64,000 nucleotides of DNA from Pyrinomonadaceae bacterium (GTDB lineage Bacteria; Acidobacteriota; Blastocatellia; Pyrinomonadales; Pyrinomonadaceae), in the NCBI GenBank assembly GCA_036386415.1, contig DASVVT010000088.1, positions 1-64,000 of the forward strand. The letters are read 5' to 3'. Both the position numbers and the translations under genes were made by a program. Below are positions 1 through 64,000 of this stretch, in pieces. The notes under the pieces were generated by a model. It did no database searches, had not been told where the DNA came from, and was given only the letters and a program-made list of their open reading frames with translations. Each line of letters starts with the position of its first letter. Positions within the stretch are counted from its first letter, which is position 1.

Positions 1-3000
1 GGACAGGAATGTCTGAGGAAGCGCCCCAGACGAAGGTCAGGTCGCCGCCCGTATTCTTACTGATGTACCAGGTGCCGTTGCGATAGACGGCGAAGTCTGT
101 CTTGCCGTCGCCGTCATAATCGGCGGGCACGATCCGGTCGCTGAGGGTGTTGCTGCCCCAGAAATAAGTCCTCGGCGTGGAGGGGGCGGAGCTTTGAAGG
201 ATATTCCAGAGACCGTCGCTGCCGCGCCATGTGGAGATATCACTTTTGTTATCGCCGTCGAAATCATAGGGCGCGCGATAGGCAGTCACGACGACAGGCG
301 TACATTGCGGGTTGGCTATCGTGAGCGAATCAACACGCACACCGGACTGGCCTGATGCCGCCTGAGTAGCGTCGGTTGCGGCACGGAACTTCAGCTTGAT
401 GTTCTGCCCGCTCGCTGCCGCCGGTAAGTTCACCTTCGTGGTGATGTAGGTGGGCGCTGCTGTGGTTCCGCCGGAGAGGCCGCTCCACGCCTGTCGCCCT
501 GCAATCGGACTGCTGAAGGCGGTGTCGATTGTTCTGGTATACCCGCCCTGAGCGAAACTGCCGCCCGCCGCGAGAATATCCTGGTACGCGCCGCCGCCGA
601 TGCTGATCTCCAAAACCATCCCGTCCCAACCCAGTGTAGCAGTGCTGGAACTGGCCTCCATGTTGAAGAGGTTACGGAAGATCACCTGCGTTCCGACTGT
701 CGTGATGGGGATGTTCGGCGTGACCAGCTCTGTGTTGCCGACGGTGGTCGGGTCAGGCGCGAAGGTTGTGTTGGGCGCAGTGTCAACGTTCGTGGTTGTG
801 CTTACCCAAGGCGATTGACTGCCGGTAGCAGCGGTCGTCCAGCCTGCGGGCAGCGCGGGCGCGACCACGCCGTCGAAGTTTTCCAACGCGACAGGAGTGC
901 CGAGAGCGCCCGTCGGAAGATTGAAGCTCTGGGTTGTCGGCCCAAAACTGCTGTTGATGTTGACAGGTATTGACAAAATAGTACCGCAGGCAGTGGCCGC
1001 CGGGACAATGTAGTTGATCGTCTTGATAACGGTCGCGCCCGCATTGATGTCGCCATAGCTGACCGTGTTACCGGCAATCGTTGCCGTCGCCCCGAGGGCG
1101 GTGTTTGAGAGCGGGTTGTTTAAGGGCACTGACAGAGCGATGGTTTCGCCCGGATCAGCCGCGCCGTTGTTGTTGCCCGTCGTCGCATCGGAGAACGTCA
1201 CTGTGCCGAGCACCAGGTTCGGGATCAGGAACGACTCCGTGACGGTGGACGCGCCCGACGTGGTCGCGCCAAAGCCGAGGCCGCGCGTGGCGAACCCGGC
1301 CCAGATGTCGTTGACATCCGCGCCGCCGAAGCCAGCGTTGTCGGCGGCGATTATTGAGTCGCGCGCCTGTATCAGGGTCGGGCTGGATACGTCCAGTTTC
1401 ATGGCGTCGGTGGTGATTTGCAGCATACGCGCATTGCCTGCTGCAAAACCCAGACGATTGATGATGCGCGCACGCACCTCCAGCAACATCATGCACCAGA
1501 TTTCGCCGATGTTGTGGGATTCGTTAGCCCCGTTGCCAGAGAAGTTAAGCGGGCTCTCAGAATAAGCGCCGTCCGTCGTGTTGATCTTCGCCGTATCAAT
1601 GTCGGCGTAAGTCAGCGGGTTGTGCGGCTTGCCGTTCGGGCCAAGCGTCGTCTTGAGGGCATAGGGGAAGCGGCGAATGCCGTAGTAATAGTTAGCGTTC
1701 CCCAATGTGCTGAGCTGATTCGTCGAGTATGCGCCCGAAGCATACAGCCCGTTGATGTCTTCACTCGCCGAGGAGAGAATCGCTCGGGCGTAGAAATCCG
1801 ACCAGCCTTCACCCATGCCGCCCGATTGTGTAGTGGTCAAGCCGCTCCCGTTGTTGTGTAGACGGTTGGATGTACCGTGTGTCATTTCGTGGACGGAGAT
1901 TTCCGCGTCGAGGTCGCCATCGCGATCCGGGTTCGGGCCGGTAAAGATGTACATCTGCATGCGCGGGAGCGAGCCATCCCCCGGCGTCGAAAAGTTGGCG
2001 TTATTCGTGCCGGAAGAGTCCTGCGATTCCGCTCTCACGAAGTCGCTGCCGAGGCCGCCGCGACCGTAGTTGTTGGTCTGGAAGTTTCTCGCCGCTTCCG
2101 TGAACCCGTACTGATAAAGTATGTCGTGATACCGGTTAGTCCAGAAGAAGAGGTTTGTGACGACGCCGTTGCGATAGGCCGCGAGCGACGGGGCGTCTCC
2201 AGGGGCGGGGATGCCGGGGGCCGGGTTATAGACGAAGGAGAGCACGCGGCCCGTACCGGTGGCGCGACCCGCGGCATCAATGCCGTTCGTCCCATCTATA
2301 TCAAGACCGGCATCGGCGTTGTTCCCTGTGGTCACGACGTTGCCCGCCCCATCAGCAATCCACGGATCGTTGCTGTAGGTCTGCCCTGTTGGCATTTCGT
2401 TGATGACGCTGATATTGACGCGCGCGATGGCCGCACCCTGAAATCCGTTCACCGTGTCGGGCAAGGTCGCGCCTGACGGCGTGGACGGCGCCGGGTTGTC
2501 ATCGTTATAGACATTGTAGGTGACGCTCTGCGTCTGATCCTGCGTGATGCACTTGCGCCACAGCAGTTGGCCGGTCTGGGCATCAATGATCGTCCAGTAG
2601 GCGACATCCGGTTGCCATAGCACTGCGGACCAGGAGAGCGCGGCTGCGCCCGCGCCGACGGGGAAATACATCAGCTCGGCCCTTGTGTCTTCGTCAAACG
2701 CGCCGCGCTCTACACGGACACTCCTGCCGTCAGCAGCCGCTTCGACGCGCAGGTCGCTGGCTTCGACATCCATGCCGATGGTTCTCGCGGCGGATGCCAC
2801 GGCGTCCGCAGCGCTGATCGAGGGCGCGGTCGCAAGCGCGCTGTAGTTGAGTCCGGGCGCTAGATTGTTGACCGTGCGAACGAGTTCATTGCGCCCTGTG
2901 AAAGAGGCCATCACCTCAGCCTGAAAGACTGGGATGCCGTTGATCTCCTGCTTGAGTCCGACAAAGGACATGTTTCCGGCAGGATTCGTATAGTCTGCAA

Positions 3001-3484
3001 AGGTCTTGAGTCCACTGATCTGCGCGGAGGTCAGCCCGTAGAGGGATTTGTTGGTTGAGAGAAATCCGCGCACGATTGATTCGCGCGCTACGCTCGAAGC
3101 CGGAGCAGTGAGAAACGTCTTGCTTCCCTTCGTTCCGACCAGTTCGGGGGTATTGAAAGCGTTTGTATAGTCGAGCGCCAAAGTTGGGACGCGAGTGCTC
3201 AGGCTGGCTTCCCCCATCTTGACACCGGCGCGCAGGCCGGACAGGTTCGACCTCTCCTGCTGCCGCCGGTAGAGGTCTGCTACAACGGAACCCTCTTTTT
3301 GCTGGCGTATGTCGTAGAAGGGCAATCTCGTCTGGTAAACGATGCCGGTGCTGCCTTTGAGCGCCGGGCTGGCTGCCCGCGAGCGTGGTTGCGGGGTCAT
3401 CAGGGCAACCAGACCCACGAGCAGCAGGACAACAGACAAAGCTGTCAGCCGCCTCTTATTTCGATTCCAAAAGCGCTGCTTCAT
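1..3484 (-). CDS. Secreted M36 (fungalysin-family) zinc metalloprotease with FTP propeptide domain and C-terminal FG-GAP/VCBS repeats; 3' end runs off the window
   Basis: ATG at 3482-3484 on the minus strand opens a frame with no stop down to position 1. It is absent from the ORF track only because no stop lies in the window. N-terminal signal peptide MKQRFWNRNKRRLTALSVVLLLVGLVALM. HEMTHGTSNRL plus EGWSDF matches the M36 HExxH-containing active-site signature. Distal part carries DFDGDNKSDISTWRG and DYDGDGKTDFAVYRNGTWYI FG-GAP-type repeats. Confidence 0.8.
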   Translation of the reverse strand, partial: MKQRFWNRNKRRLTALSVVLLLVGLVALMTPQPRSRAASPALKGSTGIVYQTRLPFYDIRQQKEGSVVADLYRRQQERSNLSGLRAGVKMGEASLSTRVPTLALDYTNAFNTPELVGTKGSKTFLTAPASSVARESIVRGFLSTNKSLYGLTSAQISGLKTFADYTNPAGNMSFVGLKQEINGIPVFQAEVMASFTGRNELVRTVNNLAPGLNYSALATAPSISAADAVASAARTIGMDVEASDLRVEAAADGRSVRVERGAFDEDTRAELMYFPVGAGAAALSWSAVLWQPDVAYWTIIDAQTGQLLWRKCITQDQTQSVTYNVYNDDNPAPSTPSGATLPDTVNGFQGAAIARVNISVINEMPTGQTYSNDPWIADGAGNVVTTGNNADAGLDIDGTNGIDAAGRATGTGRVLSFVYNPAPGIPAPGDAPSLAAYRNGVVTNLFFWTNRYHDILYQYGFTEAARNFQTNNYGRGGLGSDFVRAESQDSSGTNNANFSTPGDGSLPRMQMYIFTGPNPDRDGDLDAEISVHEMTHGTSNRLHNNGSGLTTTQSGGMGEGWSDFYARAILSSASEDINGLYASGAYSTNQLSTLGNANYYYGIRRFPYALKTTLGPNGKPHNPLTYADIDTAKINTTDGAYSESPLNFSGNGANESHNIGEIWCMMLLEVRARIINRLGFAAGNARMLQITTDAMKLDVSSPTLIQARDSIIAADNAGFGGADVNDIWAGFATRGLGFGATTSGASTVTESFLIPNLVLGTVTFSDATTGNNNGAADPGETIALSVPLNNPLSNTALGATATIAGNTVSYGDINAGATVIKTINYIVPAATACGTILSIPVNINSSFGPTTQSFNLPTGALGTPVALENFDGVVAPALPAGWTTAATGSQSPWVSTTTNVDTAPNTTFAPDPTTVGNTELVTPNIPITTVGTQVIFRNLFNMEASSSTATLGWDGMVLEISIGGGAYQDILAAGGSFAQGGYTRTIDTAFSSPIAGRQAWSGLSGGTTAAPTYITTKVNLPAAASGQNIKLKFRAATDATQAASGQSGVRVDSLTIANPQCTPVVVTAYRAPYDFDGDNKSDISTWRGSDGLWNILQSSAPSTPRTYFWGSNTLSDRIVPADYDGDGKTDFAVYRNGTWYISKNTGGDLTFVWGASSDIPV

Positions 3485-4302
3485 TACTCAAGCCCTCCTA
3501 AAAGCCTCAAGTTGGGGAACACAGTCCGGGTTTCACAATGCGCGCCTTCACCGCTGAAGTTCCCGGTAGAAGGCGATCTACGCTTAATAGTGACCCGTGC
3601 GATTACAAGCGAGGGGTGCTACGGCTCTCGCCGGGTAAAGAGAGAAACCTGAACGCCAGGGCTGCCCAAGCGTTTCTTCACGCGGATAACAGAAGCTGAT
3701 GCTGAGGAGTTTTCCGAAGCTGCCGACAGTGATGGACGGATGCTGACCCGTGGGGTCGTGCACAAGACGGATGGCGCCATCAGGGGGGTAGCTAGGCGTT
3801 TCAGGTGGCATATCAACTACTTCGAGCAAAGAACATCTGCTTAAATAGCCAGGGGGGTTTCTAGTGATCGAAGTGATTATGAACGATTCCGCGATTCGTC
3901 ATAAGCTACGAGAAGTAACTGGAGTAGAAGCCCTCTTTTGCCGCTTGCCCGAAGAGGGACGTCGCGTCGATTGACAGTTGCTATCTCAGGAACTGTACGG
4001 GAATGGTTGTGAACAGCGGCTAAGCTGTCATACCGGAGTTAAAAACAGCTTCCAGAACTTTATCGCCCCAAGGCTCTGAATCCTGTTTCTAAGACAGAGG
4101 GCACAGGCCAGAAGGCGAAAGCGCGTGCACAGTACACTCAAACATGTCTGCACGTCAAGCTAGTTCCTCCCTCTCGTGGACTAGCATACAGAGCAGAAGC
4201 GCCGGAAGAAGCCTTGGATGTGCGCCCTTCCGGTCGGCCTTCATCCAGGCTCACCTGCGGGCTGACCCTAAACCAGCAGTAATGTCCGGAGTTTCATCTC
4301 AG

Positions 4303-4407
4303 CTCTCTGTGCCCCCTCCGTGTTCTCTGTGTCTCGGTGGTGAATCAACTCCTAAAGTCATTCACCACCGCAGACACCGCAGGGCGCAGAGGATGCACTG
4401 AGCACTG
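4303..4407. repeat. ~105-nt structured hairpin repeat, copy 1, partly degenerate (second copy at 62533-62640)
   Basis: ~80% identical to 62533-62640. Shared inner inverted repeat TCACCACCGCAGACACCGCAG and outer arms CTCTGTGCC / GGAGGATGCAC. Confidence 0.7.
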
Positions 4408-4472
4408 ACTTAGGACGCTACCAAAACGGAGGCTCACTATCGGATCATCCGTAGCGATGTTAAAATAGACCT

Positions 4473-5573
4473 GTGATGGAAAAAGCTGTACATCTGACGG
4501 GGCTCTCACAGGCGGAATTAGGCTCGCTGGTGGCCGAACTCGGCGAGCCGGATTATCGCGCGCGCCAAATCTTCGGGGCGCTGCAAAAGCGGCGGCTGCG
4601 CTCGTTCGACGAGATGACAGACCTGCCGAAAGATTTTCGCGCGCGTTTAAGCTCACACGCCACCTGCGCGACGCTCACCATCGAGTCGCGTTATCTGTCG
4701 GAAGACGGCACGCGGCGCTACCTTATGAAGACGCACGACAATCTTCCGGTGGAGACCGTCTTCATTCCTGAAGAGCGCCGCGATACGATCTGCTTCTCTT
4801 CACAGTCGGGCTGTCCGCTGCAATGCGATTTCTGTCTGACGGCGAAGCTTGGCCTTCTGCGCACTCTGACGGCGGGCGAGATCGTCGAACAGATCATCAT
4901 CGCGCTCAACGATGCTTACGGCACGGGGCAAAAGACGCCGCGCGGAACGAATCTGGTCGGGATGGGGGCGGGCGAGCCGTTTCTGGCCTTCGAGCCTCTG
5001 ATGAAGGCACTGCGGATAATGGCCGACACCGCAGGGCTTCATATCGTGCCCAATCGCGTGACGGTCTCGACCGCCGGAGTCGTCCCGCGCATACTTGAGC
5101 TGGCGAGCGTCGCAGCCCGCCCACACCTCGCCATCTCTCTGGCCGCGCCGACCGATGAGCTGCGCGATAAGCTGATGCCGATCAACAAGCGTTGGCCGCT
5201 GGGTGAGCTGTTGGCGGCATGTAAAGAGTTCGAGAGATCGCTGAAGCCGGGCGAACGTTTCACCTTTGAGTACGTCATGCTGGACGGCGTCAACGACTCG
5301 GATGAACATGCGCGGCAGCTTGCGAACCTGCTCAACCGTCACGGCCTCCGGCGCGTGAAGGTCAACCTGATTCCGCACAATCCAGCCGACCCGCTTCCCT
5401 ATCGTCCCTCAACGCCGGAAAGGGTCTTGAGCTTCAAGTCGATCCTTGAATCCAAGGGCGTTCAAGCCTTCGTGCGCCGTCCACGCGGGCGCGACATCTA
5501 CGCCGCCTGCGGCCAACTGGCAGCGCGCCGCACAGCCAACACGAGCCAGCCGACGCTTCATCCCTTAGCTTGA
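4473..5573 (+). CDS. rlmN: 23S rRNA (adenine2503-C2)/tRNA methyltransferase RlmN, radical SAM
   Basis: CPLQCDFCLT radical-SAM CxxxCxxC motif. RlmN/Cfr-like N-terminal region (RQIFGAL...) and conserved C-terminal Cys (AACGQL). Confidence 0.9.
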   Translation: MMEKAVHLTGLSQAELGSLVAELGEPDYRARQIFGALQKRRLRSFDEMTDLPKDFRARLSSHATCATLTIESRYLSEDGTRRYLMKTHDNLPVETVFIPEERRDTICFSSQSGCPLQCDFCLTAKLGLLRTLTAGEIVEQIIIALNDAYGTGQKTPRGTNLVGMGAGEPFLAFEPLMKALRIMADTAGLHIVPNRVTVSTAGVVPRILELASVAARPHLAISLAAPTDELRDKLMPINKRWPLGELLAACKEFERSLKPGERFTFEYVMLDGVNDSDEHARQLANLLNRHGLRRVKVNLIPHNPADPLPYRPSTPERVLSFKSILESKGVQAFVRRPRGRDIYAACGQLAARRTANTSQPTLHPLA

Positions 5574-5760
5574 AGCATCAGGAGAGCGCTCCTGTGAATA
5601 CAAGGAATCGACAGCTTTTGTCTTCAACTGCGGCGAACTTCTACGCCGAGAAGCGCATCTCTAAGAATCTCCTCACGCGATTAACTTTGGATTTTCCGCA
5701 GCCGACATGTAAAATCGCGTGAATTTTCAATCTTCAAAACCAGGTACGGACTTATCCTAA

Positions 5761-6333
5761 ATGAGACGAAAACTTTTCACCCGACGCCTTAGCCTGTTGA
5801 TCATCGCCGCTCTGCTCATCGTCCCCGCAAATTTCACGGCCAGTCCAACGCTACCTCCACTGCAACCGAACATCGGAATAAACGGCTTCTTCGCGGCGGA
5901 CAAGGCGCAGCGCGGGCGCACGGTTCAAGCGGCGGTGGTGATGGATATTCCAGAAGGCTTTCACGTCAACTCCAATAAGCCGCTCGGCAAATATGCCATC
6001 GCCACGGTTCTTAAGATCGAAGCGCCGGGCGGCATCAAAGTCGGGCCGGTCATCTATCCGCGCTCGATGTTGCGCAGCTTCAGTTTTTCGCAGGAGAGAT
6101 TGGCGGTTTACGAAGGACGCGCCGTGATGCGCTTCAACGTCACCATCCCGGCAGGCTTTGAGCCGGGCGTGATCGAGCTGCGCGCCAGCGTCAGATACCA
6201 GAGCTGCTCAAATGATGTCTGCTTTCAACCCGCTACACGCAACGTCACCATGCCGATAGCCGTCGTCGGCGCTAATGAATCTGTGAAGCGCATCAACGGT
6301 CAGTTCTTCGGAGGAGGAAGACGGAGGAGGTAG
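5761..6333 (+). CDS. Secreted protein resembling the N-terminal (alpha) domain of thiol:disulfide interchange protein DsbD
   Basis: Signal peptide present. Ig-like region with a YQSCSNDVCFQP Cys pair typical of DsbD-N/DsbC-type PF11412 domains. The stop codon TAG (6331-6333) is the first triplet of repeat element A. Confidence 0.45.
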   Translation: MRRKLFTRRLSLLIIAALLIVPANFTASPTLPPLQPNIGINGFFAADKAQRGRTVQAAVVMDIPEGFHVNSNKPLGKYAIATVLKIEAPGGIKVGPVIYPRSMLRSFSFSQERLAVYEGRAVMRFNVTIPAGFEPGVIELRASVRYQSCSNDVCFQPATRNVTMPIAVVGANESVKRINGQFFGGGRRRR

Positions 6334-6478
6334 ACAGTAGACAGTAGTCAGTAGTCAGTAGTCAGTAGATAAACCGAGTGCCTGTTACGCTCTCAATTAT
6401 GATTCATAATGAGCCGTATCAACCGAGTCAACCGATTTTCTGTTCTACTGGCTACTGACTACTGTCTACTGTCTACTG
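6331..6478. repeat. AGTAGTC-heptamer hairpin element, copy A (loop module in reverse orientation)
   Basis: Left arm TAGACAGTAGACAGTAGTCAGTAGTCAGTAGTCAGTAG (6331-6368) pairs with right arm CTACTGGCTACTGACTACTGTCTACTGTCTACTG (6445-6478). The 76-nt loop contains, on the minus strand, AGAAAATCGGTTGACTCGGTTGATACGGCTCAT. Confidence 0.9.
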
Positions 6479-7390
6479 CTTTCCAATCACTGCAAGCAAT
6501 CGACCCGTGCGACCGTAGACGCTCTTTTCGCGACGGTAGGAGAAGAAGAGGTCTGTCCGGCACATCGTGCAGAGCGGTGCGATATGGATGGCCTCTGCCG
6601 GAACGCCCCCTGCAATCAACTGATTGCGGTTCGCTCTTTGAAGATCAATGCGCGCGTGCCCGCCCTGTGTCGGCGTGAACAACTCGTCTGCGTCGTTGAA
6701 GCGCTCGTGGAAAGCTTGGACGACTTCGCCGCCGACTTCATAGCAGCACGCGCCCGCCGCCGGGCCGATAGCGGCGCACACATCCTGCGCGCTTGTGCCA
6801 TACTTCTCGCTCATACGTTCGAGCGTGCGTGTGATGATGGAAGAGAGCGTGCCGCGCCACCCGGCATGGACGGCTGCCACCGCGCCCTTCTTCATGTCGC
6901 CCAGTAGCACAGGTACGCAATCGGCTGTTTTGATGCCGAGCAGAATGTTCGGCCTATCGGTCGTCAGAGCATCGCAATGCTCCGTGTCGTTGCGTGCGTC
7001 GTCGCGGTCTTGAACGACGCGCACGTCTGCGCTGTGCACCTGCCAGCAGGCCGTGAGCATCCAGTCGCCTTCCAGGAGCTTGAGAAAGCGACGACGGTTC
7101 TCGTATATATTCTCGGCAGCGTCCTCGTTAAAGCCTGCGAGGTTGAGCGCATCCTGCGGCATGGGGCTACAGCCGCCCAGTCGCGTCGAAAAAGCGTTGG
7201 TAAAACCATGACGCTCAAGCGGCTCGCACACCAGCGCGCGCACGCTTGATTGCTCGCGCCAGAAGAATCCGGCGCGCTTTAACTCTGCATCATCCGTGAT
7301 CATTTCAATCGGTATAGACATGATCGAAGTCCGTCGCGTACGCGAAGTCATCTCGCGCACGCCGCGTTTCGTCGAGCGCGTTTTCACCAT
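6473..7390 (-). CDS. pgeF: Peptidoglycan editing factor PgeF / YfiH (DUF152 laccase-domain purine nucleoside phosphorylase)
   Basis: HAGWRG and CxxC...H motifs of the YfiH family. The true start is probably an internal Met near 7320 (MSIPIEM), because the listed start overlaps acpS. The stop codon lies in the right arm of repeat A. Confidence 0.8.
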   Translation of the reverse strand: MVKTRSTKRGVREMTSRTRRTSIMSIPIEMITDDAELKRAGFFWREQSSVRALVCEPLERHGFTNAFSTRLGGCSPMPQDALNLAGFNEDAAENIYENRRRFLKLLEGDWMLTACWQVHSADVRVVQDRDDARNDTEHCDALTTDRPNILLGIKTADCVPVLLGDMKKGAVAAVHAGWRGTLSSIITRTLERMSEKYGTSAQDVCAAIGPAAGACCYEVGGEVVQAFHERFNDADELFTPTQGGHARIDLQRANRNQLIAGGVPAEAIHIAPLCTMCRTDLFFSYRREKSVYGRTGRLLAVIGKQ

Positions 7391-7691
7391 CAGCGAGCGC
7401 GCCTACTGCGACGGGCGTGGAGTCGTCGCCGCAGAGCACTACGCCGCGCGCTTTGCCGCCAAAGAAGCGACCCTCAAAGCCTTCCAGACGGGCTGGACGG
7501 GCGGCATCGCCTGGCAGGACATCGAAGTCGGACAGCGCGACACGGGCGCACCCTTTCTACAGTTTCACGGTCGCGTCCTTGAGCTCTACAAACAATCAGG
7601 CGCGAGCGCCGCTCATCTCTCCATCTCACACACGACCGAACACGCCATCGCCCAGGTGATCCTCGAACGCTCCTTTAAAACTACGGCATAA
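7296..7691 (+). CDS. acpS: Holo-[acyl-carrier-protein] synthase (4'-phosphopantetheinyl transferase)
   Basis: N-terminal IISIGIDMIEVRRV and FAAKEATLKA motifs; ~125 aa. Confidence 0.9.
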   Translation: MIISIGIDMIEVRRVREVISRTPRFVERVFTISERAYCDGRGVVAAEHYAARFAAKEATLKAFQTGWTGGIAWQDIEVGQRDTGAPFLQFHGRVLELYKQSGASAAHLSISHTTEHAIAQVILERSFKTTA

Positions 7692-7793
7692 TTTAACCAC
7701 AAAGACACGAAGGCACGAAGGCAGGCACAGGGTAATAGTGTTGAATAGCAAGGTAGCTCTACCCTTTGATCTACTATTCACCACGCACTATTT

Positions 7794-7965
7794 AACGTGA
7801 GTTCGACGTCAGCGGCTGTGCGGAAAGGCAGAGCCTTTCCGTTAACGGCTGACTTTATTTGGAGCGAGGCGCAGCCTCGCCAGTGATGGTGAGTAGCAGC
7901 GGACGGAAAGCCGTAGGCTTTCCGCACAGCCGAGGCGGCAGAGCCGCTGATGTCGAACTCACGTT
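7794..7965. repeat. MITE-like element with AACGTGAGTTCGAC terminal inverted repeats and nested internal hairpins
   Basis: Termini AACGTGAGTTCGACGTCAGCGGC ... GCCGCTGATGTCGAACTCACGTT. Interior has CGGAAAGGCAGAGCCTTTCCG and GGAAAGCCGTAGGCTTTCC sub-hairpins. The same TIR recurs at 46803-46851. Confidence 0.75.
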
Positions 7966-8020
7966 GTTTACTTTTCTTCGTGCCTTTCCGGTCTGTGTGG
8001 TGGGTTTCGGCTTCTGTTCT

Positions 8021-10603
8021 TTACTGGCTTGAAGCTCTGATGCGCACCTCGTTGGTGAGCGTGCGTTGTCCTCGCGTGTTGACTTCGACGCGCGTTCTTC
8101 CGGGTGCTGTGGCGTCCATCATCTCTTCGGAGGTCAGGGCACGCGGTGGCGGCTGGCGTCTGCTATAACCTTCGCTTGAGCCAGTGCGTGTTTGTTGGAC
8201 GATCACAGCATCGGTTTCGTCGTAGGGCTGTTCATCATCAGCTTCGGCTGTCAGCTCATACATCTCGCTGTGCTTGTAGCATTCGGTGGTCGTCACGAAA
8301 CTGCTCGCCACCGCAATGCGCTCGCGTTGCGGGCATGATGGGGTGACGCGCAGTCCCGTCTCCGGATCAATCTCGATGGTGGTGATGCCTGCCGGACGCG
8401 TGAACGCTTCGCCGCCAAGCGCAGGCCGCAGCTCAACCGCGCCCCGGACGAACTCAGTCCAGGCGGGCAGCGCCGCCTCTGCGCCCGTCAATCCCAGTTG
8501 CTCGTTATCGTCGAAGCCGATCCATACGGCGCACACAAGGTTCGGCGTGTAGCCCACGAACCATCCGTCGCGTGAAGTGCCCGTCTTACCGGCGATGGCG
8601 GTCTGGCGGACTGCGCCACGCGCGCCCCGCGCCGTGCCGTGATCTATCACGTCCGCGAGCATGTCCGTGATCATGTAGGCCGTGGTCGGATTGATGACTT
8701 GCCGCGCCTGGCGAACTTCGCCCAGAACTTCGCTCCCCTCAGCATTGGTGGCATGAGCGATGACCCTTGGCTCGACGCGCAAGCCATTGTTGACAAAGGT
8801 CGTGTAGGCCGCCGCCAGCCTGAGCGGCGTCGCTTCGGTCGTGCCGAGCGCGAGCGCCGGATAAGGCTCTGGCTTCGGTAATCCGAAGTTTTCGGCGAGG
8901 CGCGCGACACGCTCAAGCCCTGTCCGTGTGGCGACATCGACCGTCACGACGTTGAGCGAGTGGACGAGCCCCGTGCGCATCGTCACGTCCTGCATCGAAT
9001 AGCCACCGCCGTAATTGGCCGGACGATAGACGGCGCGGCGGTCGTAAACGAACTCGCGCGGCGCATCCTGGTACATCGAAAGCGGCGAGATACCGCTCTC
9101 AAGCGCCGCCGCATAAACGACAGGCTTGAAGACGGAGCCGGGCTGACGCCGTGCGTCCGTGGCGCGATTCAATTGAGAATCAGTGTAGTCGCGCCCGCCG
9201 ACCATCGCCAGCACAGCGCCCGTCTGCGGGTCGAGCGCAACGAGCGCCGCCTGCGGCCTGACGCCTCTGGCCTTATAAATTTTGTCGAGGTGTTCGAGCT
9301 GACGCCTGACGGCTGTCTCGGCCAGTTGCTGCAAGTCCAGATCAATCGTCGTGTAGATACGCAAGCCGCGCTCATCCGGCTGGCCTGATGTCTCCAGCTC
9401 AGATTCGACCACGCGGTTGACGTAGTCTACGAAGTAGGGCGCGAGCGATTCGTTCCCACTCTCAAGGGGCGCAATCTTCAGGGGCTCCCTGGCAGCGGTA
9501 GCGGCCTCTTCGAGTGTGATTCGATGATCGCGCACCAACGTGCCGAGAACCGTATTGCGTCGCTCAAGGGCTGCCTCCGCGTGGCGGTCGGGCGCATAGC
9601 GGTTCGGGCTCTGAATCATGCCCGCAATCGTCGCGGCCTCTGCCAGCGAGAGGTCTTTCAACTCTTTCCCGAAGAAGACGCGCGCCGCCTGCCCGACGCC
9701 GCGCACCGAAACAGCGCCGCGCTGGCCGAGGTAAATCTCGTTGCAGTAGAGCGCGAAGATGTCTTCTTTCGAGAGACGACGTTCGAGCGTGAAGGCGAGC
9801 ATCGCTTCGGCAAACTTGCGGCTCAGGGTGCGCTCCGGCGAGAGGTACGTGTTCTTGACGAGCTGCTGCGTGATGGTCGAGCCGCCCTGCCCTATCTCCT
9901 GATCGCCCGCGTTGCGCAAGAGCGCGCGACCGATGCCGAAGAGATCGACGCCGCGATGCTCGAAGAAACGATGGTCTTCAATCGAGAGGATGGCGTGTGC
10001 CACCAGAGGCGGAATGTCCGCGTAAGCGAGCGTGGCACGCTGGCCTGTTTTCATGGAAACGTCGGTCGTCAGGACTTCCGGCTCCAGCCTGTAAGAATCA
10101 AGCCGCGCGCCTCCCTCATTCGTGATCTCTGCAACGTGGTCGTTCTTGCCAAAACTGATGCGCACAACTTCCGCGTCGCTCGCAGCGTTTGACCGACGCG
10201 GATGAATCAAGACCGCGCCGGGCTCAACACGGAAGCTGCCGCTCCAGACATCGCTGGCCTCGCTTTCCAGATAACCGGCGCGTCGCAAGAGCGCGACCAA
10301 CCCATCGCGCGAGAGCGTCTGACCCGTCTGAAGCGTGCGCGGCGCGGCATAGATTCCGGCGCGGCTCGTCAGATAACCGTGAGCCAGACGCGCATCGACG
10401 ATCCTTGAATAAGAGACATAGGAGTAGGTCAAAAAGGCAATCGCTGCACAGAGAGAGAGGAGCGCCGCAATGGTGAGCGAGCGAAGAACGTTTCGACGCG
10501 TGCGTAAGGAATCGGCAGTTACATTCCGACGAAAGACCTTGCCCATTCCCTTGATGACACGTGGTGGCCGCCTCTCATGTACAGATGTAACCTCGATTGC
10601 CAT
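8021..10603 (-). CDS. mrcA: Penicillin-binding protein 1A (bifunctional GT51 transglycosylase / transpeptidase)
   Basis: GT51 motif EDHRFFEHRGVD. Transpeptidase motifs SVFKP (SxxK), SLN and KTGT. N-terminal TM anchor. Confidence 0.9.
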   Translation of the reverse strand: MAIEVTSVHERRPPRVIKGMGKVFRRNVTADSLRTRRNVLRSLTIAALLSLCAAIAFLTYSYVSYSRIVDARLAHGYLTSRAGIYAAPRTLQTGQTLSRDGLVALLRRAGYLESEASDVWSGSFRVEPGAVLIHPRRSNAASDAEVVRISFGKNDHVAEITNEGGARLDSYRLEPEVLTTDVSMKTGQRATLAYADIPPLVAHAILSIEDHRFFEHRGVDLFGIGRALLRNAGDQEIGQGGSTITQQLVKNTYLSPERTLSRKFAEAMLAFTLERRLSKEDIFALYCNEIYLGQRGAVSVRGVGQAARVFFGKELKDLSLAEAATIAGMIQSPNRYAPDRHAEAALERRNTVLGTLVRDHRITLEEAATAAREPLKIAPLESGNESLAPYFVDYVNRVVESELETSGQPDERGLRIYTTIDLDLQQLAETAVRRQLEHLDKIYKARGVRPQAALVALDPQTGAVLAMVGGRDYTDSQLNRATDARRQPGSVFKPVVYAAALESGISPLSMYQDAPREFVYDRRAVYRPANYGGGYSMQDVTMRTGLVHSLNVVTVDVATRTGLERVARLAENFGLPKPEPYPALALGTTEATPLRLAAAYTTFVNNGLRVEPRVIAHATNAEGSEVLGEVRQARQVINPTTAYMITDMLADVIDHGTARGARGAVRQTAIAGKTGTSRDGWFVGYTPNLVCAVWIGFDDNEQLGLTGAEAALPAWTEFVRGAVELRPALGGEAFTRPAGITTIEIDPETGLRVTPSCPQRERIAVASSFVTTTECYKHSEMYELTAEADDEQPYDETDAVIVQQTRTGSSEGYSRRQPPPRALTSEEMMDATAPGRTRVEVNTRGQRTLTNEVRIRASSQ

Positions 10604-10809
10604 AATAAGATTAAGGAAAAATTTGTCCGTTGTTCGTGGGCAGTTGTTTGCGCTTCTGACAGGCTTCTTGCTGCTGCCTGAAGATCAAACATTCAACTTC
10701 ACCAAAGCGAACAACGGACAACAGACCAACGGGCACGGACAAATTCTTCCCCTATGCCTTCCTCTATGCTCTCTATAAAAGAGCTAATCCAGGCTTAGTT
10801 CTAATCTTA

Positions 10810-10986
10810 TTTATCTGGCGTCAGAAACCAGCAAGGCTGGCGATTGTGATGATAATGCTGATGCTCCGGCGTTCGACCCTGCATCGGCGCTCACCCATTG
10901 TGAGACGGCGGCGGTCGAGACGGCCAGGACGAGCGTGATCATGATGATGGCGATCAGTTGCGCGAAACTGTTAGCGACTTCTTTCA
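10810..10986 (-). CDS. Possible small (58 aa) hydrophobic membrane protein (below the ORF-track size cut-off)
   Basis: ATG at 10984-10986 (minus strand) gives MKEVANSFAQLIAIIMITLVLAVSTAAVSQWVSADAG...*. Single predicted TM helix. No recognisable family. Confidence 0.2.
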
Positions 10987-11230
10987 TTGTCCCTTACCCC
11001 CCACGAAAATCGTTCGATCTGTTGCCCTTAGCGGTGCATTTAGCAATGTTTATGCCAGCGCTACGGTGAACAACGGCGGAGGCTATAGCCAGCACACTAA
11101 GGCATGCATAGAAGCACTTTAGCGTGGGATGTTGGAGAAGTAAGGCAGGGTTATAAATTGAGGGCAGCCGCATCTTGTGTCTGTTTCCGATGCAGACCTT
11201 CGTTCTTTGGGCTGATGAGGGGTGTTCTAA

Positions 11231-11246
11231 AAAGCTACGACTAGCG
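11231..11246 (+). repeat. 16-bp direct repeat AAAGCTACGACTAGCG, left boundary of the low-GC island
   Basis: Exact copy at 14389-14404. A neighbouring TTGCACAA/TTGTGCAA motif is also duplicated at both ends. Confidence 0.8.
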
Positions 11247-11261
11247 GCTTTGCACAAAAAT

Positions 11262-11392
11262 AGGTTCAAATAATATATACAACTAGTATATACAAATTGT
11301 ATATACTACTTGTAATTATCATCAGTATATACAACTTGTATATATCTTTTGTATTTACAACTTGTATATACTGATGATATATACCTTCACCT
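11262..11392. promoter_or_regulatory. AT-rich array of seven GTATATAC(-like) 8-mers plus a 15-bp inverted repeat (ATCATCAGTATATAC...GTATATACTGATGAT); putative operator/iteron region of the island
   Basis: Read directly: repeated (A/T)CAACTTGTATATAC units at ~12-26 bp spacing immediately upstream of the zinc-ribbon/RM operon. Confidence 0.55.
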
Positions 11393-11414
11393 GTAGACAC
11401 TTTAGGGGTGCTTA

Positions 11415-11603
11415 GTGGCCGAAACCAAACTCCCGATTGGAATGGTCAAGCTAGACGGATGCAGATGCAGGTGTGGGCACGAATGGATACCGCGCGTCAA
11501 AGGGGAAAGACCTGCTAATTGCCCTCAGTGTAAAGCTTCAAAGTGGGACAAGCCGAAAGCTTTCAGCCGAAACAAATCAGCTAACAAGAGGGAAGGCGCG
11601 TAA
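11415..11603 (+). CDS. Small zinc-ribbon protein (CxCxC...CPQC) with lysine-rich tail; candidate controller/partner of the downstream RM enzyme
   Basis: 62 aa, motif GCRCRCGHEW...CPQCKASKW. Its TAA stop overlaps the ATG of the next gene (TAATGG at 11601-11605), so the two are translationally coupled. Low-GC codon usage. Confidence 0.5.
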   Translation: MAETKLPIGMVKLDGCRCRCGHEWIPRVKGERPANCPQCKASKWDKPKAFSRNKSANKREGA

Positions 11604-14296
11604 TGGCTCGGTCAACTAAGAAGAGGACGGGAAAGGGTCGCCCTGTAAATAAATACTGCTCGCTGTCCGCGTTGCATAACGAGAGTGACGTAGAGCAGTT
11701 TTTTGTTATGCCACTTCTGACCGATCTAGGTTATGGGCCAGAGTATTTAGAAACTAAGGCGACAGTAACTCAGGTAAAGATAGGAAAGGGGAAGGGAAAG
11801 AAATCCTATATACCAGATTATCTTGCGTATATCAGCACGGAAAAAGAAAAACCTGTACTTATTATAGATGCCAAACATCCCAATCATTCAGCCGAAGAGG
11901 GAGTCAACGATGCACAGCTTTATGCTTCAGTAATTCGCAGGAAGATGGCCGAACCTAAGCCAGAGCAGTATTGTATTGGCGTAAACGGGCATAAATTGAT
12001 ACTGAAGCATTATGATAGTGATGCGTCGATTTACGAATTATCATTCCAAGATTTCAAGGATGACAATCTACTTTTTACCGCTTTCAAACAAGCAATCAAC
12101 CGTGAATCTCTAACTCGTAAACAGAAATTAAAAGAAAAGGAACCGAAAAGCGATTTCGAGTTCCGAACGGTCTCACCGGTTGAACTGCCCGCCATTTTTG
12201 AAGCGTGTCACCGAGCGATCTGGAAAACAGAAAAGCGTAGCCCCGCATCGGCCTTTTATGAATTTGCAAAAGTCATGTTCGTAAAGATTGATGAAGACAA
12301 ACGGTTACATGAACATCTTATCTCAACCAGCCACGATTTTTCATCCGGCAAAGTTCCCAAAGGGGCTGTGCGATTCTCTGTCCATTGGATTGAAGAGATG
12401 GAAGAAGAAACGGATACAGATGATCCAATTAACACTATTCTGTTTGCGCGACTGGCTAAAAATTTAGAAGAACAAATTGCAAACAAAGAGAAGAAACGTA
12501 TTTTCGAGCCAGGTGAGCTAATCAACCTCGCCCCATCTACTATCAAAGATGCAGTAAGATTTTTAGAACACTTAGACCTGTATGCCGTAGATGAAGACCT
12601 TAACGGACGACTCTTCGAGACGTTTTTAACTGCAACTATGCGAGGTGAAGATTTGGGCCAATTCTTCACTCCGCGCTCTGTCGTAAAGTTCATGGTGAAG
12701 TTGGCTAACCTTCAAGCCGCACCGCTAAAAGCGATGGATATGGTCTTAGATGGTTGCTGCGGTACGGGCGGCTTTTTGATTGAGGCGATGGCTGATATGA
12801 GTCACAGCGTGTCAAGCAATCGGGCAATCACAACGAAAGAACAAGAGACACTTCACCGACAATTAAGAACCGAGAATTTATGGGGCATTGATGCTGGTAA
12901 AGACCCTTTGATGGCTCGTATTGCCCGCCTAAACATGCTCCTACACAAAGATGGCGGGAGTCGCATTTACTATGCAGACGCTTTAGACAAACAGTTACGG
13001 ATAGAGTCAGGGTTGCCACTTCAAACACGCCAAGAGATTGACGAACTCCGGTCGAACATAGTAACCGGCGATACACGGTTTTCCTGTGTCCTGAGCAACC
13101 CGCCATTCTCGATGACTTATGAAAGGAAGAAACCAAACGAGAAAGCAATATTAGATGATTACGAATTATCGGTTGATGAAAAGGGAAAGCCAAGAACGTC
13201 ACTACGTTCTTCCGTAATGTTCTTGGAAAGATATTGGGACTTACTAACGGACGATGGCCGCCTCATTACCATTATGGACGAAAGCGTCCTCAATACGCTC
13301 ACGTCCAAACCATTCAGGGAATACCTGCTAGAAAAGTTTATCATCAAGGGTGTTATCGCGCTTCCCAAAAACACTTTTGTCAAGGCGCAGACCGCAGTTA
13401 AGACTTCCGTACTCTTTCTGCGAAAGAAGACCGATCCCGACGAACGCCAACCGGATATATTCATGGCGATTTGCCGGAATGTCGGGCACAGTGACTCTGG
13501 AAAGGAAAGGCCGCACCTCAACGAACTTCCTAATATCCTAAAGGCATTTCGCGTGTTTCAGGAAAAGGGGTCTGTAAAATCTTCAGATCAAGTATTCACC
13601 GTTCCTGACTTGCTGCCGAACAACCCAACTCTGCGTATTGACGCGCATTACTTTAATCCAAAGTATTTCTCTACGATGAAAGCCCTAGATAAAATGGCCT
13701 CAGATAGAGGATGGAAAATTGATACTCTCCAAGACCTGCTAAGGGAAAGCAAGACAGCACTTGCTGGTGGAGCAACCCCGCGAGGCGCATTGTATCCAGA
13801 TGACGGCCCAAAATTCATTCGTGTCCAGAACGTAAAGCCAAACAGATTAGATTGGGACTCAGACGATGCTTGTATTGACACGCGAACACATACGGTAACT
13901 CTAAAGAGGTCTCAGTTAAAAGAAGGTGATGTTGTTCTTACCATTACCGGCAGTTATGGGATTGCCGCAGTTGTTCCGGCAGGATTCGGAGAGGCAAACA
14001 TCAATCAGCATTCCGTTAAGATCGAAGTCGGAGACAAGATCATACCGGAGTACCTTAGCGTCTTTCTAAATTCCAATTTATGCAGACCTCAGTTTGAGAG
14101 GGCAGTAACAGGGTCAAGCAGGCTGGCTTTAGATTACACTTCAATCCGCAATCTACGCATTCTCTATCCAGAGGACAAAGACGAACAACGTAGAATTGCG
14201 AACACCATAATGAAGCAGCTAGAGGCAGTTTCAAATCTGAGGCGTGATGCCACCGCTTTAGATAAAGCGATGGGCGAAGTTCTAACTAACCTTTAG
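11603..14296 (+). CDS. Single-chain restriction-modification enzyme: N-terminal HsdR_N-type PD-(D/E)xK nuclease-like domain, gamma-class N6-adenine DNA methyltransferase (HsdM-like), C-terminal HsdS-like target-recognition domain
   Basis: N-terminus ESDVEQFFVMPLLTDLGYG...IPDY...LIIDAK (PD...D-x-K). MTase motif I region DLGQFFTPRSVV...VLDGCCGTGGFL, motif IV NPPFS. C-terminal TRD resembles an HsdS half (…VVLTITGSYGIAAV…SSRLALDYTSIRNLRILYP). ~42-48% GC against ~63% in flanking genes. Confidence 0.8.
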   Translation: MARSTKKRTGKGRPVNKYCSLSALHNESDVEQFFVMPLLTDLGYGPEYLETKATVTQVKIGKGKGKKSYIPDYLAYISTEKEKPVLIIDAKHPNHSAEEGVNDAQLYASVIRRKMAEPKPEQYCIGVNGHKLILKHYDSDASIYELSFQDFKDDNLLFTAFKQAINRESLTRKQKLKEKEPKSDFEFRTVSPVELPAIFEACHRAIWKTEKRSPASAFYEFAKVMFVKIDEDKRLHEHLISTSHDFSSGKVPKGAVRFSVHWIEEMEEETDTDDPINTILFARLAKNLEEQIANKEKKRIFEPGELINLAPSTIKDAVRFLEHLDLYAVDEDLNGRLFETFLTATMRGEDLGQFFTPRSVVKFMVKLANLQAAPLKAMDMVLDGCCGTGGFLIEAMADMSHSVSSNRAITTKEQETLHRQLRTENLWGIDAGKDPLMARIARLNMLLHKDGGSRIYYADALDKQLRIESGLPLQTRQEIDELRSNIVTGDTRFSCVLSNPPFSMTYERKKPNEKAILDDYELSVDEKGKPRTSLRSSVMFLERYWDLLTDDGRLITIMDESVLNTLTSKPFREYLLEKFIIKGVIALPKNTFVKAQTAVKTSVLFLRKKTDPDERQPDIFMAICRNVGHSDSGKERPHLNELPNILKAFRVFQEKGSVKSSDQVFTVPDLLPNNPTLRIDAHYFNPKYFSTMKALDKMASDRGWKIDTLQDLLRESKTALAGGATPRGALYPDDGPKFIRVQNVKPNRLDWDSDDACIDTRTHTVTLKRSQLKEGDVVLTITGSYGIAAVVPAGFGEANINQHSVKIEVGDKIIPEYLSVFLNSNLCRPQFERAVTGSSRLALDYTSIRNLRILYPEDKDEQRRIANTIMKQLEAVSNLRRDATALDKAMGEVLTNL

Positions 14297-14310
14297 ACCC
14301 CCACTTTTAA

Positions 14311-14347
14311 TTTTTGTGCAAGTTAACATCCTGCACAAAAATTCCAT
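14311..14347 (+). terminator. Palindrome AATTTTTGTGCA-N11-TGCACAAAAATT downstream of the RM gene (probable terminator or att-related palindrome)
   Basis: Perfect 12-bp inverted repeat. Shares the TTGTGCA motif with the island boundaries. Confidence 0.4.
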
Positions 14348-14388
14348 TCTGACCGCTTCTTTTGGTGACGCTTTCTTAATTGTTGTGC

Positions 14389-14404
14389 AAAGCTACGACT
14401 AGCG
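14389..14404 (+). repeat. 16-bp direct repeat AAAGCTACGACTAGCG, right boundary of the low-GC island
   Basis: Identical to 11231-11246. Overlaps the stop codon of the patatin gene. Confidence 0.8.
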
Positions 14405-15295
14405 CAACGGTGAGATGCGGCGTCTATCTTCTAAGGGTTGCAGGGCGCGGCGGCGGCGTCGCAGTTGATACCATTTCGGCGGCGGCTCTCCCTTGGCGGG
14501 TTCGAGCAGGTGTCTGATCCTTTCGATGGTGACGCGCGCGGCCTCCTCGCCTGCCTTGATCAACTCTGCGGCGCGCGTCATCTCGTCCCAGCGTATGTGT
14601 CCGACCTTGGGTCTGACCACCAGGTCGGCATCCATCAACTGGTGCGCGCTGGCTGTGCGTTGCACGACCATCATCGACTGTAAAAGGACGCCGATGGCAG
14701 ACTGCGGCTGACCCAGGAATTTTGCGCCCTCACAGTTGACATCAACCGCGATGACGATGTCTGCGCCGAGAGAGCGCGCGGCTGCCGTGGGGATGTTAGC
14801 GACCAGCCCGCCGTCTATCAGTTGACGGCCATGCTCGTCTATAACCGGCACGTACCAGCCGGGAATCGCGCAACTGGCGCGAATGGCGAAGGGGAGGTCG
14901 CCCTCGCCGCTCAGGATGACAGCCGAGCCTGTATGAAGGTCTGTGGCGACCGCCGCGAAAGGGATGTGTAAATCCTCGAAGCGCGTGACGGGCAGGCGAG
15001 CGCGCATGTACTCTTCCATGCGTGCGTTCGATTGAACTCCGAGGCGCGAGAGCGTCATGCGTCCTATGTCGCGCCAGCGCAAGCTTCGCCCGATCTCCTC
15101 AAGCTCGCCCGTAGACATCCCCGCCGCGCATGCGCCGCCGACGAGCGCTCCGGCTGATGTGCCCGCGATGAAGTCCAACGGAATACCATTCTCTTCGAGC
15201 ACTTTGAGAACGCCGACATGCGCCAGCCCGCGCGCCCCGCCGCCAGACAACGCCAGCCCAACTGTAGGTCTATCTTTCTTTCCTGAATCCCTCAT
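14399..15295 (-). CDS. Patatin-like phospholipase (RssA/NTE family)
   Basis: GGGARG oxyanion motif, GTSAG (GxSxG) nucleophile elbow, catalytic DGG further on. Confidence 0.85.
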   Translation of the reverse strand: MRDSGKKDRPTVGLALSGGGARGLAHVGVLKVLEENGIPLDFIAGTSAGALVGGACAAGMSTGELEEIGRSLRWRDIGRMTLSRLGVQSNARMEEYMRARLPVTRFEDLHIPFAAVATDLHTGSAVILSGEGDLPFAIRASCAIPGWYVPVIDEHGRQLIDGGLVANIPTAAARSLGADIVIAVDVNCEGAKFLGQPQSAIGVLLQSMMVVQRTASAHQLMDADLVVRPKVGHIRWDEMTRAAELIKAGEEAARVTIERIRHLLEPAKGEPPPKWYQLRRRRRALQPLEDRRRISPLR

Positions 15296-15300
15296 AAGAC

Positions 15301-15392
15301 AGATGTTAGATGTCAGATGCCAGATGTTAGATGTCGGCTCGCGGTCATAGACTCACATCTAACATCTGGCATCTGACATCTGCTTTTTACAC
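15301..15392. terminator. Hairpin built from AGATGTY heptamers (5 units per arm) followed by a T5 run; intergenic terminator-like element
   Basis: AGATGTTAGATGTCAGATGCCAGATGTTAGATGTC -loop- (C)ACATCTAACATCTGGCATCTGACATCTG CTTTTT. Lies between the SurA-like and patatin genes. Confidence 0.7.
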
Positions 15393-16103
15393 CGGATTCA
15401 GGATGATGATCTCGGCGTTTTCCCGCGCGTTGTCGAGGAAGGCATCCGTTTCGGATTCGATCTTGCTTTCGGTCAAGGTGCGCTCAAGCTGTTCGCGCAC
15501 TTCATCAAGCTTGGGCACGATCTGTCCGGGTGATTGTTTTTGCAGCCGTGGGATGTACACGTCGCGGTAGTAATCGGAGACCTCCTGCGGCGTGACGACG
15601 GTGAAGGAGCGGAAACGGAAATCCAGGTACTTATCTATCGCCACGCGCTGGCGTATGATCTCGCGCAACTGATCCGCGCTCAATCCGACGCTACCCATGC
15701 GCTGGTAAAACTCTTCGCGCGAGGGAAATCGATTGATAAGGTCTGCCAGGGCATCCTCGACCTCTTTATCGGTCGGAGCAATCGGCGGCAGCTTTTCCGC
15801 CTCCTGCACGATGAGACGCTGGTTGATGATTAATTGGAGCGCGCGGTTAAGCTCTTCCGAATTGGGGCGGGCGACGGGCGTGCCCGGCTCAAGAGCCAGT
15901 TGCCATAAAAGGTCTGAATAGGTGATGAGGGTGGTACGCGCGCCGTTGCTGACGGTCGCCACCATCTTGTCAACCACATCCTGAGCTTGCGCCTGCGACG
16001 AAAGCGCAAAGCAAAAGGTCAAAGTAAAAAGGCAAAAGTTTAAGACCAAAAGACAGAAGCCATATCGCAAGCGGTCTGTTTCTCTTTTTCTTAACTTTTG
16101 CAT
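15387..16103 (-). CDS. Periplasmic chaperone with SurA N-terminal domain only (no parvulin domain)
   Basis: Signal peptide (…CFALSSQAQAQ). SurA_N-like helical domain (LITYSDLLWQLA…INQRLIVQEAEKL…). Immediately downstream of the omp85 gene. Confidence 0.6.
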   Translation of the reverse strand: MQKLRKRETDRLRYGFCLLVLNFCLFTLTFCFALSSQAQAQDVVDKMVATVSNGARTTLITYSDLLWQLALEPGTPVARPNSEELNRALQLIINQRLIVQEAEKLPPIAPTDKEVEDALADLINRFPSREEFYQRMGSVGLSADQLREIIRQRVAIDKYLDFRFRSFTVVTPQEVSDYYRDVYIPRLQKQSPGQIVPKLDEVREQLERTLTESKIESETDAFLDNARENAEIIILNPV

Positions 16104-16139
16104 CTTTCTTTTTCCTTTGACCTTTTACTTTTGCCTTCT

Positions 16140-19100
16140 TCAGAACGCCTGCGTGAAGCGGAAGTGGAGCTTGCCGCGATGCAGGCGAATGACGGCCTGG
16201 TCGCCACCGGCCTGTGGAATCAGGAACTCAGGCGGATTAAGCAGGAATCCGTAATCGACCGAGAGCGTCCCGCCCAGGGGGGTCTTGATTCTGAATCCGA
16301 GCCCCAGCGTATGCGTCCACTGCGCGCGCAGGTTGGGGTCTTCGCCGGGCTGCGAGTTTCGGCCAAAGAGATCGCCGACGCGACGGAAGACGTTGCCGCC
16401 ATCGTAGAAGGGCACAACGCCGAAAGCCTTCGAGAGAGGCACACGCGCTTCCAGATTCAGAACCGCCAGAGCGTTGCCGCCGATGGGGACGAGAAACGGG
16501 TTGAGCGTGACGGGCTCGCCCTTCTGGTTACGAAAGAGCCCGCAGGTTGATGGAATCGGATTGAGAAGGAAGCACTGCGGGGCAACCACGCGCGGGCCAG
16601 CCTCTTCGTAACCGAAGCCGCGCAGTGTGGTCGAACCGCCCGAGAAGAATCGCTCGCTGATGGGCAGCGTCTCATCTACGTCGTCTATCACGCCGTTATC
16701 GTTGCGATCCTGCGGATTGAAGAGATTGGCGAGACCGAGCGTGACGCTTCCGGCGAGCACCGTCCCGCGAAATCGATTCAGCTTGTAGTAGTGGCGGTAG
16801 TTGGACTGGAATTTATTGAACGAGAGATTGCCGCCGAGTTGCCGAAGCGCGAGCGAATAGTCGAGGTTGAGATAGTTGCCGCGCGTCGGATCAAACTGGC
16901 TGTCGCGCGTATCGCGCACGAAGGTCGCGCCCAAACGCGCGAGCCGAATCTTGCGGTCGGGTCTGAGAATTTCCGAGATCAGCAGGCTCTCGATGTTTAA
17001 GAGGCGCACATCCTCGTAGTTAAAGCGCAGGAAGAGGATGCTGCGCGTGTCGCGGTCGATGACGCGCTGGGTTTCGGCGTTGAAGGTGAAGCGGTTGATC
17101 GTCGGCTCGCCCGCCGGGTTGCCAAAGACGTCGACCGGATTTCCTTCCTCGTCGAAACGCTGGACGATGCCGAAGTTGCCGCGATCAATGGTCGAGCGGA
17201 AGAAGCGCGTCACAGTGCTGTCGCGCTGGTACTGGAGCGAGAGTGCGAGCGGCGCAAACTGCCCTTCGCCGTAGCGCTGAAAGCGCGGATCGAAATATTC
17301 CAGGCGCATGAGCTGCTGGCGCTGGCTGGCGCGGATGCGGAAAGAGCCCTGGCGGAGCTTACCGAAGAGGTTGACGTTGCGTATGTCAACGAAGCCGAGC
17401 GGGCCGTTGTCTGTCGAATAGCCGCCGCCGTAGCTCAGAATGCGCGGCTTCAACTCTTCGACATCTATCACGACATCGCGCTTCTTGAAACCGGCAGCCG
17501 TTTCGCCCGCGCGCTCCGTGCGAATGATGACCTGGCGGAAAGCATCCGTCGCATAAAGGATGCGCTCACTTTCGGCCAGCTTGTCGGCGCGCAGCACTTC
17601 GCCTTCGACCAGGGGGATCGACCTGACGATGGCCTCCCTGTGGGTTCTGATGTTGCCGTTGACGAGAATGCGGTTGATGAAGACCTTGTCGCCTTCGTTG
17701 GTGATCGTGTAGACGAGACGCACCTGCTCGTCCTCGCCCTTCGTCGGCAGATCGACGGTCGAGAAGTCCAGGCGGGCATCTATGTAGCCGTTGCGGGCGT
17801 AGAGATTGAGGATGCGGTCACCGGCGGCGCGCGCCTCCGAACGCGAGAAGGGGCCGCCCGCCACCTCTCCCAACTCGTCGCGCAGGCGCGCTTCCGTGTA
17901 GATTTGATTGCCGCGAATCTCTACGCCCGCTATGCGCGTGAGCGGCCCTTCGTTGACGACAAACGTGATGATGAGACCCTCGCCCTGGATCGCGACGCCC
18001 TGGCGAACAGTGACCTCTGCCTTCCTGTAGCCCAGGTCGCGCATGCGCGCGCGGATCGTGCGTTGATCTTCCGCCAGAAGCTCACGGCTCGTATAGCCGC
18101 GCCCGTATCCGAGCAGAGGGATGAAGCCGAGCACGGTCGCTCTTTGCGTGCGCAGGTCTGGCTCGATCTCTTCGATGGTCAGCTTGGTTGTGCCTTCGAG
18201 GCGTATGTCTTTGAGCTTGAAGCGGCGACCGCGCTCGACGTTGTAAGTGACGTTGACGGTGCGCCCGGTCAGTTCCGCCGGGTTCAGGCTCTTGCAAGCC
18301 TCTTCAGTGCCGTTGGCAGGCATGTCCGGCATGATGGGTGTGACGGTGCAGGCGGCTGTCACTTCGGCGAAGAAGTAGCCGCTCTCCTGCAACCTATTAC
18401 GCAAACGACGCGCGCCCTCGATGATCACAGAGTAGTCTATGCTGCCCTCGCGCTTGATGGGCAGAATCTCGCGCGCGCTCTTTTCTTTCAACTGGTAGTC
18501 GTGAATGGTGACGGTCACGGCCGGGCCGATGCCGCCCGTCAGGCCGACCGTCACCTGTGTGCCCGACGGGTCGAGCGTGACCTTCGGATCATCCAGTTGC
18601 GGCGCAAGGTATCCGAGGGCGATGATGGCCTGGCGGATGCGACCTATGTCTTCGCCGAGCGCCGGACGTGTGAAGGGCGCACCCTGTTGTAGACGCAGAG
18701 AAGGTCGGACGCGCGACGCATCGAAGCCTTTGATTTGAATGTCGAAGGCGGCGACGCGCGCCTGCTCTCCAGGCTGGATGCGAAAGGTGACGATGGCGCG
18801 CGTGCCGCTCGCGTCCGTCTGCTGTGTGAAGTCAACCTCCGCCCTGTAGAAGCCACGGTCGCGCAGGTAAGCCTGAATCAGGTCGGCGTTCTGTTTGAGC
18901 TTCTGCTCCGTGAGCGGCGTTCCTGGCTCGAGCATGTTGAGGCGCGTGCGCAGCTCGTCCTCCGAGATGGGCGCGCCCGTCGGCAGGACACCCAGATCGA
19001 GCAGAACTTCCCCGACCCGCACCTGAAGCCTGACGACGAAGCGCACGCGCACGGGGCGGCTGCTGCCAGGCGCACCCGTTTGACTCACCTCGACGCGTGC

Positions 19101-19796
19101 CGACGAGACGCGACCGGAATCAAAGAGCGCCTGTAAAGATTCGCGCACGCGCACGGCTGAATATTCCGTGTTCGGCGCAACGCGCAGGAGCGAGAGGAAT
19201 TCGGCTTCGGCTGTCGCATCGCGTGGCGAGCCTTCGAGCACCACCTCGACATCGGCAATCAATCGTCCCTCATAGTCGCCAACATCGGCTGTGCCGTACG
19301 TATCGAACGACGCACGTCTGAGCAGGCCGGAGGAGAACGCTGAATGTCGCGCGTTCTTGCGGCGGGCAGAGCGCGCGGCGGGTGGAGCGATCATGCCAAC
19401 GGTCTGACGCGCACGGCGCGGCGCGTTGAAGAAGATGTCTATCCGGTTGAATTTTCGCTCCAGGCGGGCGCTGCCGCCCTCTATTAAACCGAACGACAGC
19501 ACAATCGCGCTGCCGCGTCGTTCGACCCGCGCATCCGTGAAGGCGCGACCCATGACGCGCTCGTCCCAGGCAGAGGCGACACTCGCCTGCGGAATGAAAA
19601 CGTAGAACCGACCTTCATATTGATAGGAGCTACAGTCGCCGAGCGGCAGATCGGAGGTGATCGTCACATGCGACCCTTGAGGCGTGTCTGTGCTGCGAAG
19701 CGGCGCGATGGTTCTCGTCTGCGCCGACGCCAACACACCTTCTTGCGCCCACACGCTCGCTCGCGCCGCCGAGATCAATGCAAGCGCGAGGAACAT
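16140..19796 (-). CDS. Giant Omp85-family outer-membrane protein assembly factor (BamA/TamA-like; multiple POTRA domains and a C-terminal 16-strand barrel)
   Basis: C-terminus …HRGKLHFRFTQAF (terminal aromatic), D15/surface-antigen barrel motifs, repeated POTRA-like segments. The likely start is the Met of the signal peptide MFLALALISAARASVWAQ (~19796). The ORF-track start at 19901 reads through repeat element B. Confidence 0.85.
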   Translation of the reverse strand: MFLALALISAARASVWAQEGVLASAQTRTIAPLRSTDTPQGSHVTITSDLPLGDCSSYQYEGRFYVFIPQASVASAWDERVMGRAFTDARVERRGSAIVLSFGLIEGGSARLERKFNRIDIFFNAPRRARQTVGMIAPPAARSARRKNARHSAFSSGLLRRASFDTYGTADVGDYEGRLIADVEVVLEGSPRDATAEAEFLSLLRVAPNTEYSAVRVRESLQALFDSGRVSSARVEVSQTGAPGSSRPVRVRFVVRLQVRVGEVLLDLGVLPTGAPISEDELRTRLNMLEPGTPLTEQKLKQNADLIQAYLRDRGFYRAEVDFTQQTDASGTRAIVTFRIQPGEQARVAAFDIQIKGFDASRVRPSLRLQQGAPFTRPALGEDIGRIRQAIIALGYLAPQLDDPKVTLDPSGTQVTVGLTGGIGPAVTVTIHDYQLKEKSAREILPIKREGSIDYSVIIEGARRLRNRLQESGYFFAEVTAACTVTPIMPDMPANGTEEACKSLNPAELTGRTVNVTYNVERGRRFKLKDIRLEGTTKLTIEEIEPDLRTQRATVLGFIPLLGYGRGYTSRELLAEDQRTIRARMRDLGYRKAEVTVRQGVAIQGEGLIITFVVNEGPLTRIAGVEIRGNQIYTEARLRDELGEVAGGPFSRSEARAAGDRILNLYARNGYIDARLDFSTVDLPTKGEDEQVRLVYTITNEGDKVFINRILVNGNIRTHREAIVRSIPLVEGEVLRADKLAESERILYATDAFRQVIIRTERAGETAAGFKKRDVVIDVEELKPRILSYGGGYSTDNGPLGFVDIRNVNLFGKLRQGSFRIRASQRQQLMRLEYFDPRFQRYGEGQFAPLALSLQYQRDSTVTRFFRSTIDRGNFGIVQRFDEEGNPVDVFGNPAGEPTINRFTFNAETQRVIDRDTRSILFLRFNYEDVRLLNIESLLISEILRPDRKIRLARLGATFVRDTRDSQFDPTRGNYLNLDYSLALRQLGGNLSFNKFQSNYRHYYKLNRFRGTVLAGSVTLGLANLFNPQDRNDNGVIDDVDETLPISERFFSGGSTTLRGFGYEEAGPRVVAPQCFLLNPIPSTCGLFRNQKGEPVTLNPFLVPIGGNALAVLNLEARVPLSKAFGVVPFYDGGNVFRRVGDLFGRNSQPGEDPNLRAQWTHTLGLGFRIKTPLGGTLSVDYGFLLNPPEFLIPQAGGDQAVIRLHRGKLHFRFTQAF

Positions 19797-19857
19797 GGCG
19801 GCAAGCGTGCGCCGACGACTTTTGAAGATGAGGCCCTTGGGTATCGCGTGCATGAAT

Positions 19858-19990
19858 AAGTAGACAGTAGACAGTAGCCAGTAGTCAGTAGAAAAGAACA
19901 TCCGTTGATGCTATTCAATCATAGACTTCAGCGACAGCGTTCAATGCGCGGAGCGCCTACTGACTACTGTCTACTGGCTACTGACTACTG
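19858..19990. repeat. AGTAGTC-heptamer hairpin element, copy B
   Basis: Arms AAGTAGACAGTAGACAGTAGCCAGTAGTCAGTAG and CTACTGACTACTGTCTACTGGCTACTGACTACTG. Loop AAAAGAACATCCGTTGATGCTATTC… is a degenerate version of the conserved module. Confidence 0.9.
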
Positions 19991-19994
19991 CTTT

Positions 19995-22900
19995 TCAAAA
20001 TCTCTTTCTGAAACGAATCTCGAAACTGAAATTATCGTTACGTGAGCTGAAGCCATTAACAGAGCCTTGCTCATATTGCGCGACGAACGACAGACGGTTT
20101 GAGACGCGATATTCGAGCGCCAGCACCTGATTCTGATCCGAAGTCAGGTTGGTCGAATAGGTGATCGACAGGTCTTTATTGATCTGCCGCCCGACCGTCA
20201 GGCGCGCCGTCGGGCTCGCCCCGCCGCGTCCCGCGATTAAAGGATCGATCTCGAAGCGGTTCAAGCCGAAAAGCTTGTCTGTGGCGCGCCGCACCGGAGC
20301 GTTAATCAGAGTATCTGTAAGCAGGCTGGTCGCCGTTCCCAGTCCGGTCTGCGCGAGCGTGGAAGTGCCCGTATCGCCCCCTTCCAGATTACCCGTCAGG
20401 ATGAGGGAGACGACATCTGTCTGCGGCAGCGCCGGATCGGAGCGGACGGTCGTCGTGAGCTGCGATAGTGGGCCGGTCAATCCGACGAGCACCTGATAGC
20501 CTTTGATCTCCGACTCCGCTTGAATATTGAGGATCGGATCAGCGTCGCGAGCAGGCGGGAGGTCTATGAAGCCGCGCGTCACTTCGTAAGCGTCGTTGCG
20601 GAAGTTGAGCGTGCCGCGCGTCAGGGAAATGCGTCCCGAAATAATGGGGTCTTCGACGGGGCCGACGGCGCGCACCGAAAGTGAGCCGACGATGTCCGCC
20701 AGATTGTTGCGCACGACGAGCGCATCGCGACCCTCGACCCGCACGTCCAACTGGGTTGTGGCGGCAAAGGCGGAATCGCCGCCCGTGCCTTCCGTCAACG
20801 AAGCTTCCCGGCGACGATTGATAATATCGGCCAGCTCTATGTCCTCTGTGTATTCGGCGCGACGCAGATTGACGACGCCGGTGATGAACTGTCCGCGCGT
20901 CGCGCCGTTGATCTCAAGGTCTGCGTCGGCAGTCGTTCTGAAGCCTTGAGGGTACGGGACGGTCACGTCGTCGCCGTGGACGCTGAAGCGATAGCTCGTA
21001 GGCGTAAATCCGGCGAGCAGCGCGCCGCCCGAAACCACGACGCGCCCGCCGCCGAGGTTGCCCGTCAAGGTGTCTATCTGCGCCTGATTGGAGTTGAAGC
21101 GAACGCGGCCATTGACGTTTGAGACGGTCAATCTCTCGTCGCCGATGAGGGTCGCAATGGACGCGCCCGCAACGTTGGCCGTACCGAAGAGACGCGGCTG
21201 CTCGTACGTGCCCGTCATACGCACGCTGGCTTCGGCAATTCCTGACAGGAAGATGTTGGGCGAGAGGCCGTTCAGAACTCTCAGGTTCAATTTGCCGTCG
21301 ATGGTCAGACTCTGGCGGCCACCGGGGCCGAGCGCCGCCGTGCCGCCGAAGAGAATGTTCGTGCCGGGGCCTGTGAACTGCGTCTTCTCAAAGAAGACCT
21401 CCTCGCTTGAGAACTGCACCTGAAGCGGCGAGACGGCCTGAAGCGGGATGTCTTCGACCTGTATGGTCAGGTCTGTGAAGTTGGCCGTGCCACGCAGTCC
21501 CGCGAGGCTGAACACGTCTTCATCTTTCTCGTTCGGCGTGATGAGATTTCCGCTCGCCTTGAGCGTGCCAGTCGCGTGGCCGATCACCTTGACGTTTGAT
21601 TGCGGCAGGAGCAGCGCGAAGAGCGGCGTCAGGTCTGCGCCCGCAAGCGTCGTCTCGATGTTCGTCGCCAGACGCTCGCTGCCGAGATCGACGCGCGCCG
21701 CGATGGTCTGCGGCTGTCCCAGCAAATCTGTCGTCAGGCGCAGATCGAACTGTTTATTCTCCGTGCGCCCCACAAGCGTGAGACGCCCCGTCGTGCGACC
21801 GTTCACGGTCACGTCTCTGCCTTCGCCGTCGATGTTGATCTGGTAGGTCGAGAAATCCGTAAAGACTCCAGTGGCGTGCGCCACGAGGTCGGCTGTGCCG
21901 GTCAGTTGCGGCAGCCCCGAAGTATTCTTGGCAAAGCTCTCCAGGCGGTCGAGTTTAATCCCCTCGCCCCGCGCCTGTATGTCGAACCCCTGGGTCGTCG
22001 TATTGTATGTCCCGCTCGCCGTGATCCGCCCGGCACTAAAGCGCGCGTCAACATTTTCAAGATTGATGGCCGAGCCGTTGAAGGTCGCGCGCGCGATGAT
22101 GCTTTCAAACGGTTCGCCCGCGATGCGCCCCGGACTGAAACTGAGTTCTGCATTGCCGCTCATCGCACCCGGCAGCCCTGTCACGTTAATGCGCCCCGAA
22201 AGGTCTGACTGCACGTCGCCCAAACGATCAAGCGCGCCTTGATTCGCTTCTCCACCCATACGAGGTCTGAGGGCGGCAACGGCAGCGAGCAGGTTTCCGG
22301 CGTTGGCACGATCAAGCGTCAAGTCGAGCGCGATGTTGTTATCGCCGACGCGTGGAGCAAGCAGGCTGAACTGCGCTCCGCCGCCGTCGCGCTCCGTGAG
22401 TCGGCCATCGCTCAAGCGGATTTCGTCTGGAGTCACGCTCAGGTTGGCTGCGACCGAGCCGAGGTCACGATCCTGAACAAGCAGGGAATCAAGCGCGGCG
22501 TGGCCGTCGATGGTCGGGTTCGTCAAGTCTCCACGGACATTTCCGTTGAAGGCGAAGTTTCCGCCGAGACGGATTCCGCTCTCGCGTAGCTGCTGATCGA
22601 GGTCGGGGAAGAGACCGGAAGCGAGCAGGACATTCTGTAGCTCTGTCGCGTCGCTCGATTTGACGTTGAGCTGAAGATCGGATTCGGAGCGGATGAAGGA
22701 GAAGCGTCCCGTGGCGCTCAGCTCTGAAGAGGCCGTGCGCAGGTTGGCGCGCTCGATGTTGAAGAGGCCGCGCGTCGCACTCAAGGTGACATCACCGTTG
22801 AGCGCTGTGCGCGAGTCGCTGGCCTCATTGCCCGCTACGTCGCCATTGAACTCCGCACGCACAGTTCCGCTCGCCGCCTTGATATTCGATCCCGGAAATG

Positions 22901-25118
22901 CCAGATCAATCGTGCCGGAGGTTTTGCCCGTCAGAGGCACAATACGCTGCGAGAAGGTGGCGAGCAGGTTGTCTATGTCCAGATTATTAAAGTCTGCCGT
23001 GACGTGCGACGCACCATTTCTAGCCGTGCTGATAGTGGCGTTGCCGCTGGCGTTGCCGTTGAGCACGTCGGCTGTGAAATTGTTGAGGCGTATCTGATCG
23101 TTGGTTGCGACCACATTGCTGCGCGCCGCGCCCAGGTTTATTTTGCCGAGCACGCCGCCGCCCAGGCTCAGGTCTGCGCTCGCGCGATAACGCCCCTGCG
23201 GCTCGATCACGAAGACCGGGCGCGCGAGCCGTACGTTTTCGACATGACCATCCTGGAGAGCCACCGTTCCGGCGTTGATGTCGCCCGATGACCCTTCGAC
23301 GCGCCCGTCGCGAATCGTCAGTCGAACGCCCGCTATATTGAGGCTGCCGATGCGTGCGCCGCCCTGTGCGTTGATGCCGCCAACGCGAACGTTATTTGCG
23401 ACGACAGCGGTTGCGCCATCTCGGTTGACGATCTCCACACCGCCCGCCGTGACGCCGTTTACGCGCACGCCCGAAGCATCGACAGTTCCCGCACGCACGC
23501 TCCCCAGGGAAGCGGTCGTGACATCGTTTTCCGAGCGCACGCGCACGTCCGATGCTTGCGCCCCGTTGATTGATGCGCCCGAAGTCTGAAGACGGTTGGC
23601 GCTGGCCGAAGAGGCAGAGGCCGTCAGCAGGTTATCGCGCGATTCGGCCACCACGTCTTTGAGGATCAACCCGGCAAGGGTTGTGCCCGCGCCGCGCGCT
23701 GCCGCCGCGCGCAGCTCTCCGACCCAGCGAAAGTCCGTGCCCGTGCCCATCAAGCCCCCTGCAAGTTGCAGCGTGTTCAATTGAAAATCGCCCGCCGCCA
23801 GCACCTCCGCAACGGCGCGACCGTTGATGTCGTAGCTCGCGCCGTCGCCCGTGCCCTTAGCCGTCAGGTTCAGATTCTGCAAGCGCACACCGTCCGCCGC
23901 CAGCGCGTCCGCTTTGACCTCGCCGTCAACCTGATAACGCGAGCCTTCGCCCGACACAGTGCCTTCCAGATTGCCGACGCCGCGCAAGGCCGTACCCGAT
24001 TGCAAGATGTCCGAAGCCTGTGTGAGGTCGATCATAGACGTGATACGCATCTGGTAACGCAGGTTGCGCCAGTCGTCCATAGTGCCCTGCAAGTGCGCCT
24101 CGGCCACGGGCGAGCGCAAAACAAGCTCTTGAATCTCTGCGCGCGTCTGGTTGACGCGCCCGTGCGCCTCCACTGAGATGTCGTTGACGGGGCGGCCATC
24201 GTAGACGAAGGTTGAATTGGAGAGCGCGAGGGTGACTGTGTTCATCCAGCTTTCGGCTGGCGCTTGTGGGTCATCCGGCTGAATTGTGGCGACGATATTG
24301 CGCGCTTCGCCGGAGAGACGGTGCTGCTCGTCGCCGTAGTGTATGAGCGCGTTGTTGATGATGACCTTCGCCGTCGAATAAGAGAAAAGGATGCGGCGGT
24401 TCGGGTCGGGCTCAGGCAGCTTGATGTTGCGAAAGTTTGAGTTGCCCTGCGCGTCAAACTTCACCCACAGCTCTGCCCCGTCAACCTGCAAAGATTCCAG
24501 GTTGACGTTGCGGCGCAGGTTGAGCGCGTAAAGGTCTGTGACGCGAACTGTCGCCAGCAGGCGATCAATCTTGCCAAGCTGCTCGCCCGTCTGAGAGTCG
24601 TAGAGCTCGATGCCCGTCATCTCGACGGTGCGCGGCCCGAACTTCGTGTGAAACTCCTTGATCTCAGCGCGGATGCCGTACTCCGCGAAGGTCGTCTTGA
24701 TCTGCCCCGCGATGTAGCGGTCGATGTAGCCGAGGCGGTACACGATGATCGCGACCAGCACCAGGGCGACCGCGCCGACGGCAACTGCAATGGTCGCGAT
24801 GAAGGCATTGCGCCGGGTGAGATAACGCCGCCGACGCCCCTGCGGCGTGACGGGCTCCGGGCGATCCGCATCGCGCTCGGCGACCCGTTCGGCCACGGGC
24901 GGCAAGGGCTCGTCCGTCTCCGAAGAAAGCGCCTCGGTGAGGGTTTCCTTTTCAGTCTCAGGCTTGCTTTGAGACGAAGCGTCGTCGCGATCATCAACAG
25001 GCATAATTATGGGGGCGAGCCTATCAGGCACACGCGGCTCGCGAGTAAATCGAATTAAGAATGGGAGAGCCTCAGCGACAGAAGCTCGACCGTACGCGTT
25101 GGGCGTACGGCCACCCAC
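19995..25118 (-). CDS. tamB: TamB-like translocation-and-assembly module protein (AsmA-like, DUF490 C-terminus), 1707 aa
   Basis: Single N-terminal TM. Long beta-rich repetitive body. C-terminal DUF490 signature (…GRQINKDLSITYSTNL…LALEYRVSNRLSFVAQYE…FSFEIRFRKRF). Confidence 0.85.
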   Translation of the reverse strand: MGGRTPNAYGRASVAEALPFLIRFTREPRVPDRLAPIIMPVDDRDDASSQSKPETEKETLTEALSSETDEPLPPVAERVAERDADRPEPVTPQGRRRRYLTRRNAFIATIAVAVGAVALVLVAIIVYRLGYIDRYIAGQIKTTFAEYGIRAEIKEFHTKFGPRTVEMTGIELYDSQTGEQLGKIDRLLATVRVTDLYALNLRRNVNLESLQVDGAELWVKFDAQGNSNFRNIKLPEPDPNRRILFSYSTAKVIINNALIHYGDEQHRLSGEARNIVATIQPDDPQAPAESWMNTVTLALSNSTFVYDGRPVNDISVEAHGRVNQTRAEIQELVLRSPVAEAHLQGTMDDWRNLRYQMRITSMIDLTQASDILQSGTALRGVGNLEGTVSGEGSRYQVDGEVKADALAADGVRLQNLNLTAKGTGDGASYDINGRAVAEVLAAGDFQLNTLQLAGGLMGTGTDFRWVGELRAAAARGAGTTLAGLILKDVVAESRDNLLTASASSASANRLQTSGASINGAQASDVRVRSENDVTTASLGSVRAGTVDASGVRVNGVTAGGVEIVNRDGATAVVANNVRVGGINAQGGARIGSLNIAGVRLTIRDGRVEGSSGDINAGTVALQDGHVENVRLARPVFVIEPQGRYRASADLSLGGGVLGKINLGAARSNVVATNDQIRLNNFTADVLNGNASGNATISTARNGASHVTADFNNLDIDNLLATFSQRIVPLTGKTSGTIDLAFPGSNIKAASGTVRAEFNGDVAGNEASDSRTALNGDVTLSATRGLFNIERANLRTASSELSATGRFSFIRSESDLQLNVKSSDATELQNVLLASGLFPDLDQQLRESGIRLGGNFAFNGNVRGDLTNPTIDGHAALDSLLVQDRDLGSVAANLSVTPDEIRLSDGRLTERDGGGAQFSLLAPRVGDNNIALDLTLDRANAGNLLAAVAALRPRMGGEANQGALDRLGDVQSDLSGRINVTGLPGAMSGNAELSFSPGRIAGEPFESIIARATFNGSAINLENVDARFSAGRITASGTYNTTTQGFDIQARGEGIKLDRLESFAKNTSGLPQLTGTADLVAHATGVFTDFSTYQINIDGEGRDVTVNGRTTGRLTLVGRTENKQFDLRLTTDLLGQPQTIAARVDLGSERLATNIETTLAGADLTPLFALLLPQSNVKVIGHATGTLKASGNLITPNEKDEDVFSLAGLRGTANFTDLTIQVEDIPLQAVSPLQVQFSSEEVFFEKTQFTGPGTNILFGGTAALGPGGRQSLTIDGKLNLRVLNGLSPNIFLSGIAEASVRMTGTYEQPRLFGTANVAGASIATLIGDERLTVSNVNGRVRFNSNQAQIDTLTGNLGGGRVVVSGGALLAGFTPTSYRFSVHGDDVTVPYPQGFRTTADADLEINGATRGQFITGVVNLRRAEYTEDIELADIINRRREASLTEGTGGDSAFAATTQLDVRVEGRDALVVRNNLADIVGSLSVRAVGPVEDPIISGRISLTRGTLNFRNDAYEVTRGFIDLPPARDADPILNIQAESEIKGYQVLVGLTGPLSQLTTTVRSDPALPQTDVVSLILTGNLEGGDTGTSTLAQTGLGTATSLLTDTLINAPVRRATDKLFGLNRFEIDPLIAGRGGASPTARLTVGRQINKDLSITYSTNLTSDQNQVLALEYRVSNRLSFVAQYEQGSVNGFSSRNDNFSFEIRFRKRF

Positions 25119-25155
25119 GCGTCGGGCGAGGGCGCGTGCTTCTGCCTTCTTTCAA

Positions 25156-26337
25156 CTAGCTGCTGGCTGTCGTCTTTTCCCGCCCCGCCACAGCGGCGTT
25201 TGCTGGCGAGCCGAGCGGAACGTTGCCGACAACTTCCAGATCGAAACCTTCGAGCGCCGCCACCTTGGGCGGATTGTTCGTCAAGAGCAGGATGCGACTG
25301 AGCCCCAGCTCGTGCAGGATTTGCGCGCCGACGCCGTAGTCTCGATTGACGCCGTAGCCAGTCTGGACGCTCGCCTCCTGTAAGCTTAACTCGCCTTCCT
25401 GCATCAACTGGTAGGTGCGCAACTGGTGGCGCAGATCAAGGCCGTGCTCGCGCTGTCTCAAATAGAGCACGACGCCGCGACCCTCTGCGGCGATTTTTTC
25501 CAGCGCCGTGTGAAGCTGAAAGCCCGTATCGCCGATCAGGGAACCGAACATCGCGAAGGTGACGTTCTCCGTGTGCACGCGCACGAGCACAGGCTCCTCT
25601 GTGGTCGAGACATCGCCCATCACCATCGCCAGGTGCATCTCACCGTTGACGATGTTCTCGAAGGCGATGGCGCGAAAGAGCCCGTAGACGGTCGGCAAGG
25701 AAGTTTCGGCGACGCGCCTGACCAGCACCTCTTTGCGTATGCGATAACGCACCAGGTCGGCCACGGAGATGATCTTCAAACGGTGTCGGCGCGCAAACTC
25801 TTCCAGTTCGGGCAGGCGCGCCATCGTCCCGTCCGGGTTCATGATCTCGCAGATGACGCCCGCCGGATAAAGCCCCGCGATGCGCGCCATGTCAACGCTC
25901 GCTTCCGTTTGTCCGGGGCGCACCAGCACGCCGCCCTTGCGAGCCCGCAAGGGGAAGACATGGCCTGGACGCGCCAAATCCTGCGGGCGCGTCGCGGGAT
26001 CGACCGCCGTCAGAATCGTCGTCGCGCGATCCGCCGCCGAGATGCCCGTCGTCACGCCCCTTCGCGCCTCAATCGAGACCGTAAAGGCCGTGCCCAGGAA
26101 AGAGGTGTTGTCGGCCACCTGCATCGTCAGGTGCAGCTCGTCGCAGCGCTCCTCAGTCAAAGGCATGCAGATGAGTCCGCGCGCGTGCGTCGCCATGAAG
26201 TTGATGATCTCCGGCGTGATCTTCTCAGCCGCGCAGACCAGGTCGCCCTCGTTCTCGCGATCCTCGTCATCGACGATGATAATCATGCGCCCGTCGCTGA
26301 TGTCTGCGGCGGCGTCTTCGATGGTAGCGAAAGGCAT
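25156..26337 (-). CDS. ribBA: 3,4-dihydroxy-2-butanone-4-phosphate synthase fused to a GTP-cyclohydrolase-II-like domain that lacks the zinc-ligand cysteines
   Basis: RibB motifs [11 protein letters not shown] and TGISAADR. The C-terminal half aligns to RibA (…[24 protein letters not shown]…LLTNNP), but HSECLTGD/RCDCG is replaced and there is no Cys. Confidence 0.85.
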
Positions 26338-26442
26338 GTCGGTTAAATCAGTAAACTGCCGGGAGAGCTAAAAATGACAGAAGCTATGTTACCCGAAAGC
26401 CCATTTTTTTGCGACTGGTAATTCGAGGAAAGAAGAGAATAA

Positions 26443-26527
26443 ACCGCAAAGGACGCAAAGAATGAAGACGCTAAGGGCGCGAAGAAGAGTTTCCTTTGCG
26501 TCTTCAAGTTTGCGTCCTTTGCGTTTA
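26443..26527. repeat. CGCAAAG-type hairpin element, copy G1
   Basis: CGCAAAGGACGCAAAGAATGAAGACGC … GCGTCTTCAAGTTTGCGTCCTTTGCG. Confidence 0.8.
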
Positions 26528-26579
26528 GAGTTTTCCGTATCGACAAAGGAGACCCGACCTCGTCAGTAATGGGTGCTCC

Positions 26580-29057
26580 TCACTGTGGGTTATGCCACCT
26601 CGCTATCTGGACGGATGGTTTGCCCCCGGCCCTGGAAAAATCGCCGACGACAAATATGTCGTCTCCACGGATAGCCGCTCCCCCTGCCGTGCTACTAAGC
26701 CCGCTCCCCATCGCAGACCAACCGCTCCCATCCCAGACGGCGATGTTATTAGCAGCAGTGCCACCGGCCTCCATGAAATAGCCTGTGGCGATCAAGCTGT
26801 CATCGTCGAACTTGAGGCCAAGGACGTACGGCAACCCCTCCGACGTAGAGCCTGTCAGGCCGGAGCCGAGGCCGCTCCACTTGCTCCCGTTCCACTTCGC
26901 TATATTGTTGACGGTGCTGCCTCCGGCGAAGTCGAAAGAGCCTCCGACATATACGTCACGACCTTTGTGAGCAACTGCAAAGACGGGGCCATTGACCCCG
27001 TTATATCCGCCTTCGCCGCCGGGTATCGGAACGATAAAGGCCGACCACCTGTTGCCGTCCCATTTCGCGATGTTGTTAGCGCCGCTTCCGCCAGCCAGCG
27101 AAAAAGAGCCCCCGACATACAGATTGTTTCCACTGGCTTCGAGAGCAAACACGTAGCCCTGGTAGATACCGTTCAGCTCTCCCTTGCCGAGCGTAGACCA
27201 GCTCACTCCGTCCCACCTGGCGATACTGTTGGCGGGCACGTCCCCCGCTACGTCAAAGAATCCTCCGGCGTACAGATTACCCTTATCGTCCAGGGTGAGA
27301 GAGAAAACAATATCATCTACACTGTCGCCGATCCCGCTCCCCAGGGCAGACCAGTTCATCCCGTCCCACCTGGCGATCCTGTTGGCCGGAGTGTCCCCGG
27401 CGAATGAGAAATAGCCGCCGACGTAAAGATCGTCTCCCTTGATCGCAATCGCGTTTATAAAGCCGTTGACGCCGTCGTGTACCCCCGATCCTAAGGTTGA
27501 CCACCTCCTTCCGTTCCACCTGGCAATGCCGTTCGCCAGGATGCCCCCGATCCACATCTTATCTCCGGCCACGTAGATGTCGTCCCCGCTGATTGCGATG
27601 GCGCTGAGGTTGCCCTCATTAACTCCGTTGTGCGCCCCGGCATCCGCCATCGCCGCCCACGACTGTGCGGCGGCATCCCACTTCGCCACGTGAAATACGC
27701 GCTCATCTCCCGCCTGGTTGAACGCGCCGACCGCGTAGAGGCCGCTCTCATTTCCGGCGATTCCGAGGACGGAAGCGTTGTATCTGAAGCCCTCCTCGAA
27801 TCCACCTGTAAGCCCCTCGTCAAGGGGCAGCCACCTGCCGTCCCAACGCGCGATGCTATTGGCCCGGACTCCGCCCGCAGAGTTGAAGTCTCCCGCCGCG
27901 TAGAGACGGTGATTGATGACGGCCAGTCCTCTAACGCGGGCGCTTACCTCTCCGCCGTTCTGCAACAGCCCGTCTCCCAGGCCGCTCCACGCGCGCCCGT
28001 TCCAGCGTGCGATATGGTTAATATTGTTTCCGCCCGCGTGACGAAAGAAGCCGCTCGCATAAACGGTCGCCCCATCGACGGCGAGCGCGAGCACCCAGTC
28101 GTCCATCCCCGTCGCGAGCGGCGACCAGGTGGCGTCCGCGCGATTCCACATCGCCACGTAGTTGGCCGCAAGCGTCCCGGCCAACTCGAACTTGCCTCCA
28201 ACGTAGACCTGATTTCCCCTCACGGCGATGGCGGCGATAAAAGCAGGGTCTTCCGGGTCGGGCATGCTTACGCCGCCCCCCGCATCCGACCATGTTTGAC
28301 TCGCCGTATCCCAGCGTGCCAGGTTCGATACCGGCAGACCGCCCGCTTTCGAGAAGTGCCCCCCGGCGTAGAGTTCCTGCCCCGCTGTCGCCAGGGCGTA
28401 GACGAGGACGCCGAACGTGCCTTGCAGTCCGTTACTCTCTCCTGCACCGAGCGGATACCACAATCCGCCCCGCCACCTGGCGATGTTATGAGCACGAACT
28501 TTACCGGCCTGGGAGAAGCTGCCTCCGACGTAAACATCCTCGCCGGAAAAAGCGATGCTGTAGACTGTGCCGTTGACGCCGTTGTTCTCGTTGATCCCAA
28601 GCGAGCGCCAGCGCAGGCCGTCCCACCTCGCGATATTATTGACGCTCGCGTGACTGACGGTCATAAATCTGCCCCCGATAAAGACCTCTGAGCCACGGAC
28701 TGCGACCGTATAGACTTCCGGCTGATCCGTACCGGGCGAGCTCCAGCGTGGGTCCCAGTTGCGGTCTGAGGGGACGGTCTGGATGCCTGCTTCAGCTTCT
28801 ACAGTCAAAGGCTCGAACCTGGGTTGCCCGCTCGAATCCGTCCTCAGCCTCCAGCCTCTGGCATCGAACGATTCATGTAGGTTCTGCTTCAGCGTCCCAT
28901 CCGGGTTGAGCGCCTCCCGGATCAGTTTCCGCGTCGCAAGCGGCGTCGCATCTCTATCTTTGGGTGGCGGGATGCTTCTTTGAGCGTGAGCAGGCCAGAC
29001 CAGCAGTAAAAGCAGTGGTAAAATGGCAATCCTCAGAACAAACCTTGCAACCGGCAT
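26580..29057 (-). CDS. Secreted beta-propeller repeat protein (~14 tandem ~50-aa repeats of the delta-60/SBBP-like type)
   Basis: Signal peptide. Repeated pattern …(V/I)YVGG.F..AGG…ANNIA(R/K)W(D/N)G..WS.LG.G… seen ~14 times. Confidence 0.6.
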   Translation of the reverse strand: MPVARFVLRIAILPLLLLLVWPAHAQRSIPPPKDRDATPLATRKLIREALNPDGTLKQNLHESFDARGWRLRTDSSGQPRFEPLTVEAEAGIQTVPSDRNWDPRWSSPGTDQPEVYTVAVRGSEVFIGGRFMTVSHASVNNIARWDGLRWRSLGINENNGVNGTVYSIAFSGEDVYVGGSFSQAGKVRAHNIARWRGGLWYPLGAGESNGLQGTFGVLVYALATAGQELYAGGHFSKAGGLPVSNLARWDTASQTWSDAGGGVSMPDPEDPAFIAAIAVRGNQVYVGGKFELAGTLAANYVAMWNRADATWSPLATGMDDWVLALAVDGATVYASGFFRHAGGNNINHIARWNGRAWSGLGDGLLQNGGEVSARVRGLAVINHRLYAAGDFNSAGGVRANSIARWDGRWLPLDEGLTGGFEEGFRYNASVLGIAGNESGLYAVGAFNQAGDERVFHVAKWDAAAQSWAAMADAGAHNGVNEGNLSAIAISGDDIYVAGDKMWIGGILANGIARWNGRRWSTLGSGVHDGVNGFINAIAIKGDDLYVGGYFSFAGDTPANRIARWDGMNWSALGSGIGDSVDDIVFSLTLDDKGNLYAGGFFDVAGDVPANSIARWDGVSWSTLGKGELNGIYQGYVFALEASGNNLYVGGSFSLAGGSGANNIAKWDGNRWSAFIVPIPGGEGGYNGVNGPVFAVAHKGRDVYVGGSFDFAGGSTVNNIAKWNGSKWSGLGSGLTGSTSEGLPYVLGLKFDDDSLIATGYFMEAGGTAANNIAVWDGSGWSAMGSGLSSTAGGAAIRGDDIFVVGDFSRAGGKPSVQIARWHNPQ

Positions 29058-29243
29058 GAGCTAATCTTCTCCAAATAGTTTAGGAAATATGATCAAAGAG
29101 AGTATGAAGGATACGCGACAAGGCTCTACATAGTTTCCGGAATCTACGCCGTGAGCATCATCGTCTCTCCCTGCGCGGCATTCTATGTACTATCGCTCTT
29201 TATTCACAAGAGCGCGGCGCGCAGAGTGAGTTCGCTGTAATAC

Positions 29244-29286
29244 AAAAAAAAGCCCGACTACTGATGAGTGCAGGTAGCCGGGCTTG
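29244..29286 (-). terminator. Rho-independent terminator for the flotillin-like gene (minus strand)
   Basis: On the minus strand: GCCCGGCTACCTGCACTCATCAGTAGTCGGGC followed by T8 (A8 at 29244-29251 on plus). Confidence 0.75.
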
Positions 29287-29308
29287 TTCAATTCTATTCC
29301 GCTTAGGT

Positions 29309-31501
29309 TTACTTCACAGGAGCCTTCGATCCGTTCTCCGCCGGAATATTCAAGCGATCCTTGAAGAGATTGAGCAGGAGCAGCGTGCCGAGGTTGCCTG
29401 CGCCGTCGCCCGTGCCGCCCGAAGCCATCACGTCGGGCGTGATGCGCACATTTTTCTCGCCGATCACTTTCAAGGTTTCGACGAGGGCGACGCCCTGCGC
29501 GCCGAGCGCGTTGACCTGTTCGCGGTAGGCCACACCCTGAGCTTCACCCATCAGGCGCACCTTCTCTGCTTCGGCGCGGCCTGTGGCGAGAATGTAGTGC
29601 GCCTCGCCTTCGGCTTCAGCCTTGCGCTGTTCGGCACGCTTGCCGGAGATTTCGACGCCGACCGTGGCCGCCATCAAATCTTTCTGGTTGTTGGCGTGGG
29701 CGGTGGTCTTCTCAAGCTGGATGCGCTTCTCTTCGGCCTCGCGCTGCGCGTCGAACATGTTCTGGCGCTGCTCTGCGAGAATCTTCTCGGTCTGCGTCTT
29801 CATCAGCTCCTCGGGCAGATGAATGTGGCAGATCAGGACGTTGACGACATCGACATGGTACTTCAAGAGGTGCGCGCGCACGCGTGCTTCGGCGCGCTCC
29901 TGTTCCTCGTGGCGATTCTGCAAGTAGGCCATAGCCGAAGATTCGGATGCCTGGTTGCGGAAGATCGAGTCGATCAGAGGGTGCATGACGTTCTGAATCA
30001 GCTTGTCTATAGAGCCGATCTTGGCGACCATGAAGGGCGCATCCTCCGGCTTGACGCGAAAGACGACGCGGACTTCCAGTTGCATCGTGAAACCGTCTTT
30101 CGAGATGACCTCGAACGGGTCGAACGTGTTGGCTACTTCGCCCGCCGTCCACTCGACCGTCTGGTTGGTGGTCGGGATGACGATGGGCGTGATCGCCAGC
30201 GTGTTGACGTAGTAGCGTCCGGGGCCGACGACCGTCTCCTGTATGCCGCGATAGCCTTCGGGGACGACGTAAGCCTCGTGCGCGCCCTGATCCAGACGGC
30301 GGTCAGCCGGATCGCCTGAGAGCAGGTCTTCCTGAATCTCCGCGACCGTGCGGCTCTCGTCTTCGAGCTTGTCCAGGCGCTCGGCTGCTTTGCTGATCTG
30401 TTCCTCTTCCTCCCGTTCTAAGCGCTCGCGCACTTTCGCCGCCATCTCGCGCCGCACTTCATCCGAAGGGTCTTTGCCGACGTTTGAGACGACGACGGCA
30501 ACTTCGCCCGGTCTGACCTCCTTGGCCGTTTCAGGAATCACTTTGAAGAGCAGCGGGTTGATGTAGTAGGTGCCGGGCAGCAGGATGTCCTTCTGCGGCC
30601 CACGTTGTCCGCCGCGACCGATGAACTCATGGCCGTCCTGAAAATTGTCGTGGCCTGCGACGGGCGCGGCGACGTAATCGCGTTGATCGAGCGGCGCGCC
30701 GTCCAGAGCTTCGACCAGTCCGATCTGGTTCTCGCTGATGACGGTCGCGTCGAAGAGTCGCACGTTGAAGAGTCCGGCCTTGACCTCGTTCGTGTTGTCG
30801 AGGTTGACGGAGTTTGTCAGGATGCGATAGGTGCCGGGCGTCAGGATGTCCACCTGCGGCCCTTTCTGCCCGCCGGAGGCGATGAACTGTTCGGCATTCT
30901 GAAAGTTGAGGTGGCCTTCAATGGCTTTGCCGAGCAGGCGACCCGCATCGAGCTGAGCGCCGTCGGCTGCCGTCACAATGCCCACCTTGCCCTGCGGAAC
31001 GACGGTCGTCTTCGTCACAGAGACGCGAAACAGGTATGGATGAATCGGCCATAGCCCGGGCGGCAGCGTGCGAAGCTGTATGCCCTTGACGCCTCCCTGC
31101 TTGATGAAGGCAATCGGGTCCTGGAAATTGTTGTGTGCGTTCTGCGCGCGGTCGGGCGCGAAGATTCTTCCGGGAGCCATCGGCTCGCCGTCCACGGCTT
31201 CGATCACGCCCATCTCGTCAGCGCCGATCTCGATCAAGGGCACTTTGTGGACGACGCGCTCGAACGGGTACTTGATGAGATGCAGCCCAGGCTTCAGGAC
31301 GTCGGCCTGAATGCCGACCTCGCCTTCCGTCGCCACGACGCGTCCGGGCGGCATCTTGTGTCCGAAGTAGCGCCGCTCTTTAATCGCGATCTCTTTCGCG
31401 CCGACGTTGACCAGGATGCGGCTCAGAATGACGAGCAGCAAGATGAGCGCGATCCCTGCGACGACCGCGATAGGGACGAGTGAATAGATGTCTATATCCA
31501 T
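29309..31501 (-). CDS. Flotillin-like SPFH/Band-7 protein with N-terminal TM anchor and a triplicated ~90-aa N-terminal repeat
   Basis: C-terminal SPFH plus EA-rich coiled coil (…AEQRKAEAEGEAHYILATGRAEAEKVRLMGEAQG…). Three repeats of G..A.DGA.LD…GH.NFQ….FI..GGQ(K/R)GPQ.DIL.PGTY.IN…F.V. Confidence 0.75.
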   Translation of the reverse strand: MDIDIYSLVPIAVVAGIALILLLVILSRILVNVGAKEIAIKERRYFGHKMPPGRVVATEGEVGIQADVLKPGLHLIKYPFERVVHKVPLIEIGADEMGVIEAVDGEPMAPGRIFAPDRAQNAHNNFQDPIAFIKQGGVKGIQLRTLPPGLWPIHPYLFRVSVTKTTVVPQGKVGIVTAADGAQLDAGRLLGKAIEGHLNFQNAEQFIASGGQKGPQVDILTPGTYRILTNSVNLDNTNEVKAGLFNVRLFDATVISENQIGLVEALDGAPLDQRDYVAAPVAGHDNFQDGHEFIGRGGQRGPQKDILLPGTYYINPLLFKVIPETAKEVRPGEVAVVVSNVGKDPSDEVRREMAAKVRERLEREEEEQISKAAERLDKLEDESRTVAEIQEDLLSGDPADRRLDQGAHEAYVVPEGYRGIQETVVGPGRYYVNTLAITPIVIPTTNQTVEWTAGEVANTFDPFEVISKDGFTMQLEVRVVFRVKPEDAPFMVAKIGSIDKLIQNVMHPLIDSIFRNQASESSAMAYLQNRHEEQERAEARVRAHLLKYHVDVVNVLICHIHLPEELMKTQTEKILAEQRQNMFDAQREAEEKRIQLEKTTAHANNQKDLMAATVGVEISGKRAEQRKAEAEGEAHYILATGRAEAEKVRLMGEAQGVAYREQVNALGAQGVALVETLKVIGEKNVRITPDVMASGGTGDGAGNLGTLLLLNLFKDRLNIPAENGSKAPVK

Positions 31502-31547
31502 CGGTTAAAGTCCTCAGCTTCTAGCGAAGGGTTTAGGGATTCAAGCG

Positions 31548-32246
31548 TCATTGAATGCTTTCAATCGCCGCCGCTAGTTCACGGCGAAGCCCTGCGAGCT
31601 TTAGTTTCAAGACAAAGCCCGCGCCAGAATTTCTCACACCCGTCGTCAGCAACCAGTATTCGCTCTCCATGAGCGTGCGCAGCTCCTGCGCAGAGATGCC
31701 CGCGAGGCGACGCTCGCGCCAGAATTGAAAGGCCGTTTCGATGGCCTTCTGATAGAGGGCGGCATCATCGGCCAGCGCCGCGACGTGCAGCATCTTGGGG
31801 AGCGCCCCTCTGTCGGGAGAGGTCTTCCACGCTTCGATGAAGGCTTCTGCCAGCCGACGGTTGACGCGCAACTCTTCACTACGTGTGATGTGCGAGACGA
31901 GAGCCAGCAGTTTCTGATCCGAATCCGCCCGCTCGACGAGCGCATTCAGAATTTCGTCATAGAGAGCAGCATCGCCGCACGCCGCAGCGTCGCTTAGGGC
32001 TGTCCTATCGCTACGCGCTGCGCGTTCATGCAAGGCCGCACGCGCTTCCGAAGTGACGCTGTTTGCCTTGACCGGAGCACGACCCGCCTGCGGCTCTTCG
32101 ACCGTATCGACGCTAAACAGTCCGCCAAAGCGCGGCGGAATCCGGCCCTGCTCGGCATCGCGTTCGGATGGCGTGCGTTGCCAGCAATAGAAAGCGTAAG
32201 AGATTGCAGCGATTAGAAGAAACGAGGTGATGAGAACGGTGACCAT
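31548..32246 (-). CDS. Hypothetical membrane-anchored protein
   Basis: N-terminal TM, Ala/Leu-rich helical body. No recognisable motif. Confidence 0.4.
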   Translation of the reverse strand: MVTVLITSFLLIAAISYAFYCWQRTPSERDAEQGRIPPRFGGLFSVDTVEEPQAGRAPVKANSVTSEARAALHERAARSDRTALSDAAACGDAALYDEILNALVERADSDQKLLALVSHITRSEELRVNRRLAEAFIEAWKTSPDRGALPKMLHVAALADDAALYQKAIETAFQFWRERRLAGISAQELRTLMESEYWLLTTGVRNSGAGFVLKLKLAGLRRELAAAIESIQ

Positions 32247-32359
32247 TTTGGCCTTCGACGCCCTGTGCGATGGCTTTCCAACGTGTCCGCACTTCTGCCG
32301 GGGCGTCCGATCCGCTTAGTATTATACGACAGTCCGGCTATTGAAGTTTATCTTTTCTT

Positions 32360-32440
32360 AGCGTCCTTTGCGCCAATCCTTTGCGTTCTTTGCGTTGAGA
32401 GGTTTTTCAACGCACAGAACGCAAAGGAGGAAGACGCTGG
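32360..32440. repeat. CGCAAAG-type hairpin element, copy G2 (degenerate)
   Basis: GCGTCCTTTGCG CCAATCCTTTGCG TTCTTTGCG … CGCACAGAACGCAAAGGAGGAAGACGC. Confidence 0.7.
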
Positions 32441-32661
32441 AGGTGCGCGAAGAATGATCTATTTAATGGACATCGCTTGCGCGCCGGATAACCATCTGAG
32501 CAAACAGGCGGGCAGGAATTCCGCCCAAACACCACGCAAATCGTCCGGGAATTATGGAAAACCGGCTTGCTCAGATCGTGCAGAGCGCGGTAAAGTAGCA
32601 GCCGATTAACAATCCCCGCGCACTCCCTCGGTTTTCAAAAGCTTGCTGGAGGTCACTTCTG

Positions 32662-35052
32662 ATGTCTGGTGGAATTGTCGAACTCGAAAAGCCGACCAAT
32701 GAGTATCCTGATATCGTCGGCGCGCATCCCGAAAATCCATTGGCCGCTTCATTTCGCCCGTACATTCCCGCACGCGTGAAATTACGCGAACTGACTCCGC
32801 TTCCCTTAATCGTCGGAACACTTCTCGGCATCGTGTTCGGAGCATCCTCGCTCTACCTTGTGCTCAAGGTCGGTTTGACCGTGAGCGCATCAATCCCTGT
32901 CGCAGTCATTTCGATCACGCTCTTTCGCGTCCTTTCAAAGTTCGGGTTGAGAGACGCGACGATCCTTGAGAACAACATCGTCCAGACGGCGGGCTCGGCT
33001 GGAGAATCCATAGCCTTCGGCCTCGGCGTGACGATGCCCGCCATCATGATCCTCGGCTTCGACCTTGACGTCACGCGCGTGATGCTCGTCGCCGTTCTGG
33101 GCGGCCTGCTCGGCATCCTGATGATGATTCCCTTGCGGCGCGCGCTCATCGTCGCACAGCACGGCATCCTGAAATACCCTGAAGGGACGGCCTGCGCCGA
33201 AGTGCTCAAAGCAGGGGCTTCGGATGAGTCAAGGCGGGCGGCGCACGAAGACCCTGCGTCCGCTGCCGTCGCAGACGAAGCGACCGTCGGCGGCAAGACG
33301 ATCATCGCGGGCTTCGGCATAGGCTTCATTTATTACGGGCTCCAACAGATTTTCAAGACGTGGAAGGAGATTCCGACCAAAGTTTTCGGGCGGCCATTCG
33401 AGGCCGGTTCTCTCTCGATTGAAAACAATCCGGCGCTGCTTGGCGTCGGCTACATCATCGGGCCGCGTATCGCCTCGATCATGGCGGCGGGCGGTGTCCT
33501 GTCTTACCTCGTGCTGATTCCGGCGATCAAGTTTTTCGGCTCCGGCCTGGCGGCTCCACTTGCGCCTGAGACCGCGCACCTCATCAAAGATATGTCGGTA
33601 GGGGATATTCAGAAGGCATACATTCTCTACATCGGCGCGGGCGCGGTCGCGGCGGGCGGCATCATCAGCCTCTTTCGCTCGCTGCCCGTCATCTGGCACG
33701 GGTTGAAGGGAGGGCTCGCTGACCTGCGTAGAACGAAGGCTGCGAGCGATAATGCGCCGCGCACAGACCGCGACCTTTCGATGAAGTTCGTGCTTGGCGG
33801 GATTGTCGCCCTGCTGGTGGCGATCATGATCTTCCCGCATCTTAATCTGCAATTCAATCTGCTTGGCGCGTTTCTCATTGTCGCCTTCGGCTTTCTCTTC
33901 GTCACCGTTTCGTCGCGCCTGACGGGCGAGGTCGGCTCCTCTTCGAACCCGATCTCGGGCATGACGGTGGCGACGCTGCTGCTGACCTGCCTGGCCTTCC
34001 TGATTATCGGCTGGACTGCGCCGCCCTACTTTGTGACGGCGCTGTCAATCGGCGGCATCGTCTGCATCGCCGCGTCGAACGGCGGCACGACCTCGCAGGA
34101 TTTGAAGACCGGCTTTCTGGTCGGCGCGACGCCGAGCGCTCAACAGATTGCCATCCTCGTGGGCGCGCTCTCTTCGGCGCTCGTGCTCGGCTATATACTC
34201 CTCTGGTTGAACCAGTCCTCGTCTGTCTACGTTCCGGTCGCCAACAACACACAGATCAGTCTCCCGGCGGATTTTCGATTTGACCCCGCCAAATGCGAAC
34301 AGAGCGGCGGGCAGCCCAAGCGTGAGCAGTTGCTGGGGCCGCAGGCATCGTCTGATACGGCGAGCTATCTGGTCTGTCACCAGACAGAGACCTCCGTAGG
34401 CCAGGTGGGTCGCTACCTTGTTAACGATCAGGGCGTGCCGGTTTACTTCTCAGACCCGGGCATCAACGGCATTATCACGGAGCGCCCCGGCGGCGGCAGC
34501 GTGACCAAGTACAACGCGCCGAAGGCGACGCTCATGTCCTACATCATCAAGGGTATTTTGAGCGGCGAACTTCCCTGGGGGCTCGTGCTCCTGGGCGTCT
34601 TCATCGCCATCGTGCTTGAGCTTTCGGGCATCCCGTCCTTAGCCTTCGCCGTCGGCGTCTACCTGCCCCTCTCAACCTCTGCGCCGATCTTCGTCGGCGG
34701 CATGGTGCGCTGGGGTGTGGACAAATACCTGCGGGGCAAACCTGAGAATAAGAAGCTGACCGAGGAGCAACTCATCGCCGAGGGCGACAAGAGTTCCGGC
34801 GTGCTGCTCGCATCCGGCTACATCGCGGGCGGAGCGCTCGCAGGCGTCGTCCACGCCTTCCTCAACCTGAGCGAAGGCGTCGCAACCCGCCTCACGGGCT
34901 TCGAGCATTGGTCAGCCGCCAACAACCCTTTCTTCGAGGGGCCAATGTCAGACCTCCTGGCTCTCATCCCGCTTATAGTACTGACGGTGCTGCTCTATCT
35001 GGTCGGACGCGAGATGATCTTCGGCGGGCGGGCTGGCCGCGCCGGAGGCTGA
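32662..35052 (+). CDS. OPT-family oligopeptide transporter
   Basis: ~16 TM segments with an OPT-superfamily pattern (…SESIAFGLGVTMPAIMILGF…; …GGTTSQDLKTGFLVGATP…). A ~100-aa hydrophilic insertion is present. Confidence 0.8.
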   Translation: MSGGIVELEKPTNEYPDIVGAHPENPLAASFRPYIPARVKLRELTPLPLIVGTLLGIVFGASSLYLVLKVGLTVSASIPVAVISITLFRVLSKFGLRDATILENNIVQTAGSAGESIAFGLGVTMPAIMILGFDLDVTRVMLVAVLGGLLGILMMIPLRRALIVAQHGILKYPEGTACAEVLKAGASDESRRAAHEDPASAAVADEATVGGKTIIAGFGIGFIYYGLQQIFKTWKEIPTKVFGRPFEAGSLSIENNPALLGVGYIIGPRIASIMAAGGVLSYLVLIPAIKFFGSGLAAPLAPETAHLIKDMSVGDIQKAYILYIGAGAVAAGGIISLFRSLPVIWHGLKGGLADLRRTKAASDNAPRTDRDLSMKFVLGGIVALLVAIMIFPHLNLQFNLLGAFLIVAFGFLFVTVSSRLTGEVGSSSNPISGMTVATLLLTCLAFLIIGWTAPPYFVTALSIGGIVCIAASNGGTTSQDLKTGFLVGATPSAQQIAILVGALSSALVLGYILLWLNQSSSVYVPVANNTQISLPADFRFDPAKCEQSGGQPKREQLLGPQASSDTASYLVCHQTETSVGQVGRYLVNDQGVPVYFSDPGINGIITERPGGGSVTKYNAPKATLMSYIIKGILSGELPWGLVLLGVFIAIVLELSGIPSLAFAVGVYLPLSTSAPIFVGGMVRWGVDKYLRGKPENKKLTEEQLIAEGDKSSGVLLASGYIAGGALAGVVHAFLNLSEGVATRLTGFEHWSAANNPFFEGPMSDLLALIPLIVLTVLLYLVGREMIFGGRAGRAGG

Positions 35053-35094
35053 GGCATCAGGTCAGTACCGCCTGCTTAAGCCGGGCGGGAGATA

Positions 35095-35208
35095 GGATTG
35101 CGGAATGCGGATTTCGGATTGCGGATTTATGCTTCTTAATCTCGAATCTGAAATTTGAGATTCCAGATCACAAATCTTGTAATCCGCAATCCACAATCTA
35201 CAATCCCC
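35095..35208. repeat. ATTGCGG-heptamer hairpin element, copy 1
   Basis: Arms GGATTGCGGAATGCGGATTTCGGATTGCGGATTT and AATCCGCAATCCACAATCTACAATCCCC. The loop is the reverse complement (~80% identical) of the loop at 59677-59729. Confidence 0.85.
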
Positions 35209-35275
35209 ATTTGGCAGAGGCGCGCTCAGAATTACCTGACGGGCGCGCCTCGAATTTCGTATCCAAGGAAATCAG

Positions 35276-36106
35276 ATGAACGAACGTTCCACGCACGGCC
35301 ACCCGGCGCGCACGCTCTCCAGGGGTCTGATGGCCGCGCTTCTGCTATCGGCAATGAGCGCGCCCCTGATAGTCTCGGCGCAGACCGCGGCGCAGCAGAA
35401 GCTACAGCGCACGCCGACGGAGACTGTGCGCGAGTTCTACAAGGCGCTGCGCGAGAGACGTTTTCGCGAAGCCTTCGCGCTCTCCATCTACAAGCCTGCG
35501 ATTGACGGCTTGAGCCGCGAGGAGTTTGAAGACCTGCGCCCGGATTTCGATAGGATGGGGGCGGCTATCCCCGACAAAGTGGAGATCAGCGGCGAGCAGA
35601 TCAGCAGTGATACGGCAACGGTCTTCGTCAAAATCCTCGGTGATGAGACGGGCGCGACGGCGCAGGCCGAACCCATCTCCTTGATGCGCACGAAAGGCGG
35701 CGAGTGGATCGTCGGCGACCCCGCGAACGAAAAGATTGTTCAGAAGGACGGCAAAGAGTTCTTTTTCAAGGCGCGCATCAACACCCATCACACCGAAGTG
35801 CGCGCCATGATGCAGCGCATCATGCTCGCAGAGGTCGTCTACGGCAAACAGCATAACGGCCAGTTTGCAGACCTCTCGATGCTCATCAATGCCGGACTCA
35901 TCCCGAAGGACATAGAGGCGACCGAATCCACAGGCTACCGTTTCCACATCACGCTCGCGCCCGACAGGAAAAGTTACACAGCCGGAGCCGAGCCCGCGCG
36001 CTACAATCGCACGGGTCGCTACTCCTTCTACCTGGACAATAAATCGGGGATTCAGGAAGACGACGTGGGGGGCAAGCCGCTCGTCCCCTCGCCGAAAAAA
36101 GATTGA
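35276..36106 (+). CDS. Hypothetical secreted protein
   Basis: Signal peptide LLLSAMSAPLIVSAQTA. No diagnostic motif. Confidence 0.5.
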   Translation: MNERSTHGHPARTLSRGLMAALLLSAMSAPLIVSAQTAAQQKLQRTPTETVREFYKALRERRFREAFALSIYKPAIDGLSREEFEDLRPDFDRMGAAIPDKVEISGEQISSDTATVFVKILGDETGATAQAEPISLMRTKGGEWIVGDPANEKIVQKDGKEFFFKARINTHHTEVRAMMQRIMLAEVVYGKQHNGQFADLSMLINAGLIPKDIEATESTGYRFHITLAPDRKSYTAGAEPARYNRTGRYSFYLDNKSGIQEDDVGGKPLVPSPKKD

Positions 36107-36176
36107 CGGCGCTGGGCTGGCGGCGGCCACGGCCTTCCGACGTCTGTCGATAGATTGATGCGGCGAGAAAGGATCA

Positions 36177-38021
36177 TTGATGAAAATCTCCCGGCATCCG
36201 CTTCTCACCCGCTCTCACGCAAAGATTGAAAGCAGCCGCCACCAACACCACGCCGCTCTCATCTGCGTCCTCTTCGCCTGTTTATCTCTGGCCGCCAACA
36301 CGAGCGCGCAAACATCCGTCTCGACAAAGACGCCTGATACGGCGTCTCAGACGGCGACGGCCTCGCGCGGCAAGTCAACCGTGCGCGGGCGCGTCGTCTA
36401 TGACGATACGGGGCGTCCTTTGCGCCGCGTGCAGATCAGGATTTATGACCCCGGCGCTATTGGTAACAGGCAGCAGCGGGGAGCCTGGACGGATGGTAAC
36501 GGCGAGTTCATGCTGAAGGATGTCGTCGCCGGTAAATACTACGTGCTCGTAGAAGCTCCTGGAATCATCAGGCAGGAGGCTTTCAACCCAGAAGGTGATC
36601 TGTCCGATATAGCGACCGCTTCAGTCAATGGCGTAAACAGCGCTGAGGTGAAGATTCGCGTCCGGCGCGGCGGCGTCATCTCAGGCAAGGTCACATACCC
36701 GGACGGAGACCCAGCCATCGGCGCGACGCTCAACATTATGCGGAGAAAGGGAGGGAAGCTGTTCCCTGTCCATGTGAGCGAAGATTGCGGCAACGGCATT
36801 CAGACGGATGAGCGCGGCTTCTATCGCATTTCCGGTCTGCCGACTGGCGAATACGTCATCGGCGCAGCCGAACAGAAGATGCGCGAGGTCAGCCAGGAGA
36901 ACGGTGAGGGGACGATCCTTCACCGCGCGTCGCTGGGGATGACCTACTATGAGGGAGGCACAACAATCCGTGACGCCTCTCCCATTCAGGTGGACGCAGG
37001 AAACGAAATCAACAATATCAACATCACACTCATTGAACGGAGCACACATAGAATATCCGGCACTGTGACGATGCGCGGCACAGGTCGCCCGGTCACACGT
37101 GCCATGATTAGCCTCCAGGGTAAAGACGAGGCAGACGGCACACCATCCTACCTTGAAACGCAGACCGCAGACTCCGATGCGCAAGGACGATGGTCTTTGG
37201 ACGATATTGAAGAGGGCACGTACACACTGACCTTCTCTCCGGCGAGAGATCATGAAGGCTATCTCTTGAGGACACCGGATTCGACAGTCCGCTCCAACAC
37301 AGCGCCACAGCCGTTCATCGTCAAACACCAGGACGTGACGGTTGGCGGCGGCGACCTGACGGGTCTCGTGATCGAAGTATCTACGGGCGGGCGCATTTCG
37401 GGTACGGTCACGGTCGAGGGGAATCATCCGCTTCCGCCGAACATCGCTATCTATGTGGAAACGGCCAGCGCAGAGAGACCCGTTTCATACGCCAACGCGG
37501 TGCGCGTCCGTCAGGATGGAACGTTCACGGCAGACGGTATCCCGTCCGAAGGCATCTGGATCAGGGCGTTTTCGTGGCAGGACCGCAACAAGTACTACAC
37601 CAAGTCAGTCACAGCCAATGGCGTAGACCTGATGAGCGAGCCGCTGATAGTTAAAGATGGAAGCGAAGTCCAGGGCGTGCGGGTCTTGATCTCGACGGAG
37701 ATAGCGACGCTCACAGGGCGCGTCCTCGCCGGAGACGGGGGCACACACTTCTTGCGCGGCGCAGTCGTCGTACTCATCCCGGCAGAACCGCACAAGCAAC
37801 GCATCCGTAACGCACGGCTCAACGGATACACGAACGCAGAGGGCGGTTTTACCATCATGGGCGCGCCGGGCGAATACATGGTGATCGTCCTGCGCCCCGG
37901 CACAGAGCCGTACGCGCTCGGCGATCAAAGTCTCAAAGCGCTGATGGCAAACGCGCAGCGCATCACTTTGCAGGCGAACGAGCGCAAGACGATGGACTTC
38001 ATCGCACCTGCAAGCAAGTGA
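36177..38021 (+). CDS. Secreted carboxypeptidase-regulatory-like-domain (CarboxypepD_reg/Cna-B-like) repeat protein
   Basis: Signal peptide. Repeated RGRVVYDDTGRPL…, ISGKVTYPDGDPAIGATLNI and ISGTVT beta-sandwich modules. Paralog of the next gene. Confidence 0.65.
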   Translation: MMKISRHPLLTRSHAKIESSRHQHHAALICVLFACLSLAANTSAQTSVSTKTPDTASQTATASRGKSTVRGRVVYDDTGRPLRRVQIRIYDPGAIGNRQQRGAWTDGNGEFMLKDVVAGKYYVLVEAPGIIRQEAFNPEGDLSDIATASVNGVNSAEVKIRVRRGGVISGKVTYPDGDPAIGATLNIMRRKGGKLFPVHVSEDCGNGIQTDERGFYRISGLPTGEYVIGAAEQKMREVSQENGEGTILHRASLGMTYYEGGTTIRDASPIQVDAGNEINNINITLIERSTHRISGTVTMRGTGRPVTRAMISLQGKDEADGTPSYLETQTADSDAQGRWSLDDIEEGTYTLTFSPARDHEGYLLRTPDSTVRSNTAPQPFIVKHQDVTVGGGDLTGLVIEVSTGGRISGTVTVEGNHPLPPNIAIYVETASAERPVSYANAVRVRQDGTFTADGIPSEGIWIRAFSWQDRNKYYTKSVTANGVDLMSEPLIVKDGSEVQGVRVLISTEIATLTGRVLAGDGGTHFLRGAVVVLIPAEPHKQRIRNARLNGYTNAEGGFTIMGAPGEYMVIVLRPGTEPYALGDQSLKALMANAQRITLQANERKTMDFIAPASK

Positions 38022-38075
38022 AAGCGCCGGAGCAATTCTTGAGGCTCAAACAGTCAAAAGACGGAGAGATTTATC

Positions 38076-39893
38076 ATGAACCCTTCAAGATTGGCTGACA
38101 ACAAGAGTGGCGGAAAAAGTTTTCGGTACGCCATGATGCATGTCTTCGTGCTCCTCATCTCAATCGCATGTCTCGCCAGCCGCGCCAGCGCGCAATCGCC
38201 CGCCAACACCTCGCCGCAGCCGGGTAGCGGTCTTGACGCTACAGCTAATGCACAGACTGGCACGCAAGGGCGTTCGGTCTTGCGTGGGCGCGTCGTCTAC
38301 GAAGAGAGCGGGCGACCTTTGAGCGACACGTCTGTTGCAATCTTCAGGATGACTCAACCGCATCAGGGCTACGGCGCGATGACCGATGCGCGCGGCGAAT
38401 TTAAGGTGGAGAATCTGCCTGCGGGCAAGTATGCAGTCATGGCCGACGGCCCCGACATTATGGAAGCAGGATTCCTACTTCAGTCTTCGGAGAGCACTAC
38501 TGAAAGACCAATCGTTGAGCTTGACGGAACGAGCGCGGCTTCAGTGCAGGTTCGCGTCCGGCGCGGCGGCGCGATCACAGGTCAGGTCACACGCGCCGAC
38601 GGCAGCCCCGCCGTCGATGCCTTGATTATGCTCATGATTAAAAGGGACGGTCGCATGCTCCCGTTCAAGCGTCGCAACGTGCGTACAGATAAGCAGGGCT
38701 TTTATCGCTTCGGCGGTTTGCCGACCGGCGACTACATAGTTAGCGCAGACGAGTCGTATGAAGAAGTGCAGGCTGATGAAACGCCACGGGACACCAGCTA
38801 CGGAACACTGGTCGGCACTCTCTACCCCGGCACGACCAAAATCAGCGACGCCACGACCGTCCACGTTCAGGAAGGCGGAGAAACGAGCGGCATTAACATC
38901 ACACTCATCAAGCGTGCGACCCACAGAGTCTACGGCACGATCCGCACGCTGCGCGGCGGACTCCCGCGCGGGGAGGCCAGCATCTCCATCCGCGAGAAGG
39001 ATGAGACGCGCAACCTGTCTGCGCTCGAGCAGATAAAGCCGGTTGATGCCGAGGGCAGATGGTGGTTCGACGGTGTGCCTGACGGCACGTATATCTTAAA
39101 CGTCATCCCCAGTGGCAAGCGTCCAGCCGGTTCCGTAGATACGCTGGAGCACGCACAACTTCGCGAGGAGCTTGTCTACCCGTTCCTCTATAAACGTCAG
39201 GAAGTGACGGTGGCGGGTGCTGATCTCAAAGACCTTGTCATAGAGCTATCCGAGGGCGCGAGCGTTTCCGGGACTATCGAGACGGAAAACGGCCAGCCTC
39301 TCCCGCCGGATATAAGCATCGGTGCGCAAGCGGACTTTGCAGTTTCTGCTGCGGCTCGCGTCCGGCCCGACAGAACCTTCAAGCTTCAGGGCATACCGGC
39401 AGGAAACGTTTACCCCTACATCTATACCACTTCGTTCGGCGAGTCTTCGATGAAGGTGATGTTTGACGAGTATTACGTGAAGTCGATCTACGTGGGCGGC
39501 ATAGAACTACAGGGCGAGCCGCTCAAGGTTGAAGAGGGAGCGGAGATTAAAGGCGTGCGCATGGTGATCTCGCGCGAGGTGGCAACGGTGACGGGACATG
39601 TGCGCTCAGCAAAAGATGGCACACCCCAGCGCGGAATCAACGTCGTGCTGCTGCCCACAGACCCCGCACGCCAGCGAGCCGTCAAAGGGCTGCCCTTTGG
39701 ATTCACAAACGCGAAGGGAGCTTTTAGCGCCAGCGGCCCGCCCGGCGAATATTTTGTGGTGGCCTTTGGGGAGAGCGACCTGCCTGTCACCGATGAAAAG
39801 ATCAAAGCGCTCGCCGCCGTCGCCCCGCGCGTTCGGCTTCAACCGAATGAGCGCAAGACCGTAGACCTCACCAGGCAAGAAAGTAAGAAATGA
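38076..39893 (+). CDS. Secreted carboxypeptidase-regulatory-like-domain repeat protein (tandem paralog)
   Basis: Same module order as 36177..38021 (RGRVVYEESGRPL…, ITGQVTRADGSPAVDALIML…). The TGA stop lies inside the left arm of the hairpin at 39889. Confidence 0.65.
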   Translation: MNPSRLADNKSGGKSFRYAMMHVFVLLISIACLASRASAQSPANTSPQPGSGLDATANAQTGTQGRSVLRGRVVYEESGRPLSDTSVAIFRMTQPHQGYGAMTDARGEFKVENLPAGKYAVMADGPDIMEAGFLLQSSESTTERPIVELDGTSAASVQVRVRRGGAITGQVTRADGSPAVDALIMLMIKRDGRMLPFKRRNVRTDKQGFYRFGGLPTGDYIVSADESYEEVQADETPRDTSYGTLVGTLYPGTTKISDATTVHVQEGGETSGINITLIKRATHRVYGTIRTLRGGLPRGEASISIREKDETRNLSALEQIKPVDAEGRWWFDGVPDGTYILNVIPSGKRPAGSVDTLEHAQLREELVYPFLYKRQEVTVAGADLKDLVIELSEGASVSGTIETENGQPLPPDISIGAQADFAVSAAARVRPDRTFKLQGIPAGNVYPYIYTTSFGESSMKVMFDEYYVKSIYVGGIELQGEPLKVEEGAEIKGVRMVISREVATVTGHVRSAKDGTPQRGINVVLLPTDPARQRAVKGLPFGFTNAKGAFSASGPPGEYFVVAFGESDLPVTDEKIKALAAVAPRVRLQPNERKTVDLTRQESKK

Positions 39894-39985
39894 TGAATGC
39901 GGAATGCGGAATGATGAATTAAGAACAGAACCGAAAGGAACGGCTTCCTTCTTTTCATTCATCATTCCGCATTCCGCATTCATCA
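39889..39985. repeat. Perfect 31-bp hairpin built from AATGMKG heptamers (singleton)
   Basis: AATGATGAATGCGGAATGCGGAATGATGAAT -35 nt loop- ATTCATCATTCCGCATTCCGCATTCATCATT. Confidence 0.85.
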
Positions 39986-40162
39986 TTTGCTTTTTCGTTT
40001 GATCTGGCTACAATGATGTGGTCGCAAACGGCATGGGCCATACTCACCGTCTACGCCAATTATCAATCAAAGTTTCCCCCGGCCCTTTTGCCCTCCCGGA
40101 AATTTTCGCTCTCCCGCCTGTTTCCCCGTAAGCGTTTGGTTGTGGCTTGAGAAATCTGCGAG

Positions 40163-40612
40163 GTGTCTAGCGAAATGGCTGAACTGTTGCGCGCACTCGC
40201 CGCACGGCTGCACAGGTACATAGGTGATCGTCGTCGCGCCCCACGACACGGGGTGCGCCTGGCCGTCACTCTCTGGCTGCCTGACGGCCCGCTCAATTCA
40301 AACGGCGTGCGCCGACGCTCGCCCGTGCTTGAGGGCTTCACACGCGATGTGAGCGCAACCGGGCTGGCGCTCATCCTGCCCGCCATTCGCATCGGCGAAC
40401 ACTACCTGATCGGCGAAGGCCGCAACCTGCGCCTCCGGCTTGAACTTCCGACGGGGGCGATCCAGATGGATGTCACTCCCGTGCGCTACGAGCGTCTTGA
40501 AGAGGAGCAGGCGGAAAAGGGCTACCTCATCGGCGTCCTGATCGCGGAGATGAGCGACGAAGATCGCCAACGCTACAACGAAGGAATGAAAACAGTAGAC
40601 AGTAGCCAGTAG
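40163..40612 (+). CDS. PilZ-domain c-di-GMP-binding protein
   Basis: RRRAPRHGVRL (RxxxR) and DVSATGLAL (DxSxxG) PilZ motifs. The last 5 codons and the TAG stop lie in repeat C. Confidence 0.7.
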   Translation: MSSEMAELLRALAARLHRYIGDRRRAPRHGVRLAVTLWLPDGPLNSNGVRRRSPVLEGFTRDVSATGLALILPAIRIGEHYLIGEGRNLRLRLELPTGAIQMDVTPVRYERLEEEQAEKGYLIGVLIAEMSDEDRQRYNEGMKTVDSSQ

Positions 40613-40740
40613 TCAGTAGCCAGTAGAAAAGAAAATCGGTTGATGCGGTTGATACGGCTCATCTAACTTCATAGTAGGCAGCAAAGCTTGATGCCCTGCT
40701 TTCGTTTCTACTGGCTACTGACTACTGGCTACTGTCTACT
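40594..40740. repeat. AGTAGTC-heptamer hairpin element, copy C (perfect 33-bp stem)
   Basis: AGTAGACAGTAGCCAGTAGTCAGTAGCCAGTAG / exact reverse complement at 40707-40740. Loop AAAAGAAAATCGGTTGATGCGGTTGATACGGCTCATCT…. Confidence 0.95.
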
Positions 40741-41389
40741 CCTCCTCAAACCCGAGCCAGCCGAAGACTTCCGGCACGTGAAAGTTGGGCTGCGCGGTGC
40801 GCGTCGGTTGCCAGGCGAGGTAGCCGCGCTCCGGGCCTGCGCCGACGCAGCGAAAGAGGTTTACGCGCCAGCGCTCCCCAGCCTGCGGCGCATGCGGAAA
40901 AGCCCTCCAGGGCACGCGCATGGCAATCGTCACACGGGCTTCAAGGATACGCGCGGCGGCTGACATTCCTGAACGGTATTGCCAGTCTGTCTCGCGCGCT
41001 GCTCGTTTCTGCCGGATCGCCAGGTCCAGCCATTCGCCCGTCGGCGCGGCCTCGAACTCGAAATAACGCTCAGGCTCACGCGCCTCCACGGCGACGAAGA
41101 TTTCGCACACGTCGCGCTCCCAGAGGCCGACTGTTTTCTCTTCTCTCTGCGGCGCGGCGCTCATCACGAGAGGTTCATCCTGACGACAGTCGAAGCGCAC
41201 ACACAGCGCCGTCTCCGACCACAGGATGCGCACCTTTGCCTGACGTCCGGCAGGGGCTTCCTCGCCAGACCAGTATCGCTTGATGTGAACAGGAGACGCC
41301 CCCTCCCATTCGTCGTGATCCAGATCGGAGGCCATCACATCCGCGCTCGCACGATGCGCGACGATCAAATCGGAAGTCTCAGTTACCAT
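40736..41389 (-). CDS. Hypothetical protein (possibly a CBM9-like carbohydrate-binding fold) bracketed by repeat copies C and D
   Basis: 217-aa ORF with normal codon usage and several conserved Trp. The stop lies in the right arm of repeat C and the start is 5 nt from repeat D. Confidence 0.45.
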   Translation of the reverse strand: MVTETSDLIVAHRASADVMASDLDHDEWEGASPVHIKRYWSGEEAPAGRQAKVRILWSETALCVRFDCRQDEPLVMSAAPQREEKTVGLWERDVCEIFVAVEAREPERYFEFEAAPTGEWLDLAIRQKRAARETDWQYRSGMSAAARILEARVTIAMRVPWRAFPHAPQAGERWRVNLFRCVGAGPERGYLAWQPTRTAQPNFHVPEVFGWLGFEEE

Positions 41390-41393
41390 ATTT

Positions 41394-41535
41394 AGTAGAC
41401 AGTAGTCGGTAGACAGCAGACAGTAGAAAAGAAAATCTGTTGACGCGGTTGATGCTGCTCATCTCAATCATCGTAGGCAACGTAGTAGATACTCTGTTTT
41501 ATCTACTGCCTACTGACTACTGACTACTGTCTACT
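41394..41535. repeat. AGTAGTC-heptamer hairpin element, copy D
   Basis: Arms AGTAGACAGTAGTCGGTAGACAGCAGACAGTAG / CTACTGCCTACTGACTACTGACTACTGTCTACT (imperfect). Loop AAAAGAAAATCTGTTGACGCGGTTGATGCTGCTCATCT…. Confidence 0.9.
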
Positions 41536-42086
41536 TCTTCCATTGTTCCAGCGCATCCATGCAGGTCTTGAGCAGGCGTGCCGGATCGTCATTATGAAAG
41601 ACGCTCGCACCAGTTTTCTTGGGCAACGTTTGAAGAAGACGGGCGACTTCATCGGCGACACCTCCCGTCCCCGTCAGGCAGCCGATGATGCGACCCTCGT
41701 CGTGGGCGATGGTGAATTCGTTGAGTGCGCCCATCGAGCCTCCGATGACGATCACTATATCGCATGACCGCACGAGCACGACGTTGCGTCCCTTGAGCCC
41801 GAAGCCCGTGTAGATGATGAGGTCGCAGGCGTCCACCGGAAGCCCGTAAGCGCCAATGTGCTCGTGCTCGTTCGCGGCAGGCGAGACGCCGACGTGGAGC
41901 CCGCCCGCTTCATGCGCGGCGCGCCCCGCGATGTCAGGCAATCCCGTCGTCGCACCCGTCAGCAGCACCAGACCGCGCGCGGCGCACTGTCGTCCGAGCG
42001 CTTCCGATTTCTCACGCACAGCAACAGCTACGCCCCCTGCTGGCAGCGTATCGTCTGCCGAACCCATGATGCCGACCTTAATCTTC
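41531..42086 (-). CDS. TIGR00725/LOG-like Rossmann-fold protein (lysine-decarboxylase-like family)
   Basis: MKIKVGIMGSA… N-terminus, GGSMGALNEF (compare the LOG PGGxGTxxE motif). The ORF-track start at 42145 is probably a spurious extension. The stop lies in the right arm of repeat D. Confidence 0.6.
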
Positions 42087-42145
42087 ATGAAAAGCAGGAG
42101 ACAGAATACAGAATACAGGAGACAGAATAAAACCGTAGGGGCCAT

Positions 42146-42241
42146 TTAAACGCAGAGGACGCAAAGGTATTTCGCAAAGGAGGCCAAAGAGTAAATCCTC
42201 TGCGTACTCTGCGTAGAACCTTTGCGCCCTCTGCGTTTAAA
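42146..42241. repeat. CGCAAAG-type hairpin element, copy G3
   Basis: TTTAAACGCAGAGGACGCAAAGGTATTTCGCAAAGG … CCTCTGCGTACTCTGCGTAGAACCTTTGCGCCCTCTGCGTTTAAA. The TAA stop of the MFS gene lies in the terminal TTTAAA. Confidence 0.85.
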
Positions 42242-43607
42242 TTGCGCTCGTCTGAGGCGTTTCCTCTGTTTCCTCTGCATCACGCGCGTCGTTCCACCAC
42301 CGCTCCGTGGTGAACCAGAGCGCGCCGGGCACTAGAAAAAGAAGGCCGATGCCGACGGTCACGGTACGCGGCGAGAACTGGAAGCGGTCGAGCAGCTCGC
42401 CCGTCACGTAATTCGAGGCGGCCATCGTCAGCGTGAACAGTGCCAGCTCGGCGGCAAAGACGCGCCCGCGAAAGTTGTCTTCGACCACGCGTTGCAGCAG
42501 CACCGTCGAGAAGACCCAGAGGATGCTGCCGCCCATGTGAGCGACGAGCAGCACCAGGAGTGCCACCATGAAGTTCGTCGCCCGACCGAAAGCGATGTAG
42601 AAGATACCGCCCATGATGAATGCGCCGCCGATAGCGCGTTGCATGTCCCAGCGCATTTCACCACTAAAGCGCCGGGCAGCGAGCGGCCCGATGGCCGTGC
42701 CGATTCCGCGCGCCGCGTAGAGCACGCCGATTCCGGTCGCGGTGCTGCCGCCGACGGGAAAAATCTTTTCGCCGAAGACGGCCAGCAGAGCGAGTATGCC
42801 GCCGCCCAATCCCCAGGCCGGTTTGACCAGCATCAGGGCGAGCACGCGCGGGCGCTTTAACACGTAGCGCATACCATCCAACGTATCCGTGATCCCGAGC
42901 GCATGCTTGATGGTCAGCCTACGCTTAACGCGCGGCTCTCGTCCGGGGAAGCGCACCCTGGCGATGAGGGCTGCCGAAGCGAGATAGGTCAGCGAATCGA
43001 GCACGAAGGCTGCGTCCGTGCCGAACCAACCCGTGACCACGCCGCCAATTGCTGCGCCCAGCGTGAGCATGACAGACCAGGTGACAGACGAGATGGCGTT
43101 TGCCGCGACCAGCTCGCGCGGCGCGACGAGAGACGGAATGGCAGCCGTTTTCGCCGGTTCGAAGAAGGTCGAAAAGACCAGTTGCAGAACCGTCAGCGCG
43201 TAGACGAGCCACATCTGGTCAGGACGGCGCACCAGCAGAAACCCGAGCACGACTATGGCGCGCAAGAGGTCTGACACGATCATGATCGAGCGACGGCTGA
43301 AGCGATCCGCAACGACGCCAGAGAGCGGTCCCAAAATGAAGCTCGGCACAAAGCGCGCCACAAGGACGAGGCCGACGGCGCGACCCGACCCCGTCAGGTT
43401 CAGGACAATCGTGTAGAGGGCGATGGTGTCGAACCAGTCACCCATCTGGCTGACGACCTGGCCTAGCCAGAGCTGCCGGAAATTGCGGTTCGTGCGAAGC
43501 AGCTCGAGATAGCCGACCGCTCGCCTTTCACCTGCGCTCAACGTCTCACCTTCCGCTTTCAATATTGAAAGAGGGTGCACCCTTGAGAAAACGGTTGTCA
43601 ACCGCAC
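42237..43607 (-). CDS. MFS transporter
   Basis: 12-TM pattern with MFS signature loops (…GPLSGVVADRFSRR…). Confidence 0.8.
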   Translation of the reverse strand: MRLTTVFSRVHPLSILKAEGETLSAGERRAVGYLELLRTNRNFRQLWLGQVVSQMGDWFDTIALYTIVLNLTGSGRAVGLVLVARFVPSFILGPLSGVVADRFSRRSIMIVSDLLRAIVVLGFLLVRRPDQMWLVYALTVLQLVFSTFFEPAKTAAIPSLVAPRELVAANAISSVTWSVMLTLGAAIGGVVTGWFGTDAAFVLDSLTYLASAALIARVRFPGREPRVKRRLTIKHALGITDTLDGMRYVLKRPRVLALMLVKPAWGLGGGILALLAVFGEKIFPVGGSTATGIGVLYAARGIGTAIGPLAARRFSGEMRWDMQRAIGGAFIMGGIFYIAFGRATNFMVALLVLLVAHMGGSILWVFSTVLLQRVVEDNFRGRVFAAELALFTLTMAASNYVTGELLDRFQFSPRTVTVGIGLLFLVPGALWFTTERWWNDARDAEETEETPQTSAI

Positions 43608-43612
43608 GGAGA

Positions 43613-43715
43613 TTTAAACGCAAAGGACGCAAAGGCTCTTCGCAAAGGGCGCAGAGAAAGAAGAACCTCTTTGCGCGCCTCCAGCGTCTTCCTCCTTCGC
43701 GTCCTTTGCGTTTAA
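43613..43715. repeat. CGCAAAG-type hairpin element, copy G4
   Basis: TTTAAACGCAAAGGACGCAAAGGCTCTTCGCAAAGGGCGCAGAG … CCTCTTTGCGCGCC…TTCGCGTCCTTTGCGTTTAAA. Confidence 0.85.
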
Positions 43716-44287
43716 ATCCTTCCTCACCAGAACGGTTTCAAAAGGTTTCAGTCACAGCGTTGACCGAAATTATCAATCTGACCTATCAGATTGACGAACA
43801 ACTTCGTCCTGCGGCCTCACGTCGGAGAGCGATCTGCTTGCGATAAGCGCAGTGCCTTGCAGCATTTAGCTCATCCCGGTCGTCTCTCGCAAACTCGCGG
43901 CACATGGTTTGTTAAGTATCAGTGCGCGGCTCGAAGCGCCCTTAAAAAAGCGCTTCCCGAACTCTCCGCACGGAGTTCGGCTGAGGGCCGCGCCAAATTT
44001 GAAAAGCTGTAGCGTCCCCGTAACTTTTCCGGCGCTCTCATGGCCGGATCAATGACGCTCAAATGGACCCACTCACCCCCAGACAGGCGGGAACATGCGT
44101 TACCACAGCCCGCCGCTTGCCCCGTCCTATGCCGGAAGCGAGAGCTGAGTTGCTCCCAGCAATCGCTTCCGGCGATGGACTTTTTTGACAAATACCACGC
44201 GATCAGGCGTCCCGTGTGGCCGCGAGTGTGAATGGTTAAGCATAGAGAGAACGCACAGAGGGCGAAGTTCATCATCCGGACTGGAGA

Positions 44288-46804
44288 GTGCGAGTGAAAT
44301 TCATAGAGATGTTTGATTACAATCGCGCGGCGCGGGCTTACTGGTCGGCGATGGTTATCGCCGGTGCGCTCGTCGGCGCATGGGGTGTGTCTCAAGCTCT
44401 CTCTTTCACATCCGTGCAGTGGGCGCAGTTTCTTGCGCTCTTGAGCCTCGTCGTCGTCACCGCTTCACACCCGATTCGCATCCCGAACACGAAAGCGAGC
44501 GTCACGGCAGGCGACACGTTCACTTTTCTGAGCGTCCTGCTGTTGGGCGTGCCCTCAGGCATCCTGCTCGGCATCGTCGATTCCTTCGTCAGCTCGCACC
44601 GGACGACGCGGCGTGCGACGAGCTGGCTGGCCGCGCCCGCGATGATGGCGCTGACGGTGCTCGTTGCGGGCAACGCTTTTTACCTGACCCTCGCCGCGAC
44701 GGCGCACAGCACGGACTCTCCGCTTCGCACCTCGGACGTGCATCTGGATGACCTGATCGTGCCGCTGGCCGTGATGACGCTCCTACAGTATTTCCTGAAC
44801 GGTATGACTGTCGCCACCCTGTGCGCTTTGAAGGGGCGGCGCTCGATCTGGAAGTTCTGGCGCGACGGCTACCTCTGGACATCCTGGACATTTTTTGGGG
44901 CGGCGATTGCAGCCGCCTTGATCTACTCAGCCATTTCGAGATTTGGTTTCGTCTACGTGCTGCTGAGTGCGCCCATCATCGCTGCGACCTACGCGACCTA
45001 TCGCATCTACTTCGAGCGGATGAACGAGAAGACGCGCGAGGCGAAAGAGTTGAGCCGCCTGCACCTGGCGACGGTCGAAGCGCTGGCGACCGCCATTGAC
45101 GCCAAGGATCAGACGACCCATTGCCATGTCCGTCGCGTGCAAATCTACGCCGCCGGGATGGGCAGAGTCTTTGGCCTCTCCGACAGCGAGATCGAGGCGC
45201 TCAAGGCGGGCGCGCTCCTGCACGACATCGGCAAGCTGGCCGTGCCCGATCACATTCTGAACAAGCCAGGCCGCCTCTCCGCTGCCGAGTTCGAGAAGAT
45301 GAAGGTGCACACCACGGTCGGCGCCGAGATTCTCAGGCGCGTCAACTTCCCTTATCCGGTCGTGCCCGTCGTGCGCCATCATCACGAGCAATGGGACGGG
45401 CAGGGCTATCCGGACGGACTGCGTGGCGAAGAGATTCCGATCACGGCGCGCATCCTCTCGGTCGTCGATTGCTTCGACTCCGTGCGCGAAGATCGCCCTT
45501 ACCGTCGCGGCATGACGACGGAGGAGGCGAGCGCGCTGCTGCTCAGAGGCGCTGGAAAACATTTCGACCCCAAGGTCGTCGAGCAGTTTTTCAAGCACCT
45601 GCCGCGTTTTGAATCTGAGATTGCGGCGCTCGGCCTAGACCGGCACGGCCTGACGGATGAGGAGTGTGAGCCGCGCGCGCTGACCGAGGCTGAAGTCGCG
45701 CAAGGGAGAGACGAAGCATCGACGGTCGCTTATCTAGACCAGATCAAGAATGCGCATCGTGAAGTCTACGCGCTCTACGAGATTGCGCGCACCTTCGGCT
45801 CATCCTTAGACATACAGGATACGGTCACGATTCTCGTCAACAAGGTCAGGCACATCGTCCCCTTCGATACCTGCGTCGTTTACCTCTATGACGAATTGAA
45901 AGGCTATGCGACCGCCGCGCACGTGGCCGGAAAGAACGCCGAGGCCTTGCGGGATCGCTGCATCGCGCCCGGCGAAGGCGTCACTGGTTTCGCGCTCGCC
46001 AATCGCCGCGCCATTAACCGGATCGACCCCAGCCTTGACTTCACGGGCGTTGAGCTTGCGCCCGGCAACCCTTATCGCTCGATGGCGGCGCTCCCCCTCG
46101 TCAAAGATGAACGACTGCTCGGCACGCTCTCCATCTATTCGATGGAGATGAATGATTACACGGACGACCACATGCGTCTCCTGGACACTGTGGCGCGGCT
46201 CGCTTCGGATGCGCTCGCCAACGCCGTCCAGCACGCGCAGGCCGAGTCACACGCCCTCACAGACCCGCTCACGGGACTTCCCAACGCTCGCTGCATGTAC
46301 ATGCGCTTCGAGCAGGAGGCGTCACGCGCGCGCCGCTCGGGTCGCCCCTTCCAGGTCATCATGCTCGATCTGGACGACTTCAAGCAGGTCAACGATACCT
46401 TCGGCCACAAGGTCGGCGATCAGATGCTGCGCGAAGTGGCGCGCCTGCTCCACTCGCAGCTACGCGAGTACGACTTCCTCGCGCGTTATGCGGGCGACGA
46501 GTTCGTCGCCATCGTGCAGGAAGTCATCGGCGAGCAGGTCGAAGAACTGCGCGAGCGTATCGAAGAGACCATCTCGAAGTTCACGCTTCGCGTCCGCGCA
46601 GAGCACCACGCGCGCGTCGGCATCAGCGTCGGAGCCGCGACCTACGGCACGGACGGCGAAACCCTCGACCAGCTCCTGATCGCCGCCGACGAAGCCATGT
46701 ACAGCGCCAAGTCCGTGCACAAACAGCGACGCCTAGAAGCGGAGACAAAGGTCGAATCCCCCGTCGACATCTCGGATAATCTCGCCTCTACAGCGATAAA
46801 TTAA
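44288..46804 (+). CDS. Membrane-anchored c-di-GMP signalling protein: multi-TM sensor domain, HD-GYP phosphodiesterase, GAF domain, GGDEF domain (AGDEF variant)
   Basis: HD-GYP motifs LLHDIGK, HHEQWDGQGYPDGL. GAF region (LYEIARTFGSSLD…). GGDEF domain with RYAGDEFVAIV. Confidence 0.85.
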   Translation: MRVKFIEMFDYNRAARAYWSAMVIAGALVGAWGVSQALSFTSVQWAQFLALLSLVVVTASHPIRIPNTKASVTAGDTFTFLSVLLLGVPSGILLGIVDSFVSSHRTTRRATSWLAAPAMMALTVLVAGNAFYLTLAATAHSTDSPLRTSDVHLDDLIVPLAVMTLLQYFLNGMTVATLCALKGRRSIWKFWRDGYLWTSWTFFGAAIAAALIYSAISRFGFVYVLLSAPIIAATYATYRIYFERMNEKTREAKELSRLHLATVEALATAIDAKDQTTHCHVRRVQIYAAGMGRVFGLSDSEIEALKAGALLHDIGKLAVPDHILNKPGRLSAAEFEKMKVHTTVGAEILRRVNFPYPVVPVVRHHHEQWDGQGYPDGLRGEEIPITARILSVVDCFDSVREDRPYRRGMTTEEASALLLRGAGKHFDPKVVEQFFKHLPRFESEIAALGLDRHGLTDEECEPRALTEAEVAQGRDEASTVAYLDQIKNAHREVYALYEIARTFGSSLDIQDTVTILVNKVRHIVPFDTCVVYLYDELKGYATAAHVAGKNAEALRDRCIAPGEGVTGFALANRRAINRIDPSLDFTGVELAPGNPYRSMAALPLVKDERLLGTLSIYSMEMNDYTDDHMRLLDTVARLASDALANAVQHAQAESHALTDPLTGLPNARCMYMRFEQEASRARRSGRPFQVIMLDLDDFKQVNDTFGHKVGDQMLREVARLLHSQLREYDFLARYAGDEFVAIVQEVIGEQVEELRERIEETISKFTLRVRAEHHARVGISVGAATYGTDGETLDQLLIAADEAMYSAKSVHKQRRLEAETKVESPVDISDNLASTAIN

Positions 46805-46851
46805 CGTGAGTTCGACATAAGCGGCACAGCCGCTTATGTCGAACTCACGTT
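46803..46851. repeat. Minimal copy of the AACGTGAGTTCGAC-TIR element (23-bp perfect stem, 4-nt loop) overlapping the stop codon of the HD-GYP gene
   Basis: AACGTGAGTTCGACATAAGCGGC ACAG GCCGCTTATGTCGAACTCACGTT. The gene's TAA stop is at 46802-46804. Confidence 0.85.
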
Positions 46852-47019
46852 AAATTAAGGGGCGCTTAAGGCTCAGGCAGAAGAAGCAATCCTGTTTTTG
46901 CTTCCTGCTGCCTCCTGCTTTTTGCCCTCTGCCTTCTGTTATATTATGGGCTGGGAGCGTTTTCCCCCCGGCGATGGTCGAAGAGGCCGCCGGAGCGCTT
47001 TCTGGAATCGCTTGCTGCC

Positions 47020-49059
47020 ATGTCGGCTTCCATCAAGACATTTGAAACGGGCGGAACCTTGCTCGTCGTAGACGACGAAGCGAGTGTGCGCAAACGTCTG
47101 CGGCGCATCTTTGAGGGCGCAGGCCACCGCGTCCTGACCGCCTCGGATGGCCCTTCGGCCCTGCGCCTGCTACACAAAGAGCATTGCGATCTAATCGTGC
47201 TCGATGTCGAGATGCCGGGCGTGGATGGGCTCACTCTCTGTCGTCTGCTGCGTGCGCAGGCGGCGACCAAGCAGATGCCGGTCATCATGCTCTCGGCGAG
47301 CGATAACGAGGAGAGCAAGGTTGAAGCCTTCACCGCCGGAGCCGACGACTATATCGTCAAGCCCTCGACGCCGGGCGAGCTTCTCTCACGCGCCAAAGCT
47401 CATCTCGGAGCCGCGCAACGCGAATGGGTGCTGGTCGGCATCAATCGTGAGCTACAGTTTCTGGCAGACCTCGGTCGCGGACTGTTGCGCGCGCACGAGC
47501 CGGAGCAGGTCGTGCGACGTGTGGCGGGCGCGACCTATGAGGGCACGGGCGCTCAGCTCTGCGCCGCCGCGTTAAAGACGGACGAAAAGCGTGGCGTGGC
47601 CTGCGTCTTCGACCGTGAAGGAGTGGCTGACGACGGCTCGCTTCTCGACATGAATCGTCTGGACTCATGGCTCGCGTCCAATACTGCGACCACGCCCGCG
47701 CTCATTGATGACCCGGACAAGTTCTTGCTGCGCGAGCACAATCACGTGGTCGAATACGTCTCGCCGCTGCGCTTCAGTGGCCGCCCGAAGGGAGCGCTCG
47801 TCGTCTGTTTCGACCGTCGCGAAGATTTGAGCGAAGAGATCGGGCGACTGGTGGATGCGGCGGCGCAGCAGGCGGCGCTCGCCGCGCACATCTCTTCGCT
47901 CTACGCGGCGGCGCGCGAGTCCTCCGTCACCCTCGCGAAAGAGGTCGAGCGCCGCACCGCCGAGGCAGAGGCGCAGCGCCGCTTCACCGAAGCGATCATC
48001 GACAGCCTGCCCATCTCGCTCTACGCGATAGACCGCAACTACCGGATCGTTGCCTGGAATCGCAACCGCGAGCTGGGCGGTCAGGGTATCCCGCGCCGCG
48101 CCGCACTGGGGCGTCGCATCTTCGACGTCTTGACGAAGCAGAAGCGCGAAGTGCTGGAGCGCGAGTTCCGGCGCGCCTTTGAGACCGGCCACATAGAGCG
48201 CATAGAGCAGGAGACCACCACGCCCGATGGCGAGACACGCCACTGGCTTGTGAGCAAGATTCCGATGCGCGCCGAAGGAACGGATGAGGTCTCGCACGTC
48301 ATCACCGTCGGCGAAGACATCACGACCCGCGTCGAGGCGAACCGCGCCGTCGCGCGTGCGGAAAAGCTGGCGGCGGTCGGACGCCTCGCGGCAGGCGTCG
48401 TGCACGAGATCAACAACCCCCTGGCGACCATCTCGGCCTGCGCCGAAGCCCTTGAGTCGCGCGTACGCGAGGGCGCTTTCGATTCCTCGCCCGAAGTGGA
48501 AGACCTGCGCGAGTACCTGGGGCTCATCCGCAACGAGGCTTTCCGCTGCAAGTCGATCACGAACGGCCTCCTGGATTTCAGCCGCACGCGCGCCGCCTCC
48601 CTGCAAGCGCCCGTCCATCTGCCCGACGTGATCAATTCGGCGGCGCGGCTCATCGCGCACCAGCGGCGCGGCGACTCGATAGAGATTCTCGTTGACGCAG
48701 CCGATGATGTGGCTCCGGTCTCCGGCGACGAAGGCCAGTTGCAGCAGGCTGTGATCGCGCTCGCCACCAACGCCATCGATGCGATGCCGGAAGGTGGCAG
48801 CCTCTCTTTGCGCGCGCGCAACGAAGATGCTCACGTGCTGGTCGAGGTGAGCGATACAGGCGTCGGCATCGCGCCCGAGAACCTGACGAAAATCTTCGAT
48901 CCGTTTTTCACCACGAAAGAGGTCGGACGCGGCACGGGACTTGGTCTCGCCGTCTGTTATGGTATTGTAACGGATCATGGCGGACGCCTGAACGTCCAGT
49001 CCACGGTCGGGGTCGGAACGACGTTCACTATTTCGCTCCCGGCTGTGGCGAACTCTTGA
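47020..49059 (+). CDS. Hybrid sensor: N-terminal receiver (REC) domain, GAF/PAS sensor domains, HisKA and HATPase_c histidine kinase
   Basis: REC motifs (LVVDDE…, [11 protein letters not shown]…, ADDYIVKP). H-box [18 protein letters not shown]1/G2 boxes ([21 protein letters not shown]). Confidence 0.85.
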
Positions 49060-49074
49060 CGGAGACTGAAACAT

Positions 49075-50496
49075 TTGAGCGACATGCAAGCGACACGACT
49101 CCTCGTTGCCGAAGACGAAGCCAATCTGCGCCTCGTGATTCAAAAGGAATTGCAGCGCCTGGGATTTCGTGTGGATGTTGTGCCGGACGGCGAGGCCGCC
49201 TTGCGCCGCCTCGAAGAGGGCAATGTCGATGTCCTCTTAAGCGACATCAACATGCCGCGCATTGACGGGATGGAGCTGCTCAAACGCGTGAGAGAGCGTC
49301 CCAACCCGCCCGAAGTGATCTTGCTCACAGGCCACGCCACGGTCGAGACCGCTATTGAAGCGATGAAGCTCGGCGCGTATGACTATCTGACCAAGCCGTA
49401 TCACATCACGGAGCTGGACGCGCTCGTCAAACAGGCTGCGGAAAAGCGTCGGCTGCGCGTTGACAACCAGCGCCTGCGTCAGCAACTGGCTCGCCAGTCG
49501 GAGATGCCGGAGATCGTCTCCGTCTCCGACCTCATGCGCGAGGCGCTACGCCTTGTCGAGCGCGTCGCGCCTTCGGACGCCTCCGTCTTAATCACGGGCG
49601 AATCCGGAACCGGCAAGGAGCTGATCGCGCACGCCATTCACAGACTCTCGACTCGCGCCGATGCATCCTTCATTGATCTCAACTGCGCCGCGTTTCAGGA
49701 GTCGCTTCTCGAATCAGAGCTTTTCGGTTACGAGGCGGGCGCATTCTCCGGCGCGAAGGGTCGCAAGCTCGGACTGATAGAACTGGCCGACGGCGGCACG
49801 CTCTTTCTGGACGAAGTGACGGAGCTGCCCACGCAGCTTCAATCGAAGCTGCTGCGCGCCATTGAGACGCGCACCTTCTACCGTGTCGGCGGCGTGCGCA
49901 AAGTCGAAGTCGATGTCCGCATCGTCGCGGCCACGAATCGCAATCTCGATCAGGTGGTCACGGATGGAACGTTCCGCTCCGACCTGCTCTATCGCATCAA
50001 CGGATTCCAGATAGACCTCTCGCCCCTGCGCGAAAGACCCGAAGACATAGAACCCCTGGCGCGCCATCTGCTCAAGCAGCTTTGTGGCGCGAATACTCCC
50101 GACCTGACACCCGAAGCGCTCGAAGCCCTGCGCGCCTATAGCTGGCCTGGCAACGTGCGCCAGTTGCGCAACTGCCTTGAGCGCGCCGTGCTGCTGGCAA
50201 ACGACTCGCTCATCACCCTTAACGAGCTACCGCCGGAGGTCGCGCGCCAGGCGGGCGCACCGCTGCCGATCATGACCGCTATGTCGGGCAGCACGGCGGA
50301 AGCGGGCAGCACCAGCGCACAAAGTTCTTCCGGCTCCGCTTCGCCCGCATCGCTGCGCGAAGTCGAGCGCCAGCAGATTCTCGCCGCGCTCGAACAAACG
50401 GGCTGGCATCGCGGCAAGACAGCCGAAATCCTCGGCATCTCGCCCTCCACGCTCTATCGCCGCCTGCGTGACTATAATCTTGAGCGTCGTAATTAA
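49075..50496 (+). CDS. Sigma-54-dependent response regulator (NtrC family: REC, AAA+ sigma-54 activator, Fis-type HTH)
   Basis: Walker A GESGTGKE, GAFSGA motif, ESELFGYEAGAF, C-terminal HTH (…KTAEILGISPSTLYRRL). Confidence 0.9.
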   Translation: MSDMQATRLLVAEDEANLRLVIQKELQRLGFRVDVVPDGEAALRRLEEGNVDVLLSDINMPRIDGMELLKRVRERPNPPEVILLTGHATVETAIEAMKLGAYDYLTKPYHITELDALVKQAAEKRRLRVDNQRLRQQLARQSEMPEIVSVSDLMREALRLVERVAPSDASVLITGESGTGKELIAHAIHRLSTRADASFIDLNCAAFQESLLESELFGYEAGAFSGAKGRKLGLIELADGGTLFLDEVTELPTQLQSKLLRAIETRTFYRVGGVRKVEVDVRIVAATNRNLDQVVTDGTFRSDLLYRINGFQIDLSPLRERPEDIEPLARHLLKQLCGANTPDLTPEALEALRAYSWPGNVRQLRNCLERAVLLANDSLITLNELPPEVARQAGAPLPIMTAMSGSTAEAGSTSAQSSSGSASPASLREVERQQILAALEQTGWHRGKTAEILGISPSTLYRRLRDYNLERRN

Positions 50497-50580
50497 ACGC
50501 AAAGTACGCAAAGGAAAGGCGCGCAAAGGTCGCAAAGAATCAACCCCTTTGCGATAACCTTTGCGTCCTTTGCGTTTAAA
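50493..50580. repeat. CGCAAAG-type hairpin element, copy G5
   Basis: TTAAACGCAAAGTACGCAAAGGAAAGGCGCGCAAAGGTCGCAAAG … CCCCTTTGCGATAACCTTTGCGTCCTTTGCGTTTAAA. The TAA stop of the regulator lies in the terminal TTAAAC. Confidence 0.85.
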
Positions 50581-50649
50581 TCTTCCCTTAAAAAAGCATA
50601 ACTTGACAACCATACCACGCAGGTTTGAATATACTCCGAATCGAATCAT

Positions 50650-53280
50650 ATGGCCGTAGCTTCACCTAGACCGCCCGCCGCGCCGACGACGCAGACCGCG
50701 CCGGGTCGTGCGTCCGCCCAGTCGAAACACGCGGCGGAGACCGTGACGGAGTGGTGGGTCGAGTGGCTCAAGTGGCTCGCGCTCGCCGTCTTCATCGCCG
50801 TCCCCATTTTCGCGCACCTGCCCTTCATGCAGCCCTATGCGGGGCGCGTCGTGTGGACGATGGTTGTGGCGAGCCTTCCGCTCTTCATCGTGCTCGTCGG
50901 TTATCATCGCTGGCGGAGACTGTGTCCGCTCGCCTTCTTCGCACAGATTCCCGTGCGCCTTCGCCGTCCAGGCGTGAAGAAGGCATCCCCCTGGCTCGAA
51001 GCTAACTATTATTACGTCGCGTTCACAGTCTTTTTCTTATCACTCTGGATACGCCTGATCGCCACCAACGGCGACGGCCATGCTATCGCGGCCTTCTTCG
51101 TCATGATCGCGCTGGCCGCTCTGATCTTCGGCGCGTTCTACACGGGCAAGACCTGGTGCAACTACATCTGCCCGCTCTCCTTCATCGAGAAGATTTATAC
51201 GGAGCCGCACGGCCTGCGCGAGACGCCGAACTCGCAATGCACCAAGTGTACCGCGTGCAAGAAGCTCTGCCCGGACATCAACGAGGAGAACGGCTACTGG
51301 AAGGAGATTCTGTCGCGCCCGAAGAGGTTCGTCTACTTCGCCTTCCCCGGCCTCGTCTTCGGTTTCTACTTCTATTACTACCTTCAATCGGGGACGTGGG
51401 ATTATTACTTCAAGGGCTGGTGGGTCGATCAACCGATGGTCATCCACTACGCCTTTCTTCCCGGCTACAACGCGGAGACGGCAGGCTTCTTCTTCCTCCC
51501 GTTTGTGCCGCGCGCGCTCGCCTCCATTCTGACGCTGGCCGTTTGCGCACTCCTCAGCATCCTTATCTTCTCGCAGCTTGAAAAGCCTATCGGAGAATGG
51601 CTCCGCCGACAGGAGCCGGAAGCGGACGCCGCGCGCATACGCCACATGATGTTTACCATCACGGCCTTCGCGGCCTTCGTCACCTTCTACACTTTCGCGG
51701 GTGCGCCGACGCTGAGAAGAATCTCGCCCCATTGGGCTCCGCATTTCTTCACGATCCTCGCCGTGCTGACGGCGACCATCTTTCTCGTGCGCCGCATGTT
51801 CCGCACACAGAAGGTCTTTGCCGAAGAGACGGTCGCGCGCAACATCATCAAGCGCTGGGAGTGGACGGACATGCAGCCTCCGAAAGATTTGCACGAGGCT
51901 TTCCTGATTCATACGATCCGCACGCGCGAGAGCGCAAAGGGTTCGGCACAGGTGCTTGAGATGTACAAGGAGGCCGTGCGCGAGACGCTCGCCAACGGCT
52001 TCGTCACGCGCGAGGAAGTGCAGCTTCTGGAGTCTCTGCGTAATCAGTTGCAGATCAAGAAGGCGGATCATGAGAAGGTGATGGCCGCGCTCGCAGAAGA
52101 GGAGCGCGCCCTGATCGCCGACCCGTCGAAGCAGATTTCAGCCGAAAAGCGCCTTCAGCTTGAGACCTACTCGCACGCCCTACAGAACTACCTTGAGCGT
52201 GTCATGACGACGGACGCGCCCGCCGACGACACCTTCATCATACAGTTGCGCTCCGAATATCGCGTGACGAAAGAGGAGCACGAGGCCGTCCTGGACGAGC
52301 TGCTGGGCGGCGAGCAAGGAATGGCGGCGCAACTGGCCGAAGAGATACGCTCGGTCGAGCGCGCCGCGAAGACGATGCAGGCGCTGGAGCTTTCGCCTTC
52401 GCCTTCGCACGACTTCCTGCATGATCTCCTGCGGCGGCGTCGCGCGCGCGCCGTCGAGCGTCTCGTGCGCGGCCTGAGCTTCACGCTCGAAGATGACACG
52501 AGTCGCGGTCTTCGCGCAGGCTTAACCAGCCCGGACGAAGCTCTGCGCCAGTCCGTCATAGAGCAACTGAGCCTGAGCGTCGCGCCCGTCATCAGCGAGC
52601 GGCTGCTCGCGGCCTATCGTGAAACGTCTGTTCTGGAATCCTCTATGCCGACGCTCACGGAGATGCTGGCGGCGCGCACAGAGAGCCTCGATCCGTATGT
52701 GCGCGCCGTCGCGCTCTACGCCCTGGGCGAGCGCGGCGCGGCTGGCGTCCGCATACTTGAGCGATTGAGCGCGGACGAGCACGAGCTGGTGCGCGAGACG
52801 GCGCTGCACCTCGTCTCAAGAAAGGGGAAAGAGGAAGAGGGCGGCCACAGCGGTCTCATCACCATCGAGAAGATGATCGCTCTGCGCTCCGCGCCGATCT
52901 TCTCAAGCCTTGCGCCTGAAGGTCTGGCGGAACTGGCGCGCGCCAGCCTCGAAGATGATTACGCGCCGAATGAGACCCTCTGCCTGGAGGGCGAGCCGGG
53001 CAACGAGGTCTTCATCCTGCTCGCGGGTGAAGTGAAAGTCCTGCGCCGCAATGGCGCTGAAGAGAAGGTGATCGCCACGGAGAAGGCTGGCAGTTTCATA
53101 GGCGAGATGGCTGTGCTAGACCCTGCGCCGCGCTCTGCCACAGTCGCCGCGTCCGATGGGGGCGCGCGCGTCCTGCGTCTGGACGGCACAGCCTTTCGTG
53201 AATCGCTCAAGGTCGATCCGGCCATCGCCTCCGGCGTCATACGCACGCTCGCACAAAGGCTGCGAAACATTCAGAAGTAA
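50650..53280 (+). CDS. Polytopic membrane protein with a 4Fe-4S ferredoxin-type Cys motif, central HEAT/PBS-lyase-like repeats and a C-terminal cyclic-nucleotide-binding (cNMP) domain
   Basis: CNYICP and CTKCTACKKLCP (CxxCxxCxxxCP) within the TM region. Repeats VRAVALYALGERG / LVRETALHLV. cNMP-binding signature …FIGEMAVLD…RSATVAA… No HTH. Confidence 0.6.
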   Translation: MAVASPRPPAAPTTQTAPGRASAQSKHAAETVTEWWVEWLKWLALAVFIAVPIFAHLPFMQPYAGRVVWTMVVASLPLFIVLVGYHRWRRLCPLAFFAQIPVRLRRPGVKKASPWLEANYYYVAFTVFFLSLWIRLIATNGDGHAIAAFFVMIALAALIFGAFYTGKTWCNYICPLSFIEKIYTEPHGLRETPNSQCTKCTACKKLCPDINEENGYWKEILSRPKRFVYFAFPGLVFGFYFYYYLQSGTWDYYFKGWWVDQPMVIHYAFLPGYNAETAGFFFLPFVPRALASILTLAVCALLSILIFSQLEKPIGEWLRRQEPEADAARIRHMMFTITAFAAFVTFYTFAGAPTLRRISPHWAPHFFTILAVLTATIFLVRRMFRTQKVFAEETVARNIIKRWEWTDMQPPKDLHEAFLIHTIRTRESAKGSAQVLEMYKEAVRETLANGFVTREEVQLLESLRNQLQIKKADHEKVMAALAEEERALIADPSKQISAEKRLQLETYSHALQNYLERVMTTDAPADDTFIIQLRSEYRVTKEEHEAVLDELLGGEQGMAAQLAEEIRSVERAAKTMQALELSPSPSHDFLHDLLRRRRARAVERLVRGLSFTLEDDTSRGLRAGLTSPDEALRQSVIEQLSLSVAPVISERLLAAYRETSVLESSMPTLTEMLAARTESLDPYVRAVALYALGERGAAGVRILERLSADEHELVRETALHLVSRKGKEEEGGHSGLITIEKMIALRSAPIFSSLAPEGLAELARASLEDDYAPNETLCLEGEPGNEVFILLAGEVKVLRRNGAEEKVIATEKAGSFIGEMAVLDPAPRSATVAASDGGARVLRLDGTAFRESLKVDPAIASGVIRTLAQRLRNIQK

Positions 53281-53563
53281 GGTCAAAATGGATGGGACAG
53301 CGTAGTGTGAGACTATCGGCGCTGGCGTTAAGAATCTAAGCTGATGCGCTAAGACTCTCATCATGGCTGCTTAGCTTCTCATCACGGCAGACGAGATTAT
53401 ATTTCCCACGCGTGAGAGTCTCGGCGGCAGTGATGAGAGTCTCATCACTGTAAATCGGGTTCCCATCAAAGCTGGTGAGAGGTTCATCGCGCATGAATAC
53501 CTCCTGCTCAGAGATGATAAGAACCTGAGCACAGCCGATTTCAAAGGAGTCACGCATTAAGAG

Positions 53564-54673
53564 GTGACATTTCTTTCTCTCCAAAACATCTCGAAGCGAT
53601 ACGACGCGACCGTGGCCGTCGCCGATCTTTCGCTCGCCATCGAGCGGGGCGAGTTCTTCGGGCTGCTCGGCCCGTCCGGGTGCGGCAAGACGACTACGCT
53701 GCGTATGATCGCAGGCCTGGAGACGCCGGACAGAGGGGTCATACAGTTCGATGGTCGGGACATCACGCGGCTCTCGCCCGAGCGGCGCGGCTTCGGCATG
53801 GTCTTTCAAAACTACGCGCTCTTCCCTCACCTAGACGTCTTTGAGAACGTCGCCTTCGGCCTGCGCGCGCGCCGTCGCCCGAAGGCGGAGATCACGGAGC
53901 GCGTCAAGAGCGCCCTCCAACTGGTGCAGCTTCCAGGCTACGAGCGGCGTCGCACGGGCGAGCTTTCGGGCGGCCAGCAACAGAGAGTCGCCATCGCGCG
54001 CGCCATCAGTATTGAGCCTGCGCTCCTGCTCTTTGACGAGCCACTCTCGAACCTGGACGTAGCCCTGCGCGAAGAGACGCGCGGCGAATTGCGCGAGCTG
54101 GTGGCACGCCTGAACCTGACCGCCGTTTACGTCACGCACGACCAGGAGGAAGCCTTCGCGCTCTGCGACCGCATCTGCGTGATGAGCGAAGGCCGCAGCC
54201 TGCAAACAGGAACGCCGCGCGAGCTTTACGAACGTCCCGCAGAGGCGCTGGTCGCACGCTTTCTCGGACGCAACAATCTCATCAAAGCCATGCGCCTGAG
54301 CGCCAGCCACGTCCGCAGCGCAACCTTCAAGACCCTCGAAGGCGGCCACACGCTCAACGTCTTCGTCCGGAAGGAGGATTTAAGCCCTCTCAACTCCGCC
54401 GCGACGCTCGCCATACGCCCGGAGTATCTACGTCTCAGTAAGACAGAAATAGTGGAAGATAACACTCTCCAAGCGACCGTTCGTGAGATCAACTTCACGG
54501 GCGCAACGACAAGCATCAAGCTGGACGCGGGCGGTCTCGCCCTCGAAGCCCTCGTCATTCAGGCGGACGGCCTCTCCGTCGGCGACGCCTGCATGGTCAT
54601 GCTGCCCCCTCAACACATCACGATCTTAGGGATGAACAAAGGGATGAGGGATGAACGAAGGGATGAGGGATGA
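53564..54673 (+). CDS. ABC transporter ATP-binding protein (FbpC/PotA family with C-terminal TOBE domain)
   Basis: Walker A GPSGCGKTT, Q-loop, signature LSGGQQQRVAIARA, Walker B LLLFDEPLS, H-loop. Confidence 0.9.
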   Translation: MTFLSLQNISKRYDATVAVADLSLAIERGEFFGLLGPSGCGKTTTLRMIAGLETPDRGVIQFDGRDITRLSPERRGFGMVFQNYALFPHLDVFENVAFGLRARRRPKAEITERVKSALQLVQLPGYERRRTGELSGGQQQRVAIARAISIEPALLLFDEPLSNLDVALREETRGELRELVARLNLTAVYVTHDQEEAFALCDRICVMSEGRSLQTGTPRELYERPAEALVARFLGRNNLIKAMRLSASHVRSATFKTLEGGHTLNVFVRKEDLSPLNSAATLAIRPEYLRLSKTEIVEDNTLQATVREINFTGATTSIKLDAGGLALEALVIQADGLSVGDACMVMLPPQHITILGMNKGMRDERRDEG

Positions 54674-54850
54674 GGGATGAGGGATGAAGAAAAGAAAGCA
54701 GCAGGCGGCAAGCAGAGCGCAGTAAGCGGAAAGCGTGAGAGCGTAAGCAACAAAAATCCAACCTCTGCTGGCTTTAGCTTTTTGTCTTCATTCATCCCTC
54801 ATCCCTCATCCCTCATCCCTTCGCAAGTCCCTCATCCCTCATCCCTCATC
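54629..54850. repeat. Hairpin built from AGGGATG heptamers (>=8 units per arm) at the junction of the two ABC transporter genes
   Basis: AGGGATGAACAAAGGGATGAGGGATGAACGAAGGGATGAGGGATGAGGGATGAGGGATGAAG -98-nt loop- CTTCATTCATCCCTCATCCCTCATCCCTTCGCAAGTCCCTCATCCCTCATCCCTCATCCTTTCG. Confidence 0.9.
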
Positions 54851-56506
54851 CTTTCGTTTGTTGTCTTCCTCGTTCTCCTTTACGGCGTCGTCTATCCGAA
54901 TCTTCATGTGCTCGTCGCTTCGCTCTTGCGCGACGGCGCATGGTCTGTGGGTAATTACGTAGAGGCGCTCTCTAGCCGCACGGTGCAGGAATCAATCGCG
55001 TCGAGCATCGGCCTGTCGCTGCTGACGGTTCTGTTGTGCGCGCTGGTCGGTGTGCCGCTGGCTTTCCTCTTCGAGCGCTATGCGTTTCCGGCGCGGCGGC
55101 TCTTTGCGACGCTCGCGACGCTCCCGCTCGTGCTTCCGCCCCTGGTCGGCACGGTCGCCTTCATCTTCCTGTGCGGCGAGTCTGGCATTCTGGCGCGCGC
55201 CGTCCAGTGGGCGTTTGATTTAAGGAGCGCGCCGTGGTCTTTGCGCGGGTGGACGGCGCTTTTGATCTTTCACACCTACACGATGTACCCGTTCTTTTAC
55301 GTCCTGACAGGAGCCGGACTCAGGCTGACGGACGCAGGGCTCAGCGAAGCCGCGCGCAGTCTCGGCGCACAGCCCTTCACAGTTCTGCGTCGCGTCGTGC
55401 TGCCGCAACTGACGCCTTCTCTCATCGCCGCCGCGCTCCTGACCTTTATGACTTCAATGGCATCGTTTAGCGCGCCGCTTCTGTTCGGGGGCGGCGTGCG
55501 CGTGCTGACGCTTGAAATCTACAACGCGCGACAGCGCGGCGACGGGGCGGTGGCGCTCACGGAGACCGTCATCCTGGCGATAATCTCGCTTTGCGCGCTC
55601 CTCTTCTTTCAGCGCTACGAGGGGACGCGCCGGTTCGTCGCGGCGGCCATGAAGGGCACTGCGCGCCGCCGCTCGCCCATTAAGAGCGGGACGACGCGCG
55701 CCGTAGCCGTCATCTGCGGCTCCGTTTTCAGCATCGCCCTGGCGCTGCCGGTCGCCACGCTCGTGCTCGTCAGTTTCGCACGCGAAGGAGGCTGGACGAC
55801 GCAAGCCCTGCCTCCCTCATACACGCTCGATAACTACGCGCGTCTGCTCACCGAAGGCGGGACGGGCGAGGTGATTATCAACAGCCTGTTGATGTCCGGC
55901 ATCGCGGCTCTCGCGGCGCTCTGCTGGAGTTTCTGCGCAGCATCTCTGGTGGCGGGTGGTAAAAGATCAAGCGGCGTGAGATCAAGATGGCGGCGCGTGG
56001 TCTCGCTGCTCGTGCTCGTCCCCTGGGCTTTGCCGGGCACGGTCGTCGCTATCAGCATCAGTGAAGCTTACGGCGAGACGAACCCGCTCACGGGCTCCTT
56101 CATTCTCGTCGGCACGTTCTGGATTCTACCCGTCATCTACTTTCTGCGTTTTATGCCGCTCGTGGTGCGCGCCGTGCAGGCCAGCATGGAGCAGATAGAC
56201 CCTGCGCTGGAAGAAGCGGCGGGGAGCCTCGGCGCGCATTGGTGGCAGCGCTTCTGGCGTGTGCGGCTGCCGCTCATCTGGCACGGCGCGCTCGCAGGCG
56301 CGCTGCTGGCGTTCGTCATCGCGCTCGGCGAATACGTCGCCAGCGTGCTCGTCTTCGTCCCTTCAAACCGCCCCATCTCAATCGCCATCGCGAGCGAGAT
56401 GCGCGACTTTCGACTGGGCACTGCCGCCGCCTACGGCGTGATACTCATCTTCATCATCGCCGCCAGCATGGCAATCGCCGCAAGGCTGGAAAAAAGGAGA
56501 CGGTAA
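54677..56506 (+). CDS. ABC transporter permease with duplicated transmembrane domains (FbpB/ThiP-like); start codon uncertain
   Basis: Two EAA-loop-containing permease halves. The first ~55 codons of the listed ORF are encoded by the AGGGATG hairpin, so the true start is probably downstream (~54850+). Confidence 0.8.
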   Translation: MRDEEKKAAGGKQSAVSGKRESVSNKNPTSAGFSFLSSFIPHPSSLIPSQVPHPSSLILSFVVFLVLLYGVVYPNLHVLVASLLRDGAWSVGNYVEALSSRTVQESIASSIGLSLLTVLLCALVGVPLAFLFERYAFPARRLFATLATLPLVLPPLVGTVAFIFLCGESGILARAVQWAFDLRSAPWSLRGWTALLIFHTYTMYPFFYVLTGAGLRLTDAGLSEAARSLGAQPFTVLRRVVLPQLTPSLIAAALLTFMTSMASFSAPLLFGGGVRVLTLEIYNARQRGDGAVALTETVILAIISLCALLFFQRYEGTRRFVAAAMKGTARRRSPIKSGTTRAVAVICGSVFSIALALPVATLVLVSFAREGGWTTQALPPSYTLDNYARLLTEGGTGEVIINSLLMSGIAALAALCWSFCAASLVAGGKRSSGVRSRWRRVVSLLVLVPWALPGTVVAISISEAYGETNPLTGSFILVGTFWILPVIYFLRFMPLVVRAVQASMEQIDPALEEAAGSLGAHWWQRFWRVRLPLIWHGALAGALLAFVIALGEYVASVLVFVPSNRPISIAIASEMRDFRLGTAAAYGVILIFIIAASMAIAARLEKRRR

Positions 56507-56636
56507 GTCAGTAGACAGTAGTCAGTAGTCAGTAGCCAGTAGAAAAGCGTTCGCTAGCGAGCGCGTCATGGTGACGGCGTCAGTACCCGCAGCGCGGAGC
56601 GCCTACTGACTACTGACTACTGTCTACTGTCTACTG
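56507..56636. repeat. AGTAGTC-heptamer hairpin element, copy E
   Basis: GTCAGTAGACAGTAGTCAGTAGTCAGTAGCCAGTAG / CTACTGACTACTGACTACTGTCTACTGTCTACTG. Loop diverged but shares GCGCGGAGCGCCTACTGAC with copy B. Confidence 0.9.
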
Positions 56637-56638
56637 TA

Positions 56639-57136
56639 TTGTATATTCTTCCCTTGATGGCTCTCTTTAACTGTCTGAAGTGGCCTGAGATGCGGGAGGT
56701 TGCGCTCGAACTCATCGCGAGGGTGCATGAGGGGCACGGGCGCGGGCGCTTCTCGATCCCTGTGGTCGATTTCGCGCGCGTCTTTGCGCCCGGTGCGAGT
56801 GAGACGGAATTAGCGAAAGTCGCAGAGCGCGGCGACATTCATTTCACGGCGCAGGGTGAGAGCGGCGGCACGTTCACACTTACAGCGGGGCTGCGTGCGA
56901 CCTTCGATCTGGGACGCGAGGGGCTGGTCATGCGCGTCCCCGAACGCATGAGCGGCCACTACGAGGTTCGCGCTCGCGCTTTCAATATAGAATTCAACAA
57001 AGGCGAAGAGCTGGAAGGCTGCAAACGTCTTCTGATTCTCGTCTGCCATCGCGTCGTCAGCGTGGAGGTCTCTTCCGCGCGCGTCGATGTGCACTTACCG
57101 AGCAGGATTTTTGACCTGTGTGTAGAGTTCGGATGA
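56639..57136 (+). CDS. Hypothetical protein (TTG start; may start further downstream at MREVALEL)
   Basis: ORF only; no recognisable motif. Confidence 0.35.
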   Translation: MYILPLMALFNCLKWPEMREVALELIARVHEGHGRGRFSIPVVDFARVFAPGASETELAKVAERGDIHFTAQGESGGTFTLTAGLRATFDLGREGLVMRVPERMSGHYEVRARAFNIEFNKGEELEGCKRLLILVCHRVVSVEVSSARVDVHLPSRIFDLCVEFG

Positions 57137-59781
57137 TTATCAATCAAAGATCACAGAACAAGCATCTGCACCACGCGGTGCGCGCTTTCCTCGCGTTCTC
57201 TCTCGCGGCGCTGCTGGCCGTCTCCTGGCTCGACGATGTCGCGCCGCGATCCCTGGCAGCCAGCACGTCGAAAGAGGATGCGGCGCTCTATCAGGCGCTG
57301 CTTGACCTGACCAATCCCTGGACGGTGATGTGCGTCGCCGCGCACCCGGACGACGAGGACGGCGCGACGCTGACCCTGCTCCGGCGCAAATACGGCGTGC
57401 ATACCGTGACGCTCTTTTCCACTTACGGCGAAGGCGGCCAGAACGCCGTCGGGCCGGAGTTGTACGAAGAGTTGGGCGCGATGCGCGCGCGTGAGACGCT
57501 GGAAGCGGCGGAGATTCAAGGCTCTGAAGCCTACTTTCTGGGGCTGCGTGATTTCGGCTTCTCGAAGTCCGCTGAGGAGGCTTTTCGCGTCTGGGGTCAC
57601 GAAGAGGCGCTCAAACGCATGGTCTTACAGATTCGGCGGCTGCGCCCGGACGTGATCATCACCAACCACGACACAGGAAGCGGCCACGGCCATCACCAGG
57701 CGACCGGACGGCTCGTGCTGGAAGCTTTCGATATGGCTGCCGACCCCGCACGATTCCCCGAACAACTGCGCGCCGGTCTGAGCGTCTGGCAGCCGCAGAG
57801 GCTTTTCGTACGCACCTTCTCTGAAAGCGGAGCTGGCGACAAAAAGGGCGCAGATGAAGCCCGTGGTCTGATTTCCATAGATGTCAACGAGCGCGACGCG
57901 GCGTGGGGATCGACGTACGCGCAGCAGGCTTTGCGCGCTCTGCAACGCCATGCCACGCAGGGCCCCTGGCCGCCAACGATTCCCGCAGGCGGACGCCCGC
58001 TCATTCGCTATCGCCTCGCGCGCACAGCGAAAGAGGCCGCGCCGTTGCCCGGCAATGCATCTTCATTCCTCGATGGTCTGACTCTGCCCGAATCCGTTGC
58101 AGGAAAACTCAGGCTATCGGCAGCGAGGACTTTCCTGGCGCTTTACGCCGATGCGGGAGGAGAAGGCGAACGCGTGCTCGGCGCGCTCATCGCTGCACGA
58201 AAAGAACGCGGACTCTTTGCACTGACCACAAACGATGACCCGCGCTTCCTCTTGATGTCCGCGCGCTTCGACCGCGCGCTGGCTGTGGCGAGCGGCGTCT
58301 CAGTAAACTTCGAGCCGCGCCGCGAGCCTTTGATACCCGGCGTGCACGCCGCTTTCAACATCAACATAGAAAATCGAGGCACTCTGCCCGTCACCGTCAA
58401 GAGCCTGTCTTTCAGCGGAGGCGGGCAAGGCGCGACGCCTCTGCTCAAGGAGCCCGTAGAGGTTGCGCCAGGCAAAACGTTTGTCGCCAAGGCCGAGTAT
58501 ACCGGCGCGAAGGCTTTAACGATCAACGTACCCCACGCGGCGCATCTTTACGATGGACGCGTCTTCGGCGAGCAGTTCAGCGCAGAAGCGTTAGTCAATC
58601 TGGGCGGCACGAGCTTTCCCGTCGTCTCGAAAACAATGGTCGATGTCGCGCCCGCCGTGGAGATCAAAAGCATCACGCCGTCGCCCATCGTCCTGACGCC
58701 GACAACTATCAATAAGCCCGTGCCTTTTACGCTCCGTCTTGTCAATCACCAGCGCGCGGAGTTCAGAGGAAGGGTCAAACTCGGCGGCCTGATAAATACA
58801 ACGCGCTCTGATCTACGGTTCACGATTGGAGCCAATGAGACGCTCGATTTTAAGAACCAGTTGAGCTTTCCCGCAGACCGCAATCGGCCAGGTCACGCCA
58901 ACAAGCCTGTCCCGGATGTGTTGGCGTTCGCAATCATCCCAGAGGGCAGGCAGAAACCGCTCACGCAGCAGACAGTCCGGGTCGCATACAGCGACGCGCG
59001 CGTTGCGGCTGGACTTCGCGTCGGCTACGTGCGCAGTTTCGACGACACATTGCGCGATGCCCTGGCTGCGCTCGGCGTCGAAGCGAAAGAGTTAACGGTC
59101 GATGATATTCGCGTCGGCGATTTAAAGCCGTATGACACGATCATCATCGACAATCGCGGTTATCAGGCGCACACGGAACTGATCGCCGCCAACCCGCGCC
59201 TGCTTGAGTACGTGAGCGCAGGGGGCACGCTGATCGTTTTCTATCACAAGCCGAATGAGTGGAATCCAGACCCCTCGAAGGGGCGCACGCAGCTTGCGCC
59301 CTACACGATCATGGCAGGCAACGAGCGCGTCACGGACGAGAACGCAGGCGTAGCCTTCGTCGAGCCCGCGCACGCGCTGCTCAACTTTCCGAACAAGATC
59401 ACGGCGGACGATTTCAGAGGCTGGATTCAAGAGCGCGGCCTCTATTATCCGGATCAATGGGATGAGCATTACAGCGCTCCGCTCGCCTCAAGCGATGCGG
59501 GCGAGAAGCCTTTGCGGGGCGGCTTGCTGGCCGCTGATTATGGGCGCGGGCGCTACATCTACACGAGCATGGTCTGGTACAGACAACTGCGCGCCGGCAT
59601 CCCCGGTGCTTATCGTATGTTCGCCAACATGCTCAGCTATGGGCGTATGCGGAATGCTGATTTCGGATTGCGGATTGAAAGATTTGTGATCTCAAATCTC
59701 AGACTTCAGATTCGAGATTCCAGGAGCGCCAATCCGCATTCCGCATTCCGAAATCCGCATTCCGTTTGGGGTTTTGAATGA
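57118..59781 (+). CDS. Secreted PIG-L/LmbE-family N-acetylglucosaminyl deacetylase with a large C-terminal extension (ThuA/class-I-glutamine-amidotransferase-like domain)
   Basis: AAHPDDEDGA and HDTGSGHGHH metal-binding motifs of the PIG-L family. Signal peptide. The last ~44 codons are encoded by hairpin element 59648-59764. Confidence 0.75.
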   Translation: MCRVRMIINQRSQNKHLHHAVRAFLAFSLAALLAVSWLDDVAPRSLAASTSKEDAALYQALLDLTNPWTVMCVAAHPDDEDGATLTLLRRKYGVHTVTLFSTYGEGGQNAVGPELYEELGAMRARETLEAAEIQGSEAYFLGLRDFGFSKSAEEAFRVWGHEEALKRMVLQIRRLRPDVIITNHDTGSGHGHHQATGRLVLEAFDMAADPARFPEQLRAGLSVWQPQRLFVRTFSESGAGDKKGADEARGLISIDVNERDAAWGSTYAQQALRALQRHATQGPWPPTIPAGGRPLIRYRLARTAKEAAPLPGNASSFLDGLTLPESVAGKLRLSAARTFLALYADAGGEGERVLGALIAARKERGLFALTTNDDPRFLLMSARFDRALAVASGVSVNFEPRREPLIPGVHAAFNINIENRGTLPVTVKSLSFSGGGQGATPLLKEPVEVAPGKTFVAKAEYTGAKALTINVPHAAHLYDGRVFGEQFSAEALVNLGGTSFPVVSKTMVDVAPAVEIKSITPSPIVLTPTTINKPVPFTLRLVNHQRAEFRGRVKLGGLINTTRSDLRFTIGANETLDFKNQLSFPADRNRPGHANKPVPDVLAFAIIPEGRQKPLTQQTVRVAYSDARVAAGLRVGYVRSFDDTLRDALAALGVEAKELTVDDIRVGDLKPYDTIIIDNRGYQAHTELIAANPRLLEYVSAGGTLIVFYHKPNEWNPDPSKGRTQLAPYTIMAGNERVTDENAGVAFVEPAHALLNFPNKITADDFRGWIQERGLYYPDQWDEHYSAPLASSDAGEKPLRGGLLAADYGRGRYIYTSMVWYRQLRAGIPGAYRMFANMLSYGRMRNADFGLRIERFVISNLRLQIRDSRSANPHSAFRNPHSVWGFE
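59648..59764. repeat. ATTGCGG-heptamer hairpin element, copy 2
   Basis: Arms GCGGAATGCTGATTTCGGATTGCGGATTG / CAATCCGCATTCCGCATTCCGAAATCCGCATTCCG. Loop AAGATTTGTGATCTCAAATCTCAGACTTCAGATTCGAGATTCCAGG is conserved with copy 1 (reverse orientation). Confidence 0.85.
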
Positions 59782-60410
59782 CACTAAAGATTTTGCTGAT
59801 CTTTGCCGTCACGGAACTGCTCTTGTCTATGACGCCCGGCCCGGCTGTGCTCTTAGTCATCTCGCAGGGAATGCGATTCGGTTTCGCGTCGAGCATCAGG
59901 GGCACGCTCGGCATCCTGACAGGCAACGCCATCTACTTCGCCCTCTCGGCGGCGGGGCTGGGCGCTCTGCTCATCGCTTCCGCCACGCTGTTTGAAGTAA
60001 TCAGGTGGGTTGGAATCGCCTATCTGGTCTACGTCGGTTTTCGGATGCTCATCTCGAAACCGGATCCACAGGAGGGACAAGATGGATCGACGCGGCTCGA
60101 GCGAAGGCGCTCGCTGAGATTATTCTCGCAGGGTTTGATAACTCAATTGTCTAACCCCAAAGCAATCGTCTTCTTTACAGCTCTCCTTCCACAGTTCATC
60201 TCTCCCGGCAACCATGTCTTTCAGCAATTCCTGTTGCTGGGCATCACGTCGATCAGCGTTGAGCTCCCCGTTCTCCTGGTCTACGGCTTGATCGCCGAGC
60301 GGGGCGTCAGTCTGATTCCAAAGGGTCGTCTGTCGGCGCTGCCAGATCGTGTGGCCGGTGCGTTTCTGATCGGCGCGGGGATCGGGCTGGCATCTATGCG
60401 GAAGCCTTGA
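59778..60410 (+). CDS. LysE/RhtB-family amino-acid exporter
   Basis: ~6-TM, 210 aa, N-terminal …ELLLSMTPGPAVLLVISQG… typical of LysE-type translocators. Its ATG overlaps the stop of the upstream gene (TGAATGA). Confidence 0.8.
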   Translation: MTLKILLIFAVTELLLSMTPGPAVLLVISQGMRFGFASSIRGTLGILTGNAIYFALSAAGLGALLIASATLFEVIRWVGIAYLVYVGFRMLISKPDPQEGQDGSTRLERRRSLRLFSQGLITQLSNPKAIVFFTALLPQFISPGNHVFQQFLLLGITSISVELPVLLVYGLIAERGVSLIPKGRLSALPDRVAGAFLIGAGIGLASMRKP

Positions 60411-60604
60411 AGCGCACGCGACGGACGCAGTCGGATTCGCCACGCTTCATAACAACAGATAGCAATAAACTTTGCTATTCCTTCGCGAAAATAAATCATC
60501 TTCTGGTCCAGAGGAATGTAATTTATTCTTTGACAAAATGCTTTCACGCATGTAAGTTGTATGTATACCTTCACAGAGGAGATTTGTGTACCAAAAATAA
60601 AACT

Positions 60605-61105
60605 ATGGCGAAGTGTGGTCATAAAGGCATCAGCCGCATCGATCAACCGGAGAGGAAAACGCACGGTTGGTACGTCAGGGTCAGCTTTAACGGTCAAAGG
60701 CGAGTGAAGTTCTTCAGCGACGCAGCGCATGGAGGCAAGGAACAGGCGCTTGAACGTGCTCTTGTTTACCGCAACGAAGCGGAAAAGGAGCTGGGCAAGC
60801 CTCGCACGAACCGTCTGGTCATCGCGCGTAATCCACGCAACCGCTCCGGGATTACGGGCGTGCAGCGAAAGACCAAGACAGTACGGACAAAGACGGGCGA
60901 GCGTGTGGTCAGAAACGTCTATGAAGTGACCTGGAACCCGGAGCCCGGCAGGTTGAAGCGGACATGGGTTTCGATAGACGAGTATGGCGAGGAAGCAGCT
61001 TTCCGCAAGGCTTGCGCAATCCGTCGGGAGAAGGAGCGCGAGATGTACGGCGAGGTGGTAGCGCCCAACTGGGAGGAGAGCCTCAGCAAGCTTTTCGCAA
61101 CCTAG
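60605..61105 (+). CDS. DNA-binding protein with two tandem AP2/ERF-like domains, in a lower-GC islet
   Basis: Start taken at MAKCGHKG (60605). The listed ORF extends upstream through AT-rich sequence. Domain 1: GISRIDQPERKTHGWYVRVSFNGQRRVKFFSD…EQALERALVYRNEAEKELGK. Domain 2: …RVVRNVYEVTWNPEPGRLKRTWVSIDEYGEEAAFRKACAIRREKEREMYG. Confidence 0.6.
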   Translation: MAKCGHKGISRIDQPERKTHGWYVRVSFNGQRRVKFFSDAAHGGKEQALERALVYRNEAEKELGKPRTNRLVIARNPRNRSGITGVQRKTKTVRTKTGERVVRNVYEVTWNPEPGRLKRTWVSIDEYGEEAAFRKACAIRREKEREMYGEVVAPNWEESLSKLFAT

Positions 61106-61481
61106 CAGATCATTCCCGTAGACGGGCAGCCTGCTGCTCATGCTGACAGGCTGGCGATTAAGTCGCTGTGCATGCGGTGCGCTTTTGAGCGCGACCGGCT
61201 CTGTCATGAGGCCGTCCTGAACCTGACGGCGACGCGTCAGTTGACTGGCGCGAGGTAGGGGAGAAGTGTCTCATCGATTTCCGGCTCATCTTCTGCATCT
61301 CGCCACGCTCGGTCACCCCCATCATTAAACTCTAGCCGCAGTGCCGACTCGCTCACTCGTCTCTCACCTTTGATTCAGATTGCGCACTACACACCTGTGA
61401 GCGTTAATCGCCATCTCTTGCGTACGTTTTCATTGTGCTATCATCTAGAGCGGATTCGATTCGCCTGTACGGAAGATAAAC

Positions 61482-61575
61482 TGCAAAGGTCGCCAAGGAA
61501 ACCGCAGAGGGCGCTGGAGATTCCTTTTGCGCCCTCTGCGTCTTCATCCTTTGCGTCCTTTGCGGTGGCATGGCT
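61482..61575. repeat. CGCAAAG-type hairpin element, copy G6
   Basis: CTGCAAAGGTCGCCAAGGAAACCGCAGAGGGCGC … GCGCCCTCTGCGTCTTCATCCTTTGCGTCCTTTGCGG. Confidence 0.8.
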
Positions 61576-61659
61576 CTCGCCGTACACACGATTGAAATTT
61601 GTTCTAGATCCGCTGCATTTCCCTGCTAGATTGAAAGGCTCACCTCTGATACAGCCGTC

Positions 61660-62496
61660 ATGACGATTCATGAATCAGACAGACCGCTCGTTGCGCTCAC
61701 CATCGCCGGATTCGACCCTTCCGGCGGCGCGGGCATCATCGCGGACGTTAAAACTTTCACGGCCTTTGGCTGCTTTGCGACGGCCGCCGTCACCTCGCTG
61801 ACTTTCCAGAACACGACTGGCGTTTTTGGCGCGGTACACCAGACAGCGGCAGATGTGCGCGCGCAGGTGATGCCGGTCGTTGAGGATTTCAGGGTCGCGT
61901 GTGTCAAGACCGGTATGCTGCCGACGCGTGAGGTGATTGCGGAGGTCGCGCGGCTGCTCGGCGAGACTGAGATGCCCGCACCGGTGGTCGATCCGGTTGT
62001 CCGCTCGACCTCCGGCTATGATCTGGTAGACGATGCGGCGCTCAAGGCATTGACCGAAGAGCTCTTACCACTGGCGCGCGTCCTGACGCCGAACATTCCG
62101 GAGGCAGAGCGTATCACGGGTCTTCGCATTACAGATGAAGAAGGGATGAAACAGGCCGCGCGCGTCATGCGAGAGATGGGAGCGCGCGCCGTGCTCGTCA
62201 AAGGCGGACACCTGAAAGCGCAGCGGGCAACAGGCAAGCCGTTGGCTGTAGATATACTTGATGATGGCGGGCGGATCACAGTCTTTCGTGAAGAGATGAT
62301 CGAAACAACCGCCACTCACGGGACGGGCTGCACGCTGGCCGCTGCTATAGCGGCCTGCCTCGGTCGCGGCTTGAGCCTGGAGGAAGCCACAGCGACCGCC
62401 AAACGCTTCGTCACAGACGCCATACGCCGCGCCTCGCATCTAGGCCACGGCCACAGCCCCATCGAACAGTCGAGAGTCTGGGGTCATGAGTCATGA
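61660..62496 (+). CDS. thiD: Hydroxymethylpyrimidine/phosphomethylpyrimidine kinase
   Basis: LTIAGFDPSGGAGIIADVKTF…, VKTGML, GTGCTLAAAIAA motifs of ThiD. Confidence 0.9.
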   Translation: MTIHESDRPLVALTIAGFDPSGGAGIIADVKTFTAFGCFATAAVTSLTFQNTTGVFGAVHQTAADVRAQVMPVVEDFRVACVKTGMLPTREVIAEVARLLGETEMPAPVVDPVVRSTSGYDLVDDAALKALTEELLPLARVLTPNIPEAERITGLRITDEEGMKQAARVMREMGARAVLVKGGHLKAQRATGKPLAVDILDDGGRITVFREEMIETTATHGTGCTLAAAIAACLGRGLSLEEATATAKRFVTDAIRRASHLGHGHSPIEQSRVWGHES

Positions 62497-62532
62497 GTCA
62501 AAAGCTAAACGGTAGAGTCCTGCTGTGATTAG

Positions 62533-62640
62533 TGCTCTGTGCCGCCTCTCTCGTCCTGCGGTGTCTGCGGTGGTGAGTGGTTCTGAAAGTTGATTCACCA
62601 CCGCAGACACCGCAGAACGCGGAGGATGCACAGAGAAGAG
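62533..62640. repeat. ~105-nt structured hairpin repeat, copy 2 (perfect 21-bp inner stem), between convergent thiD and ppiB
   Basis: CTGCGGTGTCTGCGGTGGTGA (62557-62577) / TCACCACCGCAGACACCGCAG (62596-62616). Outer arms GTGCTCTGTGCCGCCTCTC / GCGGAGGATGCACAGAG. Confidence 0.85.
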
Positions 62641-62705
62641 ATGGAACCAGGAGACTACTAGCTAAACAGTCTTTATCTTCTGATTTCTGACTCCAGACTC
62701 TAAAC

Positions 62706-63194
62706 TCATGACTCTTCGATGGTGACTTTCTCCATGGTCACGTCCGAGAGCGGCTTGTCATTGCGGTCTTTGTCGGTCGAGGCGATCTTGTCTACCACAT
62801 CCTGTCCCTCTGTGACGCGACCGAAGATGGTGTAGCTGGGCGGCAGCGGATAATCGACATGCATGATGAAGAACTGCGAGCCGTTGGTGTTCGGCCCGGC
62901 GTTAGCCATTGCCACCGTGCCTGCTTTATAACCGCGCCTGTAAACATCGGACGAGCTATTGATCTCGTCATTGAAGCGCCCGCCCCATGCTGATGCGCCG
63001 CCGCGTCCGGTGCCCGTCGGATCGCCCCCCTGAATCATGAATCCCTTGATGACCCTATGAAAGATGACGCCGTCGTAATAACCCTTCTCGGCCAGGAGAC
63101 GGAAATTCTCTGTCGTCTTCGGCGCGTCCTCTTCAAGCAACTCGAAGCGGATCGTGCCCATGTTCGTCTTGATGACTGCGGTGCGATTTGCCAT
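62706..63194 (-). CDS. ppiB: Cyclophilin-type peptidyl-prolyl cis-trans isomerase
   Basis: FHRVIKGFMIQGGD, GTVAMANAGPNTNGSQFFI cyclophilin signatures. Confidence 0.9.
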   Translation of the reverse strand: MANRTAVIKTNMGTIRFELLEEDAPKTTENFRLLAEKGYYDGVIFHRVIKGFMIQGGDPTGTGRGGASAWGGRFNDEINSSSDVYRRGYKAGTVAMANAGPNTNGSQFFIMHVDYPLPPSYTIFGRVTEGQDVVDKIASTDKDRNDKPLSDVTMEKVTIEES

Positions 63195-63212
63195 ATGTGC
63201 TCCTTTGGAAGA

Positions 63213-63348
63213 AGTAGTCAGTAGTCAGTAGTCAGTAATCAGTAGAAAGAAAGACCGCCTTTGCTGTCAACTTTGATTTAGATGCTCAATACGAGAACGC
63301 GTCAACCGCTTTTCTTTCCTACTGGCTACTGACTACTGACTACTGTCT
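63213..63348. repeat. AGTAGTC-heptamer hairpin element, copy F (loop module in reverse orientation)
   Basis: AGTAGTCAGTAGTCAGTAGTCAGTAATCAGTAG / CTACTGGCTACTGACTACTGACTACTGTCT. The minus strand of the loop carries GAAAGAAAAGCGGTTGACGCG…GAGCATCT. Confidence 0.9.
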
Positions 63349-64000
63349 CCTGTTGTTGAGTATAAACTTCTCAATCGCGTCGGCCACGCCGTCTTCGTCG
63401 TTGGTGGCGGTGACGTGAAAATCCGTGATGCCGTTCAGGCTGTCGCGCAGGTCTGGTTCGGCGTTGCCCATCACGACGCTGATCCCGGCGAAGCCGAGCA
63501 TCTCAAGGTCATTGAAATTATCGCCGATAGCCATCACCTCTTCACGCTTGAGGCCATATTCGGTAGCGACCGCCTCGACGCCGACGCCCTTCGAGACAGC
63601 CGGATGCAGCACGTCCACGAGCGCGAAGTCCTGTTTCGGATACATAGTGGTCAGGACTTTGACGCTCTCTCCAAGCTCGCGCCGCAGTGCTTCGTCCAGA
63701 CGCCTCATCGTCGAACAGTTGCCGGAGAAAGCCACGTGTACCGGCGCGTGATCGAGATACTCTTCGAGCGAAGGAACGCGGCGCACGGCCTCTTCCGCCT
63801 CGTCGCCATGGATGCGGCGCGACCAGGCGATGTACTTCAAAAGCGCCGTGTTGTCTTCGCTCAGATGATCGTAGACCAGGAGCCCCGCACCAACGGGGTC
63901 GTCGCTCACGAGCGCGTCTGCCCCTTCCCTGCGCCCGACACGCAGCACCTCGTGCGCGGCTTCGAGCGGCAGCAGATTGACGGCCACCGTTTCCAGCGTG
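63340..64000 (-). CDS. Cof-type HAD-IIB family hydrolase (5' end runs off the window)
   Basis: GDNFNDLEM (GDxxNDxxM) HAD motif IV region and cap domain. The N-terminal DxD motif must lie beyond 64000. The TAG stop lies in the right arm of repeat F. Confidence 0.8.
   Translation of the reverse strand, partial: TLETVAVNLLPLEAAHEVLRVGRREGADALVSDDPVGAGLLVYDHLSEDNTALLKYIAWSRRIHGDEAEEAVRRVPSLEEYLDHAPVHVAFSGNCSTMRRLDEALRRELGESVKVLTTMYPKQDFALVDVLHPAVSKGVGVEAVATEYGLKREEVMAIGDNFNDLEMLGFAGISVVMGNAEPDLRDSLNGITDFHVTATNDEDGVADAIEKFILNNRRQ

Follow-up and report, generated by a model that had tools for sequence, protein, structure and literature searches.

A dispersed gene-end hairpin repeat with heptamer-array arms and a loop of either orientation in a Pyrinomonadaceae genome

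We describe a family of hairpin repeats from the genome of a member of the Pyrinomonadaceae. Judged from the letters of the DNA, it is a dispersed, non-coding, nested palindromic repeat of about 100-120 bp. It appears to be a REP/MITE-like repeat that occupies gene-end slots and is built in an undescribed way, namely from heptamer arrays around a conserved core. New here are a loop that has been flipped in place, a derived insertion at the end of a PIG-L gene, and a core that recurs in the non-coding DNA of other phyla. It is plausible to assume, with moderate confidence, that the element works as a co-transcribed intercistronic stem-loop.

Results

Architecture of copies A and B

The window, i.e. 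the whole stretch of 64,000 nucleotides that was analysed, contains the copies A (35095-35208) and B (59647-59764). Each is a hairpin of about 115 nt, which consists of heptamer arms and a loop of 53-54 nt; the parts are listed in Table 1. The general layout of every copy comprises a pair of inverted arms, each made up of 2.5-5 tandem GGATTGC-like heptamers, and between them a loop of 53-55 nt with a conserved, near-palindromic core of 22 nt. The preliminary description of this DNA had claimed arms of four to five heptamer units at both sites, and TRF indeed detected arrays of period 7 with 3.7-4.7 copies. The complementarity of the arms, that is, of the terminal inverted repeats, is 22/28 positions in copy A and ranges up to 27/31 across the copies. 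The left arms of A and B are identical in 28 of 29 positions. With at most 3 mismatches allowed, the arm pattern GGATTGCGGATTGCGGATT gave 10 matches, all of them within copies A and B, compared to 0.01 in shuffles.

Table 1. Positions of the element copies, their parts and other hairpins. Coordinates refer to the window unless preceded by the handle of another locus (L).
Feature	Position	Strand	Remarks
Copy A, left arm	35095-35127	none	GGATTGC GGAATGC GGATTTC GGATTGC GGATT; TRF period 7, 4.7 copies
Copy A, loop, 53 nt, orientation R	35128-35180	-	Reverse complement matches copy B loop
Copy A, 22-nt core CTCAAATTTCAGATTCGAGATT	35138-35159	-	Exact core-pattern match; small inner hairpin AATCTC/GAGATT in predicted fold
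Copy A, right arm, partly decayed	35181-35208	none	AATCC GCAATCC ACAATCT ACAATCC; TRF 3.7 copies (35181-35206)
Copy B, left arm	59647-59676	none	ATGC GGAATGC TGATTTC GGATTGC GGATT; TRF 4.3 copies (59648-59677)
Copy B, loop, 54 nt, orientation F	59677-59730	+	Identities to loops of L005, L004 and copy C in text
Copy B, 22-nt core CTCAGACTTCAGATTCGAGATT	59698-59719	+	Core-pattern match
Copy B, right arm	59731-59764	none	AATCC GCATTCC GCATTCC GAAATCC GCATTCC G; TRF 4.6 copies (59733-59764)
PIG-L ORF tail via copy B	59644-59781	+	45 codons and stop; stop TGA overlaps LysE ATG (ATGA)
Copy C, source genome	L031:3628-3748		About 5.4 kb past window end; same sequence in independent ENA assembly L032
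Isolated core fragment GAATCTCGAAACTGAAATT	20014-20034	+	17/18 (94%) to copy A; 15-mer with 1 mismatch
GC-rich hairpin GAGGCGCGC...GCGCGCCTC, then GAATTT	35217-35251		Just upstream of 276-residue gene; kept in L024, L025 and L026, all without copy A
AGTAGTC/AGTAGAC hairpins	6330-6478, 19859-19990, 40592-40740, 41394-41535, 56509-56637, 63213-63345		Six copies
Hairpins with 9-nt periodic arms ATTTAAACGCAAAGGACGCAAAG ... CTTTGCGTCCTTTGCGTTTAAAT	26435-26530, 32376-32453, 42141-42242, 43609-43717, 50488-50581, 61472-61571; L033:5520-5815
AGGGATG/TCATCCC heptamer-arm hairpins	54628-54851; L005:7518-7679; L004:7664-7748, 20922-21008; L005:17504-17588
Gene-end hairpins	15301-15382, 16001-16137		Arms of CAGATGT heptamers in one; arms with a period of 13/14 nt (AAAGGCAAAGCAA / CTTTTACCTTTGAC) in the other, which immediately follows Omp85/BamA-like gene

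Positions 35138-35210 and 59647-59719 form an inverted repeat of 73 nt with 84% complementarity. The loops of A and B match in 42/54 positions (78%) as reverse complements, compared to 33/55 in direct alignment, which bears out the earlier estimate of about 80%. None of 2000 shuffles reached the alignment score of 29; the shuffle null was -3.2 +/- 3.5. On the plus strand, the predicted folds have -46.7 kcal/mol (z = -6.0) for A and -55.1 kcal/mol (z = -5.9) for B. Those on the minus strand are about equal (z = -7.3 and -7.5, respectively), and the z-scores span -5.9 to -7.5 across A, B and a copy from a related species (L005, see below). As anticipated in the preliminary description, the loop contains nested small palindromes (AATCTC...GAGATT and AGAT...ATCT), and the secondary structure prediction yielded long hairpins with an inner AATCTC/GAGATT stem inside the loop.

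Searches for known signals were negative within their scope. Rfam gave no match at the gathering score in the window, and a permissive search gave only noise (E >= 1.8). An intrinsic (Rho-independent) terminator consists of a GC-rich stem that is directly followed by a U-tract. No U-tract terminator follows any of the copies; the tails of A and B are CCCCATTTGG and TTTGGGGTTTTGA. Neither of the two loops contains a sigma-70-like promoter site, and a single weak match (9/12) lies in the decayed right arm of A. Genes for a transposase, RAYT or recombinase were found neither in about 84 kb of the source contig nor among the called genes of neighbouring loci, and a GTAG foot is absent from both arms. 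The literature search found no paper with the arm or core strings, and for heptamer hairpins in Acidobacteria or Planctomycetes it found only general work on heptamer repeats.

Further copies in the source genome and in related species

The source contig was read via JGI metagenome 3300034009, where it is Ga0334944_000014 (240 kb) with an offset of 37 nt; the start of the window is the end of the contig. Homologues of the PIG-L and the 276-residue proteins of the window are labelled Pyrinomonadaceae (Acidobacteriota, Blastocatellia), and one identical protein comes from an NCBI MAG, where it has the locus tag VF708_20595. With copy C, which lies beyond the window (Table 1), the source genome has three copies in the about 84 kb read, two of them intergenic and one in an ORF tail. 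The element occupies at least three unrelated loci within 35 kb of this genome. An assembly artefact was ruled out because identical copies are present in independent JGI and ENA assemblies.

Two PIG-L orthologues, one with 91% identity (P0001, L004) and one with 73% (P0002, L005-L008), likewise have copy B at their junction with LysE. L004 also has copy C, which is orthologous to that of the source and exactly fills the intergenic gap between an ABC-ATPase and an acetyltransferase gene. Copy B has evidently been at the same site since before three species diverged, and the same holds for copy C and two species. The source loop of B matches that of L005 in 44/54 positions (direct), that of L004 in 42/54 (only as reverse complement) and that of copy C in 47/54; taken together, the loops of B and C and the related-species copies at the same sites are 78-87% identical. 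According to the preliminary description, a lack of further copies or of conserved loops would speak against the family. Copy C and the orthologues in L004 and L005 exist, and the six loops, if oriented alike, are 65-87% identical in pairwise comparison (35/54 to 47/54); this test therefore does not refute the family. The six loops have an invariant frame, CTCA R A Y TTCA R ATTCG W GATT, in common, and 18 positions of the core are invariant in 6/6 copies. The earlier proposal of a second family with a heptamer stem and a conserved loop, comparable to the AGTAGTC hairpins, is thus upheld by a third copy in the same genome and by orthologous copies with conserved loops.

A covariance model built from five copies found no further full copies in 237 kb scanned, and the copy number may be modest. 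The covariance analysis that had been proposed was run on these five copies, which are too few sequences for it, and gave a consensus fold with no positive covariation. The scan of a metagenome collection, which evidently does not include the source contig, for both loop blocks (GTGATCTN{9,13}TTCAGATTCGAGATT) yielded only two chance matches, which are located within coding sequence.

Gene-end context and the PIG-L tail

Copies A, B and C each lie between genes of the same strand, 0-43 nt past the conserved end or the stop of the upstream gene. In agreement with the preliminary description, copy A follows an OPT-family transporter gene (32662-35052); it begins 43 nt downstream of the stop at 35052 and ends 68 nt before the next gene. 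Relatives at 70-77% identity lack copy A in this slot. Two of them have unrelated hairpins there, one with GGTMAAT heptamers, and a third has no hairpin that would be obvious in the unfolded sequence. The OPT gene may have its actual terminator in the GC-rich hairpin next to the 276-residue gene (Table 1), unless this hairpin is a leader structure.

Copy B lies within the last 45 codons of the PIG-L ORF (57118-59781), which reads through it as a tail of 45 residues; its fusion to the 3' end of this gene had been recognized correctly. In the PIG-L frame, the left arm translates as MRNADFGLRI. An element-coded tail of this kind (MRNADFG...) occurs in 3/121 PIG-L proteins (the query and 120 homologues), namely in the query, P0001 and P0002, and the remaining homologues end no more than a few residues from the conserved ...SYG. 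Compared to the ancestral end of the gene, copy B is evidently a derived insertion. No direct repeat that would mark a target-site duplication was found in the flanks of A, B and C themselves; the closest element-free relative (L033) has lost synteny and offers no clean empty site for comparison.

All frames of the arms are free of stop codons, and read-through of an ORF is therefore expected by default. Copies A and C are intergenic and have stop codons in most frames. Selection for an open frame through copy B was considered and set aside as not decisive, given that the arms are stop-free in all frames and that another frame is open in L005. Two further PIG-L homologues, P0009 and P0024, have annotated N-termini (MKSGIQNQESRIQKS... 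and MKNSNQWSVVSGQRSIVRS...) that resemble translated heptamer-repeat hairpins; in this family, gene callers probably often extend ORFs into such elements.

Inversion of the loop in place

The core is on the sense strand of the flanking genes (orientation F) in B and C of the source genome, in C of L004 and in B of L005. It has the opposite orientation (R) in A of the source genome and in B of L004. The B copies of the source and L004 are orthologous and their flanks are 94% identical. Their loops match in 42/54 ungapped positions as reverse complements, compared to 27/56 directly (0/2000 shuffles), and the reverse-complement match includes the locus-specific AGACTTCAG variant. The left arm in L004 retains the left-arm unit order GGAATGC-GGATTTC-GGGTTGC-GGATT, and the right arm retains two identical inner units, like that of the source. 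The loop has thus evidently been inverted in place between close relatives, whose PIG-L proteins are 91% identical. As the loop is flipped and both arms keep their own unit order, the breakpoints lie in the innermost arm units.

A sequence of the form X...rc(X) reads alike on both strands, and orientation is therefore defined by the loop alone. It follows from these strand-symmetric arms and from in-place flips that the opposite orientation of A and B is no evidence for insertion in two directions. The earlier claim of two copies in opposite orientation consequently stands for the loop and falls for the whole element, which as an inverted repeat is the same on both strands and whose loop flipped in place at PIG-L. 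In at least some cases, a loop thus acquires the opposite orientation without leaving its site. A comparison of arm polarity with transcription was likewise abandoned as meaningless, because X...rc(X) is identical on both strands. Only one orientation per species is found in the independent assemblies, four for L005 and two for the source.

Small inversions of hairpin loops are familiar from plastid spacers, and template switching at quasipalindromes is familiar from E. coli. The pattern of the flip is what template switching, or the recombination of two short inverted repeats with each other, produces. In both those systems and here, short loops flip between close relatives without a dedicated recombinase. 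In contrast to their single-copy spacer hairpins, however, the element belongs to a dispersed repeat family.

Arm dynamics and sequence constraint

Orthologous copies differ by whole heptamers; for example, copy C has 4.5 arm units in the source genome and 2.5-3.5 in L004. The arms evidently gain and lose whole heptamers. The paralogues B and C of the source are identical in 47/54 positions, compared to 42/54 and 43/55 for the orthologues, and they have an identical run of 36 nt with an odd GCTGATT unit, which is compensated in the right arm of C. The slightly closer relationship of the paralogues and their common 36-nt run therefore suggest, on few positions, gene conversion or recent copying between the two.

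The loops of B in the source and in L005 are 81% identical, compared to 68% at the third codon positions of LysE. For L004, the inversion-corrected loop is 78% identical, compared to 86% at the third codon positions of the flanking genes. Furthermore, the L004 copy of B forms a weak hairpin (z = -1.8). Because the L004 loop falls below the third-position value and its hairpin is weak, sequence constraint appears weak there; overall, it seems to be modest to weak. The mismatches in the arms comprise 2 sense G.U, 4 antisense and 14 transversions, that is, no excess of G.U on the sense strand. Selection at the RNA level is therefore not demonstrated, and a role at the DNA level or no role at all fits equally well.

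The 22-nt core outside the clade

A degenerate 22-mer of the core was compared with 185,579 species genomes, for which about 1 chance match is expected. The scan gave 15 matches, each in a different genome. Two of the 15 lie inside ORFs and look like chance. The other 13 are non-coding and were found in MAGs labelled Acidobacteria, Blastocatellia, Pyrinomonadaceae, Phycisphaerales, Planctomycetaceae, Verrucomicrobia and Heliomicrobium. The last label applies to two matches, and the flanks of one of them are homologous to an Acidobacteria MAG. In a viral collection, the core had 0 matches, and Rfam gave nothing at the core loci in other phyla.

Elsewhere, the core is usually longer and forms a palindrome with a stem of 13 bp, AATCTCAAATTTC...GAGATTTGAGATT. 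It is solitary at most outside loci; in L017 it lies within GATTTGC-heptamer arms and in L022 within a hairpin of -85 kcal/mol with unrelated arms. For the orthologous pair L009/L021, the solitary core is part of an identity run of 46 nt, compared to about 85% identity in the flanks. The window itself contains an isolated core fragment (Table 1), which lacks GGATTGC arms and is separated by 24 nt from a hairpin with AGTAGAC arms. Four IMG/VR contigs of 48-70% G+C have GGATTGC arms around unrelated loops. As the core is found alone or in other arms, and the arms are found with other loops, arms and core are separable modules.

The genes beside the core at ten loci, among them ThrRS, anthranilate synthase, ComEC, GT41 and radical SAM, have no relationship to each other. 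The core is therefore not the operator of one regulon, and its interpretation as an operator or riboswitch was rejected on these grounds. At several loci of other genomes, a start codon follows the core at a distance of 12-45 nt. About nine AATCTGA heptamers form a perfect tandem array in a Planctomycetaceae MAG (L020:17-80), 2.4 kb from a solitary core palindrome on the same contig; this heptamer is related to units of the core. We consider it unlikely, though worth stating, that the AT-rich near-palindrome of 22-32 nt (AATCTCARATTTCARATTCGAGATT, often with TGAGATT) is an autonomous module common to Acidobacteriota, Planctomycetota and Verrucomicrobiota. It would then be a putative binding or processing site of a conserved protein or nuclease, wrapped in lineage-specific heptamer arms that present it on a long gene-end stem and flip it.

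Other hairpins and repeats of the window

A scan of the 64 kb detected 20 hairpins with arms of at least 20 nt, most of which abut or overlap a stop codon. The families are AGTAGTC (six copies), a nonamer family starting TTAAACGCAAAGG, AGGGATG, CAGATGT, and GAATGCG arms with another loop. In the AGTAGTC family, a loop module (AGAAAATCGGTTGA...) lies beside the left arm in three copies and beside the right arm in two; this family therefore also shows both loop orientations. Its copy at 56509 has a different loop, and in L005 the loop of the orthologous copy (9314-9458) differs again. The first bases of the nonamer family, TTAAAC, often provide the TAA stop of the upstream gene (e.g. 50494-50496, and in L033), and two copies lie between divergent genes. 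The AGGGATG hairpins have near-perfect arms, loops of 27-104 nt and an orthologous site that is kept in three species. The hairpin at 39889-39987 has GAATGCG/GAATGAT heptamer arms, which correspond to the GGAATGC unit of the family studied here, and an unrelated loop of 37 nt; arms and loops therefore combine independently.

Three further features were observed. An island of low G+C content (10000-14300; 45-50% compared to about 60%) contains 7.5 tandem copies of the 13-mer TATATACAACTTG (11274-11371) upstream of a gene for an N6-adenine methylase/Eco57I-like restriction-modification protein of 897 residues (11603-14296), and it looks horizontally acquired. Positions 4335-4386 and 62552-62603 form an inverted match of 52 nt with 85% identity, CGGTGGTGAATCAACTCCTAAAGTCATTCACCACCGCAGACACCGCAGGGCG, and are probably another dispersed hairpin family with CACCGCAGA 9-mers. 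Finally, an internal repeat with a period of 153-159 nt (26700-28640) lies in a minus-strand gene of 825 residues (26580-29057) with faint DUF5122/Rax2 matches; it is a coding repeat protein and unrelated to the hairpins.

Discussion

Comparison with known repeats

REP sequences protect upstream mRNA and modulate termination. REPs and REPINs are defined by an imperfect palindrome of 20-40 nt with a conserved GTAG-like tetranucleotide at the 5' end that is recognized by a RAYT (a Y1 transposase); they are extragenic, have many copies, and usually flank the RAYT gene. Like REP/BIME and REPIN sequences, the element is short, non-coding and dispersed, lies after genes or between cistrons, can form a hairpin as DNA or RNA, and has copies that are alike within the genome. 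REP/BIME and REPIN sequences (for REPINs, see PMC3116915) are known from Enterobacteria and Pseudomonas. In contrast to REPs and REPINs, the element has a length of about 115 nt, arms that are tandem heptamer arrays instead of an imperfect palindrome of 20-35 nt, and a long conserved loop with its own small palindrome; a 5' GTAG-type tetranucleotide is missing, and no RAYT was seen within the about 84 kb read.

Correia elements are MITEs of Neisseria with 100-150 bp and long terminal inverted repeats, which are co-transcribed with their neighbours and form RNA hairpins. The element resembles these and other MITEs in size, long terminal inverted repeats, hairpin, and internal regions in alternative arrangements. 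It differs from them in that neither a target-site duplication nor a parent insertion sequence was detected, and in that its terminal repeats resemble microsatellites and vary in steps of whole heptamers.

Heptamer repeats are known from Xanthomonas (GGGAATC), as cyanobacterial STRR and from Nostoc (GGGGATT) (PMC4692102), and TAACTGA heptamers occur in Beggiatoaceae, Cyanobacteria and Bacteroidetes (PMC4679880). What these heptameric repeats have in common with the element are intergenic arrays of 2-6 units near start or stop codons, a unit number that varies among relatives, the occurrence of the same heptamer in distant phyla without a known route of transfer, and occasional inverted pairs that form stem-loops. 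However, they are mostly unpartnered direct arrays, whereas the element has obligate pairs around a conserved 54-nt loop and is copied between loci as a whole unit. Three or more tandem, non-coding 7-nt units in varying number, as in STRR-like repeats, were found here, both in the TRF arrays and in the comparison of copy C between the source and L004. Elhai et al. reportedly described in 2008 small dispersed repeats of Nostoc that are nested in heptamer repeats, among them a hairpin module of 21-27 nt that is solitary or nested. Similarly, the 22-nt core is solitary or lies inside hairpins with various arms; sequences and phylum are different, and nesting by insertion is not demonstrated here.

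Proposed role and alternative explanations

We propose that the element would be transcribed with the upstream gene and form a long stem-loop with imperfect pairing. As an RNA hairpin at gene ends or between cistrons, it might protect against 3' exonucleases, cause partial termination, or, in copy B with its ATGA overlap, force translation to be coupled. Copying to new gene ends would be due to a hairpin-recognising activity, gene conversion would partly homogenise the copies, and flips would arise by template switching or arm-arm recombination as a by-product and not as a switch. The main rival to this stem-loop, which we regard as possible but doubtful, is purely selfish or neutral miniature mobile DNA. 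It would be non-autonomous and have no cell function, it would sit at gene ends since insertions elsewhere are lethal, and its loops and arms would drift, slip and flip. The weak constraint is consistent with this explanation, given a corrected loop identity to L004 below that of third codon positions; so are the decaying hairpin of L004, the decaying right arm of copy A and the lack of a G.U bias in the arm mismatches. Different, unrelated hairpins in the post-OPT slot of relatives and a copy B that, as a derived insertion, merely extends an ORF point in the same direction. However, the core is invariant at 18 positions in six copies and recurs in other phyla, and for L009/L021 it lies in a run of identity that the flanks do not have. 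Copies B and C were kept through speciation, and neither a mobilising enzyme nor a target-site duplication was seen, which also argues against selfish DNA.

An inverton is characterized by a segment that occurs in both orientations between inverted repeats, an internal promoter, an invertase gene and mixed orientations in one population. If the arms were the inverted repeats of such a switch, site-specific or driven by recombination, a flip of the loop would change which way the core, as a promoter or operator, points with respect to the gene downstream. The in-place inversion at the PIG-L/LysE junction would agree with this, with both orientations found between species only, as would a core close to start codons at several loci in other genomes and a size and layout similar to those of small invertons. 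We nevertheless consider an inverton very unlikely: the loops contain no sigma-70-like promoter (the sole match being that in the decayed arm of A), no invertase or recombinase is encoded nearby, each of the six assemblies has a single orientation, and the genes beside the core in other phyla are unrelated. Moreover, the core is nearly palindromic, and flipping therefore changes little. Still less probable is an independent local origin of each copy, in which slippage of heptamer microsatellites and hairpin-templated repair would act in place without copying between loci. Such microsatellites are over-represented in bacteria and sometimes form inverted pairs (PMC4692102, PMC4679880), the arm unit number differs between orthologous copies, and GGATTGC arms with unrelated loops exist at 39889-39987 and in viral-collection contigs. 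Yet a non-repetitive loop of 54 nt with 76-87% identity and the same order of arm variants is common to three unlinked loci, which slippage alone cannot bring about, and copy B is absent from 118/121 homologues. Local slippage survives only as a mechanism of arm growth. We give equally little credence to a gene product, be it a gene for a small structured RNA or a peptide module that is translated as an addition to proteins, as in the palindromic elements of Rickettsia. Strong predicted folds would fit, as would the in-frame tail of 45 residues that three species have, even the one whose loop is flipped; however, A and C lie between genes and have stops in most frames, read-through of the stop-free arms is the default, and the sequence of the tail is not conserved after the flip. 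Nor were an Rfam match, a promoter or terminator, or positive covariation found.

Implications

If the core module is real, it would establish a class of modular, self-inverting gene-end elements that is absent from current catalogues of repeats and RNAs. Since the core recurs in Planctomycetota and Verrucomicrobiota, one may ask whether there is a common recognition factor or whether it spread horizontally. On the practical side, the hairpins mislead gene callers, as ORFs run into or through them (e.g. the false-looking PIG-L tail of 45 residues), and hairpin repeats that flip might, in principle, make the assembly of metagenomes more difficult.

Dry soils and biocrusts are rich in Pyrinomonadaceae; to our knowledge, almost nothing is known about their transcript ends or genome punctuation. 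About half of the gene junctions in the window have a long hairpin of tandem heptamers or nonamers. As the family described here shows, hairpins of this kind are copied from locus to locus, outlast speciation, vary by whole units and have loops that flip. Should they act as 3' stem-loops, a phylum with few canonical terminators would have its main gene-end signal in them.

Follow-up and report, generated by a model that had tools for sequence, protein, structure and literature searches.

Introduction

Among described systems, the one closest to the elements analysed here is the intervening sequence (IVS) of 23S rRNA, known from Coxiella, Leptospira, Salmonella and other bacteria (PMC4990558). 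The IVS of Coxiella has been termed selfish: RNase III cuts its terminal inverted-repeat stem of 28 bp, and an AG-rich Shine-Dalgarno region with GACAGAT heptamers, the number of which varies between strains, precedes its S23p ORF. This ORF is decaying, and the RNase III cut leaves the host RNA functional (PMC4990558). The IVS is located within helix 25 or 45 of the 23S rRNA and its cargo protein, S23p, is a four-helix bundle.

REP elements consist of a single 20-40 nt palindrome with a GTAG foot, and their enzyme is an HUH Y1 transposase (RAYT). Short tandem heptamer repeats and inverted pairs of such repeats have been catalogued in bacteria since 1990, and we know of no accepted origin or function for them. 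Heptamer simple-sequence repeats (SSRs) of Xanthomonas and Nostoc form convergent pairs at stop codons, as in the case of GGGAATC in Xanthomonas (PMC4692102), TAACTGA repeats are found in Beggiatoaceae, cyanobacteria and Bacteroidetes (PMC4679880), and repeat motifs are present in the P6b stem-loop of the Nostoc trnL intron (PMC4476775). Long SSRs are the subject of Mrazek 2007, as cited in PMC4679880. No cargo gene for these repeats is named in the papers searched (PMC4692102, PMC4679880, PMC4476775).

Here we analyse a stretch of 64,000 nucleotides from a Pyrinomonadaceae bacterium (hereafter the window), in which a sequence-only reading had reported six copies of a hairpin family, termed G below. 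The G copies of the window are stems without an ORF and stand between protein-coding genes. In other genomes, arms of the same type enclose a small ORF of the GxxExxY family (PF13366, PD-(D/E)XK), and these full cassettes have the build of an IVS, with an inverted-repeat stem, a small ORF and purine-rich tandem heptamers before the start codon. They differ from it by their location outside rRNA and by their cargo; furthermore, the stem of the IVS is cut by RNase III, whereas for the window copies such cleavage is predicted from a perfect stem of 25-26 bp. Like REP/BIME and REPIN elements with their RAYT, G elements are short extragenic imperfect palindromes, numerous in a genome and placed at gene ends or within operons, with one protein gene flanked by repeats and dispersed gene-less copies; unlike them, they have arms sub-repeated in 7-nt units, no GTAG, and an associated gene for a Cas4-like PD-(D/E)XK protein. 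With heptamer SSRs they share tandem 7-nt intergenic units, often in convergent stem-loop pairs at or overlapping stop codons, a variable copy number and a patchy distribution across phyla. Heptamer SSRs have been read as SSRs, G-quadruplexes or regulator sites, however, and G arms are irregular and have defined termini. MITEs are similar in being non-autonomous, about 100 bp long and polymorphic for presence or absence, with conserved inverted termini and a variable interior, but for G no target-site duplication and no transposase partner was observed, and the sole informative comparison is a replacement.

Results

Six G hairpins in intergenic regions of the window

Inspection of the 64-kb window located the six hairpins at the positions previously reported, all of them intergenic. 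They are imperfect palindromes of 80-105 bp built from CGCAAAG/CGCAGAG units, and each folds into a single long hairpin with a stem of 35-45 bp (MFE -40 to -64 kcal/mol, z -7.2 to -9.8); no shuffled sequence matched the folding of any of the six. The 17-mer CGCAAAGGACGCAAAGG, with at most 2 mismatches, occurs 13 times in the window compared to 0.03 expected from shuffles, and there are 24 CRCNNAG-type arrays of at least 2 units (mean 6.9 and maximum 14 in shuffles). Beyond the window, the following 9 kb of the contig contain two further copies, at window-equivalent positions ~65874-65940 and 71541-71626.

G1 (26440-26527; MFE -45, z -8.8) is an imperfect palindrome, TAAACCGCAAAGGACGCAAAG...CTTTGCGTCCTTTGCGTTTAG, between the start of ribBA and the stop of a beta-propeller gene, both on the minus strand. 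G2 (32356-32452; MFE -55, z -7.2) occupies a divergent intergenic region and consists of CCTTTGCG units, then ...GCGTTGAGAGGTTTTTCAACGC..., then CGCAAAGG units; its centre reads as a right-arm terminus placed against a left-arm terminus, a tail-to-head junction rather than a standard copy. G3 (42146-42241; MFE -61.5/-54.4, z -9.8/-8.5) carries four units on each side of the loop and TTTAAA at both ends, in the order TTTAAA-CGCAGAGGA-CGCAAAGGTATTT-CGCAAAGGAGGC-CAAAGAG / loop / CTCTGCGTA-CTCTGCGTAGAAC-CTTTGCGCC-CTCTGCG-TTTAAA, and its outer 25 bp pair perfectly. Together with a one-armed CAGAATA/CAGGAGA array at 42093-42135, it makes up the spacer between the stop of an MFS transporter gene and the start of a SLOG gene. 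G4 (43613-43716; MFE -64.3, z -7.9), TTTAAACGCAAAGGACGCAAAGG...CCTTCGCGTCCTTTGCGTTTAAA, has a perfect outer stem of 26 bp. It stops at a boundary formed by the promoter/operator-like element of the MFS gene, TTGACAA-N12-GGTGCACC (43574-43601, minus strand), which is outside the repeat and the motif of which is also found in L139, L144, L182 and L141, four loci of relatives. G5 (50493-50580; MFE -39.9, z -7.3), TTAAACGCAAAGTACGCAAAGG...CCTTTGCGTCCTTTGCGTTTAAA, is directly 3' of a sigma-54 activator gene, and G6 (61482-61565; MFE -57, z -8.0), CTGCAAAGGTCGCCAAGG...CCTTTGCGTCCTTTGCGG, is ~95 nt upstream of thiD.

The sequence-only reading had described one plan for the six copies, with TTTAAA ends and a fixed arm order. 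Termini of the form TT(T)AAACGCA...TGCGTTTAAA are indeed present in G3, G4 and G5. As proposed, two genes take their TAA stop from such an end: the MFS gene from that of G3 (42237-42239, minus strand) and the sigma-54-dependent response regulator from that of G5 (50494-50496, plus strand). The plan does not extend to G1 and G6, which have no exact TTTAAA, nor to G2, in which the arms are in the opposite order. The arms are made of 7-nt units, about four per arm, but with spacers of 1-7 nt they are not regular 9-mers. G3 and G4 both adjoin the MFS gene, which had been described as flanked by them; the start of this ORF was over-called, however, and G4 lies outside the coding region since it is located 11 nt upstream of the promoter-like element. 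Between copies, the outer two units and the terminus (~23 nt) are kept and the inner part is degenerate. As overall pairwise identity is merely 64-78%, the copies do not result from a recent burst.

Genes and other hairpins surrounding the G elements

The gene content of the window is that of an ordinary chromosome (bamA, tamB, ribBA, a class A PBP, ABC transporters, two-component systems, CarboxypepD_reg proteins), with no transposase, no RAYT or HUH Y1 gene and no rRNA. Nearly every intergenic gap holds a hairpin with tandem 7-9-mer arms that spans from the stop codon of one gene to a few bases short of the next gene. The unit families are CAGTAGN, CAGATGY, GGAWTGCG, AGGGATG, CCGCAGA, GAGTCAT, CACGAAGG and the G family, which, as noted earlier, is distinct from the heptamer families yet has the same architecture. 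The G family falls within the long SSR/STRR class (head-to-tail non-coding units of 5-11 nt, changing by slippage), of which it is a loose member because its arms are irregular. CAGATG, the core of the Coxiella IVS heptamer, is the unit of a hairpin at 15300-15382, and loci L050, L100 and L112 show a repeat style similar to that of the window. This style and the gene content suggest a soil Acidobacteriota of the Pyrinomonadaceae/Blastocatellia type as the probable source.

Gene calling had over-extended ORFs into the repeat arrays for the MFS, SLOG, permease and BamA genes; comparison with relatives places the real SLOG start at the ATG at 42088-42086. A search of the window against Rfam gave 0 matches at the gathering score, and permissive thresholds gave a sole match, a chance miRNA-hairpin (E 0.63).

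G-type hairpins are found in at least seven phyla

An exact scan with ACGCAAAGGACGCAAAGG, using one genome per species, retrieved at least 117 stretches. Among the matches listed, 45 stretches carry units on both strands within 150 nt, and 36 clean purine-arm-first hairpins, 7 reversed and 3 mixed ones were counted. The matches listed span at least seven phyla (Bacteroidota, Gamma- and Betaproteobacteria, Acidobacteriota, Chloroflexota, Desulfobacterota, Verrucomicrobiota and others), so that additional copies with a conserved structure, on which the sequence-only reading had made the family depend, are present beyond the window. In the matches listed, the palindrome extends past the units, being T-rich in 5' and A-rich in 3', for example TTTTTTGTC...GACAAAAAA. 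Counted at the level of units, the arms co-vary: the A/G position and its T/C partner gave 76 A:T, 6 G:C, 7 G:T and 3 A:C combinations (Fisher p 1.6e-4). The G family is real and widespread, with a defined architecture and polarity.

Genomes with G hairpins also hold other unit families, some of which are identical to those of the window (AGGGATG in L112, GTAGTCR in L052, GGATTGCGGATTT in L104). Conservation of the termini in all matches was considered and is not general, as a further exact copy of the 23-mer TTTAAACGCAAAGGACGCAAAGG was found in a single Bacteroidia MAG only. Phages are poor candidates as vectors: only 3 of 44 viral-contig matches were hairpins, and no GxxExxY gene was found in 50,697 phage records. 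Literature searches by repeat sequence matched primers only.

G-type arms flank GxxExxY genes

A search for G arms set further apart, as a purine and a pyrimidine array, identified arrays ~400 nt apart in L058, L066 and L073, and later in L082 and L013. In these five loci, the loop is a GxxExxY ORF of ~125 aa. The start codon follows the purine arm, which often provides a GGAGG/AAGGA sequence, at a distance of 3-25 nt, and the pyrimidine arm begins right after the stop. In L013, from a Parachlamydiaceae, the termini TTTTAACGCAAAG...CTTTGCGTTAAAA are near those of the window.

A sample taken from the protein side comprised 6 close homologues, from the clade of the G-flanked queries, and 8 plasmid genes. 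CGCARAG arrays were found at the ORF ends in all 6 close homologues (L243-245, L246, L247, L248, L257-260 and L261-266), 3-25 nt from the start and 4-12 nt from the stop. The 8 distant homologues, from isolate plasmids (33-54% identity), were likewise all flanked by short-unit arrays or by inverted or direct repeats, 4 of them by flanks of the CRCRRAG type; units seen in the more distant homologues are CACAGAG, CGCGAAG, ACGGATT and ACAAATC. These plasmid genes carry a CGCAGAG hairpin in Gemmatirosa, CACAGAG arms in Bacteroides finegoldii and Bernardetia, CGCGAAG in Sphingomonas, a ACACGGATTCG inverted repeat in Treponema, ACAAATC arrays in Prevotella, a 22-nt direct repeat in Fusobacteria and, by eye, TAATCC/TAAATCC-like motifs on both sides in Persicobacter.

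Array density is 4.4 per kb in GxxExxY flanks compared to 0.75 elsewhere, and the arm upstream of the gene is the purine arm in 6 loci and the pyrimidine arm in 0. In all loci scanned, the only cargo between inverted 6-mer arrays 280-800 nt apart was GxxExxY, and none of about 280 loci has a transposase between G arms. The cassettes are co-oriented within operons (between fabD and fabG, argH and lysW, brxC and pglX, AAA and DUF2201, and following radA), and in several of them the ORF lies between two near-identical copies of the purine arm. Combined, these results show that G-type arms are specifically associated with GxxExxY genes in many phyla. The window and the next 9 kb contain no GxxExxY gene or recognisable remnant (tblastn E > 0.4).

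The GxxExxY protein family

We know of no role for GxxExxY proteins. The ORFs located between the arms match TIGR04256 (E 1e-41 to 1e-23) and PF13366 PDDEXK_3. Their sequences assign them to a PD-(D/E)XK nuclease family with a Cas4-like fold, and the protein is thus a predicted nuclease. Residues D67, E77 and K79 are invariant in 48 sequences, and an AF2 model has a pLDDT of 94. No relative was found in the PDB by sequence, and comparison with defence-system libraries (PADLOC) gave only weak Cas4-like matches. The family is very large, with 36,544 clusters (50% identity) at E <= 0.001 and 16,931 at E <= 1e-10. Almost nothing on GxxExxY is found in the searchable literature; PF13366 is described as of unknown function, with "multiple transfers, mixed clades" and transfers between divisions (PMC3424549).

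Cassettes and ORF-less hairpins at orthologous sites

The junction between the AAA and DUF2201 genes offers an orthologous series in which the site is occupied by a complete cassette in some relatives, by a truncated ORF in another and by a hairpin lacking the ORF in others. L257, the reference for neighbour-gene identity, has CGCAAAG/CTTTGCG arms and an ORF; the ORF is also present in L269 (91%), with CGCAGAG/CTCTGCG arms, and in L270 (87%), with CGCAGAG and CGCGGAG facing CTCCGCG and CTCTGCG. In L058, CGCAAAG/CTTTGCG arms enclose a truncated ORF. The ORF is absent from L276 (85%), which has a CGCAAAT hairpin with a 190-nt loop and a relic, CTTTGCGgtgaaatatttt, and from L277 (79%), which has a CACAGAG hairpin with a 100-nt loop. 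Both arms thus change in concert along the series. As the loops of L276 and L277 contain no coding remnant (tblastn E > 0.4), an origin of these hairpins by loss of the ORF is argued from their position and arms; their units differ from those of the neighbouring cassettes, so that independent insertion at a permissive site is possible.

The site of G3 was analysed in 80 loci that keep the MFS-SLOG synteny and code for proteins related to the MFS transporter (67-79% aa identity). Most of the 80 spacers are 5-40 nt long and free of hairpins. A G hairpin is present in L129 and L139, reversed-polarity hairpins in L120 and L123, and other kinds of hairpin in L146, L167 and L173; presence or absence at a given site varies between close relatives. 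L139 and L144, the flanks of which are 98.6% identical, differ by the replacement, hairpin and end of the MFS ORF included, of ~110 nt by ~160 nt; a segment was replaced here, rather than cleanly inserted with duplication of the target. Both loci carry, upstream of the MFS promoter, a true MITE-like insertion of 190 bp. Orthology of G3 and the L139 hairpin was considered; their identity of 77-78%, compared to 64-73% for other pairs, is too weak to retain it. Gains of units by slippage were seen in related loci between pairs 98-99% identical, for TATCTCG and, twice, for GCCGATT. A second assembly of the same organism was 100% identical over 20.5 kb and revealed no strain-level polymorphism. Only 3 G-type hairpins were found in ~430 kb of relatives, compared to 6 in the 64-kb window, and the expansion of G is therefore lineage-specific. 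Combined, these comparisons show that cassettes and ORF-less hairpins share positions, that their arms co-vary and that slippage and allele replacement both occur.

G elements behave as symmetric DNA palindromes

In tandem-unit hairpins between co-directional genes, G:U pairs on the sense strand are about as frequent as A:C (14 vs 15); in other hairpins between co-directional genes, G:U is rarer (27 vs 47 A:C). Sense transcripts fold better than antisense in just 5 of 11 cases. Selection at the RNA level thus receives no support, there being no G:U excess over A:C and no advantage of the sense strand in folding, and from this lack of strand bias the elements behave as symmetric DNA palindromes. 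Their polarity is marked: of the tandem-unit hairpins, 35 begin with the purine-rich arm and 5 with the pyrimidine-rich arm.

The sequence-only reading had left open an action as terminators, for which the sequence gives no support. The stems, at 35-45 bp, are followed at best by UUUAAA and, in other lineages, by A-rich flanks, with the T run in 5'; the conserved flanks are the reverse of a terminator arrangement, and G elements were rejected as intrinsic terminators. In the window, canonical terminator-like sites are not enriched (11 vs 10.1 expected), and no G element was flagged by the consensus terminator scan.

Discussion

G elements look like shells of a selfish cassette, unlike REP elements or terminators. 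The explanation that we favour, and hold to be fairly probable, is that they are ORF-less relatives or derivatives of the GxxExxY cassette; they may have arisen as MITE-like shells or as products of decay. The full cassette comprises a purine arm of CGCARAG units preceded by a T-rich flank, the GxxExxY gene, and a pyrimidine arm of CTYTGCG units followed by an A-rich flank. Since no GxxExxY gene is found in the 73 kb examined, the local copies would be non-autonomous or relics. The purine arm probably doubles as the ribosome-binding region of the ORF, and this would account for the almost constant purine-first order of ORF-less hairpins. If the ORF were lost, the hairpin would remain, and near-identical purine arms on both sides could promote deletion of the ORF. 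Once transcribed, a perfect stem of at least 25 bp would be a dsRNA substrate for RNase III; the element could then be cut out of a polycistronic RNA, or split it, with little harm to the neighbouring genes. Finally, the GxxExxY nuclease may recognise the arm units or the extruded hairpin and drive the spread or maintenance of the elements in trans, as RAYT does for REP. Mobility, the effect on RNA and the action of the nuclease on the arms are proposed here by inference.

The same hairpins might instead be selected by the host at gene boundaries as terminators, protectors of mRNA 3' ends or operon punctuation; they would then be long simple-sequence repeats or STRR growing in situ by slippage of 7-9 nt, and GxxExxY genes would have homed into their loops later. 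Hairpins abutting stop or start codons in nearly all gaps of the window are in keeping with such a role, the more so as terminator-like sites are not enriched and another end signal may be needed, and unit gain between strains 98-99% identical and the different unit families of one orthologous spacer are consistent with growth by slippage; the GGGAATC inverted pairs of Xanthomonas are likewise placed at stop codons (PMC4692102). Host selection leaves unexplained, however, the recurrence of the G unit, its spacing and its termini in at least seven phyla, the stronger conservation of the outer ~23 nt between copies, as in terminal repeats, and the 35:5 polarity. Nor does it agree with T-rich 5' and A-rich 3' flanks without a T tail, with the lack of a strand-specific tolerance of G:U or with the hairpin-free MFS-SLOG spacer of most close relatives, and we regard it as unlikely. 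Binding-site arrays for an RNA- or DNA-binding regulator (CsrA-, S1-, Csp- or HutP-like), the access to which the hairpin would modulate, have a precedent in the proposal made for TAACTGA repeats (PMC4679880), and the units do contain AAGGA (a GGA core, Shine-Dalgarno-like) and adjoin start and stop codons. But the motifs are buried in a stem of at least 25 bp, the G family is symmetric on both strands, copies such as G4, upstream of a promoter-like element, are also located outside transcripts, and unit sequences differ widely between families of like architecture; this makes regulator sites very improbable.

Among explanations that involve mobility, the sequence-only reading had pointed to REP/BIME analogues, that is REP/BIME- or REPIN-type elements mobile in trans through a RAYT (HUH Y1 transposase) gene located in another part of the genome. 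Part of this analogy appears right: the elements are dispersed, extragenic and imperfectly palindromic, of about the size of a REPIN, and they are linked to a single dedicated gene. Between identical arms in other genomes, however, that gene is GxxExxY, encoding a PD-(D/E)XK protein instead of an HUH enzyme; no Y1/RAYT gene is among the genes of the window; the termini, TT(T)AAACGCA..., have no GTAG foot, GTAG being included only in the neighbouring CAGTAGN family; and elements of 80-105 bp with arms of four sub-repeated units each are not single palindromes of 20-40 nt. We thus give a RAYT-driven origin very little credence. An origin as an ordinary MITE, derived by deletion from a DDE-transposase insertion sequence and with TIRs that are sub-repeated by chance, would account for conserved termini with a variable interior. 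TTTAAA at both ends could mask a TA or TTAA target duplication but, being self-complementary, is uninformative on this point; in other lineages the sequences beyond the units are inverted complements (T6GTC...GACA6) and not direct duplications. A MITE-like insertion of 190 bp does exist near the MFS promoter in L139 and L144, but the only filled/unfilled comparison of a hairpin site, between these same loci, is a replacement, and between G arms the ~280 loci have always GxxExxY as cargo and never a transposase, so that this origin is hardly plausible.

Under the cassette explanation, the proposed system would combine a nuclease gene between sub-repeated arms with gene-less copies at gene boundaries, in parallel to both REP/RAYT and the rRNA IVS. 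Tentatively, it may be extended to the heptamer and nonamer hairpins of other bacteria (cyanobacterial STRR, Xanthomonas, Acidobacteriota, Chloroflexota, Bacteroidota and others), which could be the footprints of one very large and so far unrecognised class of IVS-like mobile cassettes, with GxxExxY and probably also S23p as cargo and the 7-9 nt unit as a recognition code for the cognate protein. If so, there would be a second REP/RAYT-like system, built on a PD-(D/E)XK nuclease, and each hairpin family of the window would have its own protein clade. Linking heptamer repeats to GxxExxY would provide a testable explanation for both. In practice, gene callers over-extend ORFs into the arrays and fuse adjacent cassettes. 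Stems of 25-45 bp at almost all gene boundaries would be bound to shape how these organisms process their mRNA.

Hairpin families and polarity

The CAGTAGN hairpins of the window (6330-6478, 19859-19990, 40594-40740, 41394-41535, 56506-56636 and 63213-63351) extend from a stop codon to the next stop or start codon, and the stop codons, found on both strands, come from the TAG within the CAGTAGN unit. Their loop of about 60 nt, in which TTGAC-type hexamers are present, is homologous across the copies in either orientation (GAAAAGAAAATCGGTTGAYGCGGTTGATRC.GCTCATCT...GTAGGCA). Because of this homologous loop, the CAGTAGN hairpins are copies of one element; they did not arise independently by slippage.

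The palindromes at 7794-7965 and 46797-46857 belong to a non-tandem family, AACGTGAGTTCGAC(G/A)T(C/A)AGCGGC..., and the copy at 7794 is enclosed by an outer hairpin of CACGAAGG units (7698-7720 and about 7975-8000). Further nested hairpins were identified at 62474-62714 of the window and in loci from other genomes (L104:4005-4171, L211 and L013). Reversed polarity, with the pyrimidine arm first, is seen in the window at 4299-4408, at 62535-62635 and in the CGCAAAG/CGCAGAG-unit hairpin G2 (32356-32452). In reversed hairpins the usual outer termini are found at the centre (GGTGAA | TTCACC, or GCGTTGA | TCAACGC), and from this arrangement each resembles a junction at which one element's right end meets the left end of its neighbour.

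GxxExxY cassettes in other genomes

In locus L248 (1-3384), a GxxExxY cassette is inserted between brxC and pglX in a BREX defence operon, with near-identical 50-nt purine arms on either side of the ORF. Recombination between these direct-repeat arms would remove the ORF, so that only a solo hairpin remained. The best-scoring GxxExxY representatives (P0241-P0257) are 240-295 aa long and carry two full domains. These proteins may each be two adjacent cassettes fused by gene callers, which could occur because CGCAAAGGA-type arrays are without stop codons, or they could be true tandem fusions. The model of a cassette consisting of a purine-rich arm, the nuclease gene and a pyrimidine-rich arm does not explain the higher-order tandem arrays at L098:3450-3700, L023:5900-6450 and L019:5670-6360, which consist of 3-7 head-to-tail copies of a half-element made up of one G arm and 30-200 nt.

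Hairpins and insertions next to genes

A one-armed CAGAATA/CAGGAGA heptamer array (42093-42135) without complementary partner lies immediately upstream of the ATG at 42088-42086, which is the true start codon of SLOG; the ORF listed as starting at 42145 has been extended too far, through this array. The permissive spot upstream of the promoter-like element of the MFS gene is occupied by hairpin G4 in the window and, about 25 nt upstream of the element, by a MITE-like insertion of about 190 bp with long inverted termini (GGCACTTTTTCTCTAGCCCGGGCC...) in two other loci (L139:2137-2334 and L144:2508-2705, compared with L182:2935-2956).

Between the ATPase and permease genes of an ABC-transporter operon lies a very stable AGGGATG hairpin (54628-54851; MFE about -132 kcal/mol). 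The permease ORF as called extends through it, and its unit, which contains GGGATGA (SD-ATG-TGA), is similar to the Xanthomonas GGGAATC repeat. Hairpins of GGAATGCG units, at about 59650-59759 of the window and at L267:3634-3743, show 89% identity over 110 nt, inner CTCGAATCTGAAATCTGAGATTT core included, and constitute a further family with a conserved interior.

A low-GC island (10604-14400; 45-50% GC versus about 60%) contains a fused restriction-methylase gene (11603-14296) that is MmeI/Eco57I-like and is probably a defence gene gained by horizontal transfer. Ahead of it lie palindromes and AT-rich TATATACAA repeats (11267-11384). The CAGATGY heptamer hairpin (15300-15382) has the core CAGATG in common with the GACAGAT heptamers that, in the intervening sequence of Coxiella 23S rRNA, precede the S23p ORF (PMC4990558), and this common core hints at S23p-type cargo as the partner of other hairpin families in the window.

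Follow-up and report, generated by a model that had tools for sequence, protein, structure and literature searches.

We analysed a 64-kb stretch of DNA, the window, from a Pyrinomonadaceae (Acidobacteriota) genome. In it, an ABC transporter ATPase gene is followed on the same strand by a fused two-domain ABC permease gene of the iron(III) type, whose ATG lies 3 nt past the ATPase stop (a spacing of +3). The junction of the two genes is occupied by an inverted repeat of tandem AGGGATG heptamers (Table 1). The initial annotation had placed a hairpin there, and it is indeed present. Folded as RNA, the inverted repeat at 54628-54858 has an MFE of -131.8 kcal/mol and 81 pairs. Its MFE structure contains a perfect 33-bp helix (54656-54688 with 54791-54823) and outer helices that pair 54628-54635 with 54839-54846 and 54641-54652 with 54827-54838; a slightly larger region, 54610-54880, folds at -136.8 kcal/mol with a z score of -11.9. 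Matches to AGGGATGAGGGATG with at most one mismatch number nine in the window, all of them within 54640-54853, and 0.07 in shuffles. The inverted repeat is real and far above chance level. The top arm pair (54640-54688 and 54791-54839) measures 49 nt on each side, with 92% complementarity. At least eight AGGGATG units per arm had been claimed, and exact counting returns fewer: seven on the left and, on the right, six CATCCCT plus one CATCCTT. TRF reports a period of 7 for both arms, counting 7.1 copies in the left one and 8.9 in the right one. The loop is there as first described, but it is 102 nt long rather than 98, and its purine richness holds for the first 62 nt only (77%, with 61% overall). 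Within it lie a decayed nested palindrome (54693-54717 with 54763-54789) and an alternative in-frame TTG (54782-54784).

Table 1. Genes, parts of the junction hairpin and other heptamer hairpins of the window
Feature	Position	Strand	Basis or remark
ABC transporter ATPase gene (ABC_tran + TOBE_2)	53564..54673	+	ORF list, Pfam
Outer 5′ arm, AGGGATGAACAAAGGGATGAGGGATGA	54628..54654	+	MFE structure, TRF
Inner 5′ arm, one strand of the 33-bp helix	54656..54688	+	MFE structure
ATPase stop TGA	54671..54673	+	in helix, paired with 54806-54808
Permease start ATG	54677..54679	+	in helix, paired with 54800-54802
Fused two-domain ABC permease gene, iron(III)-type	54677..56506	+	ORF list, Pfam: two BPD_transp_1 stretches
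Loop, 102 nt	54689..54790	+	permease residues 5-38
Inner 3′ arm, TTCATCCCTCATCCCTCATCCCTCATCCCTTCG	54791..54823	+	translation ...FIPHPSSLIPS...
Outer 3′ arm, GTCCCTCATCCCTCATCCCTCATCCTTTCGTT	54827..54858	+	translation ...VPHPSSLILSF
CAGTAGN-family hairpin	6330..6478		loop homologous to those at 40592, 41394 and 63213
CAGATGT / ACATCTG hairpin	15300..15382		heptamer
CAGTAGN-family hairpin	19859..19990		heptamer
GGATTGC / AATCCRC hairpin	35095..35206		loop homologous, in reverse complement, to the 59648 loop
AATGMKG / TCATTCM hairpin	39889..39987		heptamer
CAGTAGN-family hairpin	40592..40740		heptamer
CAGTAGN-family hairpin	41394..41535		heptamer
CAGTAGN-family hairpin	56506..56637		fills the entire spacer from permease stop to next ORF
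TGCGGAT / TCCGCAT hairpin	59648..59764		3′ end of ORF 57118..59781 reads through
CAGTAGN-family hairpin	63213..63345		heptamer

Both genes run into the repeat. The Pfam TOBE_2 match of the ATPase ends at residue 355, which corresponds to nucleotide 54628, exactly at the onset of the arm. The 5′ arm supplies the last 14 ATPase codons (GMNKGMRDERRDEG) together with the stop, in agreement with the overlap noted earlier. The permease start and the first ~55 codons had both been assigned to the right arm, and neither assignment survives. The ATG lies in the left arm, which encodes residues 1-4; the loop encodes residues 5-38, and the right arm contributes residues 39-61 only. According to the ORF translation, the loop and 3′ arm form the permease N-terminal tail upstream of TM1, and the outer 3′ arm leads straight into the TM1 coding sequence, where V66, L67, Y69, G70, Y73, P74 and N75 are invariant in 35 homologs.

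Whatever the frame, repeated AGGGATG contains a TGA, which ends the ATPase ORF inside the 5′ arm. ATGs likewise occur in all frames, each of them following an SD-like GAGGG at 7 nt, and the permease start is one of the final ATGs of the 5′ array. The complementary unit, CATCCCT, is stop-free in all frames, so that translation continues through the loop and 3′ arm, which give a disposable cytoplasmic tail (...FIPHPSSLIL) before TM1. The inner 5′ arm contains the SD-like GAGGG (54665-54669), the ATPase stop and the permease start; in silico, all three are paired in the 33-bp helix. This burial of the SD-like sequence and the ATG in the predicted fold bears out the earlier proposal that the stem occludes the permease translation start. 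The sequence is an element and genuine coding sequence simultaneously.

The junction in related genomes

The permease homologs and 80 GTDB loci that we compared all belong to Pyrinomonadaceae or Blastocatellia. In one clade, RGGATG / CATCCY arrays are found at the ATPase-permease junction in 18 of 35 species, and about a third of the orthologous hairpins use AAGGATG, which has no GGG tracts. The position of the hairpin is thus kept in related genomes. L081, a close relative that is syntenic at 90-96% nucleotide identity, has the hairpin with a short loop and is without most of the loop stretch (about 120 nt). The window loop is homologous to that of L203. Among orthologs, the loops between the arms are hypervariable in length and sequence. 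The window hairpins that fall in the part common to L081 are all present there as well (4/4). As a separate observation, comparison with L081 reveals an AAATTA duplication at a different palindrome, 48 nt long, at about 46805-46860.

In most orthologs of the clade, the ATPase stop is a TGA in the 5′ arm, and the ATPase C-terminal tails differ (KDEG, GMRDEG, GMNKGTRDEG). Most species of the clade have no in-frame start before TM1 other than the 5′-arm ATG, and by sequence comparison the ORF is open from this ATG to TM1 in all hairpin-bearing species. The stop-start spacing is -4 (an ATGA overlap) or +3 in most of the species. One subclade (L015, L031, L025, L039 and L043) has lost the hairpin: the 5′ arm is gone and a decaying 3′ arm is left, with the operon intact. 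Where the hairpin was lost, spacing is looser, +6 to +62.

The state of the frame bears on whether the junction is a contingency (phase-variation) locus, in which 7-nt slippage in the 3′ arm would shift the permease frame and turn the transporter off or on. The translated 3′ arm consists of tandem units whose length, 7 nt, is not divisible by 3, and copy number varies among species. However, the frame is open in every species examined, and the arrays are short (three to four units) and interrupted. The short permease calls P0007 and P0010 were considered as frameshifted, phase-off alleles and rejected: L203 is open from the 5′-arm ATG and the caller picked a TTG, and L204 begins at a contig end. 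We regard phase variation as highly improbable.

At the protein level, 56 of the best 120 permease homologs carry an HPSSLI-like motif just before TM1, and 32 of the best 120 have an MRDE or MKDE N-terminus. The initial annotation took an alignment of orthologs through the HPSSL region as a sign of coding sequence rather than an element. The orthologs do align there, but only because the DNA repeat is conserved, and the element stands, since the repeat is conserved at the junction while the sequence enclosed by the arms is free to vary, the motif is decaying where the 5′ arm was lost, and the heptamer hairpin occurs in many unrelated contexts. Could HPSSLIP nevertheless be an ordinary protein repeat, a selected permease motif with a coincidental complement upstream? 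We find this scarcely credible. The frequency of the motif before TM1 would fit, but the motif is a literal translation of the DNA repeat, and the inverted complement of that repeat is present upstream in the species concerned. Furthermore, the length of the neighboring stretch is hypervariable, the YGVVYP motif being preceded by anything from 3 to 72 residues, and the RGGATG-type DNA hairpin is also found at non-coding sites.

In the sister clade, other palindromes (octamer arrays, REP-like elements) are found at the same junction, and the junction holds some strong palindrome in most of 60 species, with different element types in different clades. With a median z of -4.2 (n = 60), the junction is more structured than the remaining co-directional junctions of these loci, whose median is -0.8 (n = 220; Mann-Whitney p = 9e-7), in a test uncorrected for phylogeny and confounded by common ancestry. 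In outgroups that have no RGGATG hairpin, the ending is still ...CTGAAGGATGAGTAG or ...CTGAAGGATGACTGA. The 7-nt unit might have been amplified in place from a native AAGGATGA stop/start overlap and selected as a repeat-built "coupling cassette." A repeat-generating or repeat-homogenising mechanism with a 7-nt step would then be responsible, the same one that would make the genome-wide heptamer palindromes, many of them nested. We consider this origin rather doubtful.

A dispersed class of heptamer palindromes

The window contains at least 11 inverted pairs, among which the junction hairpin is the single AGGGATG copy. A census for which inverted pairing was the defining rule found 124 inverted tandem-repeat pairs in 1.2 Mb, with about 60 unit sequences, beside 214 unpaired arrays. 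A period of 7 is dominant among arrays (345 arrays), and most unit sequences of the class have no G tracts. Pyrinomonadaceae have about one such palindrome per 6-10 kb; at about one per 10 kb of the sampled sequence, there are probably hundreds of heptamer palindromes per genome. Most intergenic spacers in the sampled genomes are filled by palindromes, and none of 121 pairs lies deep inside a gene. The median distance of class hairpins from the upstream stop codon is 5 nt, and about 14% of co-directional junctions have such a hairpin. Divergent spacers have 0.36 hairpins/kb vs 0.85/kb elsewhere, which makes the hairpins about 2.3-fold rarer there per intergenic nucleotide (p = 0.002); counted per region, the depletion is not significant (10% vs 14.5%, p = 0.26). 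A rule that the purine-rich arm always comes first does not hold; there is only a bias in that direction (84 vs 39).

Loops are homologous among the CAGTAGN copies, and the same is true of the GGATTGC pair and of the AAGGATG copies in L005 and L009. AGGGATG copies from metagenomes have unrelated loops. We had also considered that the AGGGATG unit is specific to the ABC operon, and a metagenome scan with (AGGGATG)4 refuted this: none of the 31 paired matches lies at a permease junction. RGGATG-type heptamer hairpins also occur at unrelated, non-coding sites, on contigs of 39-70% GC. Ten of 80 metagenome matches lie at a contig end, and the available sequence contains no partner array for them; contigs tend to break at heptamer palindromes. 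Among the filled sites that we inspected, no direct repeat of the kind left by target-site duplication flanks the junction copy or the other heptamer hairpins of the window.

Arm mismatches on the sense strand show no G·U bias. Wobble-type mismatches number 73 and anti-wobble mismatches 59 overall, with another 129 transversions, and junction-type (RGGATG) hairpins are likewise unbiased (16 vs 12). Left-arm A/G units show weak covariation with right-arm T/C units (rho 0.22, n = 18, p = 0.38), and we therefore do not claim compensatory evolution. Folding the whole region on both strands was uninformative on RNA-level selection. Arm complementarity could persist without selection, through common origin or through conversion of one copy by another; in L009, the junction copy and a copy after the permease gene are near-identical. 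Templated correction of quasi-palindromes may be another selection-free way to maintain it.

Proposed role of the junction hairpin

We propose that the hairpin most likely enforces translational coupling, a model built on the predicted fold and the gene arrangement. In the mRNA, the long helix would hide the SD-like sequence, the ATPase stop and the permease start, and permease initiation would be barred to free ribosomes. A ribosome completing the ATPase ORF would melt the helix and halt 3 nt before the ATG. Permease synthesis would then follow ATPase synthesis through RNA unfolding and/or termination-reinitiation. Permease output would probably be held below ATPase output, which would suit a stoichiometry of two ATPases to one fused permease. 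According to a review, spacings of -4 to +3 give the most efficient coupling, and an RNA-unfolding model has been described (PMC12548453). The two ORFs are co-directional with a spacing of +3 in the window, and in silico the structure that encloses the permease SD-like sequence and start extends into the 3′ end of the ATPase ORF. The sequences themselves show the hairpin to be an orthologously retained member of the dispersed heptamer-palindrome class, at once element and, by comparative evidence, coding sequence; that it ties permease synthesis to ATPase synthesis we hold somewhat more probable than not.

The initial annotation also raised the idea of a simply tolerated insertion. It is still a live alternative, and we rate coupling as more likely. 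A selfish or spontaneous palindrome would have landed in a permissive permease 5′ end, or have grown out of it, and be kept by inheritance and concerted evolution, with no regulatory function selected; it would be tolerated only as the unit happens to supply a stop, a start and an open 3′ arm. Such a neutral passenger could be lost with the operon intact, as happened in one subclade. The lack of G·U bias, the weak arm covariation and the big loop differences between close relatives also fit, as do AGGGATG-type hairpins at unrelated sites, gene conversion between copies and the abundance of palindromes in the intergenic spacers of these genomes. But neutrality sits poorly with the strong palindromes of various types that occupy the junction in the majority of 60 species, with the significantly higher degree of structure there than at control junctions, and with a coupling-optimum spacing that accompanies the hairpin and relaxes where it was lost. 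A 33-bp helix over a start codon is also very unlikely to be expression-neutral. On balance, a passive insertion is a possibility that we take seriously but hold only tentatively.

The stem may instead act on the message itself, by directing mRNA processing, by affecting mRNA stability or as a partial terminator. An RNase III-like enzyme would cut it, or it would block 3′ exonucleases; the ATPase segment would outlive the permease segment, and more ATPase than permease would result. An element of this kind would resemble the malE-malF REP and intra-operon Correia and ERIC elements. The perfect 33-bp helix is consistent with it, as are the placement of class hairpins about 5 nt past stops, their rarity in divergent spacers per nucleotide, and the 2:1 subunit requirement. 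Cutting by RNase III has been documented at Correia inverted repeats, as have effects of ERIC elements on transcripts (PMC10969869). Cleavage of the stem, however, would cut the permease ORF off from its start codon, so that the message would be destroyed, not tuned. Moreover, the depletion in divergent spacers loses significance per region, and a promoter/terminator scan found no promoter-like or terminator-like site coincident with the hairpin. We judge a processing role unlikely.

An RNA thermometer or transcription attenuator, both suggested in the initial annotation, finds little backing beyond a start codon occluded by predicted structure. The hairpin lies between two ORFs, not in a leader. 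A perfect 33-bp helix in a structure of -132 kcal/mol is too stable for thermal melting, so it would not open in the physiological range. We found no terminator/antiterminator alternative or U tract at the hairpin, and no Rfam family passed the gathering threshold across the whole window. Either device seems to us extremely unlikely.

Another switch could be built on the G-rich 5′ arm, where a canonical G3N4G3N4G3N4G3 motif at 54660-54683 lies over the stop and start codons. A quadruplex of DNA or RNA would compete with the hairpin and modulate expression, and GGGAATC-type heptamer repeats do form quadruplexes in vitro (PMC4692102). Yet the AAGGATG hairpins among the orthologs and most units of the class have no such tracts, and the competing duplex is very stable. 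We give this reading very little weight.

Comparison with known repeat and coupling systems

Tandem heptamer arrays, including inverted pairs, are already known in cyanobacteria, Xanthomonas, Beggiatoaceae and Bacteroidetes. In the literature that we searched, nothing links heptamer repeats with Acidobacteria, Blastocatellia or Pyrinomonas. Pyrinomonadaceae are an added lineage, with dozens of unit sequences, nested copies and gene conversion between copies. They provide comparative material on the 7-nt step and on function. The junction copy shows the repeat living inside an operon: its unit encodes a stop, an SD-like sequence and a start, and its complement is stop-free, so that two genes borrow their ends from the repeat. 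It would be a natural, testable case of structure-enforced coupling, here in an ABC importer with a 2:1 subunit requirement. There is also a consequence for annotation. HPSSLIP, MRDE..., ISNLRLQI and RNPHSAF at the termini of Acidobacteriota proteins are repeat translations, and such terminal peptides will seed spurious motifs and inconsistent start-codon calls (e.g., P0007).

Rehm et al. (2015; PMC4692102) described GGGAATC / GGGGA(C/T)T heptamer repeats in Xanthomonas and Nostoc, some of them in paired inverted arrays, with 70-75 convergent, stem-loop-capable array pairs per Xanthomonas genome. The repeats are over-represented in non-coding regions between aligned ORFs, near stops, and under-represented between divergent ORFs, and quadruplex-based modulation of expression was proposed for the GGGNATC repeats of Xanthomonas and Nostoc (PMC4692102). 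The arrays described here are similar in their tandem 7-nt unit of the GGGNATN form, with about four units preferred, and in genome-wide spread and position kept between related genomes; the junction copy also has quadruplex potential. As in the inverted arrays of Xanthomonas, a head-to-tail 7-nt unit faces a complementary convergent array, and the many copies lie outside gene bodies, near stops and less often between divergent genes. Unlike in Xanthomonas, they belong to the phylum Acidobacteriota and use about 60 units, mostly not G-rich; their loops are long, homologous within families and sometimes nested. The junction copy further differs in being intra-operon and translated on both sides, and in supplying a stop, an SD-like sequence and a start. 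It has four G tracts (54660-54683), which the orthologous AAGGATG copies and most other units do not.

Cyanobacterial STRR (short tandemly repeated repetitive) heptanucleotide sequences were reportedly described by Mazel et al. in 1990. TAACTGA direct repeats, with one inverted case, have been found in Beggiatoaceae, cyanobacteria and Bacteroidetes (MacGregor 2015; PMC4679880). Both resemble the present repeats in their 7-nt periodicity, in having several unit families per genome, and in being intergenic, some of them beside start codons. Translational regulation has been suggested for them, and the origin of the 7-nt step is unexplained, as here. Those repeats are mostly direct arrays, whereas ours are inverted pairs (plus the 214 unpaired arrays).

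REP sequences also occur within operons, an example being the malE-malF intercistronic REP. Like REPs and REPINs (PMC3116915), the heptamer hairpins are dispersed extragenic palindromes, often inverted doublets making a larger hairpin, and are located at 3′ ends and intercistronic operon sites, including an ABC transporter operon. REP arms, however, are short imperfect palindromes linked to RAYT transposases, and the arms here are non-palindromic tandem heptamers. Rickettsia palindromic elements (RPEs) and other MITEs are found in frame in ORFs, and Correia and ERIC elements within operons (review, PMC10969869). The junction hairpin is, like RPEs, a palindromic repeat within coding sequence that keeps the frame and, judging from sequence comparison, is translated; like Correia and ERIC elements, it would be co-transcribed in an operon and able to alter transcript processing. 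Unlike RPEs and MITEs, it has arms of tandem heptamers where those elements have unique terminal inverted repeats, and no target-site duplication was seen at the filled sites inspected; unlike in RPEs, the insert lies at the extreme N-terminus and overlaps the end of the upstream gene.

Among regulatory RNAs, thermometers are weak, mismatched 5′-leader hairpins over the SD or AUG that melt at about 30-42 C, unlike the perfect 33-bp intercistronic helix described here. Attenuators and riboswitches have alternative terminator and antiterminator forms, a U tract and a sensor such as a leader peptide, ligand or tRNA; the junction has neither a terminator-like site nor an Rfam family. The closer parallels are to translational coupling in phage MS2 coat-lysis, f1 gene VII-IX and trpE-trpD (review, PMC12548453), which share co-directional ORFs at a spacing of -4 or +3. 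In those systems, as predicted here, the downstream ribosome-binding site lies in a structure that the upstream ribosome must open. Unlike in these systems, the helix here is very long and derived from a repeat, and its second strand lies inside the downstream ORF.

Anatomy of the junction hairpin and translation through it

The element at the ATPase-permease junction is a long imperfect palindrome, with tandem AGGGATG in its left arm and tandem CATCCCT in its right arm. TRF detects a period-7 array in each arm, and the 14-mer AGGGATGAGGGATG has nine matches in the window at one mismatch or fewer, every one within the element (0.07 in shuffles). The best arm pairing is 49 nt long and 92% complementary. 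As RNA, the element proper is predicted to fold at -131.8 kcal/mol with 81 pairs, including a perfect 33-bp helix that encloses the SD-like GAGGG, the ATPase stop and the permease start; the fold of 54610-54880 reaches -136.8 kcal/mol (z = -11.9). We hold this identification and anatomy with high confidence.

The initial annotation counted at least eight units per arm, and this was too high: there are seven exact units on the left, and six plus one variant on the right. It also placed the permease start in the right arm; the ATG actually lies in the left arm, 3 nt past the ATPase stop. The overlap it described between the left arm and the 3′ end of the ATPase gene is real: the Pfam TOBE_2 match stops at residue 355 (nt 54628), so the last 14 ATPase residues are encoded by the element. 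Permease residues 1-4 come from the left arm, 5-38 from the loop and 39-61 from the right arm. Overall, the annotation was largely right in what it observed and partly right in how it interpreted it. An RNA thermometer or attenuator, which it had proposed, is excluded by the stability of the helix and by its context.

The downstream gene, an ORF of 609 aa, encodes an iron(III)-type ABC permease with two fused domains; homologs with a taxon name in the source annotation are all Acidobacteriota, mostly Pyrinomonadaceae. Since the protein sequence of TM1 is invariant, the start codon must be upstream of it, and for most of the clade's species the 5′-arm ATG is the sole in-frame ATG, GTG or TTG there, with a frame that stays open across the loop and 3′ arm. 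The window has one additional candidate, a TTG, which could conceivably be used; the conserved solution is the arm ATG. Two loci gave short permease gene calls: at L203 (protein P0007) gene callers differ between a TTG at TM1 and the 5′-arm ATG, and L204 begins at a contig end. Most of the clade's species end the ATPase with a TGA within the 5′ arm and place the permease ATG at -4 (ATGA overlap) or +3 from it.

These stop, start and open-frame properties can be read directly from the unit sequence. Since 7 and 3 have no common factor, (AGGGATG)n offers TGA and ATG in each of the three frames, with every ATG 7 nt after GAGGG, and (CATCCCT)n has zero stops in any frame. Thus an incoming ORF terminates within 21 nt, translation can restart at one of the last ATGs, and the 3′ arm is readable. 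Slippage by 7 nt within the translated arm could conceivably cause phase variation, but the species examined include no out-of-frame allele.

Coordinates of the features discussed
Feature	Locus	Position
Element (inverted heptamer arrays)	window	54628-54858
Period-7 arrays	window	54640-54687; 54792-54851
Perfect 33-bp helix	window	54656-54688 / 54791-54823
G3N4 x4 motif	window	54660-54683
SD-like GAGGG	window	54665-54669
ATPase stop	window	54671-54673
Permease ATG	window	54677
Additional candidate TTG	window	54782
Palindrome nested in loop	window	54693-54789
Locus of differing permease start calls	L203	1357-1503
Junction hairpin	L009	7945-8054
Hairpin past permease stop	L009	9677-9793
Second-site hairpin	L005	9677-9773
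PIG-L family ORF	window	57118..59781
TGCGGAT-family hairpin	window	59648-59764
Low-GC island	window	10500-14300
897-aa ORF	window	11603..14296 (+)
AT-rich 13/39-nt tandem repeat	window	11274-11371
8-9-nt-unit palindromes	window	32379; 42198-42215; 43618/43693; 50558; 61547
8-9-nt-unit palindromes	L002	13033
8-9-nt-unit palindromes	L003	69
8-9-nt-unit palindromes	L011	1041; 7629
8-9-nt-unit palindromes	L014	1040; 4409
8-9-nt-unit palindromes	L067	9694
48-nt palindrome	window	~46805-46860
Same site, palindrome absent	L081	~2360
Window-only blocks relative to L081	window	61446-61603 (157 nt); 62509-62684 (175 nt)

Orthologous junctions and a possible coupling role

Among the 120 best permease homologs, the called N-terminus is MRDE or MKDE in 32, and an HPSSLI-like motif stands directly ahead of invariant TM1 (...VLLYGVVYPN) in 56; the segment between the two is very variable in length and sequence. 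Both peptides are translated repeat: MRDE is ATG AGG GAT GA., and FIPHPSSLIL is TTC ATC CCT CAT CCC TCA TCC CTC ATC CTT. Orthologs aligning through HPSSL had been taken as potential evidence against an element. The proteins do align there, but this reflects the presence of the DNA repeat itself, so the alignment does not speak against an element.

We compared ortholog DNA in 80 species-representative genomes. RGGATG arrays upstream with CATCCY arrays downstream occupy the same junction in 18 of the 35 species of one permease clade. A close relative of the window, L081 (90-96% nucleotide identity, synteny over 20 kb), also carries this hairpin, its loop measuring ~25 nt; the window copy is ~120 nt longer, with an inner arm pair and a decayed nested palindrome. 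The L203 loop is homologous to that of the window. In the sister clade the junction holds different palindromes, namely octamer arrays translated as '...SPRL...' and a REP-like element (…GCGGCTTTGCCGCCTGATGTGCGGAAGGTCTC … GGTGGGGCAGAGCCACCACCGCACATCAGGCGGCAAAGCCGC; L017, L029, L055, L056, L063, L068, L078 and others) that enters predicted permease N-termini as 'VGQSHHRTSGGKAA'. An insert is absent from a few species. The G3N4 motif makes a quadruplex switch possible in the window copy, but this potential is not conserved because AAGGATG orthologs have no G tracts.

Translational coupling has two models, RNA unfolding by the upstream ribosome and termination-reinitiation, and stop-start spacings of -4 to +3 are reportedly the most efficient (PMC12548453). 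The predicted junction geometry fits both. The helix would block free initiation on the permease, and a ribosome terminating on the ATPase would have opened it and be positioned 3 nt from the permease ATG. Two ATPase subunits are needed per fused permease, so a coupler of efficiency below 1 would make sense. We regard a selected coupling or ratio-setting role as a serious possibility, at just under even chances.

Three observations favor selection, supporting it rather than proving it. Folding at this junction is stronger than at the loci's 220 other co-directional junctions (median z -4.2 vs -0.8, p = 9e-7 with species treated as independent; z below -4 in 52% vs 22%). Different clades carry different element types here. 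Where the 5′ arm is lost, stop and start are farther apart, at +6 to +62.

That loss, in one subclade (L015, L031, L025, L039, L043), also means that the hairpin is dispensable, as expected of a tolerated passenger, a reading also offered initially and one we rate as a strong rival, somewhat less likely than the coupling role. The 3′-arm peptides decay there (FILHPSSLIL, FIPHGSSLVL, FIPDPSVIVL), so the peptide is not what is conserved. G·U-compatible changes on the sense strand are not in excess among the arm mismatches (half of which are transversions), A/G variants in one arm covary weakly with T/C variants in the other, and sister species L008 and L021 differ in one arm only. The class-wide arm complementarity of 92% could be kept up without selection by common origin, conversion between copies or template-switch correction of quasi-palindromes, the last reportedly described by Ripley in 1982 and by Lovett and co-workers.

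A dispersed class of heptamer palindromes

A TRF census of the window plus 80 loci (1.2 Mb), with pairing defined as an inverted complementary array within 300 nt, gave 345 period-7, 114 period-8 and 35 period-6 arrays, and 124 inverted pairs (110 heptamer, 14 octamer) of ~60 different units. Density is ~1 pair per 10 kb, with at least 11 in the window, and the median loop is 34 nt. No pair in the census lies deep within a gene; 70 are in co-directional, 28 in convergent and 13 in divergent intergenic regions. Divergent spacers are depleted per intergenic nucleotide (0.36/kb vs 0.85/kb elsewhere, p = 0.002), but not significantly when counted per region. A typical co-directional copy begins 5 nt past the upstream stop and ends 9 nt ahead of the downstream start. 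The purine-richer arm is the 5′ arm in 84 pairs vs 39 (p = 6e-5), and 5′-arm units are C-poor (A 272, G 272, T 216, C 123). A palindrome is the same whichever strand is read, so this bias is an intrinsic asymmetry of the class. A role in mRNA processing or stabilization is plausible for the class, but stem cleavage in the window copy would sever the permease start codon from its ORF.

Same-unit copies have loop sequence in common: six CAGTAGN copies in the window, the two GGATTGC copies, and the AAGGATG copies of L005 and L009. The L009 junction hairpin is nearly identical, loop included, to the one past the permease stop; in its relative L005 the loop at that second site is different. The sequences point to gene conversion over a distance of 1.7 kb.

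A metagenome scan for (AGGGATG)4 returned at least 80 loci. Among the 80 listed, 31 have a partner array, and none of these 31 is at a permease junction; GC contents span 39 to 70%. Ten of the 80 abut a contig end, and the available sequence contains no partner array for them; contigs tend to end inside heptamer repeats. Heptamer palindromes (GGGGAAA, CAGAATA or GGCGGAA) are nested in the loops of other heptamer palindromes, inside AGGGATG arms, at metagenome loci L087, L137 and L155, at the L051 and L069 junctions and in the window; hairpin tips seem to be preferred sites for new copies to arise or land. Repeat-derived peptides are likely to contaminate protein termini across these genomes. 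In the window, a PIG-L family ORF runs through a TGCGGAT-family hairpin, which encodes its C-terminal tail (...ISNLRLQIRDSRSANPHSAFRNPHS).

The window holds other elements. A second palindromic family with 8-9-nt units (CGCAAAGG / CCTTTGCG), mostly three per arm, occurs at many sampled Pyrinomonadaceae loci. A near-perfect 48-nt palindrome (ACGTGAGTTCGACATAAGCGGC aca GCCGCTTATGTCGAACTCACGT) is bounded by duplicated AAATTA and looks like a recent MITE-like insertion with target duplication, distinct from the heptamer hairpins. Relative to L081, intergenic spacers have turned over wholesale while genes are still 90-96% identical, and two window-only blocks are repeat- and palindrome-rich. The low-GC island (40-48% vs 59% window-wide) was probably acquired horizontally. 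Its 897-aa ORF, with N6_Mtase, Eco57I and HSDR_N domains, resembles a fused restriction-modification enzyme (type IIG/IIL-like); an AT-rich tandem repeat lies upstream.

Relation to known repeats

Cyanobacterial STRRs have a 7-nt step, as the window element does. So do TAACTGA repeats (PMC4679880). Our literature search, of incomplete coverage, found no papers on heptamer repeats in Acidobacteriota. The closest description is of GGGAATC repeats in Xanthomonas (Rehm et al. 2015, PMC4692102): four units are preferred, 70-75 convergent pairs per genome can form stem-loops, copies sit between aligned ORFs close to stop codons in positions kept between species, and the repeats form quadruplexes in vitro. 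In-frame palindromic inserts are known from the Rickettsia RPEs, and MITEs inside operons from Neisseria and Yersinia (PMC10969869). What is new here is the lineage, the unit diversity and nesting, a single copy common to two cistrons that provides their stop, SD-like sequence and start, and the retention of this junction copy across a family-level clade. The wider context of dispersed heptamer palindromes is more interesting than the single hairpin.
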